Sequence record: NC_073059.1
DNA length: 45,243 nucleotides
DNA from: Escherichia phage vB_EcoS-CHD5UKE2
Reading direction: 5' to 3' (one strand)
In this document: positions 1-45,243 of the stretch, one piece after another
Layout of the letters: each line of letters starts with the position of its first letter
How positions within the stretch are numbered: the stretch's first letter is position 1
The notes under the pieces: generated by a model
What the model was told of the DNA's origin: nothing
Database searches by the model: none
Seen by the model: the letters and a program-made list of their open reading frames with translations, nothing else
Translations under genes and position numbers: made by a program

Positions 1-127
1 CCCCCGTCTAGTCTGAAAGACTGGGAGTTGTCCCGCCTGTCCCGATCGGCTGAAACCCGCGGCAGCACTGACGGGGACGGGGTGCTGTCCCGCTTTGTCC
101 CGCCCCTTGTTTGTCCCGCTTTCTGTC
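1..127. repeat. Terminal duplication: identical to 45117..45243 (assembly overlap of a circular/permuted genome, or a short direct terminal repeat)
   Basis: Direct comparison of window start and end; 127/127 identical, both truncated by the window edges. Confidence 0.9.
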
Positions 128-300
128 CCGTTTGTTTTATGCACGAAATCTGAATAGGTATGCATATTTAGGGGGCGGGACAGATCGGGACGTCCCGCTT
201 GTCCCACTTTGAGTTTATGCAATGAAAGTGAGTAGATATGCAGTTTTACAGGGGGCGGGGCAAAACGGGACAGATCGGGACGTCCCGCTTGTCCCGCTTC
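1..300. repeat. Iteron-bearing structured element, copy A, 3' part: GTCCCGC direct repeats about one helical turn apart, inverted CGGGAC/GTCCCG palindromes, TTATGCA boxes
   Basis: GTCCCGC/GTCCCG at about 30, 39, 98, 108, 122, 191, 201, 281, 291; palindrome cgggacgtcccg at about 185..196 and 275..286; AT-rich spacers with TTATGCA. Confidence 0.8.
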
Positions 301-301
301 A

Positions 302-978
302 TTATGCGGGGTTTTGTTGCGCCATTTCGTCAAGCGCGATCCGTTCCATTAGCTTTATATCTTTAAATGCACGTTGCTCGTTTTCGATGCCGTGCATCTT
401 AAATAGCCACTCCAGAACTCCGTAGTCGATGCCGTATGCCCCACCGAATCCGGTGCGCCATTGCGTAGAGCAATCTGTGAAGACTGCGACTATCTTCGCG
501 TTGTCGGGCCATAGCGCAACAGACGGGCAAACATCTTCGGGGGCCGCGCCCCATAAACTTGCGGCTACATCTTCGGAGGGTGGCGGCGGGCCATAAAAGC
601 GTCGCGCCGCCTCAATTAGTTTTTTTCACGTAGTCCCATCAATTCGAGGTAGTACGAGGTGTGGAACACGCCGAACGCACGGGGGTAGTTGACTACCAGA
701 CGGCGGACGTTCTCAGCGTTAAATTGGTCTGGCAGATTCCAGCCTTCAGCGACGTGCATGATGGCCTCAACCATAACGTTAAAGCCGTCAGGGTCATTGT
801 CGTCATATTCCGATAGCTTGCGTTCGGTGTCCTGCATGGTCTGCGAAAACTCGTCGATCGGGCGGTGGCGGACGGTAAACGTCATCTTGCCTGGTTCGTT
901 CTCACCAGGGCGCGGGATCTCAATCGGCAGCTTAAAGGTCGGCTTAGGGTCAAGTGTGAAGAGTGGTGCTTTAGCCAT
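302..978 (-). CDS. Tail assembly chaperone -1 frameshift fusion product (gpGT-like); frame switches at 619..625
   Basis: Hand translation of the -1 frame from the heptamer gives 105 open sense codons (LIEAARRFYGPPPPSEDVAASLWGAAPEDVCPSVALWPDNAKIVAVF...LDEMAQQNPA) ending at TAA 302..304. Confidence 0.55.
616..978 (-). CDS. Tail assembly chaperone (gpG-like), frame-0 product
   Basis: Lies between major tail and tape measure genes; ATG at 978 with RBS GGAG 9 nt upstream (ORF-track start at 993 is a TTG); ends ...GLREKN-TAA directly on a slippery heptamer. Confidence 0.6.
   Translation of the reverse strand: MAKAPLFTLDPKPTFKLPIEIPRPGENEPGKMTFTVRHRPIDEFSQTMQDTERKLSEYDDNDPDGFNVMVEAIMHVAEGWNLPDQFNAENVRRLVVNYPRAFGVFHTSYYLELMGLREKN
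619..625 (-). other. Programmed -1 ribosomal frameshift slippery heptamer A_AAA_AAC with downstream stem-loop
   Basis: Heptamer is in X_XXY_YYZ register with the chaperone frame; 7-bp GC stem GGCGGCG (611..605) pairs with CGCCGCC (588..582), 16-nt loop, starting 8 nt after the heptamer. Confidence 0.55.
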
Positions 979-1000
979 TGTAATATTCTCCAATAAAAAA

Positions 1001-1017
1001 GGGGCCGTGCAGGCCCC
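1001..1017 (-). terminator. Rho-independent terminator after the major tail protein gene
   Basis: Hairpin ggggcc-gtgca-ggcccc followed on the minus strand by a T-tract (A-run 994..1000 on plus). Confidence 0.55.
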
Positions 1018-1047
1018 ATATTAACACTCGCTATTTAAGCGACCAAA

Positions 1048-1773
1048 TCAAGACAATGCCTCGACCAGATCCTTACGGTAGATAACCATATCAGACTGCA
1101 TGGTCAGAGTGGATTGTACCGTTTCCACGTTGTTTACTTCAGCGGACGGAATCTTCTGGAAAGATACCTTAGCCGGGTAAATACGAATTTCACCTTTTCC
1201 GCTTGCTGCCGCTGGGTTCGTGAACTTAATAACAGTGGTTTTCTGTGTATCGTCCAGGTCTTCCAGGATAGGGCGGATCGGGTCTTCTTCGTCGTGAGTG
1301 AAGGTGTAAGTCTGGACCAACGGGTTTTTCGTGGTGTTCAGACTGATCGCGGTGTTAACCTGCAACGGCTGGAAGGTAGTCGTCTGCTGGTCGCCACCAG
1401 AAACGGCAACGTTAGTGATAAACGGGAAGTCGATAAAGCTCGACACCTTCACCACTTCACCCGGAGTGCCTACGCCAAAAGCGCCGGTGGGATATTTGGT
1501 GACGTCTTCGGTGTCGAAGCGCGCCAGCGTCACGTCGGTAGTCGCCACTTTACCCACGATGAACGCGCGGTTCAGCGCACGGACCCACGGGGTTTTAGTG
1601 AACATAACCACGTCGCCTACTGCCAGGCCGTGGCCTTCCGCGCAGGTAATAACGCAACCAGTGGTAAGGTCGGAGATTGACGCGGTGGCGTTGGTAGCTG
1701 CCGTAACCGCGATGCCTGCGCCTAATACGGACCCAATCTGGACGCTGGACCCGTTAGGAAGTTGATAACCCAT
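1048..1773 (-). CDS. Major tail (tube) protein
   Basis: 241 aa; position immediately upstream of chaperone and tape measure; RBS AGGAG 8 nt before ATG 1773; terminator downstream. Confidence 0.55.
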   Translation of the reverse strand: MGYQLPNGSSVQIGSVLGAGIAVTAATNATASISDLTTGCVITCAEGHGLAVGDVVMFTKTPWVRALNRAFIVGKVATTDVTLARFDTEDVTKYPTGAFGVGTPGEVVKVSSFIDFPFITNVAVSGGDQQTTTFQPLQVNTAISLNTTKNPLVQTYTFTHDEEDPIRPILEDLDDTQKTTVIKFTNPAAASGKGEIRIYPAKVSFQKIPSAEVNNVETVQSTLTMQSDMVIYRKDLVEALS

Positions 1774-1833
1774 AATGAAGCTCCTGTTTAGATATACGGA
1801 TTAATGATACAGCACGCGCAGAATTGCGCCAAA

Positions 1834-2256
1834 TCAGGCGCAACAGTTATACAGGACCGATACCACGATGCGGGCGCGGTCGTCATCTTCAATCACCGAA
1901 CTGGTGTATGGCGCGTCCTGAAGCTGGAAAGCCGCGCCAGCAATCTTGACGCCCTGCCACTTGGCTGACGTCGCGATGGCGTCCGCCAGTTCGCTCGCGT
2001 ACTGTGTGCCAGTGCCCGCAGGAAACACTACGGCAACCTGATAGACGCCTGCATAGATCCGGCCCTTCTGCTGAATGCCAACAAACTGGGTCGGGGCCGG
2101 AAGCAAGTACGGCTCCAGGTACACGCCATTGCCGTTAGCGTGGTCGCCCTTCACGTTCTCCCAGTTAACCTTGATCGGGCGCTGGTTAGTGCTCAGGCTA
2201 ACCGCTAATTCTTCTACTACGCTGTTAAACGCCTTGCGGATTAGAGTATTGCTCAT
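1834..2256 (-). CDS. Head-tail joining / tail completion protein (putative)
   Basis: 140 aa; position between connector genes and major tail gene; RBS AAGGTGA before ATG 2256. Confidence 0.4.
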   Translation of the reverse strand: MSNTLIRKAFNSVVEELAVSLSTNQRPIKVNWENVKGDHANGNGVYLEPYLLPAPTQFVGIQQKGRIYAGVYQVAVVFPAGTGTQYASELADAIATSAKWQGVKIAGAAFQLQDAPYTSSVIEDDDRARIVVSVLYNCCA

Positions 2257-2849
2257 TATTTCACCTTAGAATTGATTTCTGCCGCTACGACGCGAACAAT
2301 CCCCGCGGGCGCTTGTTTACTCCAGCCATACTCCAGTCGCTGCGCGTACGGCACGTTGTTAGTAAACCAGATAGACCCATATTCGCCAGAATCGTAATGC
2401 GCCAGCACGTCACGCCCCGCGGCTAATGTTGCCGTTCCAGCCTTGTCCACCCGGTCAACCGCGCCAACAGCCGGACGGTCGAAAGACACCTGCCAGTTTC
2501 CCCGGAAGCGTCCGCCGGTGTAGTTCTTCGCGGCCCAGCCACGCTGGCGGAACGTGACGTTGCCGTTTTTAGTCTTGAACGATACGAGGACACTGGCGTG
2601 CTTTTTCTGCCCGCGCTTCAGTTTGCCACCATTCTTACGGCGCTGTGCGGCGTTCACCTTGCTCGCGTGCTGGCGGGCCATCGCGTACGCCTTGTTTATC
2701 TTCCACCGGCGGGGGTCGCCCACCGGGGAGATCTCAATCAGGCGTCCGAGTATTTGCATACCGGTCGCCCGCACCGCCTTGTCGTTGTTCTCCTTCGTCT
2801 TATCTACCCATGTTGCAATGGTAGCGGCGAACGAGTAGACCTCAGCCAC
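2256..2849 (-). CDS. Head-tail connector / neck protein (putative)
   Basis: 197 aa; GTG start at 2849 with RBS AAGGGG; stop overlaps next start. Confidence 0.4.
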   Translation of the reverse strand: MAEVYSFAATIATWVDKTKENNDKAVRATGMQILGRLIEISPVGDPRRWKINKAYAMARQHASKVNAAQRRKNGGKLKRGQKKHASVLVSFKTKNGNVTFRQRGWAAKNYTGGRFRGNWQVSFDRPAVGAVDRVDKAGTATLAAGRDVLAHYDSGEYGSIWFTNNVPYAQRLEYGWSKQAPAGIVRVVAAEINSKVK

Positions 2850-2850
2850 G

Positions 2851-3204
2851 TTAGCCCCTTAGCTGTAATTGAAACAGCATGGTAGTGCCAGCCGGTTGCA
2901 GTGGGGTGGGATTGATAACACGGTAATCTGTGTTATTCAGGTTAACCAGATCGCCTACCTGCACTTGCTCCGCCGCCTGACATAAGAACTTAACATCACC
3001 GGCAATGACCCGAGTCCCGTCGATCTCACGAGGCTTGTACTCCTCTCGAAGCCCGATGATATCAAACGACGTTGGCGGGATTACTATCTCGTTGCCGTCT
3101 ACGCGGTCAACCGATCCAGGACGCGTCACGGTAACTGTCATGCCGAATTTTTTAATCAGCGGATTTACTTTCCGCTTTAAGCCTGCGTAGTCAAATCCCG
3201 CCAT
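2851..3204 (-). CDS. Head-tail connector protein (putative)
   Basis: ORF-track start 3288 gives an Arg-rich N-terminus; in-frame ATG at 3204 (MAGFDYAGL...) is more plausible. Confidence 0.4.
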   Translation of the reverse strand: MAGFDYAGLKRKVNPLIKKFGMTVTVTRPGSVDRVDGNEIVIPPTSFDIIGLREEYKPREIDGTRVIAGDVKFLCQAAEQVQVGDLVNLNNTDYRVINPTPLQPAGTTMLFQLQLRG

Positions 3205-3305
3205 CGTCTTCCTCCTTCGCCGGTACTTCCGGCGGTACTGGTTCTTCCTCTTTCTCTTTCGTCGCCAGCGCCGCCAGCAACGCTGCAATAACAGCCGGAT
3301 TCATA

Positions 3306-3806
3306 TTAGCCCCTGTATACGTCAAAGTTACCTGAAGCGTTGCCGTCTACGTTCACCCAGTAGCCCAGCAAGCCATCCCACCACGGGAACGCCACATATC
3401 CGCCAATCGTCGCGGGGTCATATTCCATCGTGATCGGGCCAACCGTTTCGCGAATAGTCTCTTTGCCACCGCCGATCGGAGAAATATCAATATCGTCCGC
3501 CACCAGCATCGCCAACCGGTAAACGGCTTGTTCAACGGCAACGGGAATTGATGCGAAGTCTACGATTTGCCCGGCAGGCACTACCGCCACAACTTCAGTG
3601 AGCGTGTCTCGCACCGGCTTACCGTCTGACGGGTAGTTGATGCGGGGCCATGCGTCGATTCCGGTCTGGTCCGCTTGTTCGCCGATCCAGTTGATGCCGT
3701 TAAGGAAGTCATTAACGATGGTAAGGTGTCGCGTTGCATCGCCCAGCGTAATCTCAACGCCTCGCGCAGCGGCATAATCAGTAAAGGTTTGCGGGTCGCC
3801 ATACAT
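3306..3806 (-). CDS. Head completion / connector protein (putative)
   Basis: ATG 3806 preceded by RBS AGGAG (8 nt); the longer ORF start at 3836 falls inside the capsid-gene terminator hairpin. Confidence 0.45.
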   Translation of the reverse strand: MYGDPQTFTDYAAARGVEITLGDATRHLTIVNDFLNGINWIGEQADQTGIDAWPRINYPSDGKPVRDTLTEVVAVVPAGQIVDFASIPVAVEQAVYRLAMLVADDIDISPIGGGKETIRETVGPITMEYDPATIGGYVAFPWWDGLLGYWVNVDGNASGNFDVYRG

Positions 3807-3827
3807 TTTATTCGCTCCTATAAAAAA

Positions 3828-3845
3828 GGCGGGCATAAGCCCGCC
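3828..3845 (-). terminator. Rho-independent terminator after the major capsid gene
   Basis: Hairpin ggcgggc-ataa-gcccgcc with T6 following on the minus strand. Confidence 0.6.
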
Positions 3846-3864
3846 CCTTTGGGATGTGCGCCGA

Positions 3865-4965
3865 TTAGGACGCGCTGGTCGGAGTCAGCGTAACCAGTAC
3901 GCCAGCCGTTTCCTTGATGTTACGGGTCGGCACGGCCTGTGCTGCCTGGGTCTTGCGACGGCCTTTAGTATCGCCATCACCCACCGCGCCAACATCCTGG
4001 ACGGTTGCCGGAGCGTTGTCTACCTGGCCCTGATCCAGCTCCCAGTTGTCCTTGGTGGTGATATCCGCCAGTGTGAACGAGCGGACACCTTCAACCGGAG
4101 TACGAGCGGACGCCTTCAGACGATAGCCTTTAACAGCCACGTTGAAGTCGAACTCACCCTGCCACCAGCGCTCGATGTTCTCGTTACCGCCTTTTTCCTG
4201 CGCCAGCATATCGAGGCCGTTGGTGGTAACTGCAACCGCGCCAGGGACCAGACCCAGCATTTTGCCCGCGCCCATAGCATCGGCAGCGGCATCGGAGATA
4301 ATGAAACGACGGCCCAGGCCATCACCCATTACTTGCAGATCGCCGATCGCGAATACCTGCTCAGCGGAAGGCAGCGCCTGGTACGCAATGAAGTTAGCCC
4401 AGGTAACGCCATCCATAAACCAGGACTTAATCAAAGACGCCTGATCGCCGAACTTAGAAGCCGCCAGAGGGAAGTCTGCCAGGGTCGGGAAAGTACGACC
4501 GCCAACGCCATCAACGCGCGCCGGTTGGGTGTATGCTGCCGCTGCGTTGCTTTCGATCGCCGCTTTACTTGCGCCGATACCGGCCTTCAGGTAATGCAGC
4601 ATAATCGCTTGAGTAGCCTGTGCCGCAATCTCAGCCGCAACGCTGTTAACGTTGGTTTCGATCTTAGCCATCATAGCCTTAGTGATTGCAACCGGACCCA
4701 CTTTCGCGGAGAGGTTAACCGAGTTGGTCAGCATACGCGCCAGCACTTTAGCGGTTGCCGGAGTACCGACAGGTGCATATGCGTTACGGTCAGTAACGAG
4801 GTTGGCGATCAAGCCGACGGACATTTTTTCTACAACGTCCTTCAGCACTTCACCTGTACCGAGAACAACAGCGCCATTAGCGGCAGCGTTGAACACGTTC
4901 AGGTTGTCGGGGATCATTTGCGTAACCGCGGTAACGAGTTTACGCTGGAACACTGTTAAAGACAT
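3865..4965 (-). CDS. Major capsid protein
   Basis: 366 aa directly downstream of the scaffold gene; RBS AAAGGA before ATG 4965; terminator after the gene. Confidence 0.65.
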   Translation of the reverse strand: MSLTVFQRKLVTAVTQMIPDNLNVFNAAANGAVVLGTGEVLKDVVEKMSVGLIANLVTDRNAYAPVGTPATAKVLARMLTNSVNLSAKVGPVAITKAMMAKIETNVNSVAAEIAAQATQAIMLHYLKAGIGASKAAIESNAAAAYTQPARVDGVGGRTFPTLADFPLAASKFGDQASLIKSWFMDGVTWANFIAYQALPSAEQVFAIGDLQVMGDGLGRRFIISDAAADAMGAGKMLGLVPGAVAVTTNGLDMLAQEKGGNENIERWWQGEFDFNVAVKGYRLKASARTPVEGVRSFTLADITTKDNWELDQGQVDNAPATVQDVGAVGDGDTKGRRKTQAAQAVPTRNIKETAGVLVTLTPTSAS

Positions 4966-5062
4966 ATCGAAATCCTTTGAGTTGTGAGCATTCGCCCAGT
5001 GACGTTAATGTTACCTTAGATTTACGCGCTCGCAAAATCGCCAGCTTTCGCGGGCGATCTGC

Positions 5063-5767
5063 TTACTCGTCGTCGCCCATCTTAGCGATGATATCCCCTG
5101 CCTGTTTCGTCAGGTCCGTGATACCGAAGCTATGGCCCATCGTGATTTTAGACTTCGCATCTTCGATAACCTGTGTCGGTTTGCTCGGAGCGCCACCAGC
5201 GGGCGTGCCAGCCAGGACGGATGCAAAATCAGCGTTATTACGGAACTCTTTTTCAAGCTCGTCCATAGTCAGCGCGGACGGTTTGCCATCCTGCAAGACA
5301 CGCACTTTCAAGCTGCCGTCTTCACCGTCTTCCAGCGCGAGGCGCTCCATTACGTGGCGTTGCATGATGCCAGCATTCTTACCAAACAGCTTCGATGCCA
5401 GGTCTTTGGCAGCGCTGCCGATAGTGAGGTCGTGGATCTGCTTGCGATAGGATTCGATTTTCCCCGATGTGTCTGCTTCGTGTTTTGCAAACTTATCCTT
5501 CCAAGACTTATCGATCGCTTCGAGGTCGCCATTTTTGCGCGCGGCGGCTTCCTCTTTCTCTTTCGCAAGGCGCTCGGCTTCGGCGCGGCGTTCAGCTTCT
5601 GCTTTCTTCTCGCTCACCAGCTTTGCGTTGTTGTCTTTCAGACCCTTGATTTCCGCCTGTACTTCCTCAGCGGACATAAATGTTGATTTATACCCGTCGC
5701 CATCGGCAACAAAAAGCGCCTTCATACCTTCCGGCAACGCGTCATATTCTGCTTTAGTAAGTTTCAT
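5063..5767 (-). CDS. Scaffolding protein
   Basis: Start revised to ATG 5767 (MKLTKAEYDALPEG...) with RBS AGGGGGA; charged coiled-coil segment (KKAEAERRAEAERLAKEKEE); lies before the capsid gene. Confidence 0.55.
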   Translation of the reverse strand: MKLTKAEYDALPEGMKALFVADGDGYKSTFMSAEEVQAEIKGLKDNNAKLVSEKKAEAERRAEAERLAKEKEEAAARKNGDLEAIDKSWKDKFAKHEADTSGKIESYRKQIHDLTIGSAAKDLASKLFGKNAGIMQRHVMERLALEDGEDGSLKVRVLQDGKPSALTMDELEKEFRNNADFASVLAGTPAGGAPSKPTQVIEDAKSKITMGHSFGITDLTKQAGDIIAKMGDDE

Positions 5768-5857
5768 GCTATCCCCCTGGGATTGTGGCAGAGCGGGCCA
5801 CCCGCTCGACTTCACGCTTCTAATATTATCAGCGATAAAAATAATCGCAAAATTCGC

Positions 5858-5887
5858 TTGCAATCCTGGTATTGGTTGCACTATATT
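5858..5887 (+). promoter_or_regulatory. Sigma70-like promoter for the plus-strand island
   Basis: -35 TTGCAA (5858..5863), 18-bp spacer containing ATTGGTTGCA, -10 TATATT (5882..5887); second TTGGTTGCA at 5886..5894. Confidence 0.5.
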
Positions 5888-5922
5888 GGTTGCACACCAA
5901 CAGAGATATGAAGGAAAACAAA

Positions 5923-6237
5923 ATGAATAACATGACCGTAGCAACTCCAGTAGATGCAGCAATGACCCGTTTCAATAAAGCTGCCGTTGCCAATACCTTT
6001 ACCTTTCACGCGATGCGTAACGCTGAAGCGCTGAATCTGTGCCAGAGCATGAACGCTACTGAAGCTGCGAAAGCTGCGATCAATTCCGCAACCTTCGATA
6101 ATCCGGCTTGTGGTCTGGTTCCGGCATCTTTCATCAACGCCCTGGTCGAAGCCTTTAACGATTTCATGTGCGTTGATGCCGTTGAAGCAGTATGCGCTCG
6201 CTTAACCTCCATCGGTGGCAACATCAAGTTTAACTAA
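5923..6237 (+). CDS. Hypothetical protein (first gene of the plus-strand island)
   Basis: ATG 5923 with RBS AAGGAAAAC; 104 aa; no recognised motif. Confidence 0.5.
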   Translation: MNNMTVATPVDAAMTRFNKAAVANTFTFHAMRNAEALNLCQSMNATEAAKAAINSATFDNPACGLVPASFINALVEAFNDFMCVDAVEAVCARLTSIGGNIKFN

Positions 6238-6276
6238 ACCAAATGGGGCGAAAGCCCCAACAATGAGGAAACACAA

Positions 6277-7041
6277 ATGAGACTGACAAAAGACATTAAA
6301 AACCAGATTCTGGCTAACATCCTGCGCGGCCACGAAATCGCGACTGAAGCCAAATCAATCATGATGGACTCTCGCGACCTGGCGTACGCAATTACGCTGG
6401 ACTGTATGCCAAAAGGCATTCACACGTTCGCCGAGCTACGCGCATATATCGCAGAAATCCGCGATAACCAGTCGCAGATGTACGGCGTCAGCGTTTACAC
6501 CGACAAGGCGACGTATAGCTATAACAAAGACCGTCAGAAAGGCATTGGACGCGTTTACTGCTCCACTTTCGAAATCAACGCAGGCGGTAACATCCGTACC
6601 CTGCATATGAGCGGCGACGGATACCGCTACCGCCAGCACCGCGGATACTGGGAAGAAAAATATATGAATACGCTCGCGCCTGACGTTAGCGATATTGTAC
6701 CGGGGTACGAGGAAATTATGCTCGCGTCAGTATGTGAAGTGGATGAGGACGGAAAAGCGCTGCCGATATATCTACCACGCGGTCGCGTAGACTACCCGGC
6801 AGAGCATGATTTCTGCAAGCGCCTGGACCACAACGACAAGGCCCGCCGTGAATTGCGTGCGAAGTATGACGCGTTCAAACTAACCGTTACCGGCGTGCTG
6901 GATATGCACAATACTGACAAGAAGCTGATCGCGGCGTGGCCTGAAGTTGAACAATTCATTCCATACCCGGACAAGCCGAAGTCAACGGCAGTAGCGCTGG
7001 ATGTGAAGACGTTAAACGAAATCTGCGGTATTCCGCGCTAA
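6277..7041 (+). CDS. Hypothetical protein (island gene 2)
   Basis: 254 aa ORF with RBS GAGGAAACA; no recognised motif. Confidence 0.55.
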   Translation: MRLTKDIKNQILANILRGHEIATEAKSIMMDSRDLAYAITLDCMPKGIHTFAELRAYIAEIRDNQSQMYGVSVYTDKATYSYNKDRQKGIGRVYCSTFEINAGGNIRTLHMSGDGYRYRQHRGYWEEKYMNTLAPDVSDIVPGYEEIMLASVCEVDEDGKALPIYLPRGRVDYPAEHDFCKRLDHNDKARRELRAKYDAFKLTVTGVLDMHNTDKKLIAAWPEVEQFIPYPDKPKSTAVALDVKTLNEICGIPR

Positions 7042-7098
7042 CAAAAGGGGGCTGTAATGGCCCCGAATTATCGTCTACATAACCACGAGGAAATTAAA

Positions 7099-7614
7099 AT
7101 GATTAAAGTTAACTACGCCGATCTTAAAGCCGCTACGATATGCGCCGCAACTAATGACGTCCGATACTTCCTAAATGGTGTATTTTTCGACGAGAAAGGA
7201 TACATCGTGGCTACAGACGGTCACCGTTTGTTCTGCGGGTCTGCGGTTGTACCAGAAGGTGAAAGTAAAATAGTATCAATTAAAGGCCGCTTACCTACTA
7301 AATTCGAATACTGCAACATAGACGGCACCTCCGCCGCGTTCTTCGATAGTAAAGACGTATTAATAGCTACCATACCCATCGAGATTGTAGACGGGCTATT
7401 ATTTCCAGACTGGAGAAGAGTTACGTCTTTCATCAGCAATAAAGTGGAGGCTATCGGGTTTAACGGGGCATACCTATCCGACGCCTGCAAAATTGCTAAA
7501 TTGTTCGACCGTAAGTTTGAGGGATTAAAACTGGAATTTCAGGGAGTAGACAAGGCAACACGCGTGCTGTTCAAAGGAGGTGCCTTTTTAGTTATCATGC
7601 CGATGCGTTTGTAG
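7099..7614 (+). CDS. Truncated DNA polymerase III beta sliding-clamp (DnaN) homologue, about 171 aa
   Basis: Recalled DnaN signatures: DVRYFLNGVFF, ATDGHRL, FPDWRRV, AIGFNGAYLSD and C-terminal VIMPMRL (E. coli beta ends VVMPMRL); ATG 7099 with RBS GAGG; ORF-track start at 7057 lies in a hairpin. Confidence 0.6.
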   Translation: MIKVNYADLKAATICAATNDVRYFLNGVFFDEKGYIVATDGHRLFCGSAVVPEGESKIVSIKGRLPTKFEYCNIDGTSAAFFDSKDVLIATIPIEIVDGLLFPDWRRVTSFISNKVEAIGFNGAYLSDACKIAKLFDRKFEGLKLEFQGVDKATRVLFKGGAFLVIMPMRL

Positions 7615-7624
7615 TTAACAAAAA

Positions 7625-7643
7625 GGGGGCCATCACGGCCCCC
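7625..7643. terminator. Bidirectional terminator hairpin between the convergent island and spanin genes
   Basis: gggggcc-atcac-ggccccc with A-run upstream and T-run downstream. Confidence 0.5.
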
Positions 7644-7863
7644 GAATTATTTTCTGCAACTCCAGCACTTGCGCCCTTAGCTTAGCCCCGCATTCCATAT
7701 TTTTAACATCAACCAGCAAGTCTTCGTCTGGATCTGCCGATGCATTCTCAAAGGTGCAAGGCGGTCTATAGACCGACTCGGTTAGCGGCGTCGATGGCGC
7801 TTTGCTTGATCCGCACGCGCTCAGCATCAAAACTACAATCAGGACGGTTAGGACGCGTAACAT
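7633..7863 (-). CDS. Outer-membrane spanin (Rz1-like lipoprotein)
   Basis: Signal peptide with lipobox LSAC (MLRVLTVLIVVLMLSAC); RBS AGAGG; overlaps the 3' end of the i-spanin gene in another frame. Confidence 0.6.
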   Translation of the reverse strand: MLRVLTVLIVVLMLSACGSSKAPSTPLTESVYRPPCTFENASADPDEDLLVDVKNMECGAKLRAQVLELQKIIRGP

Positions 7864-8074
7864 ATTTTACAACCTCTTTCGTGATAGTCCGGTATTCCAC
7901 GTCGCGGGCTTGCTCAGCCTTCACCGACCCCTCAACAACCTTAGTTTGCTGCCGTTGGGCTTCCGCTTGCGCTTCTTGCGCCGCTTTCGCCACAACGCCA
8001 GTGCGGTAGGAATCACCCTGCCAGAATCCAACCGCCAGACCGATAACTAGTCCGATCGCCGCATATTTAATCAC
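7766..8074 (-). CDS. Inner-membrane spanin (Rz-like)
   Basis: N-terminal TM helix (IKYAAIGLVIGLAVGFW) and coiled-coil periplasmic part; no in-frame ATG, so GTG at 8074 (RBS GGGGG) is proposed instead of TTG at 8104. Confidence 0.55.
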   Translation of the reverse strand: MIKYAAIGLVIGLAVGFWQGDSYRTGVVAKAAQEAQAEAQRQQTKVVEGSVKAEQARDVEYRTITKEVVKYVTRPNRPDCSFDAERVRIKQSAIDAANRVGL

Positions 8075-9170
8075 GCCATAACCCCCGGTTTTTAAGCTGT
8101 GCAATAGTCATTAGTTCGCCGGTATCGGTGAACATCTTAGGCACTTTCACGCCGCGCATAATCTGGTCTGCGCGCTGCACCCCATATAATTCCTCCAGAA
8201 TATGGCGCGGCTGGCGCTGCACCCATGAGAAGAAATCAGTCTGCGCGTCGACCTGCTCACTCAGCAATCGACCCGCGTCAGCCTTCAGTGCCGGACGCTT
8301 ACCACTGGGCCAATCTTCCATGCCTTTAACTTTCCACGTCTCCGTCGAACGGCAGCAATAATGTAGCTTGCCCGGACCAGCGCCATATTGTGATCCAGCC
8401 ACCACTTTCCCGCCGCGCTTTCCTTTGGTGTCGGGAGTGACGTCAACAGGATAAAACAGGCGATCGCGTAGTTGGCACATTGGTGATGTGTGCGTATCCA
8501 ATGTAGCCAACCATTGGCGACCTTCGAGAATTTCGTCATTAGCTTTCACCATTAACTCGCGGGCGGTCGCCGCATAGTGGTTTACTGCGGACTTAACAAC
8601 ACTTGAGATAGCTTGCGCGCTACGACCGCCGAGAGCGCGCTTTACGTCCGCGATAATTTCCATAGTCGGCTTGCCCTGGATGAATCCAGCGCGCACCTGA
8701 TTCCCGATCTGCGTCCTGGTCCACTCAGAAAGTGAATCAGGCCATTGCATCATGGTGTTTCCCTGGAACGGGTTTTTCATAGCCGTGGCCGCAATCTGCG
8801 CGCCAGTCACTACGCCAACAACCTCAACAGCCGGTACGGCTACCGCAGGCTGGATCGCTGCCGTTAATGTATCGGCAAGATAATCAGCCTCGGTGTCGGC
8901 AAACTCCTGAAGGCTTTCAGCCAGCGCCTTAAACTCGGTGCGCAGTTCCGTTTTGACGGTTTTGTCTATTTGCGTTAACAGTGTGGTCAGTGCCTTGTTA
9001 TTCATGGACTTTTTGCCATCAAGTAACTCGGTCAGCTTGCCAAGTAACGTGGGTCGGAACTTCTCCCACATAGCCAACACCCGCCGCGCCTGGTCATTGC
9101 TCAGGCGCTGGGTGAAGATGTGACGGCGAATCATGCGATCCGCCATATGTTGATTAATTGTTCTCGCCAT
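8067..9170 (-). CDS. Head morphogenesis protein (Mu F / SPP1 gp7-like)
   Basis: 367 aa after the portal gene; motif TLDTHTSPMCQLRD typical of Phage_Mu_F domain. Confidence 0.6.
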   Translation of the reverse strand: MARTINQHMADRMIRRHIFTQRLSNDQARRVLAMWEKFRPTLLGKLTELLDGKKSMNNKALTTLLTQIDKTVKTELRTEFKALAESLQEFADTEADYLADTLTAAIQPAVAVPAVEVVGVVTGAQIAATAMKNPFQGNTMMQWPDSLSEWTRTQIGNQVRAGFIQGKPTMEIIADVKRALGGRSAQAISSVVKSAVNHYAATARELMVKANDEILEGRQWLATLDTHTSPMCQLRDRLFYPVDVTPDTKGKRGGKVVAGSQYGAGPGKLHYCCRSTETWKVKGMEDWPSGKRPALKADAGRLLSEQVDAQTDFFSWVQRQPRHILEELYGVQRADQIMRGVKVPKMFTDTGELMTIAQLKNRGLWRD

Positions 9171-10674
9171 TGTCCGCTACCTTGTCCGGGTCTTCTTCGG
9201 TAGATTCTACCGCATCAGGGGACATTTGAGGCAATGGATTCTGATTTCGCAATTCGTCTTCCACCTGCTCTACGGTTTGCGAGTCATCGATAACGCCCTG
9301 CGCCATCATCCACTTGATGAAGTCAGCCAGTCGGACCGTACCGGTCTGAACACCAGCCATCATTGCGGTCATAAGCTGCGCGTCAACCGTGATTTCGGTG
9401 TAGAACTTGTTCAGCGTCACGCGCTGGTCCGCGGTATCACCCGTGAATAGCTGGACGATTTGCAGCGCACGGTTGAAAGCCTTCTCAACGTTACCGGCAA
9501 TGAGCGACAGGATACTATTGTCAGTCTGCGCATCGTATGCCGCTTCAGTTGCCGTCTTTGGTGCAGTCCCCTTCTCAACCAGGGCCGCGCCCAGTTTAGC
9601 CATCTGCAATTCGCGGCGCTCACAAAGTGCAACAGACAAGTTGCGCTCCTCGGCCTGAATCAGTTTAGCGTCCATGTTCTGGCCCAGGATAACGCCCTTA
9701 GTCGCGCCGAGAGCAATCCCACCCTTCAGGTTTTTGTCGGCCCATGATTGAGTCAAGCCCGTGGCGACAAGGGTAGGCTGACCCACGATGTGCGCGATCT
9801 CGGCAACGTCCGCCTCAGCGTTGTAGTGCTTAATGTTGATGGATGCAATATCCGCCAGCGGCGCGGCGTCAGGCGTTGCGTTGTTGTCCACCGCACCGCA
9901 CCAGCAAAATGGCAGTTGAGTAAGCGCTCGACCGGCAGCATCCACCAGCGGCACAAGCTCGGTGCGGGTGAAGCCACGCGGCAAATCCATCTGCACCTCG
10001 GACGTGTCTGCGTTGTAAAACCAGCGGCGGGCGTGTGCTGCGCCGTTAATCATGCGCAATTCAGTCCAGATCGTTACTTCGTGGTTTGCAAAGTCGTCCG
10101 GGTCTTCGGTGCTGATTTCGTCCGTTTCCTTCAGCACGATTAGCGTGTCAATCCCGTGGGTCTGCCGCCAGTTGATGATCTGTTCTGCCGTATACAGGCG
10201 GATAAGCGGGCGGTGCGTCGCCATCTCGGCGGCGGTCTGCGGCACTACGTTACCCAGTTCATCAAAGTTAGCCTGGCGGTCGTAGTCCACCATAAAGCCC
10301 GCGCGGCCCGATTGCAGCACTTCCGACATAGCACCGCGCAGGAGTTGCGGCAGTGGCATTCCGCTGCCGTCTACGTCATCAATCAGGTCAGCCATCGCCC
10401 CGGAAAGGTCCAGACTTACCGGCTTAGCGAAGGCGACGCCTAACAGCGCATTAAGCGTGCGTGCGGTGGCGTTCAGGAATACAGCGCGTTGCTTATATGC
10501 CTTATATCGCGCCCGTGCTTTCGGGTCGGTATTATCGCCACTGGCGGGATGTGGCAGGTACAAGGGGCCGCACGCCTTCACGGCGCGCTCCCCCGCTACG
10601 CAATCCCGGATCATTTTCCACTCCTGCGCGATGCGCGCATAGAGTGGGTGCTGGTTGTCAACGTTAACGGTCAT
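9154..10674 (-). CDS. Portal protein
   Basis: 506 aa immediately downstream of the terminase large subunit; RBS AAGGAA; acidic C-terminus. Confidence 0.65.
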   Translation of the reverse strand: MTVNVDNQHPLYARIAQEWKMIRDCVAGERAVKACGPLYLPHPASGDNTDPKARARYKAYKQRAVFLNATARTLNALLGVAFAKPVSLDLSGAMADLIDDVDGSGMPLPQLLRGAMSEVLQSGRAGFMVDYDRQANFDELGNVVPQTAAEMATHRPLIRLYTAEQIINWRQTHGIDTLIVLKETDEISTEDPDDFANHEVTIWTELRMINGAAHARRWFYNADTSEVQMDLPRGFTRTELVPLVDAAGRALTQLPFCWCGAVDNNATPDAAPLADIASINIKHYNAEADVAEIAHIVGQPTLVATGLTQSWADKNLKGGIALGATKGVILGQNMDAKLIQAEERNLSVALCERRELQMAKLGAALVEKGTAPKTATEAAYDAQTDNSILSLIAGNVEKAFNRALQIVQLFTGDTADQRVTLNKFYTEITVDAQLMTAMMAGVQTGTVRLADFIKWMMAQGVIDDSQTVEQVEDELRNQNPLPQMSPDAVESTEEDPDKVADNGENN

Positions 10675-10684
10675 GGTCGTTTCC

Positions 10685-12070
10685 TTAGTAGAAGTCTACA
10701 GTTGGAACAACGGCGATAGGTCGAATCACTGGGAACAGGTGCGCAACAGGGTAGCCCGCGGCATCGTTCATGTGGTCCACACCGGCGGTTTTATCCGGCT
10801 CGCCTTTCTTCAGGTCATAAACCTGCTGTTCCAGACATTTCGCTAGTGTAGGGCATTTATCCAGGTTGACAAAATACTGGCGCACGCCCTTCGAGTTGCA
10901 CATCATCGTATTCATCGCGATCAATCTGTCTTTCACGGGCGGGTTAACGCTGTCATACTCCACCTCGAAGCCAGCGTCTTCCAGTTGCGCGATATCGGAC
11001 GACGATGCGTTAACAGTCTTACGAGACTTGCCACTGCTATCCGGGTAAACGACGACCCGACCGGCAGCACAATGATCGGGGTAGCGCTCCTCGATCGCCT
11101 CAATCATAGCCGGGGTATCAAACAGGTCCACGAATTCATCCACTGCGTGAATCTCGTCGCGGAACTCCTTGTTCTCGGTAGTGTGCTGCCGTCTGACGTA
11201 CACAACCGCCGCCATTTTCGTTACGTTAAAGTCCATACCGATAATCAGCGTATCATCCGGATGCACTTCCTCGGTGCTGGCGTTCTCTTCTCGGTTAAAC
11301 ATCTTATAGACCGCGCCAGACGTAAGGTTGACAAACAGGCCGTTCAGGTATGCGTCAATCAGGTTTGCCGGGTACTGGCTTCGCAGCGTGTCGATAAAGT
11401 CTGCCGGTAAGTGGTGGTTGTCGGTAGTCTTTGCCCTGATCAAACGTTTTTGGCTATCCTTCTCCACTTCGAAAATCTGATACATCGCCCGGAAGCCTTC
11501 CGGCGTGGATACGATGACAAACTGGCGCACCAGGCCCGCACGCAGACGACCAAGCAATTTGTGGTAAGCCGCCATAGCGACGTCTTGCTTCGTGGTGTCG
11601 AACTCATCGGCAACAATCCACGCGGCGTTAACCCCGATCAGGCGGGTGTAGTTCTCCATTGACTCACAAATAACGCGCGTCCATTTGCCTTTCACCAGCA
11701 CGCTGTAAATTTTATCTTGCTTGTTGAACTTCCACCGGAATCCAGCCTCGTCGAAAGCCTTCTCAAGCTCCGGGTACATGATTTTAACAAGGAGTGGAAT
11801 AGTCGGTTCGGTCACGATGCCATCATGACCAGGGTTAAGTGTAAGAAGCTGGATGACCTTACGCGCCGCGACCCATGACTTTCCGCCACCGAAGCCGGAG
11901 CAAAGGCCGAGGATTTTAGTCTTAGTGTCGCGCAGTAATTCCACCTGGTGCGGTAGGCAATCAGGCTGATACAGGCGGACGGCCTGCGCAACGCGCGTAG
12001 GGCGTGGCGGACGGTTGCGCTTTGCGATCGAGCGCTCAAGTGCGCGGTGTTCTGCCGCATAGTTACGCAT
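10685..12070 (-). CDS. Terminase large subunit
   Basis: 461 aa; Walker A-like GFGGGKS near the N-terminus; overlaps the small-subunit stop. Confidence 0.7.
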   Translation of the reverse strand: MRNYAAEHRALERSIAKRNRPPRPTRVAQAVRLYQPDCLPHQVELLRDTKTKILGLCSGFGGGKSWVAARKVIQLLTLNPGHDGIVTEPTIPLLVKIMYPELEKAFDEAGFRWKFNKQDKIYSVLVKGKWTRVICESMENYTRLIGVNAAWIVADEFDTTKQDVAMAAYHKLLGRLRAGLVRQFVIVSTPEGFRAMYQIFEVEKDSQKRLIRAKTTDNHHLPADFIDTLRSQYPANLIDAYLNGLFVNLTSGAVYKMFNREENASTEEVHPDDTLIIGMDFNVTKMAAVVYVRRQHTTENKEFRDEIHAVDEFVDLFDTPAMIEAIEERYPDHCAAGRVVVYPDSSGKSRKTVNASSSDIAQLEDAGFEVEYDSVNPPVKDRLIAMNTMMCNSKGVRQYFVNLDKCPTLAKCLEQQVYDLKKGEPDKTAGVDHMNDAAGYPVAHLFPVIRPIAVVPTVDFY

Positions 12071-12621
12071 TATTCGCCCTGGCCTTTGCCGGTTGGCTCA
12101 ACAACGACGTCGCCGTTATCATCTTCGTCGTCATCCAGCGGAGCATCGTCACGAATGCCGTGGTTGGCTTTAAGCAGGAACGTAGCGAAGCCAGCCGCGA
12201 TGGTCACGCCGCCAGCTTCCATCAGGAAAGTTTTCTGCAACTCCATAGCGTCCGCCATCGCTTCGGCGAACTCCTCATGTGCGCGCGCCCAGCGGTACAG
12301 GCAAGCGATGCCAACGCCAATATCCGCGGCAAAGCGACCGAGAGTCGGCATCTTGTTGTGAGGGATTACTTGCGCAGCGCCCTTGTCGGAGTAGTTGATC
12401 TGCCAGGCTACGGCATCAGCAAAATAGCGGCGAAGCTGGTCACAATATACGGTGCGGTAGTCGGTCGGGCGTCCGCATTTGCCGCCTTTACGACGTTTGC
12501 CGTATTCGATCTCAGGTCCAAGATTGGTGTGTTCTGTTTGCTCGCCTGGTTTACGGCGCGGGGTAACTGCTACTCGTCCGTCCAGTTTGGCACGACGGCC
12601 TTTAACTTTGATTTCTGCCAT
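12070..12621 (-). CDS. Terminase small subunit (putative)
   Basis: Start revised to ATG 12621 (MAEIKVKGRRAKL...); basic N-terminus, HTH-like LGRFAADIGVGIACLYRWA, acidic C-terminus; stop overlaps TerL start. Confidence 0.5.
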   Translation of the reverse strand: MAEIKVKGRRAKLDGRVAVTPRRKPGEQTEHTNLGPEIEYGKRRKGGKCGRPTDYRTVYCDQLRRYFADAVAWQINYSDKGAAQVIPHNKMPTLGRFAADIGVGIACLYRWARAHEEFAEAMADAMELQKTFLMEAGGVTIAAGFATFLLKANHGIRDDAPLDDDEDDNGDVVVEPTGKGQGE

Positions 12622-12738
12622 GATATAAGCCCTTTTATGCATATGCGCCGACCATCGGCAGCATAGGAGACGGCCCAGCCATCTAAGGGGGATTATAACA
12701 GGCACAAAAAAGCCCACCAAATCGGCGGGCTGGGAGGA

Positions 12739-12951
12739 TTAAACGGCGCGACCGTAGTATCTGGTCAACATGCTTTCTACTTCGCTTATAGCGCCTTCTG
12801 TGTAGCGTATCTGCGATAGTATCTCGATCCGCTCACTGATAGACATGCCGATTGCCGCTGCCGTTCGTTCGAATCGGCGCAAGCCTTCGAGTTGTTTGCG
12901 TAGCTCTTTCAGGCGGGTGGCCTGCGTGCTCATGAATACTTGTCTAATCAT
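12739..12951 (-). CDS. Hypothetical protein
   Basis: 70 aa ORF; ATGA overlap with the upstream gene; weak terminator-like hairpin downstream. Confidence 0.45.
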   Translation of the reverse strand: MIRQVFMSTQATRLKELRKQLEGLRRFERTAAAIGMSISERIEILSQIRYTEGAISEVESMLTRYYGRAV

Positions 12952-14090
12952 TTCAACATTTCCGGGCTAATGGTTAAGCGCGCTACTTCGCCATAGTTGG
13001 CGCTATAGGTGATGACGTTTGCACTGCGACCAGACATCCAACCGCCGCGGCTTGCATATGCGTCTTTCGCGGCAAGGGTCCGGTGCTGTTCGACAATCAT
13101 GTTGCGGGATTCTACAATCTTCTGGTGGTGCAAGTGGCCTACATGCGCGTAGCTGTACTCACTGGAACCGAAAGCCTGTCTGAATTTAGAAATCATAACC
13201 GGCTCGATAGCATCAAAGCGTGCTTTGTGCCCGTGGTGGAAAAACAGCGTTGTCTTTCCGTGCTGCACCATTTTGTAAACGTCCGGGGATGTATCCACAT
13301 CGACGCGCGGCTCGTTCTCGTACAGGGTATTGAACATCTCCGCCAGCCAAATCATACCGGACTCATCATGATTACCCTGGACGATTAGCAGTTTGACCTT
13401 ATGGTGTTTTTGCAGCGCCAGTTCAACCACGTTGCGCACCATGCGAATCATGTAGCGGACCAACTTCTGGTAGCGGGTGTCCGCGTCCAGTACGTGACCA
13501 CTGGCTGGAGTGACGGCGTCGAGGCTATCAAAGTGCGCCATATCGCCGAGGATATTGATCACGGCAGTGCCTGCGTCCGGGGCGCGTGCGAAGGCTTCGA
13601 CAAACCAGCGGTAGAACAGGTCTTCGGCGATCGCCATATCCCAGTCCTCGCCAGTCTCCTCGCCCCAGGCCAACATGCCCAGGTGGAAGTCGGACACGGT
13701 GTACAGGTTGAGCAAGTCTAGTGCCTGGATCGGTACTGGCGGGGCGTTTACTGGCGCTGCCGGTGTGATTTCGCTGTTCATACCCTCGACAACAGCGCGC
13801 ATAGCTTCGAGTTGGCGCTCCTTGTCCTGCTCAGTGATGACCCACGACATGACCTCTTCGCCATTGCCGCGCACCAGGGCCGATACGCGCTTAACCCCAA
13901 AGCCATCGGCAACGCGCTTGCGGATTACGGCATCGTTGCCGTGTCCAATGCCTTTTTTCGATAGGCGGGCTTTCCGCATATAAACATTGCGTAGGGCAAT
14001 CCCGTATTTCTTCGCAATATCTTTAACCGTAGTCCCTGCCTGAATTTCTGCGATCAATTGCTCATCGGTAATTTTAGTTTGCGGGTGCAT
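12948..14090 (-). CDS. HTH-domain / calcineurin-like metallophosphoesterase fusion
   Basis: N-terminal HTH-like TVKDIAKKYGIALRNVYMRKARL; phosphoesterase motifs DFHLG, GDMAHF, GNHDE, HHGH, GHLHH. Confidence 0.55.
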   Translation of the reverse strand: MHPQTKITDEQLIAEIQAGTTVKDIAKKYGIALRNVYMRKARLSKKGIGHGNDAVIRKRVADGFGVKRVSALVRGNGEEVMSWVITEQDKERQLEAMRAVVEGMNSEITPAAPVNAPPVPIQALDLLNLYTVSDFHLGMLAWGEETGEDWDMAIAEDLFYRWFVEAFARAPDAGTAVINILGDMAHFDSLDAVTPASGHVLDADTRYQKLVRYMIRMVRNVVELALQKHHKVKLLIVQGNHDESGMIWLAEMFNTLYENEPRVDVDTSPDVYKMVQHGKTTLFFHHGHKARFDAIEPVMISKFRQAFGSSEYSYAHVGHLHHQKIVESRNMIVEQHRTLAAKDAYASRGGWMSGRSANVITYSANYGEVARLTISPEMLK

Positions 14091-14300
14091 ATTTAATTAA
14101 TTCCTGATTAGTGGACCGTGGACAATATACCACGGTCCGTATGGCGGCGGGCTATATCAATTCGCAAATAACCATGCCGATAAAAGCCGCGGTGGTCCAG
14201 ATCGCTAATACCCAAATATCTTTACGTGCCATCTTGATTACTCCTCCAGTTGATTGGTTGCAGTATGGCCCCTGTGTTGGTTGCGAGTCAAGCAATAAAA

Positions 14301-14320
14301 AGCCCGGAATTAACCGGGCT
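14301..14320 (-). terminator. Rho-independent terminator at the end of the lysis cassette
   Basis: Hairpin agcccgg-aattaa-ccgggct followed by a T-tract on the minus strand. Confidence 0.5.
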
Positions 14321-14327
14321 TGATTGT

Positions 14328-14495
14328 TTACGTCACTGGGTCAGATTCTTCCTGTGGCGGCGGGCTAGGCAGCTTCGCGTCAAAGACGCCTGCATGGCTG
14401 ATAGTGTCCGCGATGATAGCGCGTGCGCCAGGGTCTTCGGTTTTAGCCAGCGCGGCGAGCGCGTCCGCATTATGATCAAGAATACTTTTTAACAT
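14328..14495 (-). CDS. Small hypothetical protein (55 aa), not in ORF track
   Basis: ATG 14495 with RBS GAGGTGA; MLKSILDHNADALAALAKTEDPGARAIIADTISHAGVFDAKLPSPPPQEESDPVT; terminator immediately downstream. Confidence 0.4.
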   Translation of the reverse strand: MLKSILDHNADALAALAKTEDPGARAIIADTISHAGVFDAKLPSPPPQEESDPVT

Positions 14496-14511
14496 ATCGT
14501 GTCACCTCGTA

Positions 14512-15003
14512 TTATGCAGCGTTACGACCGATTCGCTCGGCAACGTCCCACTGCTTACCATCGAATAGCGCTTGCCTGCCGATTGCACGGCGCACCAGAC
14601 CCTTAAGCACTTCGCCACCTTGCTTGCGGAACTGCGGCAGAGTAGCTCGTACCTTCGCCCAGTCGCCCAAGCGCACCGCGTCGTCGAAGTCATTGGCAAT
14701 ATGGTCCGGTACGATCGGACCTTGACCTGCATTGATAACCAGGTCCACCAGCGCGTCGAATTGCGCCTGGTTAATGCTCTTATGCGCGTATTTGTTCACC
14801 CAGTCCTCAGCATACGCCACATCGCGCTTAAGTAGCTCCAGCGCTTCCGCGCGGGTAATGCTTCGAGGCGGGTTAGTGCCAGTGTGACCATAACCCCAGG
14901 TGTACAGGCCGCGGGCCTGCTCTTTCTTAGTCGCGAAATACGGCACCGGGCTAAACGTCTCCCATGCTGCCGTAAATCGTAGACCGTTGTCACTGAATCG
15001 CAT
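14512..15003 (-). CDS. Endolysin (lysozyme, T4-lysozyme-like)
   Basis: 163 aa; TWGYGHT motif and overall lysozyme-like composition; directly downstream of holin-like genes. Confidence 0.6.
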   Translation of the reverse strand: MRFSDNGLRFTAAWETFSPVPYFATKKEQARGLYTWGYGHTGTNPPRSITRAEALELLKRDVAYAEDWVNKYAHKSINQAQFDALVDLVINAGQGPIVPDHIANDFDDAVRLGDWAKVRATLPQFRKQGGEVLKGLVRRAIGRQALFDGKQWDVAERIGRNAA

Positions 15004-15235
15004 GTTTTACCCCATTCAAAACAGCATTACGCAGCGTGCGCAATGCAAACAGCCAGATTAACGCGGTCCAGGTGGTGTCAGATACGTCTCCTGTTTGCAA
15101 CAATCCGATAACGCAGATCATCGCCGTTAGCAGATATAGCACCCGGCCTAAAATGCCATCCTTGACGGACGGCGCATACACGTTAAACAGGGACGAAGCC
15201 CCTATGATAACAAACAACAGGACGGAGATAATCAT
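14990..15235 (-). CDS. Holin-like small membrane protein
   Basis: 81 aa with 2-3 hydrophobic helices; overlaps the endolysin start. Confidence 0.5.
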   Translation of the reverse strand: MIISVLLFVIIGASSLFNVYAPSVKDGILGRVLYLLTAMICVIGLLQTGDVSDTTWTALIWLFALRTLRNAVLNGVKHAIQ

Positions 15236-15522
15236 TTTGCGCCCCCCGGAAGTCGGAACGACTCAATAGTCTCCCTGATCCGGGCGGCTATTGGCATCCA
15301 GAAGATTGCAGTTACGAACCCCAAACCGGCGACAGTGCGCTCGCCAGATAAACCAGCCCACTCGGCGATAGCAGGCGCACCAAAGATGGCACACAAGAAG
15401 CCGACCACGATATATAAAACGAAGTTTAGCGGCCCTTTCGTAGCCTCACCGTGAATGCGAGCGCCAACGAAGCCACCTGCAAGACACGCGAGGGCGAATA
15501 ACCACTCGTTTAGCTTATCCAT
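15232..15522 (-). CDS. Holin (putative)
   Basis: 96 aa with hydrophobic helices and charged C-terminus; ATGA overlap with the next gene. Confidence 0.5.
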   Translation of the reverse strand: MDKLNEWLFALACLAGGFVGARIHGEATKGPLNFVLYIVVGFLCAIFGAPAIAEWAGLSGERTVAGLGFVTAIFWMPIAARIRETIESFRLPGGAK

Positions 15523-15574
15523 AAAAAAGTCCCAGTAAGTTTTAGCTCACTGGGACTATATCACGCTTGCATAA

Positions 15575-15862
15575 TTAATCGAAAATGGACCACTTGCCGA
15601 CGCCTTTCCATTCCCACCCGGATGATCGGACGGCCTCAAACCTTCGGCCTCCAAGCATATCCAGATACCATAGCCACCACATGCGCAACCTGGTCGGGTG
15701 TTCCGTTATGCCTCGGCGCTTGTATATCTGGAACGTCATCCGGGTAATGCTGGCGGCTTCCACCGCGGGCCATACCAGGAATATCCAAATCAGCAGCGCC
15801 AGCACCATAGCAAAGAGCGACGCACACCCCAAACCAAACCAAAATATCAGATCGTGTATCAT
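15575..15862 (-). CDS. Small membrane protein
   Basis: Hydrophobic segments (LIFWFGLGCASLFAMVLALLIWIFLVW); start taken at ATG 15862 forming ATGA overlap with the upstream micro-ORF. Confidence 0.45.
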   Translation of the reverse strand: MIHDLIFWFGLGCASLFAMVLALLIWIFLVWPAVEAASITRMTFQIYKRRGITEHPTRLRMWWLWYLDMLGGRRFEAVRSSGWEWKGVGKWSIFD

Positions 15863-15960
15863 AATTTGCACCATAAGTATTTAATCAGGCCGATAATCCC
15901 AGCCAACAAGACCAGGGCCGCAAGACTGCCGCTGCACATTATCGCGAGGATGTATAGCAT
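15859..15960 (-). CDS. 33-aa hydrophobic peptide, not in ORF track
   Basis: ATG 15960 with RBS GAGGGGG 7 nt upstream; MLYILAIMCSGSLAALVLLAGIIGLIKYLWCKL. Confidence 0.35.
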   Translation of the reverse strand: MLYILAIMCSGSLAALVLLAGIIGLIKYLWCKL

Positions 15961-16081
15961 TGTATTGCCCCCTCTGGTTGTCCAATATGGCGCGCCCAAG
16001 CACGCGCCACGAAGTAATTGCAGAACACTCGCCCGCCTATCTCAAAGCGGTTATGCATGAGCATATCACGGATAGTCGCGC

Positions 16082-16696
16082 TCATTTCTGGATAATCTTC
16101 TGCGGGTGAACTGCGGTCATGCTGCCGTCGTATTCCACGCGGATGAAAGCCACGCCGTAGTCACGGGCCATACGCTGGGCGTTCGTAACGGCATCAAAGC
16201 GGTTGACGATTTCGCGTGTGGTACTGCGAATAGCTTCCTGCACTTTGCTTGCGTCGTAGGTCGCATATGCGGGCTGGGACTTGCGGAACTCAACGCGCGT
16301 CTTCTGTGCCACCTCACGCGTTATGCGGTTAATGGCGTCCGCTATGGTGTTCGGGCGCTCATGCGGCTGGTGGTCACGCTTGTTGTACTTGCGGCCCACT
16401 CGTTCGAAGTGGATTAGCCCGAAGTACGTCATGCCCTTAAGCAAGATGCCCGCTTTCATACGCAGGCCGTGCTGGCCGGTGTATTCCACGACCCATAGTT
16501 GCCCGTCGCGAATATCCCGCAGCACATCGCCGCGCTCGATATCGTGGGTGAGTACGTCGAAGTTTTCCGACAGCTTGTCTTTCTTCGCCCACCAGACTTT
16601 ATCACTTGCTTCGTGGTGCAAGCGGACGTATGCCTCAAGGGTCTGGATCGGCTTCAGTATGCGCCCGTCCGATTTGCGGCGGAATAGTAATCTCAT
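16082..16696 (-). CDS. Hypothetical protein
   Basis: 204 aa ORF translationally coupled (ATGA) to the upstream micro-gene. Confidence 0.5.
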   Translation of the reverse strand: MRLLFRRKSDGRILKPIQTLEAYVRLHHEASDKVWWAKKDKLSENFDVLTHDIERGDVLRDIRDGQLWVVEYTGQHGLRMKAGILLKGMTYFGLIHFERVGRKYNKRDHQPHERPNTIADAINRITREVAQKTRVEFRKSQPAYATYDASKVQEAIRSTTREIVNRFDAVTNAQRMARDYGVAFIRVEYDGSMTAVHPQKIIQK

Positions 16697-16845
16697 GGGA
16701 AAATCTCCTCAATCTCATCGACCGTCTTATTGTCGCCATCGCAAACAGTAGCGATGCCGTCCATCTCGTAGTCCAGGATGCAAGATAACAGGTCTACGAA
16801 TTGCTGCGAATATCCTGCCATTAGCGTTATTTGCATTGGCGTCAT
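16693..16845 (-). CDS. 50-aa acidic protein, not in ORF track
   Basis: ATG 16845 with RBS GGAG; ATGA overlaps at both ends; MTPMQITLMAGYSQQFVDLLSCILDYEMDGIATVCDGDNKTVDEIEEIFP. Confidence 0.45.
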   Translation of the reverse strand: MTPMQITLMAGYSQQFVDLLSCILDYEMDGIATVCDGDNKTVDEIEEIFP

Positions 16846-17111
16846 TTGCTCAGTCTCCAGTGTTTGCCTACCCGCTCAACGGCGGGCTTCCGGCGTAATG
16901 TAATACGGATTCCCATTGGTTGCAAGGAAGTCCGCACATAGAAATCATGTTGTGCTGCGAACTGGTGCAAGTAGCGAGTCTGCGTAAGTGGCTTCACGTC
17001 GTCGCGATAGCACCAGTACACGGAATCGCCCTCAATCGCATTCTTAGCCCATATTCGTACGCAATGCAGGGGAATATGCCAAGAAAGCTGTTTAGCTCGC
17101 CTACGGCTCAT
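16842..17111 (-). CDS. Hypothetical protein
   Basis: 89 aa ORF in the coupled chain. Confidence 0.45.
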   Translation of the reverse strand: MSRRRAKQLSWHIPLHCVRIWAKNAIEGDSVYWCYRDDVKPLTQTRYLHQFAAQHDFYVRTSLQPMGIRITLRRKPAVERVGKHWRLSK

Positions 17112-17120
17112 TTTGACCCC

Positions 17121-17447
17121 TTATTTCGCAAGCTGGGCGAATAGTTCGCGCTGGGCTTTAATCCGGGCGACGTTTGTCACTGCCTTACCGCCAATACCGA
17201 AGCGATACGCCAGGCGCTCACGGGCAAATGCAAGCGCGTAGTCCTGGATAGCGTTCGCCAACGGCTGGATCTCCGCCATCGTGTCGAAGCGGCGCTCAAG
17301 CATCCAGGCGATGGCCTGCTGCGCGAAGCGAACAACGGACCACGCTGCCGCTAGTCTTTCGACCGCTTCCGCCCCTTCACCGGCGAACTCCGCCGCTTCT
17401 TGTGCCGCCGCCATTGCCAGTGAGTAATTCCAGATTAATGCTCTCAT
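17121..17447 (-). CDS. Hypothetical protein (first gene of the minus-strand late block)
   Basis: 108 aa; RBS AGAGGA before ATG 17447; promoter-like TTGCAT-N17-TAGATT with GCAACCAAT motifs upstream. Confidence 0.5.
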   Translation of the reverse strand: MRALIWNYSLAMAAAQEAAEFAGEGAEAVERLAAAWSVVRFAQQAIAWMLERRFDTMAEIQPLANAIQDYALAFARERLAYRFGIGGKAVTNVARIKAQRELFAQLAK

Positions 17448-17640
17448 TGTTCAATCCTCTTGTTGGTGTGCAACCAATCTAGCAGGGTGCCAGGCTGAAT
17501 GCAACCAATATTAATCACGCGTATGAAAAAGCTGATCGCTATCTGCTGCAACTGCAAACTGCATTTTTCACTTCACATAACACAACTCGCATTGGTTGCC
17601 TAGTTCATCAACAACCGCGATTCACATCATGCTGCCGTAC

Positions 17641-17850
17641 ATTATGCAATCCCGGATTTTATGCAGTCTCAGACGAGGGGGGCCAACTGACCCCCGTCTA
17701 GTCTGAAAGACTGGGGTTTGTCCCGCCTGTCCCGCTCCCTCGCAAGCCGCGTAATCCGGGGCGGGACAGGGGTGCTGTCCCGCTTTGTCCCGCCCCCTGT
17801 CTGTCCCGCTTTTTGTCCCGCTTACTTTATGCAATAAAACTGCATAACTA
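17641..17850. repeat. Iteron-bearing structured element, copy B, between primase-helicase gene and the start of the late operon
   Basis: Same conserved blocks and hairpins as copy A, divergent central spacer; followed by AT-rich tttatgcaataaaactgcataactattcactatatttacac. Confidence 0.8.
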
Positions 17851-17927
17851 TTCACTATATTTACACTACACGGCAACCAATGCGACCAGCTAAAAACACT
17901 CAATTTGGCAACCAATGCGCGCAAAAT

Positions 17928-20189
17928 TTAATCTTTCAGGTCGTCATCGGTCGCTGAAAGCGTGATTGGGATATCCGATTTGATGACCAGATTCGACGAC
18001 CCATAGATGGCCCCGGTGTGTGGATCTGTATAAAAACCGAGCACGCCGCGCTCCACCATATCGTCGATTGCCTTCGTCGATGTGCCACCTTTCGCGAGTC
18101 CAGCCTGGCGGACAATTGCCGATTTACTGAATCCAGTATGGTCCGGGTTATCTTCCATCAGTTTCTCCAGTGCCGCATAAAGCACCTTCTCTTTTTCGTT
18201 GCGCGGTCCGGCGGTGTTCTCTTCCTTAACTGCTGCCTTGCCTGCGGCCTTCGCCTGTTCAATAGCGAACGGTGCCAGGGCGACCGGTACGAGGTAAAGA
18301 GTCTCGTCGCGTGGCGTGGATGCAATTGGCTTGACGTCCCAACCGGCAACCACATCGCCGAAGTCCGGACCGGTGCTGGTGGACTGGTGGGCTTCGAACG
18401 CCTCGGACTTACGGAGATCCACCTTCACCTTGCACTTGAGCAGGACGAAGCCACGCGGCGCTTGCTTAATCCCGTTACGGGATTTTTCGTGATACAGGTT
18501 GAGTTGGCCTGGCTGGTTGTCATCCGGCTGTTCCAGGAAGAACGCAGAATCAACAGCACCATGAAGCGCGCCGGACCCGCGTGGCGATCTGCTGCCGTTT
18601 GCGCCCTTAGCCGGGTGATGGATGACGCCCGCACTGCCACCTGTATTTTCCGCAATGGCCTTCAGCGCCTTGACCACTTCGCCCATATCGCTGGCGTTGT
18701 TCTCGTCGAACGGTTTGGCATCAGCGGACCGCAGCGCTACAGTCTGGTTGAGTGAGTCGAAGGCCACCAGGCCAACCGGCTCCCCGTTAGCGGTGCGGTT
18801 GATAAAGCTGATAACTTCGCGCAAGCCTGACTTGCTGGTAATATCCCAGCCGCGTGATTGCAGATCGACAATGTGCAGCTTGTCGAGGTCGTGCTCGTAT
18901 TTAATCTGCAATGCTTCCTTACGCTGGTTGGAGGCTTCGCCACCTTCCGCATCGAAATAGAAGTTATGGCACTGGACGACCTTCGCGCCACCAAACGGAA
19001 TACCGGCAGATACGGACGCCATCTGGCCCAGCACGTAGAACGACTTACCAATGTTCGACTCACCGGCAAGATACCAGGTCGATTTGAAGTTGACCAGGCC
19101 TTCGATGATCGGGTCGTGCTTACTGAATAGTGCAACAGGTTCGTTGTCCAGGTCAGCGTCGGTGCATTCGCCGTACTCGTCGCCGTCGCCGACCGCATCA
19201 ACAATATGTTCATAGCATGATTCCACTTCCTCGTCGTCCAGTCCCGGAAGGATGGCGGCGATTTGCTTGCGTGACATGTTGTGCGGTTCAACGTTCAAGT
19301 GGTCCGGGATACCGATCAGACGTAACGCCAGGTGCTGGTGTTTGTTCAGTTCGGAACAGCACTCGTTGCCGGTGTGCATACACTTGAAACGGATCTCGCC
19401 ATCCTTAACCATGATAGCCGTCGACCCGCCGCCGCTATGCAGGTGCTCGTTCGGGCACGGCACTTCATAACCGCGACCGGATGACAGTGGTTCAAAGCCA
19501 GCCTGGAAGCACCAGTCCAGAATCCCGTCCGCCACGCCATCGTCGCCCTGGGTCAGTTCGCGGCGTACTTCCTCTTTCTCCACTCCCAGCTTGTCAGCCA
19601 GGCGAAGCAGGCGACGGACACGGGCGCGCTTGCCAGGATGACACGACACGGTAGATCCGGAATGGGGGAGGAATTGCAGGTTGTTAACGTTTTTTGTGCA
19701 ATCATCAAACGGCACGTCTTCCAGCCCCAGGTGTTTCAATAGCGCGAACTGCGCACGGCCTAAATCGGAAACATCAACCGGTTTATCAGTGAGCACCAGG
19801 AAACGGGCGCAACGTGTGCCGCCCTTCAGCGGGTGGCGGTCGCCTGTAGTGGAGTAGTAGACGTGGGATAAGCCGGATTTGCGAAAGGCACGCTTAACGC
19901 GACCGAGGGTACGGTTGTCAGTGCGGTCCAGGTCATAGAACAGTACGGAACGGACACCTACTTCCGTAGCACGACGGCCTCGGCCTTTAGTGGTGGCGAC
20001 AATGCCTTCGGCCTTGCCTTTCACCTCGTCGTATTCTTTCTTAGTCTCGTCGCCGGTAATGGTTACGCTGGATAGCTCAACGGTATCCACGACGTATTCC
20101 ATAAACTCGGCTTCAGTCATAGAATGGTTTTTAACACGCTTGCCGTACTTACCACCAACGGTGCCGAACTCAATTAAATAGTTTTTCAT
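17928..20189 (-). CDS. DNA primase / replicative helicase (RecA-like ATPase domain)
   Basis: 753 aa; Walker A GESNIGKS in the C-terminal half; Cys/His cluster CPNEHLH...C in the N-terminal half. Confidence 0.6.
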   Translation of the reverse strand: MKNYLIEFGTVGGKYGKRVKNHSMTEAEFMEYVVDTVELSSVTITGDETKKEYDEVKGKAEGIVATTKGRGRRATEVGVRSVLFYDLDRTDNRTLGRVKRAFRKSGLSHVYYSTTGDRHPLKGGTRCARFLVLTDKPVDVSDLGRAQFALLKHLGLEDVPFDDCTKNVNNLQFLPHSGSTVSCHPGKRARVRRLLRLADKLGVEKEEVRRELTQGDDGVADGILDWCFQAGFEPLSSGRGYEVPCPNEHLHSGGGSTAIMVKDGEIRFKCMHTGNECCSELNKHQHLALRLIGIPDHLNVEPHNMSRKQIAAILPGLDDEEVESCYEHIVDAVGDGDEYGECTDADLDNEPVALFSKHDPIIEGLVNFKSTWYLAGESNIGKSFYVLGQMASVSAGIPFGGAKVVQCHNFYFDAEGGEASNQRKEALQIKYEHDLDKLHIVDLQSRGWDITSKSGLREVISFINRTANGEPVGLVAFDSLNQTVALRSADAKPFDENNASDMGEVVKALKAIAENTGGSAGVIHHPAKGANGSRSPRGSGALHGAVDSAFFLEQPDDNQPGQLNLYHEKSRNGIKQAPRGFVLLKCKVKVDLRKSEAFEAHQSTSTGPDFGDVVAGWDVKPIASTPRDETLYLVPVALAPFAIEQAKAAGKAAVKEENTAGPRNEKEKVLYAALEKLMEDNPDHTGFSKSAIVRQAGLAKGGTSTKAIDDMVERGVLGFYTDPHTGAIYGSSNLVIKSDIPITLSATDDDLKD

Positions 20190-20199
20190 TGTTGTCGTC

Positions 20200-20649
20200 T
20201 CATTTAGCCCACTGGCGAATAGTAGAACGGTTGATTCCGGTCATCTCAGCTATCTGATTCCATGATAGCCCTTCCTCGCGTAGCCGCTTAACGACCGGTG
20301 CATACTTCTCTCGGGCGAGGGTCATCTCGCGTGCCGCTTCTTCTGATTTGCGCACTGCCTCGATAGCGCCGCCTTTCAACAGGTCAAGCTCGGCTTGCAT
20401 ATTGTCTCGCTCGTCCGCAAGGCCGTTATACGACTGCATGTAAAAGGATAACTTGTCCATAAGGGCCGTGATTATGTCAGATGCCGTGGTCTTATCCATC
20501 GCCAGAATATCGGCAGCTTGCTCGGCGTGCGGGATCGGGTCTGCGCAAAAATCGCCGAAGGTGATAGTCTTTCCGTCGTCCCAGGAAAGGGCGATTTGGT
20601 GAGTCCATTTCGTATGGTTCCAGCGATTTAAGGTTTCGTTAGTGCTCAT
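20200..20649 (-). CDS. HTH transcriptional regulator (putative)
   Basis: 149 aa; C-terminal HTH-like LSWNQIAEMTGINRSTIRQWAK; first gene from a strong divergent promoter. Confidence 0.5.
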   Translation of the reverse strand: MSTNETLNRWNHTKWTHQIALSWDDGKTITFGDFCADPIPHAEQAADILAMDKTTASDIITALMDKLSFYMQSYNGLADERDNMQAELDLLKGGAIEAVRKSEEAAREMTLAREKYAPVVKRLREEGLSWNQIAEMTGINRSTIRQWAK

Positions 20650-20682
20650 TGTCTTGTCCCGTGTGTTAGTGGTGTAGGCCGC

Positions 20683-20711
20683 ATACTATGCCTAAAAATA
20701 AACGGTGTCAA
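20683..20711 (-). promoter_or_regulatory. Sigma70-like promoter for the regulator/primase operon
   Basis: Minus-strand reading TTGACA-N17-TAGTAT (near-consensus). Confidence 0.6.
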
Positions 20712-20827
20712 CTCCTTTTGTATATTGAACCGGGCGCGCACGCGTGTAATAATAATTCCCGTCTCATTGTCTCTTATTGGTTAGCGCCGTCGCATTTTGC
20801 CTCGGCGCTTTTTTTTGAAATTAGTTG

Positions 20828-20857
20828 TTGACACCCCGCCTGCAACCAATCTATTAT
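20828..20857 (+). promoter_or_regulatory. Sigma70-like early promoter for the plus-strand replication block
   Basis: -35 TTGACA (20828..20833), 18-bp spacer containing TGCAACCAAT, -10 TATTAT (20852..20857). Confidence 0.6.
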
Positions 20858-20917
20858 TCACCTCGTTGACGGGGCATACCGCACCGAACACTTAAATTAA
20901 CCAATCGGAGATATACC

Positions 20918-21433
20918 ATGTTTGAGCAAATCGTAAACCTGATCACACGCGGCGTTGTAGCACTGGAAACCATCGCTAAGCATTATGAAACTGCGGGCGC
21001 TGCCGTTGATAAACAGGAAGCGAAGAAAGCCCCGGCGAAGGGCAAGGCGAAAGAAGTAGTCGAAGATGACGATGCTGAAGACGAAGCACCGGCAAAGACC
21101 AAAAAAGCGCCCGCAAAGGGCAAGGCTAAGAAAGAAGCCGTAGAAGAAGACGACGACGCGGACGAGGAAGAAGCCCCGGCGAAATCTAAGAAAGCACCGG
21201 CGAAAGGTAAAGGCAAGAAAGATGCCGATCTGCTGAAAGAAATGCGCGACGAAATCAAGCAGTATGCCGCTATTATTGCGGGCGGTGATGACGACGACGC
21301 AAACGACGAATTTGATGATCTGCTGGAAGCGTTCGAAATTAAATCCGTTGCCAAGCTGGAAGATGACGACGTCGAAGACTTCCACAAAGATTTAAAAGAA
21401 ATCGTAGAAACGTATTTCGAATTAGAAGATTAA
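20918..21433 (+). CDS. Early protein with alternating Lys-rich (KKAPAKGKAKK) and acidic repeats
   Basis: RBS GGAG 7 nt before ATG; three APAKxKKAPAKGKxKK units separated by Asp/Glu runs; intrinsic terminator immediately downstream. Confidence 0.6.
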   Translation: MFEQIVNLITRGVVALETIAKHYETAGAAVDKQEAKKAPAKGKAKEVVEDDDAEDEAPAKTKKAPAKGKAKKEAVEEDDDADEEEAPAKSKKAPAKGKGKKDADLLKEMRDEIKQYAAIIAGGDDDDANDEFDDLLEAFEIKSVAKLEDDDVEDFHKDLKEIVETYFELED

Positions 21434-21441
21434 TATTATCC

Positions 21442-21468
21442 GGCCCGCTAATCTGCGGGCCTATTTTT
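21442..21468 (+). terminator. Rho-independent terminator after the first early gene
   Basis: Hairpin ggcccgc-taatct-gcgggcc followed by TATTTTT. Confidence 0.6.
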
Positions 21469-21481
21469 AGAGGACGAGACA

Positions 21482-21733
21482 ATGGCACGCTTCACGCTAA
21501 TCGAGGCGGTGGATTCACGCGACCAGCGCCCTTATTATTGGCTATTCGAACGTACCGGCAACTTTAAATCACGCGTTGCCGTAATAGATAAACGCCGCGA
21601 TAACCCCGCGCAAATTAAGCGCACCACATTTACTAACCCCGACTTCTATATTTGGGCGGACTCCAATCTGGAATATGTTCGCTTTGCCGTATCGTCGGAA
21701 GAAAAAGTAATTGACCGTTGGGAGACAAAATAA
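21482..21733 (+). CDS. Hypothetical protein
   Basis: 83 aa; RBS GAGGACGAG before ATG. Confidence 0.5.
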   Translation: MARFTLIEAVDSRDQRPYYWLFERTGNFKSRVAVIDKRRDNPAQIKRTTFTNPDFYIWADSNLEYVRFAVSSEEKVIDRWETK

Positions 21734-21921
21734 TGACTATATTCTTTGTTTTATTTCGCTGCCGTATTACCGGCGACGAGCAACCAGAAATTGTTATGAA
21801 TCAAAACTGGAATTGTTGCTGGACGCAAGCCCGCGGACTGGCATCAACCATGAACGAAGCCGCGAAGCGCGCCAATGTTAAACACGATTATTACATTGCT
21901 CAATTTTCAAGGGTGGAATAA
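21733..21921 (+). CDS. Hypothetical small protein
   Basis: ATG 21733 with RBS GGAGAC (ORF-track start 21718 is not ATG); 62 aa. Confidence 0.4.
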   Translation: MTIFFVLFRCRITGDEQPEIVMNQNWNCCWTQARGLASTMNEAAKRANVKHDYYIAQFSRVE

Positions 21922-23321
21922 TGGCTATTAAACCGAAGCGCAAAACGCAATCCGGCAGCAATACGGAGCACTCATTACTTGGGCCATCGGGATCTAAAAA
22001 ATGGATGGGGTGTCCTGCCGCCCTGGTAGTCGAAAAAGGTATCCCGAATGAGTCCGGGCAAGCGGCGATTAACGGTACGAGTATGCACACCGTATCTGAA
22101 GTAGTGTTAAACCGCATCATTGCCGGTGAGAAGAAGCTATCCGCGAAGACGTACAAAGGGTGCTACGTCGAGAACGAAGGTAAGGGACCGGTAAAGGCCC
22201 ACCCGAAAGCACCGAAAGGCGGCGTGCTGGTCAACGACGATATGGTGAAACAGTGCGATGCATACATCGACCACTGGCGACCGCTCCTTGAAGTGGCGGA
22301 GTTTGTACAGCTTGAAATGCGCGCCGATCTCACCCGCATCTTGCATCCAGGCTTCGAGATAGACGGCAACAAGGTGAAGACGTTCGGAACTGCCGATATG
22401 GTAATGGTCATGAAGAAGACCGACGGCACGTACATGCTGATTGTTGGCGACCTGAAGACCGGGCGACATAAGGTCGAGGCGAAAGAAAACAAACAGCTTA
22501 TGTTGTACGCGCTGGGCCTGCTGCGCAAGCTGCAAACCATGTACGACATTACAACCGTTCGCCTGGTAATCTTCCAGCCGTATTGCGGCGGGGCGTCGGA
22601 GTGGGATATTACCGTGGAAGCGCTGGAGATATTCGCGAAGTTTGCATCCAAGCGTGCTATTGACGCACTGGACGCGTATTCCCGCGGCAAGAAGGGGCTT
22701 ACCCGTGCCGACTTCCGACCGAGCGTTGATGCCTGTCAGTGGTGTAGATTTGCGGATCAGTGTAGTGCCCGCGCTAAGGCCGCCATCGACACGATGACCC
22801 CACCAACGGCAACAGACGACGACCTGGCGGACGAAGCACCGAAGGCTACCGATCGCGAAGCCCGGAAAGCGGCACGACGTGCGAAGCGTGGCAAGAAAGA
22901 AGAAGAAGCACCAGGCGCTATGAGCGCGGCGGAACTGCGCAAGGCATATGAAGGTCTTGACGCAATGCGCCAGCACATCAAGGCTATCGAGTCCGCGGTA
23001 TTCAAGGCCGTAATGGCGGGCGATGGCGAATCGCTGGGCCTCAAGATGGTTGCCGGTAAGGAAGGTAATCGCAAGTGGGCGGACGAAAGCGAAGTGATTG
23101 AAGTCTTCACGAAGGCCCGGATCAAGCGCGATGTGATGTACAAAGAAACATTGCTCAGTCCTACCGATGCCGAGAAGGTATTGAAGGACGAGAAACCGAA
23201 AGTGTGGGCGAAGTTGTGTGATAAAATCACGCGCGCCCCAGCTAAACCGGTATTGGCACCAATCGACGACCCGCGCCCCGCGTGGTCTGAAGCTACTGAT
23301 GAGGACTTAAGTAATGAATAA
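21921..23321 (+). CDS. PD-(D/E)xK exonuclease, Cas4/RecB-like
   Basis: 466 aa; nuclease core motifs GTADMVMV and GDLKTG...QLMLYALGL; Cys cluster CQWCRFADQC; Lys/Arg-rich C-terminal region. Confidence 0.55.
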   Translation: MAIKPKRKTQSGSNTEHSLLGPSGSKKWMGCPAALVVEKGIPNESGQAAINGTSMHTVSEVVLNRIIAGEKKLSAKTYKGCYVENEGKGPVKAHPKAPKGGVLVNDDMVKQCDAYIDHWRPLLEVAEFVQLEMRADLTRILHPGFEIDGNKVKTFGTADMVMVMKKTDGTYMLIVGDLKTGRHKVEAKENKQLMLYALGLLRKLQTMYDITTVRLVIFQPYCGGASEWDITVEALEIFAKFASKRAIDALDAYSRGKKGLTRADFRPSVDACQWCRFADQCSARAKAAIDTMTPPTATDDDLADEAPKATDREARKAARRAKRGKKEEEAPGAMSAAELRKAYEGLDAMRQHIKAIESAVFKAVMAGDGESLGLKMVAGKEGNRKWADESEVIEVFTKARIKRDVMYKETLLSPTDAEKVLKDEKPKVWAKLCDKITRAPAKPVLAPIDDPRPAWSEATDEDLSNE

Positions 23322-23556
23322 GGTGTTTGCATTCGTATTGATGATTATGCTCGGTGCGCTGGGCTTTATCCTGCATTGCGTGCAGGGCGTGTTAATGGTG
23401 GCCTGGATGATTCGCCATCCATCCCGCTGGCTGGACGATGGCTACAGTGACGTTGCCGTAGACTGGGTGTTAAAGCATAAAGACCGCCCGCCGTTAAGCT
23501 GGATCGAGAACGCCTCCGACTACGTGATCCGAAATCTTTTTAATAAAAGTGCTTGA
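23314..23556 (+). CDS. Small membrane protein
   Basis: 80 aa with two hydrophobic helices; start overlaps the exonuclease stop. Confidence 0.45.
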   Translation: MNKVFAFVLMIMLGALGFILHCVQGVLMVAWMIRHPSRWLDDGYSDVAVDWVLKHKDRPPLSWIENASDYVIRNLFNKSA

Positions 23557-23581
23557 CCGCTTAGGCGCAACCAAGTAAATT
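23553..23581 (+). promoter_or_regulatory. Sigma70-like promoter upstream of the SSB gene
   Basis: TTGACC-N17-TAAATT with two direct GCAACCAAG boxes (23567..23575, 23583..23591). Confidence 0.45.
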
Positions 23582-23645
23582 AGCAACCAAGCCGAACGGG
23601 GTGGCTCACAATAACCCCGATACATGCGAAATGAGGAAATGAAAA

Positions 23646-24377
23646 ATGGCTAAAGTCAACCTGAAAAACGTGCGCGTATGCTTCCTGAAAATTTGGGAAC
23701 GTGATACCCCTAAACAGGATGGACAAAAACCGGCATACCGTGCCGTGATTCTTCTTGATAAAGAAGATCCGCAGGTGGACAAAGTGGAAGCGGCAGCGCG
23801 CGCAGTGCTCACCGACAAGCTGAAATCCGAGAAGAACGCCGATAAGTGGATGGACCGCCACTACGCCCAGGATTCTAAGGAATGCGCAGTTCGCGACGGT
23901 GATGAGCGCGACGAAGTAACCGAAGAGTTTGAAGGCATGCTGTACATCAACGCCAAATCGTTCAAACAGCCTAACATCCAAACGTCACTGGGCGAGAAGC
24001 AGACCGAACAGGGTCTGACTATCGACGGCGACGAGATCGAAGGCCAGGAAATCTATTCCGGTTGTTATTGCAACGTGTCCCTGGATATTTGGGCGTGGAA
24101 CAACACCAACGGCAAAGGTCTAGGTGCGGGTTTGATGGGTCTTCGCTTCCGTGGTGATGGTGATTCCTTCGGTGGCGGCGGGTCTTCTTGTTCCGATGAC
24201 GACCTGGGCGACGATGACGAAGATGAAGCACCGCGCAAGGCTAAGAAGTCCAAACGTCGTGATGACGATGACGAAGACGAGGAAGACGAAAAACCTCGCA
24301 AGCGTCGCAAGTCCCGCGATGACGAAGATGAGGACGACGACGAAGACGAAGCACCACGTAAACGTCGCCGCCGTTAA
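23646..24377 (+). CDS. ssDNA-binding protein (T7 gp2.5-like / DUF2815-like), with alternating acidic/basic C-terminal repeat tail
   Basis: N-terminus MAKVNLKNVRVCF and YINAKS resemble the gp2.5-like family as I recall it; C-terminal 60 aa are three DDEDE...APRKRRK units; RBS GAGGAAATG. Confidence 0.45.
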   Translation: MAKVNLKNVRVCFLKIWERDTPKQDGQKPAYRAVILLDKEDPQVDKVEAAARAVLTDKLKSEKNADKWMDRHYAQDSKECAVRDGDERDEVTEEFEGMLYINAKSFKQPNIQTSLGEKQTEQGLTIDGDEIEGQEIYSGCYCNVSLDIWAWNNTNGKGLGAGLMGLRFRGDGDSFGGGGSSCSDDDLGDDDEDEAPRKAKKSKRRDDDDEDEEDEKPRKRRKSRDDEDEDDDEDEAPRKRRRR

Positions 24378-24395
24378 GGGCAAAGCCCACTATTC

Positions 24396-24419
24396 AAGCC
24401 CGCTTATTGCGGGCTTTTT
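24396..24419 (+). terminator. Rho-independent terminator after the SSB gene
   Basis: Hairpin aagcccgc-ttatt-gcgggctt followed by a T-tract. Confidence 0.6.
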
Positions 24420-24435
24420 ATTAGGACAATGAAAA

Positions 24436-24606
24436 ATGCGTATTAAAGCCAGTGAAGTAAAAGTCGGAATGCGTGTATGGTCCAAATTGCTGGGCGAGTA
24501 TTTTACCGTTGCCGAGATTCGCAACAACGGCGAAGAGATTGCCTTGTCGGATGGTATCTTCTCCATGATCGGCAGCGCTGACGCAGTAGTGAGGATAAAG
24601 CAATGA
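24436..24606 (+). CDS. 56-aa protein translationally coupled to the DNA polymerase, not in ORF track
   Basis: ATG 24436 after RBS AGGA; stop TGA overlaps the polymerase ATG (ATGA). Confidence 0.45.
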   Translation: MRIKASEVKVGMRVWSKLLGEYFTVAEIRNNGEEIALSDGIFSMIGSADAVVRIKQ

Positions 24607-26894
24607 AAGACTTCGAACGCCTGTTTCTTGACACCGAGACATATAGCGGGGTGGACCTGAAGAAAGCAGGTGCGTATGCCTATGCAGAACACCCATCCAC
24701 CGAGATTATGATTTGCACCTACGCCATCGACGAGGGCCGCGTGCAGACATGGGACGCCACTGAATCCCCCACGATGCCGCGTGAACTGCGCAAGGCGCTA
24801 CGCCAGGTAACCCGCAAGAAAGCAAAAATAGTGATGGCTAACGGCCTCCTGTTTGACCGCCTGGTTATCCGTGAAAAGTGGGGCATCGACCTGCCGGTAA
24901 GCCAGATCGAAGATACGATGATTATGGCCTTTCGTCACGCGCTGCCGGGTGGCCTCGATATGCAATGCCAGGTGCTGGGCGTTGACGCAGAGCACGCGAA
25001 GGATAAGGCAGGCAAGGCGCTGATTAAGCGATTTTGTAAGCCGACCCCTAAGACCTACAAAATCCGCCGCTACACGCGCGAGACTCACCCTGAAGAATGG
25101 GCTAAATTCCTGCGCTATGCCGCGCTGGATATTATCGCAATGCGTGAAGTCTACTGGCGAATACCGGACTGGGGCAACTCACCGAAGGAAGATGAAATCC
25201 TGCGTATCGACCAGTTGATTAACGACCGTGGCTTCTATGTGGACGTTGACCTGGCGAACGCCGCGATCAAGGCGGTGCAGGTGCACAAAGAAGAATTGAA
25301 GGAAGAAGCCTGGGAACTGTTCGGCGGTAAACTGACCGGTAATGACTTCCTGCCAATCCTGCGTGATATTGCCCCGGCGTTCACCATTCACAACGCGCAG
25401 AAATCCACGCTGAATGATTTGCTGGAAGATCCAGACTTCCCCGACGAGGGCAAAGTGCTTATTGAAATGCGCCTCGGCGCGTCATCAACGGCATCGACTA
25501 AATACAATCCGCTCGTCAATGGTCTTTCTGCCGATGGTCGCCGCCGTGGTTGTCTTCAGTATGGTGGGGCAAAGCGCACACTACGCTGGGCCGGTAAAGG
25601 CTTTCAGCCTCAAAACCTGGCACGTGGCGAGTACAGTGATGACCACGAAGGGAAGATTAAGCGCCGCGAAGGTGAGAGCGACGTCTCGTTTTGGGTACGG
25701 TCGCACATGCTCACCAACGGCATCAACTCCCTGTTACGCGGGACCGCGCACTGGGCGTATGACATATCGAAGCTAACCGCCTCGACCGTTCGCGGGTGCA
25801 TTATCCCGGCTAAGGGCAAGAAGTTTGTTGTAGCGGACTACTCCAACGTGGAAGGGCGTGGCCTTGCCTGGATCGCTGGCGAGAAAACCGCGCTTATGGT
25901 GTTTAAGGCCGGACGCGATATCTATTGTGAAACTGCCGGTAAGATGTTTGGCCTTGACCCGGACTACATCAAAGCCAACCGCAAAGACCTACGCCAGATT
26001 GGTAAGGCGTGTGAATTGGGACTGGGCTATGGTGGCGGCGTCGCGGCGTTCTTGCAGTTTGCTAAAAACCTGGGCCTCGACCTGTACGCAATGGCTGACG
26101 TCATGAAGGGAACATTCCCCGATCATATTTGGGCGGCGGCTAAACGCGGTTATGAGTTTGCCCGCATCAACGAAGCGAAGCGCCCGCCGAAGACCGGCAA
26201 GAAAGACGAGCGCCCGACTTACATACTGCCTAAAAACGTGTGGTTGACCTGCGACGCGATCAAACGTATGTGGCGTGAATCTCACCCGAAGACCGTAGCC
26301 TTTTGGGCCGAGCTTGAGGAGGCGGTGTTATGTGCGATACGCAATCCAGGTAAGGCATACTGGGCTGGCGCGAACGTTCGCCCGGATGGCAAGAAAGCGC
26401 TCAAGATTGTGCGCACGAAGGCGAAGCACGACCCCACCTTTGACGAGGAACGCGACGACCCGAACGCCGCGGGCTGGTGGCTGAAGGTTGAGTTGCCGTC
26501 AGGGCGAATCATGAGCTACCCCGGAATCGCGCTGTCTGTCACTACCGAGATTGACGAAGACACCGGCAAGAAGCGCACCAGTACCCGCATCAAATACCAG
26601 GGCGAGAATCAGACGACGCGCCAGTGGGGATTCCAATATACCTACGGCGGCAAACTTACGGAGAACATCGTACAGGCGTTGTGCCGCGATATTCTCGCAT
26701 GGTCCATGCCTGGTGTTGAAGCTGCGGGCTATGAAATCGTCCTGTCAGTGCACGATGAATTGATCACCGAAGTGCCGGACACCGACGATTACACGACCGA
26801 GGAGCTTTGCGCGCTGATGTGTGACCTGCCTATATGGGCGAAAGGTTTCCCACTTGCCGCCGAAGGCGACATCATGTATCGGTATAGGAAGTAA
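24603..26894 (+). CDS. DNA polymerase, family A, with 3'-5' exonuclease domain
   Basis: 763 aa; Exo I-like LDTETYS; Pol A motif B-like RQIGKACELGLGYGGG and motif C VHDELI. Confidence 0.8.
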   Translation: MKDFERLFLDTETYSGVDLKKAGAYAYAEHPSTEIMICTYAIDEGRVQTWDATESPTMPRELRKALRQVTRKKAKIVMANGLLFDRLVIREKWGIDLPVSQIEDTMIMAFRHALPGGLDMQCQVLGVDAEHAKDKAGKALIKRFCKPTPKTYKIRRYTRETHPEEWAKFLRYAALDIIAMREVYWRIPDWGNSPKEDEILRIDQLINDRGFYVDVDLANAAIKAVQVHKEELKEEAWELFGGKLTGNDFLPILRDIAPAFTIHNAQKSTLNDLLEDPDFPDEGKVLIEMRLGASSTASTKYNPLVNGLSADGRRRGCLQYGGAKRTLRWAGKGFQPQNLARGEYSDDHEGKIKRREGESDVSFWVRSHMLTNGINSLLRGTAHWAYDISKLTASTVRGCIIPAKGKKFVVADYSNVEGRGLAWIAGEKTALMVFKAGRDIYCETAGKMFGLDPDYIKANRKDLRQIGKACELGLGYGGGVAAFLQFAKNLGLDLYAMADVMKGTFPDHIWAAAKRGYEFARINEAKRPPKTGKKDERPTYILPKNVWLTCDAIKRMWRESHPKTVAFWAELEEAVLCAIRNPGKAYWAGANVRPDGKKALKIVRTKAKHDPTFDEERDDPNAAGWWLKVELPSGRIMSYPGIALSVTTEIDEDTGKKRTSTRIKYQGENQTTRQWGFQYTYGGKLTENIVQALCRDILAWSMPGVEAAGYEIVLSVHDELITEVPDTDDYTTEELCALMCDLPIWAKGFPLAAEGDIMYRYRK

Positions 26895-26898
26895 GATT

Positions 26899-27090
26899 AT
26901 GAAAGCAGAATTAAGCATAATGCGCGCTGGCGCGACGGACGATGACGAGATTCGCATCGTCCTTAGACTGGAACGTGGCAAGACCATCACGGCACTTGTC
27001 ACGCCTGAAAACCTGGCGCTGGCGCTAACCGGTCGATCGGACATACCGGTAGACCTCCGTCTGCGTAACGTGGAGTTGCAAACCAAATGA
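26899..27090 (+). CDS. Hypothetical small protein
   Basis: ATG 26899 with RBS AGGAAG; 63 aa. Confidence 0.4.
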   Translation: MKAELSIMRAGATDDDEIRIVLRLERGKTITALVTPENLALALTGRSDIPVDLRLRNVELQTK

Positions 27091-27365
27091 CACCCGAAGG
27101 CAAGATACAAAGTCACCTGATGCGACGGGTGAAAGAGGTCGGCGGATTCTGCCGTAAACTGGCATGGGAGGGGCGCGCAGGTGCGCCCGACCTGATTATT
27201 ATCATCAACGGCATCATAGTATTCGTCGAAGTGAAGCGCCCCGGCGGAAAACCGAAGCCGCACCAGGTGCGAGAACATGAGCGAATGGCCCGCCGCGGTG
27301 CTGACGTTCGCGTTATTGACAACATAGCCGACTGCGATTTATTGGTTGCTGAATTGGTCGCGTAG
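27087..27365 (+). CDS. VRR-NUC domain nuclease
   Basis: 92 aa; PDLIIIINGIIVFVEVKRPGGKPKPHQ matches the PD-(D/E)xK VRR-NUC pattern; ATGA coupling to the upstream gene. Confidence 0.6.
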   Translation: MTPEGKIQSHLMRRVKEVGGFCRKLAWEGRAGAPDLIIIINGIIVFVEVKRPGGKPKPHQVREHERMARRGADVRVIDNIADCDLLVAELVA

Positions 27366-27405
27366 CGGTATAGTGTGCCGGTTAGCCCTATCGAGGATTT
27401 TAGAA

Positions 27406-27579
27406 ATGATTGAAGAAAAACGTTGCAGTAACTGCGGCTGCATCAAGCCGCTATCCCAGTTCCACAAATACACCGGAAAGACTGCGCGCAGTCCAGACGG
27501 GCATCGGGCCGAGTGCAAATCGTGCCGCAATAAGAAAGAACGTGATCGGCAGCGCCGCTATCGCGCAGAACAAGAATAA
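27406..27579 (+). CDS. Zinc-ribbon small protein
   Basis: ATG 27406; CSNCGC ... CKSCRNK four-Cys arrangement; 57 aa. Confidence 0.4.
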   Translation: MIEEKRCSNCGCIKPLSQFHKYTGKTARSPDGHRAECKSCRNKKERDRQRRYRAEQE

Positions 27580-27615
27580 TCAATACGGCGGGCTTGTCCC
27601 GCCATTTTTGGAGGC

Positions 27616-27840
27616 ATGACGATGAAAGAACATTACCGACTCACCAAGCTGGGCGAGTGCAAACCTGGCGATCGCGTATGGTTTATCGCAGGCATGAATT
27701 ACCCGCTGCCGTTGACAGTGTGCTGGCAGAAGTTTAAGAGCTTCCGCGCGACCGGTGTGCACATTGGACACGCCACCAACTACGACGCCACAAAGAGGAA
27801 TTGGAACAGTGAAACCGAAGTCTGGAAAAAGGCGGAATAA
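27616..27840 (+). CDS. Hypothetical protein
   Basis: 74 aa ORF directly upstream of the helicase gene. Confidence 0.4.
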   Translation: MTMKEHYRLTKLGECKPGDRVWFIAGMNYPLPLTVCWQKFKSFRATGVHIGHATNYDATKRNWNSETEVWKKAE

Positions 27841-27844
27841 AGAT

Positions 27845-29269
27845 ATGGCACGATTCCGACGTCGCGAATATCAGAAATTGATAACCGCGTTTATTCTCAA
27901 GCATGAGCGCTGCAATATTTGGGCGACAATGGGGTCCGGTAAAACCGGCGCGACTATGTGGGCGCTAAACAAAATGTTCCAGACTGGCATCCTGTCCAAC
28001 CAGGAGGACCGCGTACTGGTGCTGGCCCCGCTGCGCGTTGCGTCCGGTACGTGGCCCCCGGAACAAGAAAAATGGAGATTCCCCGCCCTGCTGGTAGTAG
28101 ACGGCACCGGGCCAGAGAAGGACCGCATTGCGGCGCTTGAGAGCAACGCTAACGTGGTTTGTGTCAACTACGATGTTGTTGAGTGGCTTGTCGAGTATTG
28201 CGGCGACGAGTGGCCTTTTACGGTCGTTGTTGCCGATGAATCCACTAAGCTGAAAGGCTATCGCAGCAAGCAAGGCAGTAAGCGCGCACGCGCACTGGCG
28301 GCGATCGCACATAAGCACGTCAGGCGCTGGATTAACCTGACCGGCACACCAGCACCAAACGGACTGAAAGACCTATGGGGCCAGACGTGGTTTGTCGACG
28401 GTGGCGAACGACTCGGCAGTAGCTATAAGGCATTCACCGATCGCTGGTTTATTAGCAAGCCTGTTAAGCCAGGCAGCTTCACTATGCAGCACGCCCCGCT
28501 AAAGAACTCCGAGAAGGAGATCCAACAGCGCCTGTCCGATGTATCCCTTACCGTGGACGCGGCTGAATACTTCGGATGTGACAAGCCAATCTACACGCCG
28601 GTTGTCGTGGACCTGCCGAAGAAAGCCCGCAAGATTTATGACCAGTTTGAGAGTGAGCTATTTGCCGAACTGGAAAGCGGAACAGTGGAAGCGGCGAACG
28701 CTGCGGCTAAGACCATCAAGTGCCTTCAGCTTGCATCCGGTGCCGTGTATAAGGTGGACGAAGACGGAGAGCGGACCGACGAGTGGGAGAAGATTCACGA
28801 CGCCAAGCTGGACGCGCTGGAAAGTATCGTAGAGGAGTTGAACGGAGCGCCGTTGCTCGTTGCGTACCAGTACAAGCACGACCTGGCACGTCTGAAGAAG
28901 AAGTTTCCCCACGGCGTTGCGATGGGTAAGGGTAAGCAGGGCAATAAGGATATGGAAGCGTGGAACAGGGGCGAGATTCCCATCATGTTCGCACACCCGG
29001 CATCGGCTGGTCACGGCCTTAACTTGCAGGACGGCGGTCATCACCTGGCTATCTTCTCGGATACGTGGAACTATGAGCACTTTGCGCAGATCGTGGAGCG
29101 TATCGGGCCAGTTCGCCAGATGCAAGCCGGGCACCCTCGACCGGTATTCGTCTATATTATCCAGGCACGCGGGACACTGGACGAACTGGTGGCGGACCGC
29201 CGCGATGGTAAGCGCGACATCCAGGACGACTTGATGGAATACATGAAAGCTAAGAAGGTGCGCAAGTGA
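27845..29269 (+). CDS. SNF2-family DNA helicase
   Basis: Start revised to ATG 27845; Walker A GSGKTG, DExx box VADEST, LTGTPAPN motif. Confidence 0.7.
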   Translation: MARFRRREYQKLITAFILKHERCNIWATMGSGKTGATMWALNKMFQTGILSNQEDRVLVLAPLRVASGTWPPEQEKWRFPALLVVDGTGPEKDRIAALESNANVVCVNYDVVEWLVEYCGDEWPFTVVVADESTKLKGYRSKQGSKRARALAAIAHKHVRRWINLTGTPAPNGLKDLWGQTWFVDGGERLGSSYKAFTDRWFISKPVKPGSFTMQHAPLKNSEKEIQQRLSDVSLTVDAAEYFGCDKPIYTPVVVDLPKKARKIYDQFESELFAELESGTVEAANAAAKTIKCLQLASGAVYKVDEDGERTDEWEKIHDAKLDALESIVEELNGAPLLVAYQYKHDLARLKKKFPHGVAMGKGKQGNKDMEAWNRGEIPIMFAHPASAGHGLNLQDGGHHLAIFSDTWNYEHFAQIVERIGPVRQMQAGHPRPVFVYIIQARGTLDELVADRRDGKRDIQDDLMEYMKAKKVRK

Positions 29270-29961
29270 TTATCTGGTCATTATTTGACGGCAGCGGCTT
29301 GATGATAGAGCGCGCTGCCGAGATGGGGCATAAATGCTACTGTTTCAACTACTCGGAAGCCGATCACGGGTCTTACCTTGACTACCGGATTTATGGTCGC
29401 GGTATCCGCTATCGTAACGAGTTTATCGATCTGGACTTCGTGGACCGCGCGATGAATGGCGATTTCGGCACGCCGGATATTATCTACGCGTTTCCGCCGT
29501 GTACGGATCTGGCGGTGAGCGGTGCGCCAGCTTTCCCGTGCAAGCGTGCGAAAGACCCCGCCTTTCAGCTTAAGGCAGTGCGCACCGCGAAGATTGCCGC
29601 TTACCTGGGTGACTTCTTTGAAGTGCCATATATGATTGAGAATCCGCGCAGTGTGCTATCCACCCAGTGGCGCAAGCCAGACCACTCGTTTGATCCGTGG
29701 GAGTATGGCGGCTATCTGCCGGAGGATGACGTACATCCGTTGTTCCCGGAATACATCAACGACCGCGATTCATATCCAAAGCTGACCTGTTTATGGGCTG
29801 GCAATGGCTTTCGTATGCCGGAGAAAAAGCCGGTATTCGTTGAAAAAGGGTACTCGAAGCAGTATAGTCGCCTCGGTGGCAAATCTGCCCGCACCAAATT
29901 AATACGGTCGCTCACTCCGCGCGGCTTCGCAATAGCAGTCAATGAGGAAAATTTAAAATGA
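29266..29961 (+). CDS. Short DNA (cytosine-5)-methyltransferase-like protein
   Basis: GTG start overlapping the helicase stop, RBS AAGGTG; motif I-like LFDGSG, motif IV-like FPPCTDLAVSG (catalytic Cys retained), motif VI-like MIENPR; only 231 aa. Confidence 0.45.
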   Translation: MIIWSLFDGSGLMIERAAEMGHKCYCFNYSEADHGSYLDYRIYGRGIRYRNEFIDLDFVDRAMNGDFGTPDIIYAFPPCTDLAVSGAPAFPCKRAKDPAFQLKAVRTAKIAAYLGDFFEVPYMIENPRSVLSTQWRKPDHSFDPWEYGGYLPEDDVHPLFPEYINDRDSYPKLTCLWAGNGFRMPEKKPVFVEKGYSKQYSRLGGKSARTKLIRSLTPRGFAIAVNEENLK

Positions 29962-30281
29962 ACACTACATTCGAAGCCATCGACTTCTCGGTCGCAATGA
30001 CTAACCAGTTATTCACCTATGACAGCAAAACCGGCGTCATCCGTCTGAAGTCCACCGGCTGCAAGATTGGCAACCTTAACACTGCCGATGGCGGTACGCG
30101 TATCGAATGCAACGGCAAGAAGCTGTCTGGCGCGCGCGTGGCGTGGATTATCGAAACCGGCAATACAATCCCTCCAGGCTTCGCAGTTGTGTGTCGCCAG
30201 CGCACGCCAGGGCACTACGGCAACCGAATGAGCAACCTTTATCTGGTAGATGTAGCGCGCGACCCGAATTTTTATGAATAA
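29958..30281 (+). CDS. Small HNH-endonuclease-like protein (weak)
   Basis: Spacing of Gly, His and Asn residues (…RVAWIIETGNTIPPGFAVVCRQRTPGHYGNRMSNL) loosely resembles phage HNH_3 domains. Confidence 0.3.
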   Translation: MNTTFEAIDFSVAMTNQLFTYDSKTGVIRLKSTGCKIGNLNTADGGTRIECNGKKLSGARVAWIIETGNTIPPGFAVVCRQRTPGHYGNRMSNLYLVDVARDPNFYE

Positions 30282-30318
30282 ATTGGTTGCGTAATTAGAT
30301 TGGTTGCATTATCTTAAG

Positions 30319-30350
30319 GGTGTCCGGTTGGACGCCCTTTTTAATACCTG
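30319..30350 (+). terminator. Terminator-like hairpin in the leader of the following gene
   Basis: gggtgtcc-ggtt-ggacgccc followed by TTTTTAAT, sitting between TTGGTTGCG/TTGGTTGCA boxes and the RBS. Confidence 0.4.
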
Positions 30351-30361
30351 GAGACAACACG

Positions 30362-30826
30362 ATGAAAATTTTACAAGAAGAAAAAGCATACTGGGCCGCG
30401 CAATGCCTCGAAGCCCGTGAACAGGCCGAACGCGCGAACGCGCTGGCGGACACCAACCAGGCGCTATATGAAGGAGAGAAGAAAGTGCGCCGGGAGTTGG
30501 AGGAACGCTTCGAACTGCTTTTCGAATTGATGGGGATTATGCAGCGCACCGGATACACAACCAGCGTTGCGCTAAACCGCATCACTGCCGAAGGGCTGCG
30601 GGAACATTGCAAACGTGCGGAGGAGTACGTGCGACCTAAAGGTAGACAGTCTAAGGTTGATCGTAAAGATTTGGTGCTTGTGGCGTGGCACAATACTCAG
30701 ACGGGTAGCTACTACCCGGATGCGCGCCCACGTAGTGAAGAGGACGCAAAGCGCGTGCATCGCATAGTCGGCAAATACGAAAAGATTGCCCTATACGCAC
30801 TGGACCCGCAGAATGACGAAGAGTGA
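30362..30826 (+). CDS. Hypothetical protein
   Basis: ATG 30362 with RBS GGAGAC; 154 aa. Confidence 0.5.
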   Translation: MKILQEEKAYWAAQCLEAREQAERANALADTNQALYEGEKKVRRELEERFELLFELMGIMQRTGYTTSVALNRITAEGLREHCKRAEEYVRPKGRQSKVDRKDLVLVAWHNTQTGSYYPDARPRSEEDAKRVHRIVGKYEKIALYALDPQNDEE

Positions 30827-31298
30827 GCAAAAAGATAGCTGGCGTACGCCGCCAGCTTTATTTAAACCGCTTCGTAAGAAATACCGATTCCGTTACGATA
30901 TGGCGGCAAGCGACACCAATCACCTGCTACCGCGCTACTTCACGGCGGAGCATAGCGCGCTTGAGGCGGACTGGTCAGAGTTGAAAGGGTGGAAGTGGTG
31001 CAATCCGCCGTACTCCGATCCGCTGCCGTGGGTCGAGTGCGCTGCGCACGGACGCCGTACTGTCATGCTACTGAATCAGGACACGTCAACGAAGTGGGCG
31101 AGGCTGGCCCGGAAGACTGCCAATATGATAATTCTTCTGGACTGGCGTGTGCGATTCATCCATGCTGTGACCGGCGAAGTTGGGCCGAGCAATAATAAGT
31201 GCCAGCAATTGATAATATTTGACGAAGCGCCGCCCACCGGCAGCGCACAAATTGAAATAATGAGCGAGAGTGAGCTACATGAATATCTTAATCGTTGA
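30813..31298 (+). CDS. DNA N6-adenine methyltransferase (phage Dam-like)
   Basis: Catalytic NPPY motif (WKWCNPPYSDP) and N-terminal WRTPPALF; start uncertain between 30786 and 30813. Confidence 0.6.
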   Translation: MTKSEQKDSWRTPPALFKPLRKKYRFRYDMAASDTNHLLPRYFTAEHSALEADWSELKGWKWCNPPYSDPLPWVECAAHGRRTVMLLNQDTSTKWARLARKTANMIILLDWRVRFIHAVTGEVGPSNNKCQQLIIFDEAPPTGSAQIEIMSESELHEYLNR

Positions 31299-31503
31299 CC
31301 GCGACCCTGCGGTAGTAGACCTGATACAAAAAGACTATGGAATCGACCCGCGGCATAATCGTGTGCTGCGCGTGTCGCGACCTGAATCCATCATGGGCCT
31401 CGACCTTACCGGCTGGCTTGTCATGACCCAGCGATGCCATTTCGTATGCAACTCCTTTACTGCGCGAAGCGCCCGTCACACCCTTATTGAGAGCTTAAAA
31501 TGA
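31270..31503 (+). CDS. Hypothetical small protein
   Basis: 77 aa ORF overlapping both neighbours; start uncertain. Confidence 0.35.
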   Translation: MSYMNILIVDRDPAVVDLIQKDYGIDPRHNRVLRVSRPESIMGLDLTGWLVMTQRCHFVCNSFTARSARHTLIESLK

Positions 31504-31970
31504 AACTACTGATTTGTGATCTGGATGGCGTTATTAATGGTTCAAGTGATGCGCGTGCTGACCTGGTGCCCGGCATAAAAACCAAATCAACATTTTGGGC
31601 GAAGTGGCACAAAGCACACGTACGCGAAGACCTTAACATGGATATGTTGCCGCTGCTGCGCATGTACAAAGGGCAAGGCTTCGAGATAGCGTATCTGACT
31701 AACCGGCAGCGCGAATGCTGGGATACGACCGCCAAGCAATTGGAAGTATTCCCGACGGGCCGGTTGTTCATGCGCCACATGCTGGACGACACCCCACCGC
31801 CAGAATTTAAAGCATGCGCGGTGGTCAAAATGGTTTGCTATGCGGACGTGTCCGAACTGGTCATCATTGAAGACTGCGCTAAGAATATTGACGCCATCCG
31901 TCGGGCGTGCAGCGATATGGTCCCTAAAATTTATTCTATAAACGTAGCAAAATTTACTTGCAACCAATAG
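31500..31970 (+). CDS. HAD-superfamily phosphatase (possible nucleotidase)
   Basis: N-terminal LICDLDGVI (HAD motif I DxDG); 156 aa. Confidence 0.5.
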   Translation: MKLLICDLDGVINGSSDARADLVPGIKTKSTFWAKWHKAHVREDLNMDMLPLLRMYKGQGFEIAYLTNRQRECWDTTAKQLEVFPTGRLFMRHMLDDTPPPEFKACAVVKMVCYADVSELVIIEDCAKNIDAIRRACSDMVPKIYSINVAKFTCNQ

Positions 31971-31987
31971 GTTGGTTGCACTATAGT
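31958..31987 (+). promoter_or_regulatory. Sigma70-like promoter with perfect inverted repeat TGCAACCAA-N5-TTGGTTGCA
   Basis: -35 TTGCAA (31958..31963), 18-bp spacer, -10 TATAGT (31982..31987); the palindrome spans both. Confidence 0.55.
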
Positions 31988-32032
31988 TATCTCGTCGGGG
32001 GCAATCCGGCCCCCACTAAAAAGGAAAACATC

Positions 32033-32626
32033 ATGAAAGCATTTGAATACTGCAAGAACGCCGCCACCACTATGGAACAGCGCGGGAAAGAGAACGGCTA
32101 TGATAACGCGAAAGAAGAACGCAGCGCGAAGCAAATCGCTGCCGTGTTTAACGCGCTTACCGGTCGCGACCTTACCGAGCAAGAAGCCTGGACCTTCCTG
32201 ATCTGCCTGAAGCTGGTGCGCCAGCACCGTAAGCACCAGGAAGACAATATTGTTGATCTGGTTGCGTATTCCGCTTTGCTGGGCGAGTCTTACATGACCG
32301 TGCATGACGAGATTCAGATCGATACAACGGCAGCGCAATTCGACAGCCTCAAAGGTTGGCCTATCAAGACCGGCGGCGCGTTCAAGCCTTCGGACCTGTC
32401 CGTGCGCCTGGATGGCGAGATTAATGCGTATAACAGTGCAATGCGCGTTGCCGAGGATACGGTGGCCTCGTTCGGAAAGACGGTTAAAGCTGCCAATTTC
32501 GGTGTGGCAGATCAAGAAGTCCAGCCTATGGTAGTGCTCACTGGCGAGGATGGGTCCAAAATACTCATGACGCCGGAAGACTTCCGCAATATGGAAAAAA
32601 CACTGGTGACTAGCGCACTTAAATAA
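32033..32626 (+). CDS. Hypothetical protein
   Basis: Start revised to ATG 32033 with RBS AAGGAAAAC; 197 aa. Confidence 0.5.
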   Translation: MKAFEYCKNAATTMEQRGKENGYDNAKEERSAKQIAAVFNALTGRDLTEQEAWTFLICLKLVRQHRKHQEDNIVDLVAYSALLGESYMTVHDEIQIDTTAAQFDSLKGWPIKTGGAFKPSDLSVRLDGEINAYNSAMRVAEDTVASFGKTVKAANFGVADQEVQPMVVLTGEDGSKILMTPEDFRNMEKTLVTSALK

Positions 32627-32668
32627 TTCTAATAGCGGGCTTCGGCCCGCAGCAATGAGGGCTTCACA

Positions 32669-33244
32669 ATGTACGGCGAATACGAAATAACCGGTAAACA
32701 ATTCCACATAGCGGCAATGTTGGCGAGCGTCGAGTTTGACCAGTGGCGATTAAAGTCTGACGCGTGCAAGCAAAGCCGACTTGTCGGTGTGCTGGGCGAG
32801 ATGTTTGCTGGCATGTACCTTGAAGGGCAGGCAGGCGGGCGTAGTTGTATCCCGCAAGGCTTGCTTATGCGTACCGGCCTGTTTAGCGCCAATACTATCG
32901 ACCGCGGCGATATTATCATGGTCGGTAAACGCAAGGTTAAGTCCGGCCCCGACTTCCGTGAGCACATGATTGATGCTGTCTGGACCTACGAGGTCAAAGC
33001 CACCAGCGGCATCCGTCGCGGACTGGTAGAGGCGCGTTGCGCTCGCGAGTATCTCACCCGTCGGGTTGCCGGTGTTATCCTGGTGGGCGTATCGTTCGGG
33101 CAACATAGCGCACACGGCGTGATTGAGGATATTGCGGAACCATACGTGATTGTCAACGACTGGCCTCTGGTGGAAGTGGAGGGCAAGGAATATTACGAAA
33201 GCCCGTTAGTACGGCGCAAAATGGACTGGGAAAACTCAAACTAA
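32669..33244 (+). CDS. Hypothetical protein, possible PD-(D/E)xK-type nuclease
   Basis: 191 aa; weak D...EVK-like motif (DAVWTYEVKAT); RBS GAGGG. Confidence 0.35.
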   Translation: MYGEYEITGKQFHIAAMLASVEFDQWRLKSDACKQSRLVGVLGEMFAGMYLEGQAGGRSCIPQGLLMRTGLFSANTIDRGDIIMVGKRKVKSGPDFREHMIDAVWTYEVKATSGIRRGLVEARCAREYLTRRVAGVILVGVSFGQHSAHGVIEDIAEPYVIVNDWPLVEVEGKEYYESPLVRRKMDWENSN

Positions 33245-33248
33245 AAAA

Positions 33249-33264
33249 GGGGCCGTATGGCCCC
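33249..33264. terminator. Bidirectional terminator between the convergent early block and the tail-fibre gene
   Basis: ggggcc-gtat-ggcccc flanked by an A-run and a T-rich run. Confidence 0.55.
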
Positions 33265-33270
33265 TTCTCA

Positions 33271-34860
33271 TTACTTACCTTCCAGCTTTTCTACTTTCTG
33301 CAACAGGTGAACGAAGGCGGCGCATAGATCCATCAACAGCACGTTACTGTCAAGCGACAGTACATCGTCGGTGTATCCGATCTCCTTTTGCTCGACAATC
33401 TCGTTCCCTTCCTCGTCCACGCCAACAACAACGTCCTCGTAGATTCCGTGTCCTGGCAGCAAGTGCACATATTCCGGGTCAATCATGGCCAGGTCCTGCG
33501 CGATAAGGCCGTAACGCTGTACGTCCGACTCCTTATACTTAAACATAGCCGGTAGCCATTGCCGTACTCGGTTGTAACTTTCCGCGCCGTCCGTGTATTT
33601 GATTTCTTTCTTCACGTCCCGGTCTGATAGCGGTGCTTTCTGGAACTCCGCCGACGATGGGTTGCCGCTGTTACCCTGAATCAGACGCCCGTCCGGCAGG
33701 AAGCGGAATAGCGCCTCAGTTACCCCACTCTTCCACGCGTGGATCCGGTAGTCTGACATGTGGGTGTCACCCGCACGCACAATTCCTGCGCGTGTCCAGT
33801 CGGCGTACCATTTATGCATGGTGAAGCCTACCCAACTGTCGATTCCCATCGAGGCGTTTGATAGAATTAAGCCGTTAGCCTCCACTTCATTGAATGTTAA
33901 TGATTTGCCACCGTTCAGGCGTAATGTTGCGTGTTTAACGTTACTGTCATCGCCCACCCCCAGAATGTTGCGCGCGGTGTACTTGTCGGCAACGTCCGCC
34001 AGGTTCTGCGACTTCTGCATGAACTTAGTGGGGTCGATTGAGTTTTTGAAGCCTTCGGCTTCGTCGCGGTATCCCTGCGCTGCATCTCGGGCCGCTTGTG
34101 CGTCAGTCTTCGCCGTGTTGGCCTGATCTCGAATAACGCCAGTGTCAGTCTTAATCTGGTTGGTCTGGTCCTTGATGGCCTGCGTATCGGTCTTAATCTG
34201 GTCGGTTTGCGTCTTGATCGTATTGGTGGCGTCGTGGATAGCCTGCGTATCAGTCTTAATCTGGTTGGTTTGCGTCTTGATGGTATTGGTGGCGTCGTGG
34301 ATAGCCTGCGTATCAGTCTTAATCTGGTTGGTTTGCGTCTTGATGGTATTAGTATCGTTCTTGAAGCCTTCGGCCTCGTCGCGGTATCCTTTCGCTGCGA
34401 CCTCAGATGCGGCGGCTTGTTGTTGCAGGTTGAGCATTTCCACCGGGTCGATCTGCTTCATTAGCTGCGACAGGTAGCCCCACGACATACCCTGCATCAC
34501 TGTGCCGTTCGGTAACGTAACTGTGATTTCTTCAGCGTCGCCGAAGATTGCACGCCAGTTGTTCTCGTCCGCAATAAGCATACGCAGTGCTTTCTGTGCC
34601 TGGACTGTTACGCCCATCGTTGCCAGCGACATGGTATCGCGCGCAACGCCATCCCATGCGAGGCCGGATGCCGTTGGGCCGTCAAACGGCAGCACCAAAG
34701 TAAGCCCGGTGTTGCTTTCGATAGATTCAATCGCGATAGTGTAGGGGACTTGCCCCACTACGACAGAAAGGAAATCACCGGCTTTGAACGCCGAAAACGT
34801 CGTACCGGTCCCCGTTACCGACCGGCTGTTATTGGTTAATAAGATAGTACCCGCTGCCAT
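33271..34860 (-). CDS. Tail fibre protein with C-terminal intramolecular-chaperone (peptidase S74-like) domain
   Basis: 529 aa; RBS AGAGGA; three 21-aa shaft repeats (TQTNQIKTDTQAIHDATNTIK); C-terminal region (KKEIKYTD...GLIAQDL...LEGK) resembles the autoproteolytic chaperone of endosialidase/T5-type fibres. Confidence 0.55.
   Translation of the reverse strand: MAAGTILLTNNSRSVTGTGTTFSAFKAGDFLSVVVGQVPYTIAIESIESNTGLTLVLPFDGPTASGLAWDGVARDTMSLATMGVTVQAQKALRMLIADENNWRAIFGDAEEITVTLPNGTVMQGMSWGYLSQLMKQIDPVEMLNLQQQAAASEVAAKGYRDEAEGFKNDTNTIKTQTNQIKTDTQAIHDATNTIKTQTNQIKTDTQAIHDATNTIKTQTDQIKTDTQAIKDQTNQIKTDTGVIRDQANTAKTDAQAARDAAQGYRDEAEGFKNSIDPTKFMQKSQNLADVADKYTARNILGVGDDSNVKHATLRLNGGKSLTFNEVEANGLILSNASMGIDSWVGFTMHKWYADWTRAGIVRAGDTHMSDYRIHAWKSGVTEALFRFLPDGRLIQGNSGNPSSAEFQKAPLSDRDVKKEIKYTDGAESYNRVRQWLPAMFKYKESDVQRYGLIAQDLAMIDPEYVHLLPGHGIYEDVVVGVDEEGNEIVEQKEIGYTDDVLSLDSNVLLMDLCAAFVHLLQKVEKLEGK
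34155..34356. repeat. In-frame tandem DNA repeats (63-bp unit, about 3 copies) inside the tail-fibre gene
   Basis: 34198..34260 and 34261..34323 are near-identical 63-mers; partial copies flank them. Confidence 0.8.
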
Positions 34861-34941
34861 AGCTGAATCCTCTTAAAATTGGTTGCATTCTTGATTGAGC
34901 GGTGCAATACTAAAACTCAACCAAATATAGGAGATGATAAC

Positions 34942-35163
34942 ATGAAAACTTTAATTATGATTTGTGCGGTCCTTTTGTCCGGTTGTGCTGTAGAACGCAA
35001 CAACGGCGATTGCATTACGGTTGCTTACGGTAGCTGCATGTTACGCTACGTTGACGGGCAAAAAGTCCCTGCCGGGGACGTGGACATGCGCTTCACGGGC
35101 CTATCTGCCGATAGCGACGGCAATTTCTCAGGCACTGTATCTGTTAAATCACGGGAGTGGTAA
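34942..35163 (+). CDS. Small lipoprotein, candidate superinfection-exclusion factor (Llp/Cor-like by context)
   Basis: ATG 34942 with RBS AGGAG; signal peptide plus lipobox LLSGC; 73 aa; placed beside receptor-binding tail genes on the opposite strand. Confidence 0.5.
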   Translation: MKTLIMICAVLLSGCAVERNNGDCITVAYGSCMLRYVDGQKVPAGDVDMRFTGLSADSDGNFSGTVSVKSREW

Positions 35164-35165
35164 TA

Positions 35166-36131
35166 ATGGGCGCTGGAATACTCATCGACTACAACGACGG
35201 ACGACCGATTATGGAGATAACTGCCGGTTTGCGCGCTCCGTCATACTGCACTACGTTTGATCAGCGCTGCCAGTCCGACAAGACGCTGACCATTAATACC
35301 CCGCTAACACCAGGGTCGGACCTTGTCGTTGCACTCACGCGCCCGGTAGAAGTGCTTGAGGTGTTCGACCAGACGCTGGTTCTCCCCGACCCGTTCTACG
35401 TGACGTCGGTACAGCGCAACGGGGATAGTGGAATTATCCTTCGAGGCGCGGACGCGCATAACGCATACAGCGGCCTCCCGCAATGGGCTGGTATAATTAT
35501 GGAAGTGCTGCCGGTGGGGTCACGCAATGCGGGCTTACTGGTGGCGAACTCGACAGACTTCACCGCGATTTCCAACGTGTCCCGGTTAATGACCTGCCGC
35601 TACGCGCAGCGCGTGCACGTGAACGGTAGTATGCCTTTGCCTGTGGGCGGTATCCCGTTCGCGCGCTGGGATAATGGCAACGTATCGGTAGGCTTCGATG
35701 GTAGTAGTATCATCGTCCGCAATTCGTCTTATGGCGGGATTGATGACGTCGGGGCCGAAGTGGACTTGGATCTGGTTATCTTCAACAATACGCCTCCATC
35801 ACCGGGGACTGGTATCACCATGACGAACAACCAGGGGCAGGTCACGTTCTCGACCGTTAACAAGCCGTTTGTGCTCAATTCGGTAATTAATATCGGCACC
35901 GGCGGTCAGAATATCGGTAATAGCCTCGTACAGCTTTCATATACCGGCGCGCTCATTGAGAACAACAGCGGCTACAACCACGTTCGAATGAACGGGATAC
36001 GCATGGCGGGCAACGTGGTTAGTGCGGCGCGTAATCGCGTAATCGGTAACTACTCACGGCAGCAATTCCAGATGCCTAACCGCAACATAGCTGTCCCAAC
36101 CCCGTTACTCGTCATACCTAACATGTATTAA
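35166..36131 (+). CDS. Hypothetical beta-rich protein co-transcribed with the lipoprotein
   Basis: ATG 35166 with RBS GGGAGTGG (ORF-track start 35157 is GTG); 321 aa, Gly/Asn/Ser/Thr-rich, no TM segment. Confidence 0.5.
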   Translation: MGAGILIDYNDGRPIMEITAGLRAPSYCTTFDQRCQSDKTLTINTPLTPGSDLVVALTRPVEVLEVFDQTLVLPDPFYVTSVQRNGDSGIILRGADAHNAYSGLPQWAGIIMEVLPVGSRNAGLLVANSTDFTAISNVSRLMTCRYAQRVHVNGSMPLPVGGIPFARWDNGNVSVGFDGSSIIVRNSSYGGIDDVGAEVDLDLVIFNNTPPSPGTGITMTNNQGQVTFSTVNKPFVLNSVINIGTGGQNIGNSLVQLSYTGALIENNSGYNHVRMNGIRMAGNVVSAARNRVIGNYSRQQFQMPNRNIAVPTPLLVIPNMY

Positions 36132-36135
36132 AAAA

Positions 36136-36151
36136 GGGGCCGGATGGCCCC
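36136..36151. terminator. Bidirectional terminator between the convergent J-like gene and the plus-strand insert
   Basis: ggggcc-ggat-ggcccc with flanking A and T runs. Confidence 0.55.
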
Positions 36152-36158
36152 TTCTCAT

Positions 36159-39100
36159 TTACCACGTCCCGACTTTAACCCTTCCCCCTCCAGGTAAGGG
36201 CACGTTGACGCCCGTTGCGTCGATCGTAACGGACCCGCCGGAGAATCCGAAATTACCCGTAGTCGCGAACAAGTTGCCGCGTACCGTTACGTTGTTGAAC
36301 TCCGCCCCGCCATCCTTCGCGATTCGCCAGCCGCTGTTACCCGGATTCCAGTTATTGGATTGCAGCGTGTCCGTGATCTGTGCGAAGTTGATGGACGCAT
36401 TCTTGATGCGCGCCGTGTCAATGTACACCTGACCGCCGTCGACGATAAACGCGGACGAAAGCGACCCATTCGACGGGTGCATGATGTAGAACTGGTCCGC
36501 CTTGAACGCGATGCGAGATTTAACCGCGCCACCTTCCGCCACAACGGAAAGCTGCATACCGGCATCATAGTAAGTCCCGTTATACGTCACGCCAGCTTTA
36601 AGGCTGTAGGTGGCGCTACCGCCAGCATGGTTAAACGAAGACGTCATCTTCTGCTCGATCGCTGCGGACTGCTGACCGAACTGTGCCGCTACCTGGGTCT
36701 TATACTCAGCCAGCGCGCCCGCTACGTCTGCCGTTGCCGTTTGTACCTGCTGGATGGCAGCTTCCTGTTCCCCGAACTTAGCGGCAACAGTTTGTTGATA
36801 CTGGGCGAACGCTTGTTCGTGCGTGCTTTGCGCAGTCTGCAACGTGTGGATTGACGCTTCCGCATCGTCAAGGCGCGTGCCGATCAGCGTTTCCAGTTGC
36901 GCTACGGCCTCGTTTGCGTCCACCGCAACGTTGTACGCCACCTTGATTTCCGCATAAATCCCTTGATACTCGGAGCGGGCGTTAAACAACTGCTGCGCGT
37001 CGGTGAGCATGGCCTCGTAAATGCCTTGTGGAATGGTGTCGATTGCTTCCTGGAAGTGTTTACCGTCCTCGGAAGTCAAGAACTCGTCATCAAGCCCCTG
37101 CATGTACTCGTCAACTTTGTCACTCACCTGACCGTCAAACGGGTCTGACCAGTCCGACAGGTTGCCGATTTTATCCGCTACGCGTGCGCGCAACTGCTGG
37201 TAGATCCCGAATTCCAGCGACGTTTGCGCATAGTCCGACCCCGGATATGGGACGTTGGTCAAGAATTTCCATTCAGTCTCACCCAGCTTGCGCACTTCAA
37301 GCTCGGTATACGAAATATCCGTCGCGGCGTTGTTGTGATTCCACTTCCACAAAATTTGATGAAGGCCCGAAATCGCGTTGGTAATGATTGGCGCGTTTAG
37401 CCCGCCAAGACGGCCCTCGACCGGCGTGATTTCGGATGACACCCACGGGGATGAAATCTCGCCCATACCGATAGCGCGGACGCGTGCCTGGTAGTTACCA
37501 GAAAACACGTTCGGGATGTGCGCGCCGTTCGACGCCGTGCGGGGGATGTTAACCCAGTCGTTGCCCCACTGTACTTCCAGATTCTGCAAGCTGGTACGTC
37601 GCCACTGGATTTCGTACACAACGGCATCCTTCACCGGCGGAAAAACAATATCTACGTTGGTGATTAGCTGGCCTTGCGATGAAATCTGCGACGGGGTGAT
37701 AGTAACGGATTCTGGCCCCTTCATCACGCCGTCCGGCACTTGAGTGAAGATACCCGGATCAAGACGCGCGCCATTATCAACGGCATCATATTTGCTATCG
37801 TTGTACTCAATCCCGCGCACCGAAAAAGTGCTGGTAGCGTCGTCATATTCCAGGTCTGTGATGCGGAACTTCTGCAACTGGATATCATCGCCATCAACGC
37901 AAAACGGCTGATCGGGAATCGGGTCGGAGTCCAGTGCGGTTTTTAGCGTGACCTGGTTGCCGTTGACGCTGGCAATCTCGCGAGTCTCCACATTACCGCT
38001 CTCGGTGCGCACCAGGAATTTATCACCAGGGCGGAACGTGATTTCGCTGTCCGTGTTCAGCACGGTGCGCGTGCCTGGATCTGACAACAGGCGTCCGCCG
38101 CGTGTCTCGAAGCCGCCAGAAATGTTAGTATCTGCGATCGCGACTACGCTCCCCGGAATAAAGAATAACCCCTCCATGCCAACCTTAAAGCTGACTTGCT
38201 GGTCAAGCTGGTTGGAGATTAGCGCCCAGTGCCCGCGGCGTTGCGCTTCAGATTCTCGCGTACAGCCGATCGCCGTGATATCAAGGCGGTTAATCTTATG
38301 GCGGCGCACCAGTTCGACACGTTGACCCGTTGCGATGGCGTCATCATAGTGGTTCTTCGGGTTGCCGTAGGCTACCGAGAACGTGGAATACCGAGTTTTC
38401 TGGCTTCCCGATGCGTAGTCGAATCGACCATCAATGACCGAGGCGTTGGTGATAGTATGCGATACCGCTGCGACAGGCTGGTCACTGACGATATTCAACA
38501 TCTGGTTGCCCCACCAGGTCATGCCCGCAAAGATAGCCGCTAAATCCTTCAGCACGGTCCAGGCGTCGGTCTGCGACTGAATGTACATATCATTCTTAAA
38601 TCGGATTTCCTGACCGCCGTTGCCGTCACTGACCATCTGATCGCAGCGCTGCGAAATCTGGTAGAGTGCGTAACGGTTTAGCATTTGTGGCTTGACACGA
38701 CGACCGAGGCCGAAGCGCTCAGTAATACAAATATCGTACCAGTGCCACGCAGGGTTATCCGTCCAGGCGCGTTTAAATGTGCCGTCCCAGTCACCAGAAT
38801 AGGTATGATTAATCGGGTCGTAGTTGTTCGGCACCAGCACTTTGCGGCCTTTGCACTTGATGGACACACGCGGGATGTTCTGGAACGCCTTAGCATCGAA
38901 CTCCACGAACAACAGCGCGGTTAGCGGGTATCGCAGGCGGGCGTCGATAATCTCAGTAATGGATTGTACCTGAATATCGTTGACCACTTTTGCCGATGTG
39001 GAGTCTGCCGTTGTGCGGTGCACCTCCACGCGCCAGCCGGTATTCACGTTCGGCGGTAATTCGATGCGGTGATCGCGCTCATACAGCGACATTGTTTTAC

Positions 39101-39605
39101 CAACGGCAGCGAATGTAAACTCCCGCGGATCAGCATTGTCTGTATACACAACAATTTTATAGTCGATGCGCCCGCCCACCAGGTTGCCATTATCTTCGTT
39201 GGTGTACAGGGCCGGAATACCGATTCGAATGCGCACCGCATCCAGACTGGTATCCGAAATCTGGCGGACCCACGGCTGGCCCTGTTCCAGTTTTACGCCT
39301 ACTGTTTGCTCGCTTTCCACCGCTGAAAAACCGTGAATCACATCCTGGTGCTGCGTGCCGGGGCGGAACTCCACACGCGCGCCGGGGAAGTTATCCGACA
39401 GGTCGGCGTTCTGGATCGGTGTGCCGTCCAGGTATACACGCTGCCGTAATTCGTTAGGGTCGGGAATGCCTTCAAATTCGCCCTCGCCCAGTGCGAGCAA
39501 GATGCGGATTTTAGCCAGCGAATGCAGGCTATCAGGCGTCTCCTGTGGGGTGTGCTGTTTGCCACCGCCGCCTTTATGACCCGTGACGTCGTATACAATC
39601 GTCAT
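36159..39605 (-). CDS. Central tail fibre / host-specificity protein (lambda gpJ-like)
   Basis: 1148 aa; last gene of the lambda-like M-L-K-I-J order; ATGA coupling to the I-like gene. Confidence 0.7.
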   Translation of the reverse strand: MTIVYDVTGHKGGGGKQHTPQETPDSLHSLAKIRILLALGEGEFEGIPDPNELRQRVYLDGTPIQNADLSDNFPGARVEFRPGTQHQDVIHGFSAVESEQTVGVKLEQGQPWVRQISDTSLDAVRIRIGIPALYTNEDNGNLVGGRIDYKIVVYTDNADPREFTFAAVGKTMSLYERDHRIELPPNVNTGWRVEVHRTTADSTSAKVVNDIQVQSITEIIDARLRYPLTALLFVEFDAKAFQNIPRVSIKCKGRKVLVPNNYDPINHTYSGDWDGTFKRAWTDNPAWHWYDICITERFGLGRRVKPQMLNRYALYQISQRCDQMVSDGNGGQEIRFKNDMYIQSQTDAWTVLKDLAAIFAGMTWWGNQMLNIVSDQPVAAVSHTITNASVIDGRFDYASGSQKTRYSTFSVAYGNPKNHYDDAIATGQRVELVRRHKINRLDITAIGCTRESEAQRRGHWALISNQLDQQVSFKVGMEGLFFIPGSVVAIADTNISGGFETRGGRLLSDPGTRTVLNTDSEITFRPGDKFLVRTESGNVETREIASVNGNQVTLKTALDSDPIPDQPFCVDGDDIQLQKFRITDLEYDDATSTFSVRGIEYNDSKYDAVDNGARLDPGIFTQVPDGVMKGPESVTITPSQISSQGQLITNVDIVFPPVKDAVVYEIQWRRTSLQNLEVQWGNDWVNIPRTASNGAHIPNVFSGNYQARVRAIGMGEISSPWVSSEITPVEGRLGGLNAPIITNAISGLHQILWKWNHNNAATDISYTELEVRKLGETEWKFLTNVPYPGSDYAQTSLEFGIYQQLRARVADKIGNLSDWSDPFDGQVSDKVDEYMQGLDDEFLTSEDGKHFQEAIDTIPQGIYEAMLTDAQQLFNARSEYQGIYAEIKVAYNVAVDANEAVAQLETLIGTRLDDAEASIHTLQTAQSTHEQAFAQYQQTVAAKFGEQEAAIQQVQTATADVAGALAEYKTQVAAQFGQQSAAIEQKMTSSFNHAGGSATYSLKAGVTYNGTYYDAGMQLSVVAEGGAVKSRIAFKADQFYIMHPSNGSLSSAFIVDGGQVYIDTARIKNASINFAQITDTLQSNNWNPGNSGWRIAKDGGAEFNNVTVRGNLFATTGNFGFSGGSVTIDATGVNVPLPGGGRVKVGTW

Positions 39606-40219
39606 TCGTTCAAATCCTCGGTTACAATTCCGGCTGAAATAATAGCGCCGCCGATCTCACGCTCGCCCCATAATACACCAAGTGCTGTACCTTGCGCGGT
39701 AGTGTTTACCGGCCCGCCGAACGCATACGACGCCTTGTTATCCACGTCCTGCCGTGTCTGCAATCCTTTCGGTTGCGGTGACAGCAGTTGCATAGCACCG
39801 CCAAGCGCAAGCGACATACCGAACGAAAACGTCGCCGTTCCGATAGCGGCAGCGGTCGCCGCGGAAGCACCGAAAGCGGCAGCGGCAAGCCCGCCGGTGT
39901 AGAACGACGCCACCACGATAGCTACGCCAGCCAGCAATTGGCCCAGTCCGCTTTTAGCACCCGTCATAACCGGCGCGATGGTAACTACGCGGTCGCCGTG
40001 GAACTCCCCTAACTCGTCGTAGCCGGTCATTGTGTGATTACCCTTGCGCACCTTAAACATCATGTTTCCCAGGTGGGCCGACATTAGAAAGTCCTGTAAG
40101 CCTGGTAACTTCACGCATAGGCCGGTGATACCCTCGCCAGGTGTGAAACATTCCAGCTTATGCACTTTACCAAAACGACGTCCTAAGACGCCGTACAATT
40201 TAAATGTGGTCATTGCCAT
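39602..40219 (-). CDS. Tail assembly protein (lambda gpI-like)
   Basis: 205 aa with Gly/Ala-rich hydrophobic C-terminal half; position between K-like and J-like genes. Confidence 0.6.
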   Translation of the reverse strand: MAMTTFKLYGVLGRRFGKVHKLECFTPGEGITGLCVKLPGLQDFLMSAHLGNMMFKVRKGNHTMTGYDELGEFHGDRVVTIAPVMTGAKSGLGQLLAGVAIVVASFYTGGLAAAAFGASAATAAAIGTATFSFGMSLALGGAMQLLSPQPKGLQTRQDVDNKASYAFGGPVNTTAQGTALGVLWGEREIGGAIISAGIVTEDLNE

Positions 40220-40950
40220 TCTGTAATATCCCCTGGTAAGTCTTTATGACGTACCCATTTAACCACATTGTCGCGGAAAAATCCTGCCCGGAAGGGGACC
40301 ACGCTCGACAAGCTGCCGTAGATATGGTGCAGTAGTTGGTTGCCCGGAAGGAAGATCCCAGCATGGTTAGGCACTGGCGCGCTAATCTGCATGATGACCA
40401 TCGCCCCCGGTGTATTCTCCTCGCACTCCCGGAACCCCGCATCATACCAGTTATCCATGTACAGGCTTTCGCCCATTTCCCACCAGTTATACGGCACGCG
40501 GAAGTCAGGAAGAATCACGCCCTGCTTTTTGTGCCAGTCCATGACGAGGCCATAGCAATCCGTAATTCCGAGAACAAATCGGCGACCTACCAGCGGCGGG
40601 TCTTCCGGGTCGATCTCGATAAAGTCGCCATACTCATTGGTAATGGCCCACACTATGCCGCTGCCGTTGCATCCGCTAACGTCGCCCAATGACGGGGTTA
40701 GCTCGCGCTGGCCTGGATGTGAGTGGACTACGCGCACGACGTCGCCCATATCCTCGGCGTCCATCCATGCCATATCACTAATTGTAAACGCGTCCTTACG
40801 CGATCGCGCGCCGGTCGGGTCTTCGAATACGTTCAGGCACGGGATAAATACTTGTTTGCGGCCCACCATGACGACCAGGCCGCAGGCTTCTTCTGGCAGA
40901 CATGCCGCAACGTGCGCGGCGATATCGCTCTTAACCTTCTTCGTTAACAT
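40210..40950 (-). CDS. Tail assembly protein (lambda gpK-like; MPN/JAB and NlpC/P60 domains)
   Basis: 246 aa; HSHP metal-binding motif and Cys/His downstream. Confidence 0.65.
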   Translation of the reverse strand: MLTKKVKSDIAAHVAACLPEEACGLVVMVGRKQVFIPCLNVFEDPTGARSRKDAFTISDMAWMDAEDMGDVVRVVHSHPGQRELTPSLGDVSGCNGSGIVWAITNEYGDFIEIDPEDPPLVGRRFVLGITDCYGLVMDWHKKQGVILPDFRVPYNWWEMGESLYMDNWYDAGFRECEENTPGAMVIMQISAPVPNHAGIFLPGNQLLHHIYGSLSSVVPFRAGFFRDNVVKWVRHKDLPGDITEWQ

Positions 40951-40952
40951 GA

Positions 40953-41741
40953 CTACCCCTTAATTAATCTGGACCCCGGAAAGCCGCCATAGTCCAGCAC
41001 CGCCGCTTTCGGATCTGCAAGCCCTTGTCCGAAACGAAGATAACAGTCGGACAAACAGCCGCCACATCGGTCCATATCCATCGCGATGACTTCATTGCCT
41101 CGCTCGTCATAATACTTGATGCCAGGCTGTGCAAGGTTCCAGGTGCACCCGTCCCCGCTGGCATACTTCCCGTTGAGCGCCCATTCGCACATATTCATGA
41201 TTTGGCGGCGCGGGACTACTTGCCCCTCCATATCCGCGGGCGAGGATAATGCGAAGGTGATTTGTTTGCCCGGATTGCGACCGACCTGTGAGTCGATGTA
41301 AAACTCCTGTACACGTTTTTGCGTTGGGTCTGGGTCAGGCCCGTTGTCCAGGAACTTCGCAAACGTGTCTATGATTTCAACCTTCGCGCCCAGTAGCTGG
41401 TCGTGATTCAGGGATAGCCTGGTGATAATCCCGCCAATATCGACGATAGTTAGCTGCGGTTCTGCTGCCGTTGATGTGGAGAAGTTGAGGCCAGACAAAT
41501 CGAAGGGCCAGAATTCGAACTCCTGCCCGCCGAAGAAGATAGATTTTGGCTTTAGCTTGTCCTCGTCGCCGCCAGCGGCAGCAATATCGTCGGCAGTGTG
41601 CGGAATAAAGCAGTAATGGAAATAATGGTGGCCCGCGCCGATCGCGCCGTCGCCCGGCTCCACGTCCTGCGCATCAATGTGAATCAGGCGAACGCGGCCC
41701 GATGGGTCAAAGCGCGTCGCCTCACGATATAGTTTATTCAT
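40953..41741 (-). CDS. Minor tail protein (lambda gpL-like)
   Basis: 262 aa; C-terminal Cys cluster (CEWALNG...CTWN...CGGCLSDC). Confidence 0.6.
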   Translation of the reverse strand: MNKLYREATRFDPSGRVRLIHIDAQDVEPGDGAIGAGHHYFHYCFIPHTADDIAAAGGDEDKLKPKSIFFGGQEFEFWPFDLSGLNFSTSTAAEPQLTIVDIGGIITRLSLNHDQLLGAKVEIIDTFAKFLDNGPDPDPTQKRVQEFYIDSQVGRNPGKQITFALSSPADMEGQVVPRRQIMNMCEWALNGKYASGDGCTWNLAQPGIKYYDERGNEVIAMDMDRCGGCLSDCYLRFGQGLADPKAAVLDYGGFPGSRLIKG

Positions 41742-42337
41742 CTTACGAATCCAATAGCAGTCTTAAGGGTGGCGGATACCGTTGCCGTGTAGTGTCCGTT
41801 GTCAGTGTACGACAAGCTCGAACGCTCGACCACGAATAAACCTGTTTCACCATCAGGCGCGGTGACTACAAACGGCTTGACGAAATGCCCGCGAAGGAAG
41901 TTGTACACCAGTTTAGGGTCACACCACTTGTCAGTAGTCAGTCCGATGAATTGCACGGGGAACTGTTTCGTCTCGGCGTTCGGGCCATCCGCGATGTTCT
42001 GCCCGTAGCCATTGCCGAATTGCAATTCCTCCGACCGGAAAGCCAACTGCACGTCGCCGCCACCTTGCAATTGCATGTGCCAGTAATAGGGCCATTCGTT
42101 TGATCGCGGGTCGTGCGCTTCGATTAGCTCGTAGGCTGCACCGGCTTTTGTCGGACCGGCCCAGTTATCCACCAGGGTGATGACTGTATCAGAGTTGAAT
42201 GCTGCAATTTTGCCGGTGTAGTCGTTGCCGTCGATGCGGGCAAATACGCGGACCTTCCCGATCTCGCTCAGGAACGCCGTCCCCGCGCCCGTGACGGTCT
42301 TACTTCCGTTCGTTAGTGTGATTGTACCTTGTGCCAT
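41738..42337 (-). CDS. Minor tail protein at the gpM position; N-terminus homologous to the tail-fibre N-terminus
   Basis: 199 aa; RBS TGGGGG; first ~25 aa MAQGTITLTNGSKTVTGAGTAF parallel fibre MAAGTILLTNNSRSVTGTGTTF. Confidence 0.5.
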   Translation of the reverse strand: MAQGTITLTNGSKTVTGAGTAFLSEIGKVRVFARIDGNDYTGKIAAFNSDTVITLVDNWAGPTKAGAAYELIEAHDPRSNEWPYYWHMQLQGGGDVQLAFRSEELQFGNGYGQNIADGPNAETKQFPVQFIGLTTDKWCDPKLVYNFLRGHFVKPFVVTAPDGETGLFVVERSSLSYTDNGHYTATVSATLKTAIGFVR

Positions 42338-42373
42338 GAAAAAGCCCCCACGTTGTATGTGAGGGCCATTTTA

Positions 42374-45019
42374 TCATCGTTTGTAAAGTACTCCACCCGG
42401 TTTCGTCGCTTTCACGATCTCGGCCTTGACCGACTCGGTGATTTGCTTTCCGAACGCCTGCGCGGTGCGTGGGTCCGGTCCGCTCACACTGGTGTCCGTC
42501 TTACCGGTACCCATGTTCACGTTGGTTGTTACAATCATCCCACCCCCACCAGCACCGGCAGCGGCAACGCCCAGTTTCCCATCCGGCCCGCGCTTCAGTG
42601 GCATGATAGCCTCGGGTCCAGCCTCACCCATCAACCCAGCGCCCTTAGCGAACGCCTGAACGCCATAACTGAAAAAGGTGGGCTGGCTTACCACTTGACC
42701 AGAATAGGCCGCGAGATTGCCTCCTGCGTACGCTCCGCCGTCTGCGTTCTTAGTGAGGCCCGAGAAGATAGCGCCGAACAATCCGTTTTTGCCGCCGTCA
42801 CCGCCGAAAGCGCTAACGATGGATTTGAACGCCTGCGAGGTAGCCAGCTTGATTAATTCGCTCAGGATGGACTTAACCATATCCTTTGCGTTCAGCTTGC
42901 CCGTCTCGAAAAACGTATTCATCGTGTCCTGCATAGCGCCGAACGTGAATTTTGTGAGTGACGTCATCTGCGTGTAGCCGTTCCCCATTTCATCCACGCT
43001 ATCCTTAAGCCCGCGGCTAAAGCCATCCCACAACGAAGCGTTAGCACCGGTCTGTGCTTCCTGCACTTCGCGCAGCTTAGACACCGCCCGGTCAATATCA
43101 GTATCGTTAGCGCCGACACGCTGAAGGCGGTCAATTAGCTGTAATTCTTCGCGCAGGTTAGCCGCTTCGCGAGTGGAAAGCGCATAGCCCGCAGCGGTGG
43201 CCCGTAGCTCGGCGTTCTGGTTCTTGATGAATGCCTCGACCTGGGCGTGTGCCTTGATCTGCTTCTCTTTCGCGTCCAGCAATTTGGCTTCTTCGACGAT
43301 CTGCTCGCGTACCGCTTTAACCGCCTCGAACTCTGCCATTTGCTGCTTTTCTGCTGCCGTTAGTGTGCGTTCCTTGCTTGCTGCGACCATTTGCTCATTA
43401 TCCGCGACCAGCTTATTCAACGCGGCCTGTGCGCGCTGCGTGCGGGTCTGCGTTGTGGCATTGGCTTCGATCTGCTTGCCGGACTCCTTAAGCTGTGCCA
43501 GTTCGCTCCGCGCGACCTCCAGCATTTTAACACCGGCATCGACGCGAATTGCCGCCGCCTTTTTCGGTGCGGGGTCTTTGTAGCGCTCGTTGACCTGCTT
43601 CACCGCCTCGGCTAGTTCTTTCTCGTTAATCACACCGCGCTTATTCAGTAAATTGAGGCGGGCGATCTCGTCGGCGCGCTTCTTCGCGTTGGTGGCAAAT
43701 TCCTTCTCGAACGCGGCGCGGTCACGGGCGGTGCGGTTGGCCTCCTCGTTCGCCTTCGCTGATTTGTCCGCAGCGCTGGCGTTGTCGCGCTCGGCACGGT
43801 TACGCAGGGTGAGCGACGCTACTACTTTTTCCTGTGCGACCAGTTCGCTATAAAGCATGTTAATACGTGCTTTCTGCGCGTCGGTCATTACCCCACCGGC
43901 AGCGTTTACCGCTTTCATCTCAGCATAGTAAGCCGTGGTCATGCGCTGCAATGACTCACGCGCTTTCATCTCGGACTCATTCGATGACTGCGCGCGGCCC
44001 ACATCCAGGATGGCATCCCACATAGATTTAGCTGCCGATGTGACGACGTTCATCGACCGCTCAAGCGTACCCATGTTGGACTTGATCTCGTTGGTCATGC
44101 TGGTGAACGACGCCGCGGCTGTTTTGTTCGCCAGCGCCACCGCTTCGGTTTCGCGACCCGTCGTAACCAGTGACTGCACCTGCTGGATCTGCGCCTCGGT
44201 AACGACGTGATACTTGTCCGCCAGTGCGCGCAAGCCGCCCACCGGGTCGTTGGACAATTTGGAGATGGACTCCACCACGTCGGCGATCGGCTGATTAGAC
44301 ACCTTCGCGAAGTCGTTCACTACTTTCGCCAGCGCGCCGAAGTCAGCACCCGCTTTCACACCTGCCGCCGCCAGCGCCTGAATTGTGTCACGCGTCTTGC
44401 TGAATGAACCGCCCATTCGTTCGGCGTTCTCCGACAGCACCAGGATCTGGTTAGCGGTGAGGCCCGAGATGTTACCGGATAGCGCCAGCGTCTTGTTCAG
44501 CGCCGCTACCTGGTTTTCTGCGCGGGACGTAATAGCCACGCCTACGCCTAGCGTTGCCGTTACCGCAGCAAGGCCGATCCCTACCGGACCGAGAAAGCCA
44601 GCAACATAACGCAGCGTGTTACCCAGTCCACCGAATGCCCCGGTTAACTGCGGTAGCTGCTGAATCATGACGCGGTGCACCGGCATACCCATCTCGAGCG
44701 TGACCGCGATATCTTGTAACTGAAATGCGGCGTTACGCGATGCGAAGCCCAGGTTTTTGGTCGACATGCCTAAGCGGTTGGCAAGTCGCTCCTGCTTCGT
44801 CATGCCATCGGCGGCCCGCTGCGATTCAGTTGCCAGCTTCCCCATTCCGCCCGCGGCGTCACTCGTCACCTTTTTTGAGTTGCCGAGGGTGTCGTTTAAT
44901 TTCTTGACCTTGTTTTCGGTGTTTTCGGACTTCTGCGCGAATGAGTCCAGCACCGTATTCGCCGTTCTGATTTGTGCAACATCCGCCTTTAGCGTGATGC
45001 CTGCTGCTTGATCTGCCAT
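42374..45019 (-). CDS. Tail tape measure protein
   Basis: 881 aa, alpha-helical/coiled-coil-rich; Gly-rich hydrophobic C-terminal region; RBS GGGGA before ATG 45019. Confidence 0.7.
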   Translation of the reverse strand: MADQAAGITLKADVAQIRTANTVLDSFAQKSENTENKVKKLNDTLGNSKKVTSDAAGGMGKLATESQRAADGMTKQERLANRLGMSTKNLGFASRNAAFQLQDIAVTLEMGMPVHRVMIQQLPQLTGAFGGLGNTLRYVAGFLGPVGIGLAAVTATLGVGVAITSRAENQVAALNKTLALSGNISGLTANQILVLSENAERMGGSFSKTRDTIQALAAAGVKAGADFGALAKVVNDFAKVSNQPIADVVESISKLSNDPVGGLRALADKYHVVTEAQIQQVQSLVTTGRETEAVALANKTAAASFTSMTNEIKSNMGTLERSMNVVTSAAKSMWDAILDVGRAQSSNESEMKARESLQRMTTAYYAEMKAVNAAGGVMTDAQKARINMLYSELVAQEKVVASLTLRNRAERDNASAADKSAKANEEANRTARDRAAFEKEFATNAKKRADEIARLNLLNKRGVINEKELAEAVKQVNERYKDPAPKKAAAIRVDAGVKMLEVARSELAQLKESGKQIEANATTQTRTQRAQAALNKLVADNEQMVAASKERTLTAAEKQQMAEFEAVKAVREQIVEEAKLLDAKEKQIKAHAQVEAFIKNQNAELRATAAGYALSTREAANLREELQLIDRLQRVGANDTDIDRAVSKLREVQEAQTGANASLWDGFSRGLKDSVDEMGNGYTQMTSLTKFTFGAMQDTMNTFFETGKLNAKDMVKSILSELIKLATSQAFKSIVSAFGGDGGKNGLFGAIFSGLTKNADGGAYAGGNLAAYSGQVVSQPTFFSYGVQAFAKGAGLMGEAGPEAIMPLKRGPDGKLGVAAAGAGGGGMIVTTNVNMGTGKTDTSVSGPDPRTAQAFGKQITESVKAEIVKATKPGGVLYKR

Positions 45020-45243
45020 TATGCAGTCCCCTTTTTTTTTATGCAGTTGCCGATTGACATTGTATCAGCGAATTTCAAACAAACCTTATTCAGTCTCAGA
45101 CGAGGGGGGCCATTAACCCCCGTCTAGTCTGAAAGACTGGGAGTTGTCCCGCCTGTCCCGATCGGCTGAAACCCGCGGCAGCACTGACGGGGACGGGGTG
45201 CTGTCCCGCTTTGTCCCGCCCCTTGTTTGTCCCGCTTTCTGTC
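45020..45243. repeat. Iteron-bearing structured element, copy A, 5' part (continues at 1..300 across the wrap); lies between tail chaperone and tape measure genes
   Basis: Blocks shared with copy B at 17664..17822: cagtctcagacgaggggggcca, acccccgtctagtctgaaagactggg, ttgtcccgcctgtcccg, ggggtgctgtcccgctttgtcccgcccc, tgtcccgcttt; TTATGCAG boxes at about 45047 and 45057. Confidence 0.8.

What the first reader, a model, noticed from the sequence alone, without database searches (positions are those of the whole stretch)
302..978. Programmed -1 frameshift (A_AAA_AAC plus downstream stem-loop) making a G/GT-type tail chaperone fusion, absent from the ORF track
The 120-aa chaperone-position gene ends on a slippery heptamer in correct register immediately before its stop. 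The -1 frame is then open for 105 codons with protein-like composition, ending at TAA 302..304 just where the repeat block begins. A 7-bp GC stem-loop starts 8 nt after the heptamer. This is the conserved G/GT strategy of lambda-like tails, implemented with a different heptamer. The fusion product is then separated from the tape measure gene by about 400 bp of element A.
Basis: partly seen in the sequence, partly recalled or inferred. Interest (0 to 1): 0.5.

Follow-up and report, generated by a model that had tools for sequence, protein, structure and literature searches.

The report
Tail chaperone G/GT -1 frameshift site
This is the ordinary programmed -1 ribosomal frameshift that long-tailed phages use to make a small amount of an extended tail-assembly chaperone, here in an HK578-like (Dhillonvirus) E. 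coli phage whose database records mostly fail to annotate it.

Summary
The window is a whole Dhillonvirus genome. The 120-aa gene at 978..616 (minus strand) is a Phage_TAC_4 chaperone lying between the tail tube and tape measure genes. It ends ...GAA AAA AAC TAA. The heptamer A_AAA_AAC (625..619) is in register. The -1 frame is closed by TGA just before it (628..626) and then open for 105 codons to TAA 304..302. That stretch encodes a DUF1799 domain and has no usable start codon.

In 20 distinct Dhillonvirus sequences the -1 frame varies mainly at third codon positions (23/9/70 variable sites), so it is coding. Of 84 related loci, many at about 40% identity, 83 keep the -1 arrangement and 81 keep AAAAAAC directly before the stop. 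Phage T1 has the same site, and Citrobacter phage Sazh has it already annotated as a frameshift product.

A -17 kcal/mol hairpin starts after a 7-nt spacer. It lies in the most synonymously conserved stretch of G+T. There is no covariation, and in this window it is no more stable than synonymous recodings.

Verdict: a real but ordinary G/GT frameshift, a new member of a known kind. One correction: the expected junction is ...EKN-LIEAAR..., not ...EKK/L.... Virions are also the wrong sample for detecting it.

The parts
616..978 (-). G-like tail assembly chaperone gene (120 aa, 13.96 kDa). ATG at 978, stop TAA at 618..616.
   Evidence: Pfam PF08748 Phage_TAC_4, E=3.7e-23, full length. PHROG 569, E=8e-40. 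Lies between the tail tube gene (1773..1048, PF08813) and the tape measure gene (45019..42374). Variable sites by codon position are 11/6/79 in 20 Dhillonvirus sequences.
988..991 (-). Shine-Dalgarno GGAG, 9 nt upstream of the G start codon.
   Evidence: Read directly from the sequence.
619..625 (-). Slippery heptamer A_AAA_AAC in zero-frame register (codons gaA AAA AAC). Proposed site of the -1 shift.
   Evidence: Invariant in 20 distinct Dhillonvirus sequences. These are the last 7 nt before the stop in 81 of 84 related loci, in L107-L113, and in T1 and Sazh.
616..618 (-). Zero-frame stop TAA directly after the heptamer. It terminates G and may itself help the shift (a 'shifty stop').
   Evidence: A stop (TAA or TGA) directly follows the site in all 83 loci with the -1 arrangement. 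The overlapping -1 frame Leu codon is always CTA or CTG, never CTT or CTC.
626..628 (-). TGA stop in the -1 frame immediately 5' of the heptamer. It confines any productive shift to the heptamer.
   Evidence: It is not conserved in all relatives, whose overlaps range from 10 to 211 nt.
582..611 (-). Predicted RNA hairpin. A 7-bp GC core (GGCGGCG/CGCCGCC) extends to 11 pairs at -17.1 kcal/mol, after a 7-nt spacer (618..612).
   Evidence: in the lowest-energy 5% of 50-nt windows in a Dhillonvirus locus with the same 50 nt. The heptamer plus hairpin is the least synonymously variable 15-codon window of G+T (2 of 15 sites against 66% overall; permutation P=0.003). No covariation. Not more stable than synonymous recodings in this window (P=0.30), but clearly so in relatives.
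302..619 (-). T-like extension read in the -1 frame. 105 codons (LIEAARRFYGPPPP...QQNPA) plus stop TAA 304..302. Carries a DUF1799 domain.
   Evidence: Pfam PF08809, E=1.1e-20. PHROG 680, E=2e-30, and the C-terminal half of the 213-position fusion-length PHROG 17368. Variable sites by codon position are 23/9/70. No start codon until 31 codons from the end. Invariant TQWR..G..G.DY motif across five lineages.
302..978 (-). Whole GT fusion coding region. The predicted product is 225 aa and 25.6 kDa, with junction ...LREKN-LIEAARR...
   Evidence: Inferred from the anatomy and from comparative data. The protein was not observed.

Best explanation
Ribosomes translating the chaperone gene (978..616, minus strand) mostly stop at TAA 618..616 and release the 120-aa G-like chaperone. 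A small fraction slip back one nucleotide on A_AAA_AAC (625..619), read CUA next, and continue for 105 codons to TAA 304..302. This yields a 225-aa GT-like fusion whose C-terminal DUF1799 domain has no other route to expression.

By analogy with lambda gpG/gpGT, many G copies and a few GT copies would coat the tape measure protein, and the T domain would recruit the tail tube protein. Neither would end up in the virion.

Shown here:
- the sequence anatomy;
- the coding status of the -1 frame;
- family-wide conservation of the heptamer-plus-stop site.

Inferred:
- that slippage occurs, and how efficiently;
- which stimulators act (the hairpin 7 nt downstream and/or the adjacent stop codon);
- the assembly role of the products.

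Two sub-mechanisms give the same protein (...EKN-LIEAAR...) and are not distinguished. One is tandem P/A-site slippage of tRNA-Lys and tRNA-Asn. The other is P-site slippage of tRNA-Asn while the stop codon sits in the A site.
For: - Position and families: tail tube PF08813, chaperone PF08748, -1 ORF PF08809, tape measure downstream.
- The two frames overlap by only 10 nt, bounded by TGA 628..626 and TAA 618..616. The -1 ORF has no start codon for its first 74 codons.
- Third-position-dominated variation in the -1 frame (23/9/70 variable sites), much like G itself (11/6/79).
- 83 of 84 related loci keep the -1 relation and 81 of 84 end G on AAAAAAC plus stop, although the downstream sequences differ greatly. 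Relatives with about 60% identity, T1 and Sazh do the same.
- The Ralstonia phage relative has G_GGA_AAC plus TGA at the same spot, followed by LIEAARR. Slipperiness is kept while the sequence differs.
- GenBank annotates joined 'frameshift product' CDSs for the homologous genes of Sazh and Sweeny.
- PHROG 17368 is a 213-position profile of fusion length. G matches its positions 1-107 and T matches 148-212.
- A_AAA_AAC is a proven natural -1 site in E. coli (IS1; PMC4066793).
- Hairpin: canonical 7-nt spacing, synonymous-site conservation, and excess stability over synonymous recodings in relatives (P=0.0035, 0.002, 0.019 and <0.0005).
Against: - No protein evidence exists.
- In E. coli reporters A_AAA_AAC is a weak shifter: 0.16% alone, 0.19% with the IS911 stimulator and 0.74% with the IS3 pseudoknot, against 39% for A_AAA_AAG with the IS3 pseudoknot (PMC4066793, Table S3). 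The yield may therefore be far below lambda's roughly 1:30 unless the adjacent stop or the hairpin helps.
- In this window the hairpin is no more stable than 30% of synonymous recodings made with the phage's own codon usage. No compensatory changes were found. Phage Rtp lacks a comparable hairpin.
- HK578 and SO-1 annotators treated the -1 ORF as a separate gene.
Confidence: 0.88

Rival explanations
1. The DUF1799 ORF is a separate gene. It would be translated by independent or termination-coupled initiation at a non-canonical codon, namely the ATT at 616..614 whose first base is the last base of the G stop, as annotated for gp16 of HK578 and SO-1. The product would be a free T protein of about 104 aa and no fusion.
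For: HK578 and SO-1 GenBank records annotate it this way. T1-like records annotate separate CDSs with GTG or ATG starts further in. The large protein collection holds G and DUF1799 ORFs only as separate products.
Against: - No ATG, GTG or TTG in the first 74 codons, and no Shine-Dalgarno sequence before ATT.
- The codon at that position is ATT, ATC, ATA, AAA or AGG in relatives, so it is not conserved as an initiator.
- The annotated internal starts differ between relatives and cut into conserved sequence.
- What is conserved is the slippery heptamer in register, plus the -1 relation, in 81-83 of 84 loci.
Confidence: 0.05
2. The fusion is made by transcriptional slippage. RNA polymerase would add one extra A in the A7 run (626..620), putting G and T in frame on a minority of mRNAs. 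The junction would then read ...REKK-LIEAARR...
For: The window and most relatives have seven consecutive A residues. One prophage copy (L032) carries A8 in its DNA and so encodes an in-frame fusion, which shows that the run is prone to indels.
Against: - T1, Sazh, Rtp and IME347 have only six A residues (GT/GC AAAAAAC).
- The Ralstonia relative has GGGGAAAC with no long homopolymer.
- What is conserved is the heptamer in codon register.
- From my own knowledge, productive slippage in bacteria generally needs runs of about nine or more.
- L032 also carries a second frameshift at a G5 run, which suggests sequencing error or decay.
Confidence: 0.05
3. The -1 ORF is not expressed at all. On this view it is a fossil or chance open frame, and G alone is the chaperone.
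For: Reporter efficiency of A_AAA_AAC in E. coli is close to background without strong stimulators.
Against: - Strong third-position bias of substitutions in the -1 frame.
- A Pfam domain at E=1e-20.
- Conservation of the ORF and its motifs at 30-37% identity across phages of E. coli, Klebsiella and Ralstonia.
Confidence: 0.01

Closest known systems
Phage lambda gpG/gpGT (Levin, Hendrix & Casjens 1993; Xu, Hendrix & Duda 2004, 2013, 2014; cited through PMC5009743)
   Same: Two ORFs lie between the major tail and tape measure genes. The second is in the -1 frame without its own start. A slippery heptamer sits at the 3' end of the first ORF. The expected outcome is a minority fusion product that acts as an assembly chaperone.
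   Different: - The heptamer is A_AAA_AAC, not G_GGA_AAG.
- From my own knowledge, lambda's site lies a few codons before the G stop. Here the stop directly abuts the site.
- The proteins hit other Pfam families (Phage_TAC_4 and DUF1799), and no lambda similarity was seen.
- About 400 nt of repeat-rich non-coding DNA separates GT from the tape measure gene.
Phage T1 gp40/gp39 and Drexlerviridae relatives, including Citrobacter phage Sazh ('Tape measure chaperone frameshift product', NC_048065) and Klebsiella phage Sweeny
   Same: These relatives were found with the window's own G and T proteins by tblastn and align with them over both parts (30-40% identity). T1, Sazh, Rtp and IME347 have the identical A_AAA_AAC-plus-TAA site and the same -1 relation. 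T1, Sazh and IME347 also have a GC-rich inverted repeat that can form a hairpin about 6 nt downstream (folded only for IME347). A terminator sits between the tube gene and G in T1 and Sazh too.
   Different: - In T1 and Sazh the tape measure gene follows the T stop closely, with a terminator annotated in between.
- Rtp lacks a convincing hairpin.
- Weberviruses (Sweeny, VAC10) have GCA AAA GTT TAA with no canonical heptamer.
IS1 insA/insAB' -1 frameshift in E. coli (Sekine & Ohtsubo; Escoubas et al. 1991; through PMC4066793)
   Same: The same heptamer A_AAA_AAC works in the same host at low efficiency. A weak site is used deliberately to keep the fusion product scarce.
   Different: The proteins are unrelated (a transposase). 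No stimulator is established for IS1. From my own knowledge, the stop does not directly abut the site.
Acinetobacter phage Loki gp12/gp13 (PMC5313236) and Edwardsiella phage eiAU ORF23/22 (PMC3025963)
   Same: [quoted passage not shown]
   Different: These are different phages. I did not compare their sequences with the window.

Membership tests
G/GT-type tail assembly chaperone with programmed -1 frameshift (Xu, Hendrix & Duda 2004) | The gene pair lies between the major tail (tube) gene and the tape measure gene, on the same strand. | tested here: met
   Tube 1773..1048 (PF08813), G 978..616, T 619..302, tape measure 45019..42374 across the circular junction.
G/GT-type tail assembly chaperone with programmed -1 frameshift (Xu, Hendrix & Duda 2004) | The second ORF overlaps the 3' end of the first, is in the -1 frame, and lacks its own initiation signals. 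| tested here: met
   10-nt overlap. No ATG, GTG or TTG for 74 codons and no Shine-Dalgarno sequence.
G/GT-type tail assembly chaperone with programmed -1 frameshift (Xu, Hendrix & Duda 2004) | A slippery X_XXY_YYZ heptamer lies in zero-frame register within the overlap. | tested here: met
   A_AAA_AAC at 625..619. It is a proven -1 site in E. coli IS1, but weak in reporters (PMC4066793).
G/GT-type tail assembly chaperone with programmed -1 frameshift (Xu, Hendrix & Duda 2004) | The two-frame arrangement and the slip site are conserved among diverged relatives. | tested here: met
   83 of 84 loci keep the -1 relation and 81 of 84 have AAAAAAC plus stop. A Ralstonia relative has G_GGA_AAC instead.
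G/GT-type tail assembly chaperone with programmed -1 frameshift (Xu, Hendrix & Duda 2004) | The -1 extension is under purifying selection as a protein. | tested here: met
   Variable sites by codon position are 23/9/70 over 105 codons in 20 sequences. DUF1799 at E=1e-20.
G/GT-type tail assembly chaperone with programmed -1 frameshift (Xu, Hendrix & Duda 2004) | The G part has the fold of experimentally solved tail assembly chaperones. | tested here: inconclusive
G/GT-type tail assembly chaperone with programmed -1 frameshift (Xu, Hendrix & Duda 2004) | A fusion protein is made in vivo at a low fixed ratio to G, and both are needed for tail assembly. | not testable with these tools
   Requires infected-cell proteomics, western blots and phage genetics.
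-1 PRF signal with a 3' stimulatory RNA structure (dnaX / IS911 / IS3 type) | A stable stem-loop or pseudoknot begins 5-9 nt after the heptamer. | tested here: met
   7-nt spacer and a -17.1 kcal/mol hairpin. Relatives at about 60% identity have hairpins of -20 to -30 kcal/mol that fold after a 2-7-nt spacer, and their conserved GGCGG stem core sits 7 nt after the heptamer. IME347 has -20 kcal/mol at 6 nt.
-1 PRF signal with a 3' stimulatory RNA structure (dnaX / IS911 / IS3 type) | The structure is selected for beyond the needs of the encoded protein. | tested here: inconclusive
   For: this is the least synonymously variable 15-codon window of G+T (P=0.003), and the hairpin is more stable than synonymous recodings in L109, L111, L112 and IME347. 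Against: the window itself gives P=0.30, no pairs show compensatory change, and Rtp has no hairpin.
Pfam PF08748 Phage_TAC_4 / PF08809 DUF1799 | The score exceeds the curated gathering threshold. | tested here: met
   82.5 bits against a cut-off of 21.1, and 74 bits against 26.

The most novel reading that the evidence does not exclude
The family-wide pairing of a heptamer that shifts poorly in E. coli (A_AAA_AAC, under 1% in reporters) with a stop codon placed directly after it (all 83 loci with the -1 arrangement) may not be incidental. It could be a distinct 'shifty-stop' -1 signal. Slow termination at UAA or UGA, with tRNA-Asn in the P site, would give the time for slippage. The G:GT ratio would then depend on release-factor activity (RF2 alone at the UGA sites of 67 of the 84 loci) as much as on the hairpin.
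Probability: 0.25. Interest if true: 0.4.

Novelty: new member of a known kind. Interest (0 to 1): 0.15.

Why it matters
The main value is for annotation. None of the Dhillonvirus records inspected in full carries the 225-aa fusion. In those and other listed records the -1 ORF is missing, split into small 'hypothetical proteins', given an ATT start, or labelled 'tape measure protein'.

The comparative result may also help people who study recoding. The site is one conserved signal: A_AAA_AAC, then an immediate stop, then usually a GC-rich hairpin a few nucleotides on (most clear at 6-7 nt in the Dhillonvirus-like and T1-like clades). It is shared by HK578-like phages, T1-like phages and many enterobacterial prophages. 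It is a natural case in which a heptamer that scores near background in E. coli reporter assays is nevertheless strictly kept.

It does not change what is known about tail assembly.

Tried and rejected
- Protein database search with the fusion gave 2 hits. Search with a five-lineage alignment gave 13 hits. None was a full-length fusion, so this gave no direct record of the product.
- PDB sequence search with the family profile: no match.
- Foldseek of the G model against the PDB: nothing significant.
- Rfam on window 1..1100 at E<=1: only sub-threshold chance matches and no frameshift element.
- Covariation tests of the hairpin, in the Dhillonvirus-like set and in the largest prophage clade: no compensatory pairs.
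- Dinucleotide-shuffle z-score of an 81-nt stretch: -0.73, uninformative.
- L032 looked like a natural in-frame G-T fusion, which would have been independent support. It has A8 instead of A7 and a second frameshift at a G5 run further on. It is best read as sequencing error or a decaying prophage.
- Other in-register heptamers with long -1 continuations (29949..29958 on the plus strand, 31955..31949 on the minus strand) lie next to overlapping ORFs that have their own start codons, an ATG at 29958 and a TTG at 31967. I read them as ordinary gene overlaps, without further checking.
- An upstream Shine-Dalgarno-like stimulator was considered. Only GGG lies 9 nt upstream, inside the conserved Met-Gly codons, so no claim is made.
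- Literature searches for a description of this frameshift in Dhillonviruses found none. The nearest is the eiAU paper.

Full report
**What the window is.** The 45,243-nt window is a complete genome of an HK578-like E. coli siphophage (genus Dhillonvirus).
- The first 2.3 kb match 157 phage records at 80-97% identity.
- The finding's own 677 nt are 100% identical to phages vB_EcoS_WF5505 and vB_EcoS-101114BS4.
- The first and last 127 nt of the window are identical, so the contig is a circular assembly of 45,116 nt.
- The late genes lie on the minus strand. In order they are the tail tube gene 1773..1048 (Pfam Phage_tail_3), the gene under study 978..616, the -1 ORF down to 302, a repeat-rich gap, and across the junction the 881-aa tape measure gene 45019..42374.

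**Checking the observation.** Every sequence statement holds.
- The 120-aa gene starts at ATG 978, with GGAG 9 nt upstream, and ends ...CGT GAA AAA AAC TAA.
- A_AAA_AAC occupies 625..619 in the X_XXY_YYZ register. TAA 618..616 follows directly.
- Read from the C at 619, the -1 frame is open for exactly 105 codons to TAA 304..302.
- The -1 frame is closed by TGA 628..626 just before the heptamer. The two frames therefore share only 10 nt, and a productive shift can happen nowhere else.
- The -1 ORF has no ATG, GTG or TTG until 31 codons from its end. This explains why a start-to-stop ORF list omits it.
- GGCGGCG (611..605) pairs with CGCCGCC (588..582) after a 7-nt spacer. The minimum-energy fold extends the stem to 11 pairs at -17.1 kcal/mol.
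- The gap to the tape measure start is 398 nt.

**Is the -1 frame a protein?** Yes.
- The extension matches Pfam DUF1799 (E=1e-20), and the upstream gene matches Phage_TAC_4 (E=4e-23).
- Both match tail-category PHROGs.
- Both also match opposite halves of PHROG 17368, a 213-position profile of fusion length.
- In 20 distinct Dhillonvirus sequences, variable sites by codon position are 11/6/79 in G and 23/9/70 in the -1 frame. That is the signature of purifying selection on that frame.
- Across five lineages at 30-37% identity the motif TQWR..G..G.DY is invariant.

**Is the slip site conserved?** Strikingly so.
- I analysed 84 related loci: 80 from IMG/VR, found with a five-lineage profile, plus four GenBank phages. 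[quoted passage not shown]
- In 81 the last seven nucleotides before the stop are AAAAAAC. The stop is TGA in 66 and TAA in 15.
- These loci include clades about 40% identical, whose downstream nucleotide sequences bear no resemblance to the window.
- Metagenomic relatives at about 60% identity have the same site. So do phage T1 and Citrobacter phage Sazh.
- Ralstonia phage YO005_1 has G_GGA_AAC TGA at the same position, followed by the same LIEAARR peptide. The sequence has changed, but the slippery pattern and its register are kept.
- The stop directly after the site is kept in all 83 loci with the -1 arrangement. The overlapping -1 Leu codon is always CTA or CTG, never a codon that would remove the stop.
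- The next -1 codon varies (ATT, ATC, ATA, AAA, AGG) but always begins with A.
- The exception is the weberviruses (VAC10, Sweeny), which have GCA AAA GTT TAA and no canonical heptamer.

**The hairpin.** The evidence is mixed, so I rate this part as partly supported.

For a role:
- The spacing is canonical.
- The 50 nt after the heptamer fall in the lowest-energy 5% of 50-nt windows in a Dhillonvirus locus with identical sequence there.
- The 15 codons starting at GAA AAA AAC and running through the hairpin form the single least synonymously variable window of the 225 codons. Only 2 of 15 third positions vary, against 66% overall (permutation P=0.003).
- Relatives at about 60% identity have stronger hairpins built on the same stem core 7 nt after the heptamer (-20 to -30 kcal/mol). 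Several synonymous differences lengthen the stem.
- Those hairpins, and that of T1-like IME347, are more stable than synonymous recodings: P=0.0035, 0.002, 0.019 and <0.0005, with one non-significant case at 0.15.

Against:
- In the window itself, 30% of recodings made with the phage's own codon usage fold as well. The amino acids EAARR...GPPPP largely dictate a GC-rich inverted repeat.
- No base pair shows a compensatory double change, either in the Dhillonvirus-like set or in the largest prophage clade.
- Rtp has no comparable hairpin.

**Mechanism.** The best-supported reading is -1 ribosomal frameshifting on A_AAA_AAC, giving a 14.0-kDa G and a 25.6-kDa GT.
- On the standard model the A-site tRNA-Asn has already decoded AAC before the slip. 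If the slip instead happens with tRNA-Asn in the P site and the stop in the A site, the result is the same. Either way the junction is ...LREKN-LIEAARR..., with diagnostic tryptic peptide NLIEAAR.
- In E. coli reporters A_AAA_AAC gave 0.16% frameshifting without a stimulator, 0.19% with the IS911 stimulator and 0.74% with the IS3 pseudoknot. A_AAA_AAG gave 39% with the IS3 pseudoknot (PMC4066793, Table S3).
- A_AAA_AAC is nevertheless the proven natural site of IS1.
- So either GT is needed at a very low level, or the adjacent stop codon and the hairpin raise the yield. The first idea echoes the 'shifty stops' of Weiss et al. 1987, cited in PMC5009743. This is inference and is untested.
- The functional role (G and GT coating the tape measure protein, with the T domain recruiting the tube protein) is taken from lambda (PMC5009743). 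It is not tested here.

**Rivals.**
- Independent initiation of the DUF1799 ORF. HK578 and SO-1 annotate gp16 with an ATT start, and T1-like records use various internal starts. This is unlikely: there is no start codon or Shine-Dalgarno sequence, the codon at that position is not conserved as an initiator, and the slip site is what is conserved.
- Transcriptional slippage on the A7 run. This is unlikely because T1-like phages have only six A residues and the Ralstonia relative has GGGGAAAC, while the codon register is kept.
- A non-expressed ORF. This is excluded by the substitution pattern.

**Comparison with what is known.** This is the G/GT strategy of lambda, with a different heptamer and unrelated Pfam families.
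- The closest described cases are its own homologues in the T1 group, which share the identical site. GenBank already carries a joined 'Tape measure chaperone frameshift product' for Citrobacter phage Sazh, and a joined 'tail assembly chaperone frameshift product' for Klebsiella phage Sweeny, whose site differs.
- The paper on Edwardsiella phage eiAU, a relative of Dhillonvirus SSL-2009a, notes the conserved frameshift between its major tail and tape measure genes (PMC3025963).
- None of the Dhillonvirus records I inspected annotates the fusion (feature names). I found no paper describing it for the genus.

**Verdict.** The feature is real and functional with high probability, but it is an ordinary, expected feature of a siphophage tail module. 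It is a new, mostly unannotated member of a well-known kind. The one mildly interesting point is the strict family-wide conservation of a heptamer that is weak in E. coli together with an abutting stop codon.

Noticed in passing
window 1..301 and 45020..45243 (minus strand; 45117..45243 duplicates 1..127): The 398-nt gap between the GT stop and the tape measure start is non-coding and packed with GCGGGAC / CGGGACGTCCCG direct and inverted repeats. There are 8 copies of GCGGGAC in 1..300. The SO-1 GenBank record labels this 'region A'. HK578 and WF5505 annotate a terminator in it, about 15 nt after the GT stop (roughly window 288..266).
   Followed up: partly
window 17720..17821: A second cluster of 7 GCGGGAC motifs, the 'region B' counterpart of region A. 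The whole window holds 25 copies against 8.3 expected, and no shuffle reached 25.
   Followed up: no
window 995..1017 (minus strand): A strong intrinsic terminator (GGGGCC-TGCAC-GGCCCC followed by T6) lies between the tail tube stop and the chaperone ribosome binding site. T1 and Sazh have an annotated terminator in the same place. This suggests that chaperone and tape measure expression is set below tube expression by partial termination.
   Followed up: partly
window 1..127 and 45117..45243: The window ends are a 127-nt exact direct repeat. This is an assembly overlap of a circular or circularly permuted genome, so the true length is 45,116 nt.
   Followed up: yes
L107 2174..2554; L109 2174..2922; L111 2162..2335: In metagenomic relatives at about 60% identity, the same gap between GT and the tape measure gene holds one or two opposite-strand ORFs (126, 123 and 57 aa, no Pfam hit) instead of the repeat block. 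This position seems to be an insertion hot spot.
   Followed up: no
L032 1515..1535 and about 1745..1755: A prophage-derived IMG/VR contig has A8 instead of A7 at the slip site, which fuses G and T in frame. It has a second frameshift at a G5 run further on. This is either homopolymer sequencing error or a decaying prophage.
   Followed up: partly
L024 and L115 (Klebsiella weberviruses VAC10 and Sweeny), end of the chaperone gene: These homologues keep the -1 DUF1799 ORF but end the chaperone gene with GCA AAA GTT TAA. There is no X_XXY_YYZ heptamer anywhere in the 97-nt overlap. Even so, Sweeny's record annotates a frameshift product. Their shift site is unclear.
   Followed up: no
GenBank/RefSeq annotations of Dhillonvirus and T1-like phages: Automated annotation often labels the 120-aa chaperone and the DUF1799 ORF as 'tail length tape measure protein' (the PHROG 569 and 680 descriptions), or labels the chaperone 'major tail protein'. 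These names are wrong for these small proteins.
   Followed up: no

Follow-up and report, generated by a model that had tools for sequence, protein, structure and literature searches.

The pocket of the β clamp, an antibiotic target (griselimycins), serves as the central hub for replication and repair in bacteria. In DnaN, the dimer interface consists of residues I78/F106 and I272/L273, plus the E298-E304 ion pairs (PMC11139829). Short phage homologues of this polymerase III β subunit were already reported in 2011 (PMC3201878; Kazlauskas and Venclovas, NAR 39:8291), being viewed as likely horizontal acquisitions and assumed to be dispensable; this computational note is the only literature that we found when looking for a characterised truncated phage clamp. 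The protein described here, hereafter the mini-clamp, resembles these homologues (PHROG 3007) in length class and in coverage of domains II-III, and is set apart from them by its allele alone. Its gene is labelled 'DNA polymerase III beta subunit' in GenBank, as are others from Dhillonvirus, Kagunavirus, Buchananvirus and other phages; with this annotation and the 2011 report, the novelty assigned to it in the original prediction was overrated. To the 2011 family we add the reduction of domain III to one half, the pocket-selective conservation, the missing interfaces, a predicted dimer and dispensability.

The window, i.e. the whole stretch of 45,243 nt analysed (NC_073059.1, Escherichia phage vB_EcoS-CHD5UKE2), is the complete genome of a Dhillonvirus-type E. 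coli siphophage. As had been described from the sequence, three plus-strand open reading frames interrupt its minus-strand head-gene block (Table 1). The start adopted for the mini-clamp, an ATG preceded by a GAGG Shine-Dalgarno, is consistent with the rest of the family, whereas ATG 7057 would give 185 aa.

Table 1. Coordinates of the island, its genes and its flanking elements in the window.
Feature	Position	Strand	Remarks
Major capsid and scaffold genes	3865-5767	-	One flank of the island
Slot entrance	5858-5895	+	Weak sigma-70-like match overlapped by two tandem ATTGGTTGCAC copies
Three-gene island	5923-6237, 6277-7041, 7099-7614	+	ORFs; inside the head-gene block
gene1	5923-6237	+	104 aa; variable cargo gene; a start at ATG 5908 would give 109 aa
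GC-rich hairpin, gene1-Nmad5 gap	6244-6259		Terminator-like; T-run confined to the minus strand
Nmad5 (nucleotide modification associated domain 5) protein	6277-7041	+	254 aa
Hairpin module 3′ of Nmad5	7043-7079, stem 7047-7064		First copy of repeat D1
Mini-clamp	7099-7614	+	171 aa; DnaN domain II and second half of domain III
Intrinsic terminator	7622-7658, stem 7625-7643	both	Second copy of D1; inverted repeat I3
Spanin, MuF, portal and TerL genes	7633-12070	-	Other flank of the island

The mini-clamp is a genuine DnaN derivative. A phmmer search of the PDB revealed homology to β clamps (E = 1e-6 to 4e-6), and the family profile matched E. coli DnaN with 118 bits, covering residues 137-285 and 312-365. 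The AF2 model of the protein (pLDDT 89, pTM 0.86) retrieved β clamps as all of its top PDB matches in Foldseek (probability 1.00, TMq about 0.65), and residues 1-171 matched phrog_3007 (E = 5.2e-52). Profile and structure comparisons thus concur with the proposal of a half-length DnaN homologue, and assign it to domains II and III. The match to the central-domain profile PF02767 is sub-threshold (22 bits; GA 27), and the score against TIGR00663 (25.5 bits; cutoff 137.65) leaves the protein outside the full three-domain DnaN family. DnaN domain I and residues 254-311 are absent from the family alignment, and along the whole length of the C-terminal unit (FN..Y to MPMR) domain III is represented by its second half alone; the Dhillonvirus form also lacks the second helix of domain II, that is, one of the channel-facing helices. 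Since domain I and residues 254-311 are absent, both head-to-tail ring-closing interfaces are gone, and, judging from the alignment, the mini-clamp should be unable to close the canonical ring or to pair with host β in a canonical heterodimer. The originally suggested role as a poison subunit for host β is therefore unlikely by the canonical route, because both domain I and the I272/L273 region are missing.

The hydrophobic pocket for clamp-binding motifs (subsites I and II, 18 residues) is kept almost intact at the sequence level. The segments DVRYFLNG, ATDGHRL, FPDWRRV, AIGFN and C-terminal VIMPMRL, which had been proposed to line the cleft, all occur in that order in the 171-aa product and correspond to published residues of the cleft; of the 18 published pocket positions, 17 are identical to those of E. 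coli DnaN. The only difference is at V344, which is the one variable pocket position in the family and, together with one other, also varies in real clamps (PMC11139829). Across 164 family members, identity to E. coli DnaN was 81% at the 18 pocket positions versus 20% in the remaining 147 columns, and nearly all the positions conserved in at least 80% of the family were in or beside the pocket motifs. Maintenance of these identities across very divergent phages is what would be expected under a multi-ligand or host-ligand constraint.

Modelling suggests that the mini-clamp is probably a homodimer. A linker-fused AF2 dimer model reached a pTM of 0.80, with residues 118-122 turning into a strand in both copies and the pLDDT of residues 111-120 rising from 78 in the monomer to 92 in the dimer, a prediction that depends on the linker fusion and on a possible tendency of AF2 to complete a truncated clamp domain. 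The Foldseek comparison of the dimer with single DnaN chains of the PDB (TMq 0.31) says nothing on this point, since a dimer with two-fold symmetry has no sequential alignment to a single chain. The protein has a pI of 8.3 and a net charge of +2, compared to a pI of 5.25 for DnaN; when the pI criterion of Kazlauskas and Venclovas for DNA binders that form no ring was applied to the family, the median was 6.8 (range 4.9-9.6). K/R residues, including a few lysines, are conserved on both of the family's surviving channel-facing helices, which together with the pI of the window protein may leave room for DNA binding.

Comparison with close relatives showed that the locus acts like a slot for accessory cargo, as had been anticipated. 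gene1, the Nmad5 gene and the mini-clamp gene appear there in every combination and in both orders, for which reason the suggestion that the upstream proteins are partners of the mini-clamp is not favoured. For instance, gene1 is missing from the closest relatives, WF5505, 101114BS4 and rolling, and is found in Bas85, ZCEC11 and locus L008. The head-block slot is thus an exchangeable cargo site with a fixed promoter/operator side and a terminator at its end, in which each of the three cargo genes comes and goes independently of the others, downstream of a conserved tandem ATTGGTTGCA motif. Against Bas85, the mini-clamp shows up as a clean insertion (7080-7615) that falls exactly between both copies of the hairpin repeat D1 (70% identity, spacing 579 nt), forming a 579-bp cassette flanked by two terminator-hairpin copies. 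Apart from this, the two phages differ in a tail-fibre segment, in the N-terminus of the primase-helicase together with the HTH regulator next to it, and in two short segments; no gene co-varying with the mini-clamp was found between them. Of the window proteins that were scanned, none was noted as a clamp loader. The mini-clamp gene had no match at the megablast level in 5,426 complete E. coli genomes, indicating that it is not a resident prophage gene in them.

The promoter attributed to the island is no more than a weak sigma-70-like sequence (TTGCAA, 5858-5863; 18-nt spacer; TATATT, 5882-5887) that matched in 9 of 12 positions in the promoter scan, and matches of this grade were no commoner here than in shuffled sequence. 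The two tandem ATTGGTTGCAC copies overlapping it (5871-5881 and 5885-5895, 14-bp spacing) were also detected in the repeat scan as an exact 12-nt tandem repeat, D5; the motif occurs 11 times in the genome, versus 0.9 expected, and all seven of the close Dhillonvirus relatives examined carry the tandem pair upstream of the first gene of the slot, regardless of which cargo follows. The mini-clamp would probably be expressed alongside non-structural genes through the phage-wide ATTGGTTGCA promoter/operator motif. At the other end, the proposed bidirectional terminator was recovered in the terminator scan, where hairpin 7625-7643 scores as a terminator on each strand; it also serves the converging o-spanin gene.

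The two upstream products had been described as devoid of recognisable motifs, which holds for gene1 but not for the middle product. gene1 corresponds to phrog_24635, of unknown function (E = 2e-64), and had no match in Pfam, NCBIfam, PADLOC or the PDB. The middle product matches the Pfam family Nmad5, PF18757, in full length (E = 6.7e-54, 183.5 bits, GA 27; residues 1-253 against positions 1-206 of the 206 in the profile), as well as phrog_1965, with nothing useful returned by sequence searches in NCBIfam, PADLOC or the PDB. This domain was reportedly defined by Iyer et al. in 2013. None of the three island proteins matched a PADLOC-DB defence model at E ≤ 0.01. The window Nmad5 is like those of phages SMS22 and SMA8 (Yamashita et al. 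2025, Commun Biol 8:290) in being of the 254-aa type, in carrying K216 and in its location beside the scaffold gene; the neighbouring clamp-like gene goes unmentioned in that study. A single K216E or K296E change in Dhillonvirus Nmad5 escapes the Tmn defence, and it is the K-to-E change at K216 that lets phage SMA8 escape it (PMC11846954).

The mini-clamp family is a large one, carried by phages, and its genes usually lie in replication modules. Nearly all the best 150 clusters at 50% identity are short, end-to-end matches to the family profile; family members occur in 234 GenBank phage records, and many BFVD models from phages of different host phyla match the mini-clamp end to end (TMq 0.75-0.86). 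The gene starts 1-4 bp 3′ of that for PolA in loci L002-L005, is within or beside a DUF2800-SSB-PolA-SNF2 module in L012-L022, and has also been found beside an NrS-1-type primase-polymerase; it is likewise present in Buchananvirus Sa179lw, a phage that has neither PolA nor PolB. Conversely, Bas85 contains near-identical genes for PolA, SSB, the nuclease, SNF2 and the primase-helicase, and no member of the mini-clamp family anywhere in its genome. The mini-clamp is thus dispensable within the genus and, given its absence from Bas85 and its presence in phages lacking PolA, it is an accessory gene and not an obligate clamp for PolA. PHROG 3007 and RefSeq label the family 'RusA-like Holliday junction resolvase'; nevertheless, there was no RusA match in Pfam or NCBIfam and the fold found with Foldseek is that of a DNA clamp, so that this label is a misannotation now spreading through RefSeq.

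Candidate ligands were sought among phage proteins with regular expressions for the canonical clamp-binding motifs, a scan that non-canonical motifs would escape. None was found in PolA, SSB, SNF2, Nmad5 or gene1, none was present or conserved in 14 PolA orthologues, and no C-terminal motif recurred across phage groups among the 10,832 ORFs of 93 mini-clamp loci; the best C-terminal candidate (...DQLRLI) belongs to a tyrosine integrase and was discarded. Loose matches in the window replication proteins totalled about a rough chance estimate. One of the sequences found, QLNLY, is at residue 562 of the primase-helicase. Another, QLMLY in the DUF2800 nuclease, is kept in orthologues as QLQLY, QLNLY or QLKLY and was rejected because of its position directly after the E-x-K catalytic residues; we take it to be the QxxxY motif of RecB-family PD-(D/E)XK nucleases.

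With the pocket kept and the ring-closing parts lost, the mini-clamp probably captures clamp-binding proteins rather than encircling DNA. Our preferred explanation, advanced tentatively, is that it is a non-ring module that could capture clamp-binding motifs, with host proteins as their most likely source. In it, domain II and the half of domain III next to it would be the minimum that still forms the hydrophobic pocket, which would bind canonical QLxLF-type motifs. The likeliest owners of these would be the host Pol III α and ε subunits, the clamp-loader δ subunit, Pol I and ligase, as well as Hda, MutS/L and the translesion polymerases; through competition with host β, these proteins would be diverted during infection. 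We infer peptide binding, a host origin of the ligands and dimerisation, with either sequestration of the ligands or their recruitment to the phage replisome as the outcome. Among the roles originally proposed, a putative decoy for clamp-binding motifs is the one favoured, even if the placement of the gene by PolA or in replication modules suggests a constructive role rather than pure host sabotage, and a simple decoy may harm those phages that rely on host Pol III. It is possible, if somewhat unlikely, that the protein is a ringless hub with two pockets, carried by phages of many hosts, that would hijack the whole interactome of host clamp-binding motifs (clamp loader, Pol III, repair and translesion enzymes), starving the host clamp or re-routing these enzymes to phage DNA. 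According to the dimer model, two half-domains might pair in such a hub to restore one complete clamp domain, an arrangement that is not known from any sliding clamp.

A more constructive role would be that of a recruiting adaptor, with one surface on the phage replisome or DNA and the pockets recruiting host Pol I, ligase and Pol III core, for which no host clamp loader would be needed. This would explain both the host-type conservation of the pocket and the synteny with replication modules, would suit any type of polymerase and, as an enhancer, would be compatible with dispensability; a dimer would also supply two pockets, as in β. Nevertheless, it requires a second interaction surface, conservation outside the pocket is weak (few lysines), and the comparison of the window with Bas85 yields no partner gene that co-varies; we consider it unlikely. 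We regard as rather unlikely that the mini-clamp is a non-ring processivity or tethering factor of the kind of herpesvirus UL42 or UL44, binding DNA through its remaining helices and holding the phage PolA or primase-polymerase through the pocket. Its location immediately 3′ of PolA or in or near replication modules, the predicted dimer, a pI well above that of DnaN, the conserved K/R on the channel helices and the label 'processivity factor' given to relatives by BFVD and GenBank curators are in agreement with such a role. However, the near-identical replication genes of Bas85 do without it, Sa179lw-type phages carry it with no PolA, the PolA orthologues scanned lack a clamp-binding motif, the family is not uniformly basic, and the Dhillonvirus form has lost a helix from domain II. 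The original proposal of a minimal processivity factor for the phage polymerase is thereby weakened, in particular by the PolA of Bas85 and the carriers without PolA.

That the mini-clamp, perhaps with gene1, works with Nmad5 in a DNA-modification or replication-coupled pathway, tethering it to nascent DNA in the manner of PCNA-DNMT1, is improbable. Both genes lie side by side in the window, in WF5505 and in EP23, distant Nmad5 homologues also occur in replication modules bearing a mini-clamp (L017-L022), Nmad5 heads the same PolA module in L092, and methylase genes adjoin mini-clamps in L002 and L036. Against this, the mini-clamp is alone in L006, L007 and L068, Nmad5 occurs without it in Bas85, ZCEC11, L092 and L093, both gene orders exist, 80 of 88 mini-clamp loci contain no Nmad5 inside the retrieved stretch, and Nmad5 has no clamp-binding motif. 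Finally, a decaying, functionless fragment of a host dnaN acquired by horizontal transfer would accord with the view of Kazlauskas and Venclovas (2011) of these genes as horizontal and dispensable, and with their patchy presence within the genus. Yet the size and age of the family and its spread over host phyla, the intact reading frame, the confidently predicted fold and, above all, an identity to DnaN that is concentrated in the pocket make this reading scarcely credible, and the conservation pattern effectively refutes it.

A phage protein that is natural, widespread and hardly more than this pocket would represent a new way of taking over the host or of assembling a replisome. It would also be at hand for the titration or pull-down of clamp-binding proteins in vivo, and would be a minimal scaffold for screening pocket-directed inhibitors. 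Dhillonviruses are used in phage-therapy engineering, and their head-region slot offers a plug-and-play site for cargo, in which the promoter/operator and the terminator are fixed.

The mini-clamp shares with E. coli DnaN (PDB 1MMI/2POL) the DNA-clamp fold, domain II, half of domain III and the pocket, including the C-terminal MPMRL, and differs from it in its length (171 versus 366 aa) and in the absence of domain I and residues 254-311. That a pocket without a ring may be a strong sink has a precedent in the monomeric β mutant I272A/L273A, whose ring cannot close while its pocket is intact, and which binds clamp-loader δ about 50-fold tighter than dimeric β (PMC11139829); this mutant is, however, engineered and full-length, whereas the mini-clamp lacks the small domain-III loop that gives δ its second contact. 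The herpesvirus proteins UL42, a monomer, and UL44, a C-clamp dimer, also have a clamp fold in which the ring is not closed, need no clamp loader and hold the partner peptide in an interdomain groove; the two-fold symmetry of the UL44 dimer is also predicted for the mini-clamp. Nevertheless, UL42 and UL44 consist of two full domains, bind DNA through a strongly basic face and are dedicated to a viral polymerase, whereas the mini-clamp has one and a half domains, a variable charge, no motif found in the polymerase and a dispensable role beside an unchanged PolA; the sequence relationship between them is no closer than the shared fold.

The 171-aa product of the last gene of the island (mini-clamp), taken in the original prediction for a half-length DnaN homologue, is related to beta clamps in both sequence and fold. 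It matched E. coli-type beta clamps in a phmmer search of PDB sequences (E = 1e-6 to 4e-6), and a profile of 164 members of its family, the short phage DnaN homologues resembling mini-clamp, scored 118 bits against E. coli DnaN. With its AlphaFold model (pLDDT 89, pTM 0.86, 14 homologues in the input), all top Foldseek matches in the PDB were bacterial beta clamps (probability 1.00, TMq about 0.65), the 171 residues being distributed across about 260 DnaN columns. Mini-clamp falls short of bona fide DnaN in TIGR00663 (25.5 bits; cutoff, 137.65), and the Pfam central clamp domain gave 22 bits, below the cutoff of 27. Family profile positions 10-157 align with DnaN residues 137-285 and positions 124-181 with residues 312-365, only the latter alignment spanning the C-terminal unit in full, with its FN..Y and MPMR; neither DnaN domain I nor residues 254-311 have a counterpart. 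The profile alignment thus indicates that mini-clamp consists of domain II and the second beta-alpha-beta-beta-beta half of domain III. Longer relatives keep the second helix of domain II, which is missing from the Dhillonvirus form.

The peptide-binding pocket of DnaN comprises subsite I (R152, L155, T172, G174, H175, R176, L177, P242, R246, V247, V360, M362) and subsite II (H175, N320, Y323, V344, M362, P363, M364, R365) (PMC11139829). The motifs that the original prediction placed along this cleft do map to these residues, mini-clamp being identical to DnaN at 17 of the 18 positions in the profile alignment. Among the 164 members, identity to E. coli DnaN averaged 81% at the pocket positions and 20% in the remaining 147 aligned columns, and nearly all positions conserved in at least 80% of the family lie inside or beside the pocket motifs. 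The sole freely variable pocket position, V344, is among the two that vary in real clamps (PMC11139829). Mini-clamp has the look of a minimal clamp fragment that still forms the pocket. The residues closing the DnaN ring, I78 and F106 in domain I and I272, L273 and E298-E304 in domain III (PMC11139829), are all within the parts deleted from mini-clamp, which, judging by its sequence, cannot form a canonical ring or pair canonically with host beta as a heterodimer; a poison subunit acting by this canonical route is unlikely.

A linker-fused dimer, predicted with a paired alignment of 21 rows, reached a pTM of 0.80 over 382 residues, 40 of which form a disordered linker. Each copy gained a beta-strand at residues 118-122, which had been modelled as coil in the monomer, and for residues 111-120 the mean pLDDT increased from 78 to 92. 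The model suggests a two-fold homodimer formed via the truncated half-domain, with the caveat that AlphaFold is possibly biased toward completing a clamp domain.

Family relatives were found by tblastn in 234 GenBank phage records. In an exhaustive profile search, the best 150 cluster representatives (50% identity) were nearly all of 170-250 aa (range 141-312), with an end-to-end match in almost all, and many BFVD proteins of 163-250 aa, from phages of Serratia, Pantoea, Rhodococcus, Gordonia, Bacillus and Xanthomonas, matched the mini-clamp model end to end (TMq 0.75-0.86). Members are labelled 'DNA polymerase III beta subunit', 'beta clamp domain-containing protein', hypothetical or 'RusA-like Holliday junction resolvase'. 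We rejected the last label (PHROG 3007), carried by PHROGs and many RefSeq phage records (e.g., NC_054637.1 gp08 and NC_016566.1), as a propagating misannotation, since the family has the fold and the sequence of a beta clamp. We found no experimental study of the family in the literature.

The gene contexts of the family point to DNA replication. Among the phage loci compared, the gene is directly 3′ of PolA, in a DUF2800 nuclease - Enc34-type SSB - PolA - SNF2 module (L002-L005), about 1.1 kb upstream of such a module (L012-L022), or adjoining a helicase and an NrS-1-type primase-polymerase (L010) or ParB and methylase genes (Buchananvirus-type phages, L036). The window phage, too, encodes this PolA module; at the end of its SSB, an acidic run gives way to a basic tail (...DEDEDDDEDEAPRKRRRR), while the orthologues of other mini-clamp phages have acidic/hydrophobic tips (...DDPMFG, ...ADALI).

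The window is essentially a full genome (45,243 bp) of a Dhillonvirus-type E. coli siphophage. Positions 5700-7800 are 94-99% identical, over 83% of their length, to vB_EcoS-101114BS4, WF5505 and 'rolling', and match about 150 further Dhillonvirus records less completely; megablast against 5,426 complete E. coli genomes gave no match to this region. The three predicted plus-strand ORFs were recovered exactly, flanked by minus-strand genes for major capsid/scaffold on one side and for spanin, MuF-like, portal and terminase proteins on the other. The proposed terminator hairpin was scored as intrinsic in both orientations; of the proposed promoter only a sigma-70-like match exists, at 9 of 12 positions and no commoner than in shuffled sequences. 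The overlapping spanin genes (o-spanin lipobox, LSAC) lie inside the head-morphogenesis block, distant from the holin/endolysin genes (near 14.5-15.9 kb).

Coordinates of features in NC_073059.1
Feature	Position	Strand
gene1 ORF	5923-6237	+
Nmad5 ORF	6277-7041	+
Mini-clamp ORF	7099-7614	+
Sigma-70-like match	5858-5887	
Hairpin near-duplicates (AAAGGGGGC...GCCCCGAATTAT)	7043-7079, 7622-7658	
Insertion relative to Bas85	7080-7615	
Intrinsic terminator hairpin	7625-7643	both
o-spanin and i-spanin genes	7633-7863 and 7766-8104	-
Stretch without Bas85 DNA match	19856-20684	
HTH protein	20200-20649	
PolA module	21921-29269	
Enc34-type SSB	23646-24377	
Second island	34879-36131	+
ATTGGTTGCA(N) motif	5871, 5885, 14253, 16915, 17478(-), 17509(-), 20850(-), 30299, 31968(-)/31971, 34878	

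The first gene, gene1, belongs to phrog_24635, with no relatives of known function detected. The middle product, described earlier as lacking recognisable motifs, is a full-length Nmad5. In Dhillonviruses, a single K216E/K296E substitution in Nmad5 allows escape from Tmn defence, K216E being the change in phage SMA8; nmad5 deletion is tolerated without conferring escape, the gene resisted cloning, apparently owing to toxicity, and the anti-Tmn gene of the phages studied lies elsewhere in the genome (Yamashita et al., 2025, PMC11846954). The window Nmad5 carries the wild-type K216, so the phage may be sensitive to Tmn if it has no anti-Tmn gene of its own.

Close relatives carry every combination of these genes: gene1 and Nmad5 (Bas85, ZCEC11 and, judged by match coverage, most other records), Nmad5 and mini-clamp (WF5505), mini-clamp followed by Nmad5 (EP23), gene1 and mini-clamp (L008), or mini-clamp alone (L006, L007, L068); of the records examined, the window alone has all three. 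Mini-clamp is a clean 536-bp insertion relative to Bas85, bracketed exactly by the hairpin near-duplicates, of which Bas85, lacking mini-clamp, has one. This is the signature of a cassette probably gained or lost by recombination at the hairpins, which look like junctions for cassette exchange, and together with the slot combinations it indicates that the three genes are independent cargo; the upstream genes, suggested earlier as possible partners, do not form with mini-clamp an operon whose members depend on one another. The largest other stretch unmatched in Bas85, besides a tail-fibre segment, covers the primase-helicase N-terminus and the adjacent HTH regulator gene. Distant Nmad5 homologues are found elsewhere too, in PolA modules that bear a mini-clamp. 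In L017-L022 (about 13.5-14.2 kb) and L092 (6001-6699), such homologues lie between SSB and PolA or immediately 5′ of the DUF2800 nuclease, so Nmad5 may be an accessory of this PolA module and not specifically an enzyme of base modification. Both Nmad5 and mini-clamp seem to be optional accessories of the PolA replication system, housed in Dhillonviruses in a slot apart from it.

Two exact tandem copies of ATTGGTTGCAC overlap the sigma-70-like match. The genome contains 11 copies of this motif (0.9 expected), mostly directly upstream of non-structural genes and in their orientation, and the tandem pair precedes the slot in 7 of 7 close Dhillonvirus relatives checked, whichever gene leads; with the terminator hairpin, the slot is thus bounded by a regulatory entrance and an exit that are both fixed. 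Copies of ATTGGTTGCA(N) form tandem or inverted pairs, often followed by TATNNT, and most are immediately 5′ of co-oriented non-structural or moron-like genes; the motif probably acts across the phage genome as a promoter or operator, to which the HTH protein perhaps binds. One copy precedes a second island, among minus-strand tail-fibre genes, that encodes a DUF6453 protein (E = 3e-118; membrane protein/moron in the Bas85 annotation) and looks like a further cargo slot.

Our preferred reading, held tentatively, is that mini-clamp would be a ringless, probably dimeric pocket module whose pocket captures clamp-binding motifs, most likely on host proteins, either to sequester these proteins as a decoy or, as an adaptor, to recruit them to phage forks. 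It is favoured because the pocket stays host-type in sequence across very divergent phages, because mini-clamp is dispensable and occurs independently of the phage polymerase type, and because no phage ligand motif is evident: we found no canonical clamp-binding motif in phage PolA orthologues, SSB, SNF2, Nmad5 or gene1, and no recurrent C-terminal motif across loci. Synteny with replication modules and the lysines conserved on the surviving channel helices would also suit two rivals, recruitment to phage forks as the role proper, which we consider rather unlikely, and a tether like UL42/UL44, which appears slightly more doubtful still. Two phages speak against an obligate clamp for PolA: Sa179lw, a Buchananvirus phage, has mini-clamp without an annotated PolA or PolB, and Bas85, with PolA, nuclease, SSB, SNF2 and primase-helicase near-identical to those of the window, is devoid of family members throughout its genome (unfiltered HMM search, all six frames).

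For the capture of motifs by a ringless pocket, which could make a strong sink, there is a precedent by analogy in monomeric beta, which binds the delta subunit about 50-fold tighter than ring beta (PMC11139829). The family, already annotated and noted in the literature, is not the discovery of a new kind; its pocket-only architecture, selective conservation, loss of both interfaces and predicted dimer would make it a distinct variant of the sliding clamp.

Follow-up and report, generated by a model that had tools for sequence, protein, structure and literature searches.

A conserved siphovirus protein that joins an HTH segment to a predicted metallophosphoesterase domain: a possible DNA-tethered nuclease

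The gene at 12948..14090 on the minus strand of Escherichia phage vB_EcoS-CHD5UKE2 encodes a protein in which an N-terminal HTH and a small linker domain precede a metallophosphoesterase (MPE) domain whose fold is closest to the nuclease branch of the superfamily. Quite possibly, the protein is a DNA-tethered nuclease or phosphodiesterase that acts on host or phage DNA independently of Rad50. It is an ordinary member of an already annotated, T1 gp16-like family with members in over 2,000 phage genomes. The window, that is, the whole stretch of 45,243 nucleotides that was analysed (NC_073059.1), is a near-complete Dhillonvirus genome. The gene and its parts are as follows.

12948..14090, minus strand: HTH-linker-MPE coding sequence (open reading frame including the stop codon, 380 aa; PHROG 704, T1 gp16-like)
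13956..14066, minus strand: HTH of the LuxR/GerE or sigma-70 region 4 type, residues 9-45 (AlphaFold2 helices, family-level Pfam matches, profile against 1fse)
13773..13913, minus strand: linker domain, a beta-hairpin (64-88) and a helix (90-106) (predicted secondary structure, invariant W83)
12951..13715, minus strand: MPE domain, predicted to be catalytic, residues 126-380 (five motifs, ligand invariance, fold matches to DP1, Mre11 and SbcD)
13691-13683, minus strand: motif I, DFH, residue 134 (this and the next four from motif positions)
13547-13533, minus strand: motif II, GDMAH, residue 182
13376-13365, minus strand: motif III, GNHD, residue 239
13238-13227, minus strand: motif IV, HHGH, residue 285
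13139-13125, minus strand: motif V, GHLHH, residue 318

The open reading frame is a real gene. In comparisons with four Dhillonvirus orthologues, third codon positions carry 83-94% of the nucleotide differences and there are about 9-19 synonymous codon changes for every non-synonymous one, so that the gene is under strong purifying selection; a full-length profile match and wide occurrence accompany this bias. The profile search that had been suggested as a way to place the phosphoesterase in a subfamily gives a clear answer: the PHROG 704 "DNA repair exonuclease" model matches at E = 4.6e-161 (query 5-380 against profile 2-390 of 390), with PHROG 284 'exonuclease' as a weaker second match (3.5e-13). 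Bas84_0067 is 99.2% identical to the query in amino acid sequence, and ST16 (gp16) of coliphage T1 is 45% identical over its full length, through all three domains. Searches with tblastn find a homologue in 2,061 phage records, and at 50% identity the family comprises 4,650 cluster representatives. In the Drexlerviridae it is a persistent core gene, present in 508 of 522 (PMC13164509). A scan of IMG/VR returned nothing. The product of the T1 gene is labelled 'putative phosphoesterase' in the records, and the family's label 'DNA repair exonuclease' was assigned automatically. No experimental work on the function of the PHROG 704 family was found in the literature searched, and the gene is mentioned neither in the escaper-mutant study nor in the BASEL paper.

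The HTH-like character of the N terminus, noticed earlier from the letters of this one genome, is borne out at the level of the family. AlphaFold2 predicts HTH helices at residues 9-17, 22-29 and 33-45 with pLDDT of 87-92. Taken alone, the query gives weak, sub-threshold matches to GerE, HTH_7 and HTH_28 (E 0.03-0.06); the aligned homologues match Sigma70_r4_2 (1.5e-9) and GerE (2.4e-8), and the family profile finds the GerE structure 1fse at E 0.0057. The earlier note had regarded the joining of an HTH to a phosphoesterase as an uncommon fusion. This proves not to be the case: the architecture is the norm, the HTH being kept in 133 of 150 distant representatives of the 50% identity clusters. 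Homologues that lack it do exist, for example the 317-residue protein of Fletchervirus, and the sequence of the segment is poorly conserved in an alignment of 45 homologues. On these alignments, the HTH is a conserved part of the family and a solid assignment at that level, and it probably binds DNA. The linker that follows is similarly widespread, with a homologous segment in 138 of the 150 representatives, and its W83 is invariant in the 45-sequence alignment.

The MPE assignment was likewise anticipated, and the complete motif set that had been claimed is indeed present: all five elements of the superfamily signature (DxH, GD, GNH[D/E], H and GHxH) occur in the query, which also has the beta-sandwich MPE fold. 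Failure of the metal ligands to be conserved had been named as an observation that would overturn the assignment. Among 45 diverse homologues, 31-48% identical to the query, the ligands are invariant; the residues without exception are D134, H136, G182, D183, N240, H241, H286, G318 and H321. Pfam scores for the query fall below the curated gathering cut-offs, at 20.0 against 21.5 bits for Metallophos and 22.1 against 27 bits for Metallophos_2, and the superfamily assignment therefore stands on the motifs and the fold; the clade is divergent and lies outside the reach of the Pfam thresholds. The flavours of the motifs are Mre11-like (DFHLG, GD-x-x-H-x-D, GNHD), and a family-specific conserved insert, VTPxSGHxLDADxR, follows motif II. 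From these features the domain is predicted to be a catalytically competent binuclear metallophosphoesterase.

The gene had been placed between the lysis cassette and the terminase genes, and the flanking genes agree: two holins and an endolysin lie upstream, and the small and large terminase subunits lie downstream. The intervals on either side contain the following elements.

14300..14321, minus strand: intrinsic terminator-like hairpin that closes the lysis cassette unit (-16.4 kcal/mol, z = -5.3)
14262..14291, minus strand: sigma-70 promoter-like site, TTGACT-18-CATACT (consensus scan)
14152..14232, minus strand: open reading frame for a 26-aa hydrophobic peptide (MARKDIWVLAIWTTAAFIGMVICELI) with a strong ribosome-binding site, conserved in 5 Dhillonviruses
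14113..14138, no strand assigned: perfect 9-bp inverted repeat GGACCGTGG-N8-CCACGGTCC, 23 nt upstream of the MPE start codon
12739..12951, minus strand: open reading frame for a 70-aa helical protein (PHROG 20931), genus-specific, overlapping the MPE stop codon by 4 nt
12711..12731, minus strand: intrinsic terminator-like hairpin between the 70-aa reading frame and the small terminase gene (-15.2 kcal/mol, z = -3.1)

The upstream hairpin has a conserved stem and a variable loop among Dhillonviruses, and in 5 of these phages both hexamers of the promoter-like site are invariant while two spacer positions vary. The independent WF5505 record annotates terminators at 14300-14321 and 12711-12731 too. 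The gene thus has a terminator on either side, in T1 as in Dhillonviruses, and the 26-aa reading frame shares one terminator-bounded unit with it. The peptide has no match in PHROG, Pfam or PADLOC. The inverted repeat is unique in the window, where 0 are expected by chance; it folds as RNA at -19.4 kcal/mol (z = -2.4), and the spacer, TGGTATATT, is invariant and similar to an extended -10 element. It is a candidate operator/promoter, and as such a candidate binding site for the HTH, or an RNA hairpin; the WF5505 record marks it as a terminator. An autoregulatory operator was considered as a general feature of the family and found no support: in five other lineages, the DNA upstream of the homologues has no comparable palindrome.

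The location among late genes had suggested a role at the time of packaging or lysis. With terminators on both sides, the gene does not just belong to the operons for lysis or packaging. A terminator also stands between the gene and the lysis cassette in T1 and phage tunus, and the T1 gene likewise lies in a terminator-bounded unit with small open reading frames. Its place relative to the terminase varies among lineages: in Dhillonvirus the gene follows the endolysin and precedes the terminase, and in Drexlerviridae it precedes the holin. The position is thus a weak argument for a role at packaging or lysis time; closeness to lysis genes does nevertheless recur widely, with a lysis gene in 36 of 94 diverse loci, mostly within about 1.2 kb. 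Endolysins are the commonest neighbours at these loci. Neighbour clustering across the 94 loci revealed no conserved partner or immunity gene, the most frequent neighbour gene occurring in at most 22 of them. A conserved downstream partner was also sought among the translationally coupled small reading frames that follow homologues in four lineages, and was rejected because these are unrelated; the 70-aa reading frame has no homology to small reading frames downstream of homologues in other lineages. Genes of DNA metabolism are frequent neighbours: a helicase, VRR-NUC and Dam in T1 and tunus, a DNA methyltransferase and a dNMP phosphatase in a Ruegeria phage, and a Holliday-junction resolvase and a DNA ligase in Fletchervirus, where the ligase adjoins the HTH-less homologue.

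Three activities had been proposed for the protein: protein phosphatase, nuclease and cyclic-nucleotide phosphodiesterase. The nuclease is the best supported of these, because the nearest folds are nucleases, because the HTH is present, and because the neighbours are often genes of DNA metabolism. The Mre11-like motif flavours and the weaker PHROG 284 match point the same way, and there are precedents for the destruction of host DNA by phage proteins of this kind in T5 A1, a predicted metallophosphatase, and Gp48 of mycobacteriophage A10ZJ24. In the mechanism that we favor, the N-terminal LuxR/sigma-4-type HTH would tether the protein to DNA, the small beta-hairpin/helix domain would sit between the HTH and the MPE domain, and the latter would cleave phosphodiester bonds. 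The protein would be a self-sufficient DNA nuclease that requires no Rad50 or SbcC partner, and its target may be either the host chromosome, leading to degradation or takeover, or the ends or intermediates of phage DNA. In this phage the gene lies in its own terminator-bounded transcription unit, shared with the 26-aa peptide, presumably a membrane peptide, and the 70-aa helical protein. The DNA substrate and the biological role are what we infer from these combined features. The frequent closeness to lysis genes tells against early host takeover and would be in keeping with late expression or with a hotspot for accessory genes.

A bolder proposal, which we regard as fairly unlikely, is that the protein unites in one polypeptide the functions of T5 A1 (metallophosphatase) and A2 (DNA binding), as an HTH-guided, Rad50-independent Mre11/DP1-like nuclease that would dismantle or silence the host chromosome and would be the main host-takeover nuclease of the T1-like, Dhillonvirus, Jerseyvirus, Kagunavirus and Webervirus phages. 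The classical T1 function for degradation of host DNA, 'gene 2.5', which is not known to have been assigned, could then correspond to the T1 family member.

Other activities are open to a protein of this superfamily. It might hydrolyze cyclic or linear (oligo)nucleotide second messengers, and so act in counter-defence against CBASS, Pycsar, type III CRISPR or Thoeris-like signalling, the HTH serving for autoregulation or localization. We consider this unlikely. Typical anti-defence genes are patchy in their distribution, whereas several families of virulent phages have this one as a persistent core gene (PMC13164509). Retention of the HTH in so many representatives is hard to square with an enzyme for small soluble molecules, which would not need it, and the lack of comparable palindromes upstream of homologues in the five other lineages tells against autoregulation. 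The nuclease folds outscore those of the phosphodiesterases, and neither PADLOC nor any other search gave a defence-related match; the PADLOC models for defence and counter-defence families yielded only a spurious DrmC fragment over the HTH (E 0.012). Phosphoesterases of this class also heal ends: in the bacterial RNA-repair enzyme Pnkp, end healing is the work of a calcineurin-type MPE domain. By this precedent the query could be a 3'-phosphatase or 2',3'-cyclic phosphodiesterase that mends DNA or RNA ends damaged by host nucleases. Such a role would suit the Fletchervirus homologue beside its DNA ligase, and in Drexlerviridae without the SH3 gene a polynucleotide kinase and a dNMP kinase are most often immediately after the gene (PMC13164509). 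It is weakened, however, by the 'polynucleotide kinase' PHROG match in the window, which is a HAD-phosphatase-like protein, so that the phage may already have a 3'-phosphatase. Pnkp-type models show no match in sequence, and the HTH suggests duplex DNA rather than RNA ends. We regard end healing as distinctly unlikely.

Phage lambda encodes a protein phosphatase of the same superfamily, and this membership is what recommends a lambda-PP-like Ser/Thr/Tyr phosphatase directed at signalling proteins of the host. The PPP-type Ser/Thr signature of the lambda enzyme (GDxHG, GDxVDRG, GNHE) is absent from the query, and this member of the three proposed activities is disfavored to the point of being very improbable. 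The homology of the N terminus to sigma-70 region 4 and to LuxR HTHs raises another prospect, that the protein is primarily a transcription factor that switches phage or host transcription, with the MPE domain as a sensor or secondary activity. In T1-like phages and Dhillonvirus the gene is followed by a terminator either directly or after one further gene, and the lysis or packaging genes lie beyond; the pleiotropic T5 A1 reportedly binds RNA polymerase and damps pre-early transcription (bioRxiv 10.64898/2026.04.02.716235). Invariance of all metal ligands and of further family-specific residues in a family of thousands of sequences argues instead that catalysis is the selected function, and HTH-less homologues occur. 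Moreover, in tunus and T1 the terminator precedes the promoter, whereas the target of an antiterminator would need the promoter to come first. On balance a primary role in transcription is improbable.

Among the non-structural genes of several abundant families of virulent siphoviruses, this gene is one of the best conserved, and the families include candidates for therapy against E. coli, Klebsiella and Salmonella. If the protein is a nuclease of host DNA or DNA ends, it bears on how these phages take over the cell, on the extent of generalized transduction, which is a safety issue in phage therapy, and on which DNA-damage or nucleotide-sensing defences are triggered. If it degrades signalling nucleotides instead, it would represent a new class of counter-defence enzyme.

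Comparison with known systems places the protein near, but apart from, several well-known nucleases. Structural alignment with Mre11 and SbcD covers 186-192 residues of their 319-362-residue chains at about 13-16% identity. The C-terminal capping domain of these enzymes is absent here, the AlphaFold2 model ending with the MPE core at residue 380; the query has instead the N-terminal HTH and hairpin domain and the VTPxSGHxLDADxR insert. Mre11 and SbcD work with the ATPases Rad50 and SbcC, whereas the 45-kb genome contains no SMC-like open reading frame. Curated SbcD/Mre11 models do not match (the NCBIfam scan gave only UhpA (HTH) and PdeM fragments, E > 0.03), and the family profile matched none of the MPE chains in the PDB by sequence. 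The small subunit DP1 of archaeal PolD, a 3'-5' proofreading exonuclease, is 13% identical, and the query lacks its OB-fold. DP1 pairs with DP2, which is missing here, and the phage encodes its own family-A-like DNA polymerase.

T5 A1, a predicted metallophosphatase, is said to resemble nucleases of double-strand break repair and proofreading; it is essential and sufficient for degradation of the host chromosome and acts together with A2, a DNA-binding protein (bioRxiv 10.64898/2026.04.02.716235). By eye, A1 and the query have a motif pattern in common, NHD..S.WL after motif III and a C-terminal ..ITY..NG... A1 is a 556-aa pre-early protein separate from its DNA-binding partner, whereas the HTH is fused in the query. 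A specific link to A1 could not be shown: hhalign of the family profile gave 18% probability against A1 alone and, against a 24-sequence alignment of the A1 family, 50.6% over just 23 columns around motif III. Against A2 the probability was 1%, and A1 matches PHROG 1745 only.

Among the phosphodiesterases, the class III cNMP enzymes (Rv0805 and CpdA) and GpdQ give structural scores below those of the nucleases and no sequence-level match and, unlike the query, have no HTH. Gp48 of the cluster A mycobacteriophage A10ZJ24 is a five-motif MPE with phosphodiesterase activity that damages host genomic DNA and so blunts the expression of defence genes (PMC12287305). A D10G mutant of Gp48 has been reported, which puts motif I at residue 10 and leaves no place for an N-terminal HTH or linker; moreover, Gp48 is an early gene in an actinophage. 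Between the query and the PHROG 704 family as represented by T1 gp16, nothing essential differs; only the position of the gene does.

The window (45,243 bp, 54% GC) is, judging from its sequence, essentially the complete genome of a Dhillonvirus-type coliphage, with the gene order of phages of the slur05, slur06, BF9 and PC2 type. The gene under study encodes the HTH-MPE protein, in which a helix-turn-helix (HTH) segment and a linker domain precede a metallophosphoesterase (MPE) domain. The surrounding 3.6 kb are 91–93% identical to those four phages and to more than 100 further records, and Bas84_0067 of phage JohannBuxtorf shares 99.2% amino acid identity with the protein. In comparisons with four orthologues at 5–10% nucleotide divergence, 83–94% of the nucleotide differences fall at third codon positions, and there are about 9–19 synonymous codon changes for each non-synonymous one. 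Since differences are concentrated in this way and synonymous changes predominate, the reading frame is clearly a functional gene.

15522-15232, (-): holin
15235-14990, (-): second holin
15003-14512, (-): endolysin
14495-14328, (-): 55-aa ORF after the endolysin, PHROG 11068 ("lysozyme downstream ORF")
14321-14300, (-): terminator hairpin
14291-14262, (-): promoter-like TTGACT-18-CATACT
14232-14152, (-): 26-aa hydrophobic peptide ORF, MARKDIWVLAIWTTAAFIGMVICELI, with a strong ribosome-binding site
14138-14113: perfect 9-bp inverted repeat, between the 26-aa ORF and the HTH-MPE gene
14090-12948, stop codon included, (-): HTH-MPE gene, a single ORF of 380 aa
12951-12739, (-): 70-aa ORF overlapping the HTH-MPE gene
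12731-12711, (-): terminator hairpin
past 12731-12711, (-): small and large terminase subunits and portal gene

A confident AlphaFold2 model (mean pLDDT 91.1, pTM 0.79), computed from an alignment of 45 homologues with 31–48% identity, places N-terminal helices at residues 9–17, 22–29 and 33–45, a linker formed by a β-hairpin (64–88) and a helix (90–106), and an α/β domain that starts near residue 126 and takes up the rest of the protein. The complete phosphoesterase motif set claimed in the earlier note is present, all five motifs being found: DFH(134), GDMAH(182), GNHD(239), HHGH(285) and GHLHH(318). D134, H136, G182, D183, N240, H241, H286, G318 and H321 are invariant in the 45-sequence alignment, and the metal ligands, whose conservation the note had left to such an alignment, do not vary. 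Family-specific invariant positions are W83 and T194; E145, H186, D188, L201, D202, R206, R262, T338, R355 and Y362 are almost invariant. An insert, VTPxSGHxLDADxR, is conserved C-terminal to motif II, as is a C-terminal segment, EQHxTLAAxDAYAxRGG..S.R.A..ITY. Because Pfam MPE models score slightly below their curated cut-offs on the protein, the family is a divergent clade of the MPE superfamily. The HTH-like N-terminus is detected weakly in the query alone (E 0.03–0.06) and firmly in the family, where homologues match Sigma70_r4_2 (best 1.5e-9) and GerE (2.4e-8) in the same columns. The family profile also matches the HTH structures GerE, NarL, DesR and sigma-H in the PDB, and by sequence no MPE chain there; at family level the sequence evidence for the HTH is unambiguous.

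PHROG 704 ("DNA repair exonuclease") is matched end to end (E = 4.6e-161). By tblastn, relatives occur in 2,061 of 50,697 phage records, including Dhillonvirus, Kagunavirus, Jerseyvirus, Drexlerviridae (T1-like) and Klebsiella weberviruses, as well as phages of Vibrio, Rhodobacter, Ruegeria and Campylobacter. Exhaustive search returned 4,650 cluster representatives (50% identity) at E <= 1e-3 and 1,130 at E <= 1e-30; among the 150 best, 133 keep a homologous N-terminal HTH segment and 138 the linker domain. Given this retention and the size of the family, the fusion, which had been called uncommon, is no rarity: it defines a phage family that is very large and has already been catalogued. The contigs bearing homologues are phage-sized rather than chromosomal (longest 80 kb, most of the longer ones 30–45 kb, among 240 clusters listed in protein searches). 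A few relatives are in temperate phages, an integrase being found in 7 of 94 loci. Coliphage T1 gp16 (ST16) is 45% identical over its full length, and an exonuclease-holin-endolysin-spanin module persists in 508 of 522 Drexlerviridae (2026 pangenome study, PMC13164509). The HTH-MPE gene is thus an unremarkable, nearly identical representative of a family that public databases already name, and for T1-like phages a PHROG 704-type gene has already been reported as core.

In Jerseyvirus, Vibrio phages and T1 the gene is often directly followed by an HNH endonuclease, and certain phages carry it as two ORFs, one N-terminal and one C-terminal, that fall in separate PHROGs (20703, 20762) and appear as BFVD fragments (Salmonella phage 36, KpV79, Jk06, RDJL Phi 1). 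These features, seen in loci L003 (5116-5586), L005 (5010-5519) and L107 (6029-6511), suggest that the gene is a target of homing endonucleases.

The position between lysis cassette and terminase genes is as the earlier note described. From it a role at packaging or lysis time had been proposed, a weak argument: terminators flank the gene, its place relative to terminase is not conserved across lineages, and its temporal class cannot be read off position. Both hairpins have folding energies far better than those of shuffled sequences and are kept across five Dhillonviruses, and the depositors of phage WF5505 independently annotated terminators at the same two positions. Because terminators bracket the gene, and the arrangement in T1 (terminator, two small ORFs, ST16, terminator, HNH, ST14, holin) and in phage tunus (homologue and holin separated by a strong terminator and a promoter-like site) is comparable, the gene appears to occupy its own small transcription unit, outside the lysis and packaging operons. 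The 26-aa ORF is conserved in the five Dhillonviruses and matches no family; T5 likewise encodes a small two-TM protein, located between A2 and A1, though this may be a chance resemblance. The lysis cassette (14328-15522) has no recognisable spanin. The mechanical small-terminase ORF (12070-12720, (-), TTG start at 12720) overlaps the terminator at 12731-12711; its PHROG match begins at residue 37 and relatives are annotated with 190 aa, and the true start is probably 12642.

The inverted repeat, unique in the genome, spans 26 bp and lies 23 nt 5' of the start codon. Its 8-nt spacer, TGGTATATT, is invariant and resembles an extended -10 element, and its stems differ in two relatives without compensating changes. 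An operator overlapping a promoter, bound by protein, therefore fits somewhat better than an RNA hairpin; one record (WF5505) annotates a terminator. The repeat could be a binding site for the protein's own HTH. No equivalent was found upstream of homologues in five other lineages, so it is an oddity of the genus, not a trait of the family as a whole.

Elsewhere the neighbourhood varies. The homologue follows helicase/VRR-NUC/Dam and precedes holin in T1-like phages; in Jerseyvirus it lies in a small opposite-strand island amid tail genes, beside a superinfection-immunity gene, an HNH endonuclease and an anti-repressor; in a Ruegeria phage it adjoins a methyltransferase and dNMP phosphatase, and in Fletchervirus an HTH-less homologue adjoins a ligase and Holliday-junction resolvase. 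Clustering of neighbours in 94 diverse loci (IMG/VR and other sources) found no gene in more than 22, and hence no conserved partner. The commonest are two endolysin families and a spanin, followed by terminase or portal genes (12 loci). A lysis gene occurs in 36 loci, mostly within about 1.2 kb of the MPE gene; its commonest place is upstream, in the same orientation. This recurrent proximity is real, and could stem from ancestral synteny, late co-regulation or an accessory-gene hotspot. In L014, a metagenomic phage, an Acb2/Tad1-hairpin-family protein (8565-8927), of a family of sponges for defence signalling nucleotides, is encoded about 1.4 kb downstream of the homologue, just past a lysozyme gene.

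Three other labels in the window deserve comment. The PHROG 415 'polynucleotide kinase' (31500-31970, (+), 156 aa) is too short for a kinase domain, has only a HAD-phosphatase-like Pfam match (Acid_phosphat_B, E 3e-4) and is probably a phosphatase. The PHROG 10530 'DNA ligase' (30320-30826, (+)), at just 168 aa with no Pfam match, is doubtfully named. The PHROG 9366 'transposase' (20200-20649, (-), 149 aa), adjoining the primase-helicase gene, has as its sole recognisable feature a C-terminal HTH_23-type HTH; a DNA-binding regulator is likelier here than a transposase.

Read most economically, the HTH-MPE protein is a DNA-tethered nuclease or phosphodiesterase: the HTH would give affinity for DNA, the intact binuclear metal site is predicted to hydrolyse phosphodiester bonds, and the enzyme would work alone. 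We give action on DNA as a nuclease slightly less than an even chance; its task may be to degrade host DNA, to process ends or branches of phage DNA, or another. In Foldseek, Mre11 ranks ahead of Rv0805, and DP1 follows as third, each with E about 1e-7 and TM about 0.4; no solved structure is close to the model, and nuclease folds are favoured by a modest margin. Rival readings are a cyclic- or oligonucleotide phosphodiesterase in counter-defence, which is unlikely, and an end-healing 3'-phosphoesterase, which is a little less likely still. A primarily regulatory protein, for which the HTH would speak and the invariant metal ligands would not, is less probable again. A protein phosphatase is very improbable; PPP phosphatase signatures are absent. 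The observation in the earlier note is borne out, and its interpretation only in part. No experiments on the family were found in the literature searched. Its presence here would not surprise a specialist, and the question of its role is general to the family rather than raised by this window; few accessory enzymes in small virulent siphoviruses are more conserved, and what this one does is a worthwhile and easily tested question.

The motif flavours DxHLG, GD-x-x-H and GNHD are those of Mre11/SbcD. In contrast, three traits that define Mre11/SbcD are lacking: the capping domain is absent from the model, there is no Rad50/SbcC-like ATPase among the phage genes in the window, and no curated SbcD or Mre11 model matches. 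In BFVD (predicted viral protein structures) the family reaches MPE proteins some 400 aa long, encoded by phages of Bacillus, Lactobacillus and Cellulophaga (E 1e-12 to 1e-20), several auto-named "DNA polymerase II small subunit". T5 A1, a predicted metallophosphatase likened to double-strand-break-repair and proofreading nucleases, is essential for breaking down the host chromosome and suffices to do so, working with the DNA-binding protein A2 (bioRxiv 10.64898/2026.04.02.716235). Its profile-profile match to the family is short, around motif III only (50% probability), and PHROG assignments do not overlap; A1 is therefore an analogue rather than a demonstrated relative. Gp48 of mycobacteriophage A10ZJ24, also an MPE, shows phosphodiesterase activity and disrupts the genomic DNA of its host (PMC12287305). 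A1 and Gp48, both studied by experiment, offer functional precedents, neither having demonstrated homology to the family.

Follow-up and report, generated by a model that had tools for sequence, protein, structure and literature searches.

Two related repeat elements as a candidate replication-origin system of Dhillonvirus phages

The genome of Escherichia phage vB_EcoS-CHD5UKE2 (NC_073059.1) carries two related, structured repeat elements, copy A and copy B, and we think that together they may constitute a replication-origin system of the dhillonviruses that resembles oriL and oriR of phage SPP1. We give this reading a probability of about one half. The window, meaning the whole stretch of 45,243 nucleotides that was analysed, is a complete, circularly assembled Dhillonvirus (HK578/SO-1-like) genome. 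An earlier note on this DNA had considered replication origins, terminase sites at the genome ends and binding arrays for a late regulator as equally possible. This balance has shifted: the origin reading gains support from a module that always comes straight after the gene for the helicase-primase, even in relatives whose protein is only 44% identical, from the AT-rich tract, from a predicted winged helix in the helicase-primase and from the SPP1-like layout, whereas the terminase reading is not supported, and a regulator array may coexist with an origin.

Two related elements and their surroundings

That the window contains two related structured elements is confirmed, and the sequence at both places fits the description given earlier. 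The repeat finder aligned positions 1-164 with 17691-17854 at 80% identity (83% for 1-127 versus 17691-17817) and 45086-45112 with 17659-17685 at 96%. The duplication thus stands, but not the length of about 160 bp that had been assigned to it, as the common unit measures about 195 bp (45086-45116 plus 1-164 versus 17659-17854). In the former span of copy A, 45020..45243 plus 1..300, a stretch of 127 bp is included two times, since positions 1-127 match 45117-45243 exactly; the identity stops at position 128. The usual largest k-mer of the assembler SPAdes is 127, and an end overlap of exactly this length points to an artefact of circular assembly rather than a physical terminal repeat. With the overlap counted once, the true circle length is 45,116 bp.

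The placement of both copies had been described correctly (Table 1). Copy B starts 74 bp past the stop of the helicase-primase gene (17928, minus strand), and operator-like ATTGGTTGC motifs are found on both sides of it. Copy A has the tail assembly chaperone gene (616-993, with a frameshift extension) on one side and the tape-measure start (45019) on the other. In the copy A-specific extension, each module consists of TTATGCA, a GAATAGnTATGCA box and a GGGAC GGGAC/GTCCC GTCCC palindrome and includes GGGACGTCCC palindromes, and the box and repeats of these modules are inverted relative to those of copy B. In record MK373790, the last palindrome of copy A is annotated together with the adjoining TTTT as a weak terminator.

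Table 1. Coordinates of the two elements and of neighbouring features in the window.
Feature	Coordinates	Strand	Remarks
Copy B core common with copy A (hairpin, GTCCCGC array, AT-rich box tract)	17659..17854	+	80-96% identity to 45086-45116 + 1-164
Copy B extended imperfect hairpin, CAGTCT-CAGACGA-G6 / loop / C5-GTCT-AGTCTGAAAGACTG	17664..17713	.	fold z -2.8 to -2.9, both strands
Copy B repeat array, direct GTCCCGC at 17720, 17729, 17777, 17787, 17803, 17815; inverted at 17761-17767	17720..17821	+	
Copy B AT-rich tract, palindrome TTATGCA-N7-TGCATAA, then box TGCATAACTATTCAC	17823..17862	.	78% AT
Two direct TTATGCA boxes, promoter-distal side of copy B hairpin	17642..17665	+	
Sigma-70-like promoter of next gene block, TTGCAT-17-TAGATT	17470..17509	-	overlapped by two ATTGGTTGCA operator-like motifs; outside the repeated element
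Two GCAACCAAT motifs between helicase-primase stop and copy B	17873..17916	+	separate regulatory motif
Copy A core, first part: hairpin 45091-45139 and array start	45086..45243	+	45117-45243 duplicates 1-127
Copy A core, continued: repeats at 30, 39 (GTCCCGA), 74-78 (inverted GGGAC), 87, 97, 113, 125 (GTCCCGT)	1..164	+	
Copy A AT-rich TTATGCA tract	131-170		72% AT, genome top 15
Copy A-specific extension, two ~90-bp tandem modules	128..300	+	176-209 vs 266-299 at 97%, spacing 90
Extended -10 promoter element TGATACAAT (putative promoter)	45059..45067	-	~40 nt upstream of tape-measure ATG (45019)
Two TTATGCAGT boxes adjoining/overlapping tape-measure start codon	45019..45045	+	
Terminal overlap	1..127	.	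exact copy of 45117-45243; inside copy A
Replicative helicase-primase, 753 aa, RepA-like AAA_25 core	17928..20189	-	Pfam AAA_25 E 1.8e-19; PHROG 3228
Predicted C-terminal winged-helix domain, residues ~665-735	coding 17985..18197	-	fold comparison
149-aa HTH protein, first gene of helicase-primase operon	20200..20649	-	HTH_23 and Sigma70_r4 matches

Anatomy of the shared core

The GTCCCGC repeat is found 25 times in the window, compared with 8.4 +/- 3.3 expected matches, and none of 100 shuffles reached that number. After the four matches duplicated by the end overlap are dropped, 15 of 21 lie inside the two regions. Each copy holds six or seven repeats with spacings that are identical between the copies, namely 9, 48, 10, 16 and 12 bp, where the 48-bp interval holds one inverted repeat. 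The array of five to six direct repeats that had been proposed is real, but the repeats are not all direct, each core having one inverted copy, and spacings of 9-16 bp are not strictly those of a helical turn. In each core, the inverted repeat and the one next to it can pair as a perfect hairpin of 9 bp (GCGGGACAG/CTGTCCCGC). The imperfect hairpin and the small hairpin noticed before are both present, and jointly they make up one imperfect hairpin of about 50 nt (17664-17713 and 45091-45139), with a DNA minimum free energy of -12.6 to -14.3 kcal/mol and z-scores of -2.8 to -3.4.

The AT-rich TTATGCA tracts were likewise borne out. TTATGCA occurs 15 times where 6.3 +/- 2.4 matches are expected, and eight of these are inside the two regions. 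Among all 40-bp windows of the genome, which has a mean of 45.7% AT, the copy B tract ranks second and that of copy A falls in the top 15; the former is a candidate DNA-unwinding element. Simple scans detected neither a sigma-70 promoter nor an intrinsic terminator in the common core. The cumulative GC skew has its turning points near 21 kb and 33 kb, at changes of gene direction, and not at the elements; as the skew here tracks the direction of transcription, it is uninformative for mapping an origin. Two open reading frames overlap the elements, 17622-17924 (minus strand) and 222-425 (plus strand), and a coding role was rejected for both, as single-base indels between genomes break their frames. 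The elements are therefore treated as non-coding.

Conservation among relatives

When the element was sought in other phages, both copies were found in 157 of 157 related GenBank records. Across 14 genomes, the copy B core has a mean pairwise identity of 0.78-0.90, compared with 0.24-0.6 for the adjacent small ORF, and the DNA of the elements is conserved as strongly as the flanking essential genes. Over 30 copies, the hairpin stems hardly vary whereas the loop does, just as the positions of the repeats are invariant and the spacers variable in 16 genomes. This pattern suggests purifying selection on both elements, which we count in favour of the origin reading.

Phage eiAU, which belongs to another genus, possesses a homologous pair of its own in these two places, the homologous hairpin included. 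The lower stems of the hairpin are replaced on both arms in eiAU and in lineages L178 and L179, and the box GTGAATAGTTATGCAG of the copy B tract is shared without change by Cornellvirus FSL SP-031 and is met again in L179 and L178. The module directly follows the helicase-primase gene in eiAU, in FSL SP-031 and in nine metagenomic lineages; in the latter, with 44-67% protein identity, the gene is followed by a non-coding gap of 350-650 bp, and several of the nine keep the order of the parts, that is box, G-rich repeats, small hairpin and G6/C6 hairpin. The repeats themselves are specific for the lineage: GCGGGAC in Dhillonvirus and L156, GGGACA in L178, CGGACAA in L179, GGGGAGA in FSL SP-031, GGGAT(C) in L159 and L160, and CGCCCCG in eiAU.

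Cornellvirus has the helicase-proximal copy only, so the second copy is not universal, and the helicase-primase loci of Kagunavirus and Jerseyvirus possess no downstream non-coding gap, so the module is not universal in the Guernseyvirinae either. A single-protein search with the tail chaperone returned close relatives only, and the evidence from the metagenomic lineages covers the helicase-proximal copy. Scanning viral contigs with the hairpin consensus gave only chance GC hairpins outside Dhillonvirus and eiAU. Searches of 5,426 E. coli genomes and 72,556 plasmids detected no copy of the element, and with this a host or plasmid mobile element, a satellite origin and a generic leader were rejected.

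The elements themselves are already annotated, without a function, in GenBank record GQ502199 of Sodalis phage SO-1. There, the repeat_region features “region A” and “region B” (11214-11597 and 40178-40657) correspond to our two elements and occupy the same places. An excerpt of the accompanying note speaks of “direct, inverted and palindromic repeat sequences” and of similarity with region B. This is an annotation only, and our literature search found no paper that describes or tests these regions.

The helicase-primase and a model of initiation

The AAA_25 domain of the helicase-primase comprises residues 356-530 and has a weak match to 1g8y, which makes its core RepA/RecA-like. No significant Pfam match was obtained for the N-terminal 317 residues, and sequence comparison of the C-terminal domain with Pfam and the PDB gave nothing significant, so that the winged helix is predicted from fold comparison only. 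A homology search with the C-terminal 194 residues alone gave no matches, and one with the full-length query gave homologues. Within Dhillonvirus, the winged-helix domain is 85-99% identical, versus 79-87% for the remainder of the protein, and lineages that have different repeats also differ where the recognition helix starts. We propose that the helicase-primase could be the initiator and its predicted winged-helix domain the repeat-binding module. The 149-aa HTH protein is an alternative candidate for the binder; lineage L178, however, keeps GGGAC-type repeats although its upstream HTH gene is of the HTH_3/31 and not the HTH_23 type, which argues against this protein.

Features expected of an iteron origin are found together here, namely a repeat cluster above chance, an adjacent AT-rich element and a position beside the helicase-primase gene. 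Both the repeats and the boxes are found in either orientation, and that of the box changes from lineage to lineage, which fits recognition of duplex DNA rather than of RNA. Points against an origin are the turning points of the skew away from the elements, the single copy in Cornellvirus, the spacings that are not strictly helical, and the resemblance of both elements to borders of transcription units. From these features we infer protein binding, the identity of the binder, melting and replication activity. In the mechanism that we envisage, the primary origin would be copy B, which immediately follows the helicase-primase gene, and its GTCCCGC repeats would be iterons bound by a phage initiator, most probably the C-terminal winged-helix domain of the helicase-primase itself. 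Initiator binding, together with read-through transcription from the early operon, might melt the adjacent TTATGCA tract, and this melting could then permit extrusion of the conserved extended hairpin, after which the helicase-primase would load and prime at copy B. The same protein would also bind copy A, which is separated from copy B by 17.7 kb on the circle of 45.1 kb. Copy A may act as a second origin, or alternatively, as proposed for oriR of SPP1, as a bound barrier that stalls the fork and brings about the switch to concatemer synthesis. In copy A, functions in an origin system and as a tape-measure promoter may coexist.

A more far-reaching version of this model, which we regard as rather unlikely, assumes a self-contained initiator that joins winged-helix origin recognition, helicase and primase and acts at two sites with different roles. 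Copy B would fire theta replication, and copy A, with its additional inverted modules, would be a site of programmed fork arrest and recombination by which replication is switched to concatemers. The melted-out hairpin would then be the loading and priming site and also a pattern sensed by hairpin-sensing defence systems such as P2 OLD or Lamassu. HK578 escapers of P2 OLD defence map to the helicase-primase gene and its promoter, and OLD has been proposed to sense single-stranded DNA hairpins at iteron origins (bioRxiv 10.64898/2026.07.10.737580); we count this in favour of the origin reading in general. If true, this version would explain how HK578 escapes from OLD via helicase-primase mutations.

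Alternative explanations

The alternative that survives best, possible in our view and yet doubtful, is that the elements are control regions at the boundaries of transcription units, with arrays that are sites for a phage activator or repressor timing the late operons and hairpins that are weak terminators or processing sites. Copy B indeed lies at an early/late border, between the helicase-primase operon and the block of lysis, packaging and head genes that it would head, with the ATTGGTTGC motifs on its flanks, and copy A would head the block of tape-measure and tail-tip genes. Copy A also holds a conserved promoter element: TGATACAAT is invariant in 14 genomes while its flanking bases vary, and it is probably the promoter of the tape-measure gene or operon, with a predicted transcription start close to position 45052 on the minus strand. 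A simple sigma-70 scan, which demands a -35 element, did not list it, and an invariant element that has no -35 and lies directly downstream of the array would suit activator dependence. In eiAU, the corresponding gap shows a clear terminator behind the chaperone genes, along with clustered GCAACCAA promoter/operator motifs. The terminator of inverted repeats in MK373790 fits as well; it corresponds to the sole weak terminator candidate, GGGAC..GTCCCGTTTT, on the chaperone side of copy A. Against control at a boundary as the main function, the module stays, across lineages, with the 3' end of the helicase-primase gene irrespective of the genes that come next, the recognizable promoter at copy B is situated about 130 bp beyond the hairpin and has a different motif, and the tail operon of Cornellvirus runs without a copy A. 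The main hairpin has no T-run, being followed by TGAGACTG in the sense or AGTCTGAA in the antisense direction, and carries no intrinsic-terminator signature. Such a regulatory array could nevertheless exist side by side with an origin, given the invariant extended -10 in copy A and the motifs that flank copy B.

It is quite improbable that the elements act as transcribed leader RNAs in cis, for example in processive antitermination like nutL/nutR of lambda or putL/putR of HK022, with a copy at the start of every long late transcription unit. That both copies face the same way with respect to the genes would agree with this, as would a conserved multi-stem structure that changes on both arms between genera and the fold z-score of -3.0 for the 331-nt sense RNA. 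An RNA signal would not, however, tolerate repeats and boxes that flip orientation between lineages. Inside the genus the stems are invariant, so there is no within-genus covariation to support an RNA structure. A search of the whole window against Rfam 15 gave no match at gathering thresholds (the lone chance match scored 20.7 of the 82 bits required), and the Dhillonvirus copy A has no recognizable promoter upstream, its only conserved promoter being downstream of the hairpin.

It is very improbable that the elements are pac or cos sites recognized in packaging, or the physical ends of the genome, to which the small terminase subunit binds. Arrays of repeats do typify sites that small terminase subunits bind, for instance pac of SPP1 and pac of P1, and the window ends inside copy A, where one IMG/VR contig and the eiAU record break as well. 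The ends of the window are, however, nothing but the exact 127-bp k-mer overlap, and most GenBank records hold the element internally. Published end analyses with PhageTerm indicate headful, permuted packaging for the dhillonviruses Opt-212 and BF9 (PMC9022532, PMC10059673) and a 10-nt cos site, ATCTTAAGGG, for EE09 (PMC10673088), which maps elsewhere, to window position 30311. Coincidence of the elements with virion ends, or with a first cut near the terminase genes, was not found: copy B is 5 kb from terS (12070-12720), and what precedes the module in the relatives is the helicase-primase gene, not terS.

A duplicated selfish or neutral repeat, such as a miniature mobile element or a recombination scar with no function for the phage, would match two copies of a palindrome-rich unit and the same sequence variants in the A and B copies across genomes, which hint at exchange, but it is hardly credible for positions fixed in 157 genomes and a second genus, for invariant repeats and stems between varying spacers, and for a unit missing from the E. 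coli genome and plasmid collections.

Significance

Dhillonviruses, including HK578, Bas14-18 and the SECphi phages, are standard test phages in work on anti-phage defence. The results provide two short, sharply bounded candidate origin sites and one candidate binding domain, and it can now be tested at which sites and by what mechanism replication begins in this large group of virulent enterobacterial siphoviruses, whether the two-site design of the oriL/oriR type arose independently in phages of Gram-negative bacteria, and whether OLD-type sensors detect origin hairpins in HK578. The practical value is modest and lies in ori-trap plasmids and in safer genome engineering that spares both regions. 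If the elements are only transcription signals, the finding is an ordinary one.

Comparison with known replication systems

A two-origin layout is already known from the Bacillus phage SPP1, a virulent pac siphovirus of about 44 kb, in which oriL lies in the initiator gene and oriR interrupts the late structural genes; both consist of direct repeats together with an AT-rich unwinding element, and gp38 binds to each (PMC6316719). For gp38 at oriR, a fork stall leading to the theta-to-sigma switch has been proposed (PMC3485210). The likeness to the elements described here consists of two related sites with repeats and an AT-rich tract, one in the early replication region and one among the late genes, bracketed by transcription signals, and separated on the circle by about 13 kb in SPP1 and 17.7 kb here. 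Sequence or protein homology between the two systems is absent. SPP1 employs a separate initiator (gp38), loader (gp39) and DnaB-type helicase (gp40) and the host primase, whereas here a single helicase-primase is the candidate; oriL is inside gene 38, whereas copy B comes just after the gene; and the extended hairpin has no described counterpart in SPP1. Origin function has been demonstrated in SPP1, whereas here we infer it.

For the candidate initiator, the alpha protein of satellite phage P4 is a further analogy. It unites primase, helicase and a C-terminal winged-helix origin-binding domain in one polypeptide, which binds short repeats in two distinct cis regions, ori and crr, the latter made up of directly repeated units of about 120 bp that resemble the two 90-bp modules of copy A. 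The Dhillonvirus helicase-primase, too, combines a helicase core with a predicted C-terminal winged helix in a single polypeptide. It could thus work like P4 alpha without being a member of its family: P4 alpha belongs to another primase/helicase family, to which the AAA_25 core has no homology, the P4 repeats are unrelated to GTCCCGC, and the P4 origin-binding domain was absent among the best 50-60 fold matches listed for the winged helix.

The origin of lambda offers a third comparison, with initiator repeats of a TCCC core beside an AT-rich tract, activation by transcription, and iterons that can form single-stranded DNA hairpins, which were recently proposed as the signal sensed by OLD (bioRxiv 10.64898/2026.07.10.737580). 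Lambda has, however, a single origin in the O gene with four palindromic 19-bp iterons for the O protein and uses the host DnaB, whereas the phages described here have two sites with mostly direct 7-bp repeats.

Structure of the two copies

The window carries two related non-coding iteron elements, copy A and copy B, and thus the pair described in an earlier note. The duplicated unit is, at about 195 bp, longer than the ~160 bp given there, and its copies are 96% identical in the hairpin flank and 80-83% identical elsewhere. Across the whole window the repeat GTCCCGC is counted 25 times against 8.4 +/- 3.3 expected (25 was reached in 0 of 100 shuffles), and once four overlap-duplicated hits are removed, 15 of the 21 copies lie in the two regions; the box TTATGCA occurs 15 times (6.3 expected), eight of them in these regions. 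On the plus strand each core is built in the same order, with one or two TTATGCA boxes, an extended hairpin, the repeats and an AT-rich tract. Both hairpins noted previously are present and are contained in this one extended imperfect hairpin, the fold of which has a z of -2.8 to -3.4 on either strand. The repeats of each core are spaced by 9, 48, 10, 16 and 12 bp, and inside the 48-bp interval lies a single inverted repeat that pairs with the repeat next to it as a perfect hairpin of 9 bp. The AT-rich tract of copy B consists of the palindrome TTATGCA-N7-TGCATAA and, after it, the box TGCATAACTATTCAC; with 78% AT it is the second most AT-rich 40-bp window of the genome (mean 45.7%); the tract of copy A ranks in the top 15 of these windows. 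Copy A is extended by two tandem modules, each with TTATGCA, a GAATAGnTATGCA box and a GGGAC-GGGAC/GTCCC-GTCCC palindrome, so that box and repeats run opposite to those of copy B.

When the palindrome is compared at the same site in the Dhillonvirus genomes L003-L073, its 7-bp spacer reads ATAAAAC in some genomes and the exact reverse complement GTTTTAT in others. Such a flip is expected from hairpin-mediated template switching and suggests that the palindrome extrudes in vivo.

Positions of the elements and neighbouring features (window coordinates unless another record is named)
Feature	Position	Strand	Remark
Copy A, common unit	45086-45116 + 1-164
Copy B, common unit	17659-17854
Extended imperfect hairpin	17664-17713; 45091-45139	both strands fold	CAGTCT-CAGACG(A)GGGGGG / 7-8-nt loop / CCCCCGTCT-AGTCTGAAAGACTG
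Copy A extension	176-209 vs 266-299		two ~90-bp tandem modules, 97% identical
Palindrome TTATGCA-N7-TGCATAA	17827-17847
Mechanical ORFs	17622-17924; 222-425	-; +	100 aa; 67 aa
HTH gene	20649-20200	-	first in minus-strand order
Helicase-primase	20189-17928	-	after HTH gene
Copy B, then small ORFs, lysis genes, exonuclease-like gene		-	after helicase-primase
terS	12720-12070	-	then terL, portal, head, tail
Tail chaperone	993-616 plus extension	-	precedes copy A
Tape measure	45019-42374	-	after copy A; tail tip next
ATTGGTTGC(A) / GCAACCAAT, examples	5871-5893, 14253-14284, 17470-17509, 17873-17916, 20842
ATTGGTTGC(A) / GCAACCAAT, further examples	27341-27361, 30282-30307, 31960-31979, 34878
Extended -10 TGATACAAT	45067-45059	-
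HNH endonuclease gene	29958-30281
ATCTTAAGGG	30311-30320
Periodic repeat	34106-34400		in 529-aa ORF 33271-34860 (-)
Terminator-like hairpins	33242-33308; 36129-36195
GA-rich repeats	21016-21204; 24204-24355		GAAGACGACGA; AAGGCTAAGAA
SO-1 regions A and B (GQ502199)	11214-11597; 40178-40657		repeat_region
eiAU gap 1	26894-27792		after helicase-primase gene
eiAU gap 2	42120-43015 + 1-222		between chaperone and tape-measure genes

Bases 1-127 are identical to 45117-45243, and as this exact match ends at base 128, the assembly is circularly closed; the overlap marks a circular assembly from k-mers, and the genome itself is 45,116 bp long. The junction falls inside copy A. Records break inside region A in three cases, namely the window, the IMG/VR contig L167 and the GenBank record of Edwardsiella phage eiAU, for which repeat-induced assembly breaks are the best explanation. 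By megablast and blastn the window belongs to the genus Dhillonvirus (HK578/SO-1-like virulent coliphages), with vB_EcoS-101114BS4, WF5505 and Bas83 as nearest matches (up to 96-99% identity), and it is oriented as the reverse complement of the SO-1 record. From ~20.9 kb the replication genes run in the opposite direction, and the GC skew, with turning points at ~21 and ~33 kb, turns where gene direction turns and thus tracks it, which makes it no guide to origins here.

Other repeats are also found in the window. In an ORF of the tail-fibre region a repeat with a period of 21/42/63 bp (GTCTTAATCTGGTTGGT...) occurs at least six times and probably encodes a repetitive segment of a coiled coil or fibre. 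Two terminator-like hairpins (TAAAAAAGGGGCCGnATGGCCCCTTCTCATT), 73% identical, stand at the ends of convergent gene blocks, and two plus-strand ORFs have, at or close to their ends, GA-rich repeats that code for low-complexity tails of acidic and lysine-rich composition.

Conservation and prior annotation

As an observation the paired element is not new. In the GenBank record of Sodalis phage SO-1 both stretches are already annotated as 'region A' and 'region B'; the accessible part of that annotation mentions direct, inverted and palindromic repeats and similarity to region B, and continues with 'possible ...'. In other GenBank records these stretches bear small repeat_region features or a weak terminator. 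The element is thus annotated and uncharacterised, and a literature search found no publication that describes or tests regions A and B.

The search in other phages that the earlier note had suggested found both copies in 157 of 157 matching phage records. Alignment of 14 A and 16 B copies shows hardly any change in the repeats and the stems of the hairpin; variation is seen in its loop, in the spacers and in the central segment. The non-coding core has a mean pairwise identity of 0.78-0.90 in B and 0.81-0.95 in A, as high as in the genes on either side (helicase-primase, tape measure, chaperone), and the small ORF adjoining copy B lies well below its core (0.24-0.6). The paired element is real and strongly conserved. 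Single-base indels between genomes indicate that both elements are non-coding and, by breaking the frames of the mechanical ORFs spanning them, that these ORFs are spurious. Several GenBank records place 'hypothetical proteins' over the two elements. A generic leader had also been considered; the element is absent from the 5,426 complete E. coli genomes and 72,556 plasmids searched, and it is therefore a cis element specific to its lineage rather than a mobile repeat or a leader of general occurrence.

Related modules in other genera

In phage eiAU (Eiauvirus; 46% identity in the helicase-primase) both positions are likewise taken up by long non-coding gaps. The two have in common a block of their own of ~60 bp, AAATCGCCCCG..GCCCGCCCC.GGGGCA.TTATTGATTTA, and the tape-measure-side gap contains a hairpin, GAGACGGGGGTG/ATCAGC/CACCCC-T-CGTCCTC, homologous to that of Dhillonvirus, in which the bulged T is kept and both arms have new lower-stem sequences (AGAGGA:TCCTCT, CTTCGT:ACGAAG). 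In Cornellvirus FSL SP-031 (44%), six of eight GGGGAGA copies lie within 150 bp directly after the helicase-primase stop, together with two GAATAGTTAT(G/T)C boxes, of which one matches that of copy B at 16/16 positions; no second copy was found at the tape-measure gene of this phage.

Nine metagenomic lineages, retrieved through helicase-primase homologues of 44-67% identity, all have a non-coding gap of 350-650 bp after this gene (9/9). L156 (67%) keeps both the GCGGGAC repeats of Dhillonvirus and the hairpin. L179 (45%) has the parts in unchanged order with nine CGGACAA repeats, the small hairpin AGTCT-AA-AGACT and a G5/C6 hairpin, and its enclosing stem is changed from CAGTCT:AGACTG to AAGTC:GACTT. 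In L178 (46%) GGGACA/GGACA repeats occur in both orientations, the boxes are in opposite orientation, and the G6/C6 hairpin has the lower stem CGAGGA:TCCTCG. The repeats are GGGAT(C) in L159 and L160 and TTGCGA(GT) in L157 and L158. In Kagunavirus and Jerseyvirus, with helicase-primases of 31-33% identity, the gap after the gene is absent. This comparison ties the module to the 3' flank of the helicase-primase gene regardless of the downstream genes, and indicates that repeats drift by lineage, while the hairpin apex is kept and the lower stems change on both arms. As repeats and boxes are found in both orientations and flip between lineages, they are more likely to be recognized on duplex DNA than as RNA.

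Possible functions

We think that the two copies may be the two sites of an iteron origin system, used by a helicase-primase that has its own predicted winged-helix domain, and give this reading a probability of about one half. Among the three readings of the earlier note it is the favoured one, with a regulator array as main alternative and packaging sites unlikely. The match to iteron origins lies in the putative initiator-binding repeats, the AT-rich unwinding element and the hairpin-forming palindromes, as well as in the placement beside a replicative enzyme gene downstream of the early operon, from which read-through transcription could activate copy B.

The main alternative, a transcription boundary or regulator array, may coexist with an origin role. 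Copy B stands at the early/late border, copy A has a conserved promoter and a weak terminator-like palindrome, and the equivalent gap of eiAU has a clear terminator and promoter/operator motifs. Simple scans gave no sigma-70 promoter or terminator match in the core of either copy. The extended -10 of copy A is located ~40 nt upstream of the ATG of the tape-measure gene. It is the same in all 14 genomes compared, with variable neighbouring bases and without a recognisable -35; a promoter of their own probably serves the tape-measure and tail-tip genes. A further motif, ATTGGTTGC(A) / GCAACCAAT, occurs in 17 exact copies, almost all of them between genes and frequently in pairs, which overlap sigma-70-like -35/-10 elements throughout the genome and stand on both sides of copy B; relatives have lineage variants of the form GCnnCCAAC (GCGGCCAAC, GCTGCCAAC, GCAGCCAAC, GCAACCAAC). 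Distinct from the GTCCCGC system, this motif probably serves as operator for the phage's own regulator of transcription. In the Dhillonviruses L011, L013, L014, L033, L052 and L072 region B is lengthened beside the helicase-primase stop (equivalent to window ~17900) by an insertion of ~54 bp, which contains the palindrome ATATGGGAATTCCCATAT and one more GCAACCAAT motif.

The elements are less likely to be cis-acting leader RNAs of the nut or put type, since their motifs point in both directions; they match no Rfam family. That the copies are packaging sites is unlikely, as the published ends are either headful or a cos site outside both copies. PhageTerm indicated headful, permuted packaging for Opt-212 (PMC9022532) and BF9 (PMC10059673), and a 10-nt 5' cos, ATCTTAAGGG, for the Dhillonvirus EE09 (PMC10673088). 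This sequence is found once in the window, between two ATTGGTTGC motifs and just downstream of the HNH endonuclease gene. The cos claim conflicts with the headful packaging published for other Dhillonviruses, and instead of being a true cos site, ATCTTAAGGG could be where the HNH endonuclease nicks or cuts. Neutral repeats are likewise unlikely.

For the two-site origin, the helicase-primase itself would be the candidate binder. Its predicted winged-helix tail is better conserved within Dhillonvirus (85-99%) than the protein as a whole (79-87%), and the predicted recognition helix starts with (S/T/N)-T-(K/T) in every lineage whose repeats are GCGGGAC, and with RRP, RYK or Y(K/G)K where a lineage has other repeats, which would fit co-evolution with the repeat type, although phylogeny confounds this comparison. 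The small upstream HTH protein is a weaker candidate, since L178 keeps GGGAC-type repeats though its small HTH protein is of another family (HTH_3/31, not HTH_23/sigma-r4).

Comparison with known systems

The two-site origin reading is directly testable. According to a 2026 preprint, HK578 escapes the P2 anti-phage defence OLD by a helicase-primase point mutation or a deletion in the operon's promoter, and OLD is proposed to sense ssDNA hairpins at iteron origins, as demonstrated for lambda only (bioRxiv 10.64898/2026.07.10.737580). Copies A and B would be obvious candidates for the sensed signal in HK578.

The Bacillus phage SPP1 is a virulent pac siphovirus of 44 kb. Its oriL is located within the initiator gene, and its oriR, flanked on both sides by transcription signals, breaks into the conserved order of late structural genes; both are composed of direct repeats together with an AT-rich unwinding element and are bound by gp38 (PMC6316719). 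When bound at oriR, gp38 has been proposed to hold up the replication fork and thereby trigger the theta-to-sigma switch (PMC3485210). SPP1 is the closest precedent for the two-site layout, without sequence in common with the elements described here. In P4, ori and crr are served by the alpha protein, which combines primase, helicase and winged helix. P4 is thus a second analogue, the likeness being functional only, as the helicase family is different here and the sequences are unrelated.

Follow-up and report, generated by a model that had tools for sequence, protein, structure and literature searches.

The divergent early control region at 20650-20917 separates two sets of genes in the window, by which we mean the whole stretch of 45,243 nucleotides that was analyzed. 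To the left, genes for a 149-aa HTH protein and for the helicase-primase are followed by 480 bp of non-coding DNA ("region B"), small genes, genes for lysis and for an SbcD-like exonuclease, and those for terminase and head proteins; to the right lie orf171 and genes for an exonuclease, SSB, DNA polymerase, a helicase, and methylases, together with accessory genes. The rightward early promoter, TTGACA-18-TATTAT at 20828..20857 (+ strand), is predicted to drive orf171 and the exonuclease operon, is conserved in HK578, Bas85, LM40P1, and SO-1, and contains in its spacer, at 20842-20850 (about -22..-15), one copy of the 9-mer GCAACCAAT, with which we are mainly concerned here. The leftward early promoter P_L, TTGACA-17-TAGTAT at 20683..20711 (- strand), is strong, is predicted to drive the HTH and helicase-primase genes, and has no site of this kind in the window or in three other genomes.

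A small unit at 20725-20818 (+ strand) lies between the divergent early promoters. It begins with a promoter-like TTGAAC-17-AATAAT with TG (20725-20753), also without the motif, and about 30 nt further a strong terminator hairpin (GCGCCG...CGGCGC, then T8) would end a transcript of about 60 nt. The unit is nearly invariant against HK578, holds the near-motif ATTGGTTAGC, and may be a small RNA; it has no match in Rfam, which gave no match to known RNA families in the window, and the Bas85 record annotates two tiny opposite-strand ORFs here. The first rightward early gene (20918-21433, + strand) encodes a 171-aa protein in which KAPAKGKAK-type lysine-rich repeats alternate with acidic tracts. 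This protein is PHROG 3127, of unknown function in PHROG, and the public annotations disagree on its coding strand, the Bas85 record having an overlapping ORF on the opposite strand.

The window has 89-95% identity to phages rolling, vB_EcoS-101114BS4, and RuthEpting_Bas85 (Bas85) by megablast and tblastn, and all proteins of Bas85 map onto it with conserved order. It is a complete genome of a Dhillonvirus, i.e., an HK578-like virulent coliphage, in an orientation that is the reverse complement of HK578. Since its ends (1-127 and 45117-45243) are identical over 127 nt, it represents a single complete circularised genome of ~45.1 kb (about 45,116 bp), in which the end repeat would be the overlap of a circularly closed assembly (or a terminal redundancy). 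No integrase was found in the annotations of relatives or by Pfam and PHROG scans. A 26-kb Dhillonvirus fragment with no host flanks is present in an E. coli assembly (GCA_039647835.1, contig ABSFEX010000037.1), suggesting that phage was carried over into this culture or persists there in a carrier state.

The motif, tGCAACCAAT, is asymmetric and 9-10 bases long. Exact copies of GCAACCAAT number 15 in the whole window against 0.58 expected, the count stayed below 15 in all of 100 dinucleotide shuffles, and with one mismatch there are 26 copies against 12.8 expected; in a de novo k-mer screen ATTGGTTGC was the most over-represented 9-mer of the window (37-fold). When the gene map of Bas85 was transferred to the window, 6.2% of it (about 2.6-2.8 kb) was assigned to non-coding DNA, and 16 of all 20 occurrences of the 8-mer GCAACCAA fall in this portion, against 0.08 expected from composition and a maximum of 3 in 2000 shuffles. 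The sequence-only reading, which had described the motif as almost purely intergenic and had proposed a genome-wide comparison of intergenic with coding frequency, is thus borne out: GCAACCAA is 66 times as dense in non-coding DNA as in coding DNA. All positions that it listed do hold copies, but several are one-mismatch variants, namely GCAACCAAG at 23567 and 23583 and GCAACCAAC at 14276 and 31971, and it missed exact copies at 16915 (within a CDS, in a promoter-like context) and 27341 and the variant GCGACCAAT at 27353. The logo, to which six genomes contributed 112 distinct contexts, reads t-GCAACCAA-T, and its flanks are without information.

In regions whose flanking genes share a strand, six sites are sense and nine antisense with respect to transcription. 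Since both orientations are used, the signal is read on DNA and not on RNA, and an RNA-level element was rejected. A methylase or restriction target was also rejected, because the motif is restricted to intergenic DNA, and so was a packaging signal, because the copies are dispersed. In the searchable literature, GCAACCAAT and ATTGGTTGC gave primer-type matches only and no phage paper, and the motif is not mentioned in what is searchable on Dhillonvirus or HK578 promoters. Another 8-mer, ACGGCAGC/GCTGCCGT, is present in 28 copies against 3.2 expected (e.g., 1697, 5312, 10363, 18591, and 39440), which are scattered in coding DNA in all three frames, 21 on one strand and 7 on the other. An outgroup Salmonella phage has 17 copies of it against 3.4, and it may be a host-like oligonucleotide bias or a dispersed strand-specific signal.

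Promoters have been predicted by a consensus scan and a PWM scan, which agree on the site-bearing promoters, and the transcription start was taken as 7 nt after the -10. Inside ten predicted sigma-70-type promoters lie 17 of the 21 sites, and seven of the ten have two sites. These ten have TTGACA-like and TATAAT-like hexamers 16-18 bp apart and a gene start 20-80 nt downstream, and some of them match the consensus at 9-11 of 12 positions. Among promoter-like sites of the PWM scan that are intergenic or motif-bearing, nine of the best 11 hold the motif in their core. The tie to sigma-70-like early/middle promoters, which had been proposed from the sequence, is supported, and the equivalent architecture is repeated in three other genomes, LM40P1, HK578, and SO-1.

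Besides the promoter at 20828, the following promoters of the + strand carry sites. TTGACC-17-TAAATT at 23553..23591, upstream of the genes for the SSB/annealing protein and DNA polymerase, holds two sense copies of GCAACCAAG, at 23567-23575 (about -21..-14) and 23583-23591 (about -5..+2). Two antisense sites, both conserved, are found in TTGCTG-17-TATAGT at 27341..27374 (-35 from 27346), within the 3' end of the VRR-NUC gene and upstream of the Lar-like gene; the copy at 27341-27349 gives the TTGC of the -35, and that at 27353-27361 (GCGACCAAT) lies in the spacer. Preceding the ligase-like and Dam genes, TTGCGT-17-TATCTT at 30282..30315 (-35 from 30287) has two antisense sites 17 bp apart, over the -35 (30282-30290) and at -22..-15 (30299-30307), and the equivalent module of LM40P1 is TTGCAT-17-TATATT. 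The predicted start of this promoter (about 30322) is inside the left arm of a terminator-like hairpin (30318-30337, then T5), at which read-through from upstream would terminate and of which transcripts from the promoter itself could not form the full stem; in this region (30310-30345) LM40P1 keeps a hairpin of different sequence, and promoter and terminator also overlap at 12692-12731 (- strand). TTGCAA-18-TATAGT at 31958..31987, upstream of the DUF6378 gene, holds the inverted pair TGCAACCAA-N4-TTGGTTGCA, with 31960-31968 over the -35 and 31971-31979 at -22..-15. This is the pair previously called a perfect palindrome (31959-31980) with a spacer of five; the inverted repeat exists, but the spacer is N4.

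TTGCAT-17-AATACT at 34878..34911 (+ strand, -35 from 34883), the promoter of Cor-like/membrane moron genes in the divergent region beside the tail-fibre gene, has one antisense site over its -35 (34878-34886) and two sites in LM40P1. TTGCAA-18-TATATT at 5858..5893 (+ strand) has two antisense sites, 5871-5879 (-22..-15) and 5885-5893 (-8..-1). This two-site promoter is predicted to drive a three-gene cassette (5908-7614, + strand), which lies between blocks of head genes on the opposite strand and encodes hyp8, a "nucleotide modification associated" protein (Nmad5), and a third product weakly matching the DNA polymerase III beta-clamp domain. Other genes fill the same slot in HK578 and SO-1, and the cassette may be a DNA-modification or anti-defence moron.

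On the - strand, TTGACT-18-CATACT at 14253..14291, upstream of a small ORF and the SbcD-like exonuclease gene, has two sense sites, 14276-14284 (GCAACCAAC, -29..-22) and 14253-14261 (-6..+1). Just 5' of the SbcD-like gene, a conserved hairpin CCGTGGTATATTGTCCACGG (14105-14135, - strand) is retained even by LM40P1, which has lost the small ORF next to it and the second copy of the motif. TTGCAT-17-TAGATT at 17470..17509 (- strand, -35 at 17504), upstream of hyp59, has two antisense sites, over the -35 (17501-17509) and at -8..-1 (17470-17478). The promoter-like TTGCAA-17-TACATT at 16897..16925 (- strand), within the hyp60 CDS and upstream of hyp61, has one sense site over the -35 (16915-16923), and the motif and TACATT are kept in LM40P1 despite diverged coding flanks. 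Two site-bearing units are small genes downstream of the helicase-primase gene. The motif had been described as embedded in nearly every predicted early promoter, and the label "early" is roughly right, but P_L and the promoters at 12720-12692 (upstream of the terminase gene) and 5850-5823 (upstream of the scaffold and capsid genes) are strong and site-free. The putative regulon marked in this way is the non-structural genome minus the operon of the HTH protein and helicase-primase.

The position commonest among the sites is -22..-15, in either orientation and including 20842, so that the earlier description of the motif as abutting the -10 is right for this class; sites lie also over the -35 and over -10/+1. 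At -39..-32 the sites are antisense and the TTGC of ATTGGTTGC starts the -35 hexamer, at -34..-27 they are sense (TTGCAACCAAT), -29..-22 (sense) and -27..-20 (antisense) have one site each, and the classes nearest to the start are -8..-1 (antisense) and -6..+2 (sense). These placements bear on positive control, in which a phage factor, possibly the sigma-region-4-like or LuxR-like HTH protein, would recruit or re-target host RNA polymerase. The sites would then define a class of delayed-early/middle promoters, much as MotA boxes do in T4 and CII sites in lambda. Four promoters take from the motif the TTGC of a weak -35 (TTGCAT, TTGCGT, and TTGCTG), which matches the consensus only at TTG, and LM40P1 has three near-identical two-site modules, ATTGGTTGCA-N8-ATTGGTTGCA followed by TATATT. 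The HTH protein of the leftward operon has weak Pfam and PHROG matches to sigma-70 region 4, and its own promoter is site-free, as expected of an immediate-early activator. However, the sites face either way and range in position from -39 to +2, a protein at -8..-1 or -6..+2 should block the open complex, and the near-consensus promoters 20828 and 23553 should need no activation. Moreover, T4 middle promoters have a single MotA box at about -30 in fixed orientation, which replaces the -35, whereas here TTG of the -35 is present, and no MotA/AsiA-like domain was found among ~35 proteins searched against Pfam, 20 of them also against PHROGs; a MotA/AsiA-type system was rejected on these grounds together. 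We consider positive control unlikely, and the promoter-specificity element, which the sequence-only reading had offered as its second option, has lost ground with the mixture of six sense and nine antisense sites.

In most pairs the two sites are repeated directly and start 12, 14, 16, 17, 23, 31, or 35 bp apart, and the pairs as a whole range over 11-35 bp in either relative orientation. A good inverted repeat is present only at 31960/31971, in one of about ten promoters, and a palindromic operator of a symmetric HTH dimer was therefore rejected. The proposal of an operator for a dimeric phage regulator has to be modified accordingly, since a classical dimer on a palindrome does not suit an asymmetric 9-10-mer with flat flanks. 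Because two-site promoters vary in spacing and orientation, a dimer with flexibly linked heads, or monomers, would fit better than a rigid symmetric dimer.

Five sites lie in region B, directly downstream of the helicase-primase gene. Two of them form the hyp59 promoter, and the extended variant GGCAACCAATGCG occurs at 17587-17600, 17872-17885, and 17907-17919, in both orientations, as inverted repeats around a cluster of the iteron GCGGGACA; these three copies flank origin-like iterons and not an obvious promoter. GCGGGACA itself has 19 copies against 1.6 expected, of which 17 are confined to two non-coding regions, region B (17716-17830) and region A (1-300 and 45117-45243). Both regions share TTATGCA(A/G)T boxes, DnaA-box-like in look, and a 25-nt palindromic block, and their equivalents carry the names "region A/B" in the SO-1 record. 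These regions probably represent two origins of replication or, as in P4, a pair of the ori/crr kind.

This arrangement raises a role in replication or genome architecture, in which the HTH protein would be an origin-accessory protein and the sites would load replication proteins at transcription bubbles or insulate the origin, effects on transcription being secondary. The five sites of region B and the GGCAACCAATGCG inverted repeats speak for such a role, and the HTH gene ends 10 nt before the helicase-primase start, a position that would also suit an origin-binding or loader protein. Region A, however, has the same GCGGGACA and TTATGCA repeats and no GCAACCAAT, the 17 promoter-core sites are spread over 30 kb, and two of the five region-B sites make a promoter, so that we regard this role as very unlikely. 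The motif as a replication-origin iteron was rejected, because it is spread over about 30 kb and absent from region A, and GCGGGACA fills the role.

Exact copies of the motif number 13-17 each in HK578, welsh, Bas85, LM40P1, and Sodalis phage SO-1, in equivalent intergenic places; LM40P1 is the most divergent of these five genomes (helicase-primase 79% identical). When 19 sites of the window were aligned to the orthologous positions in the five genomes, the eight core columns were 98-100% identical, whereas columns within ±45 nt of the sites averaged about 87% (range 75-97%). Since the core columns are conserved well above their flanks, the 8-mer itself is evidently selected, and the motif is under purifying selection. 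Non-consensus variants are also kept in place across genomes, i.e., GCGACCAAT at 27353, GCAACCAAC at 14276 and 31971, and the AAG variant GCAACCAAG at 23567/23583, the last in all five genomes, which suggests tuned affinities.

The same comparison bears on a common origin of the copies without any dedicated factor, either as promoter cassettes spread by duplication or recombination, like the PeSL cassettes in phages of the T4 type, or as microhomology by which modules are exchanged. The genes behind site-bearing promoters are often those that vary most (identity to Bas85 is 54-81% for hyp59, hyp62, the ligase-like gene, and hyp31 and 95-100% for most genes), and a stem-loop follows several of these promoters. 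On the other hand, several conserved genes also follow site-bearing promoters, and the core is conserved well above its flanks. Because only 8-10 bp are common among the copies, while flanks, -35/-10 hexamers, position, and orientation vary, the copies do not descend from one cassette, and this origin is extremely improbable.

Salmonella phage SaI_NFG_5577, with a helicase-primase 44% identical, is the closest outgroup that shares the layout. It has one copy of the motif, which is chance level, and a screen of this genome for another dispersed intergenic motif found none. A scan of IMG/VR for motif pairs gave at least 120 loci; among the matches listed, seven are Dhillonvirus fragments, and most others are coding Ala-Thr-Asn (GCA-ACC-AAT) tandem repeats or chance occurrences. 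In the genomes compared and among the IMG/VR matches listed, the motif is confined to Dhillonvirus. An unrelated 19-kb viral contig (IMG/VR 3300038463_000167) has eight GGATGCAACCAATTAGGCGGGG-like units within 360 bp (2795-3158), an iteron-like cluster with a 9-mer core identical to the phage motif, and tblastn, which covered part of the contig, found no relative of the Dhillonvirus HTH protein in it.

A DNA-binding protein of the host (Enterobacteriaceae) might be exploited by the phage in place of a phage regulator. GntR regulators of the FadR subfamily, PdhR and UxuR among them, have a half-site to which ACCAAT/ATTGGT bears a superficial resemblance, and the motif is invariant although the candidate phage HTH protein has two diverged forms. 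The sites are, however, single asymmetric 9-mers and not the TGGT-N3-ACCA-type palindromes that these host dimers need, and the related Salmonella outgroup phage with its similar layout is without the motif. The searchable literature has no match of the motif as a bacterial operator; searches mostly return primer sequences. A host factor seems very doubtful to us.

Among the ~35 non-structural proteins scanned against Pfam, 20 of which were also scanned against PHROGs, the only recognisable DNA-binding domain is that of the 149-aa HTH protein (20200..20649, - strand), the first gene product of the leftward early operon, in which Pfam HTH_23 covers residues 119-148. Weaker matches were obtained with resolvase-type HTH families in addition to sigma-70 region 4. 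Two forms of this protein exist in the genus, one of 142-156 aa (here and in HK578) and one of 109 aa (most relatives), for which the records variously give transposase, resolvase, or "nuclease inhibitor gamma". The forms have in common 66 C-terminal residues only, the N-terminal half being swapped, and the C-terminal HTH is conserved across the genus as RLRxEGxSWxxIAExTGINxSTxRxW. The recognition helix differs slightly between the forms (INRSTIRQW versus INQSTVRSW) whereas the motif is identical, which counts against a link between the two.

An AlphaFold2 model of the HTH protein has a long helix at residues 75-125 followed by a C-terminal three-helix HTH; its overall confidence is moderate, and its global fold score is low. 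Foldseek matched the HTH part only, to generic Hin, IstA, LuxR/DosR, and ParB-type domains with E above 1, and a PDB sequence search found nothing significant. No member of the family outside Dhillonvirus was found in a phage collection, a 5.8-billion-protein index, or IMG/VR, and in SaI_NFG_5577 the regulator gene that lies 130 bp upstream of the helicase-primase gene is of the Cro/CI type and unrelated. All this is compatible with the HTH protein as the reader of the motif, and on circumstantial grounds we regard it as the prime candidate binder. The binder could instead be one of the many other genus-specific proteins of unknown function.

Several known systems can be compared with the present one. 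The C1 repressor of the temperate phage P1 has many monovalent and bivalent asymmetric operators of 17 bp (ATTGCTCTAATAAATTT), which are scattered over the genome and overlap sigma-70 promoters of unrelated operons. The candidate HTH protein has no detectable similarity to C1. Lambda Cro and Mu Ner are small early HTH proteins that turn down early promoters in lytic growth by occlusion, and as symmetric dimers they occupy palindromic operators located in one or two control regions, unlike the asymmetric sites in about ten promoters found here.

The T1-like phages T1, TLS, and Stevie have a 21-22-nt intergenic repeat with the consensus aaATAGCACnnnTTGnTAAAA, whose function is listed as open by the authors (PMC11447400, PMC4319613). 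These phages are also virulent enterobacterial siphophages using host RNA polymerase, and their repeat is likewise asymmetric, present in 16-21 copies, and located almost only between genes. It is, however, co-oriented with transcription and placed further upstream, whereas the present motif is of 9-10 nt, in both orientations, usually paired, and inside the -35/-10 core. A search of the window for the T1-type repeat ATAGCACnnnTTGnTAAAA gave two matches at up to 3 mismatches against 1.0 expected, both coding, and this repeat as the identity of the motif was rejected because the sequences are unrelated.

Stoperators of mycobacteriophage L5 and other Cluster A phages are asymmetric 13-bp sites for the monomeric HTH repressor gp71, with ~30 dispersed intergenic copies, one of which lies in an early promoter, according to PMC9283540 and Brown et al. 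(1997), as cited in PMC4319613. They are alike in being short, asymmetric, and dispersed in many intergenic copies. They differ in that they have one orientation relative to transcription and act on elongation, whereas the present motif is free in orientation and lies in promoter cores. Another difference is that L5 is temperate and its repressor gives immunity, whereas Dhillonviruses, which have no integrase, count as virulent. A gp71-like repressor, with an HTH and a stoperator domain, was not found in the annotations of relatives or by Pfam and PHROG scans, and the HTH candidate has no sequence or domain relation to gp71, its Pfam matches being generic C-terminal HTH families only.

The motif is enriched, restricted to intergenic DNA, placed in promoter cores, conserved in the genus, and independent of orientation, and tGCAACCAAT is most likely the binding site of one phage regulator, which would control about ten early/middle promoters together. 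We infer protein binding, a repressive effect, and the HTH protein as the binder, and the full combination, i.e., a dispersed asymmetric operator through which the HTH protein represses early/middle and moron promoters, seems to us about evenly balanced between right and wrong. The regulator would be made from the strong and site-free P_L and would occupy sites in the cores of about ten sigma-70 promoters of DNA-metabolism and accessory (early/middle and moron) units. Since the sites cover the -35, the -10-proximal spacer, or -10/+1, even in near-consensus promoters, occupancy would most likely exclude RNA polymerase, and paired sites may be read by two flexibly linked DNA-reading heads or by independent monomers. 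The marked promoters would then be turned down together, which would be a Cro-like early shut-off in a virulent phage. Two points count against this operator reading: a strictly lytic phage has no established reason to repress most of its non-structural promoters, and three sites flank the iteron cluster, where there is no obvious promoter.

Dhillonviruses, including HK578, SECphi18, and several BASEL phages, are standard phages in work on anti-phage defence, and one conserved operator in about ten promoters would give them a testable regulon and a candidate master regulator. It would also be a handle for engineering, since changing the 9-mer (e.g., GCAACCAAT to GCAAGGAAT) or transplanting it should re-time genes. 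The motif is a second, better-positioned case for the question that was raised for T1-like phages on dispersed intergenic repeats in strictly lytic phages. A further-reaching idea, which we judge distinctly unlikely, is that the motif and the HTH protein form an unrecognised genome-wide switch of virulent siphophages, in which a coiled-coil dimer with two free sigma-region-4-like heads would clamp site pairs in promoter cores. All early/middle and moron promoters would be shut off or re-programmed simultaneously, while the promoter of the HTH gene and those of the structural genes would stay free. If true, such a switch would be the first mechanistic handle on the unexplained dispersed intergenic repeats of T1-like and related lytic coliphages.
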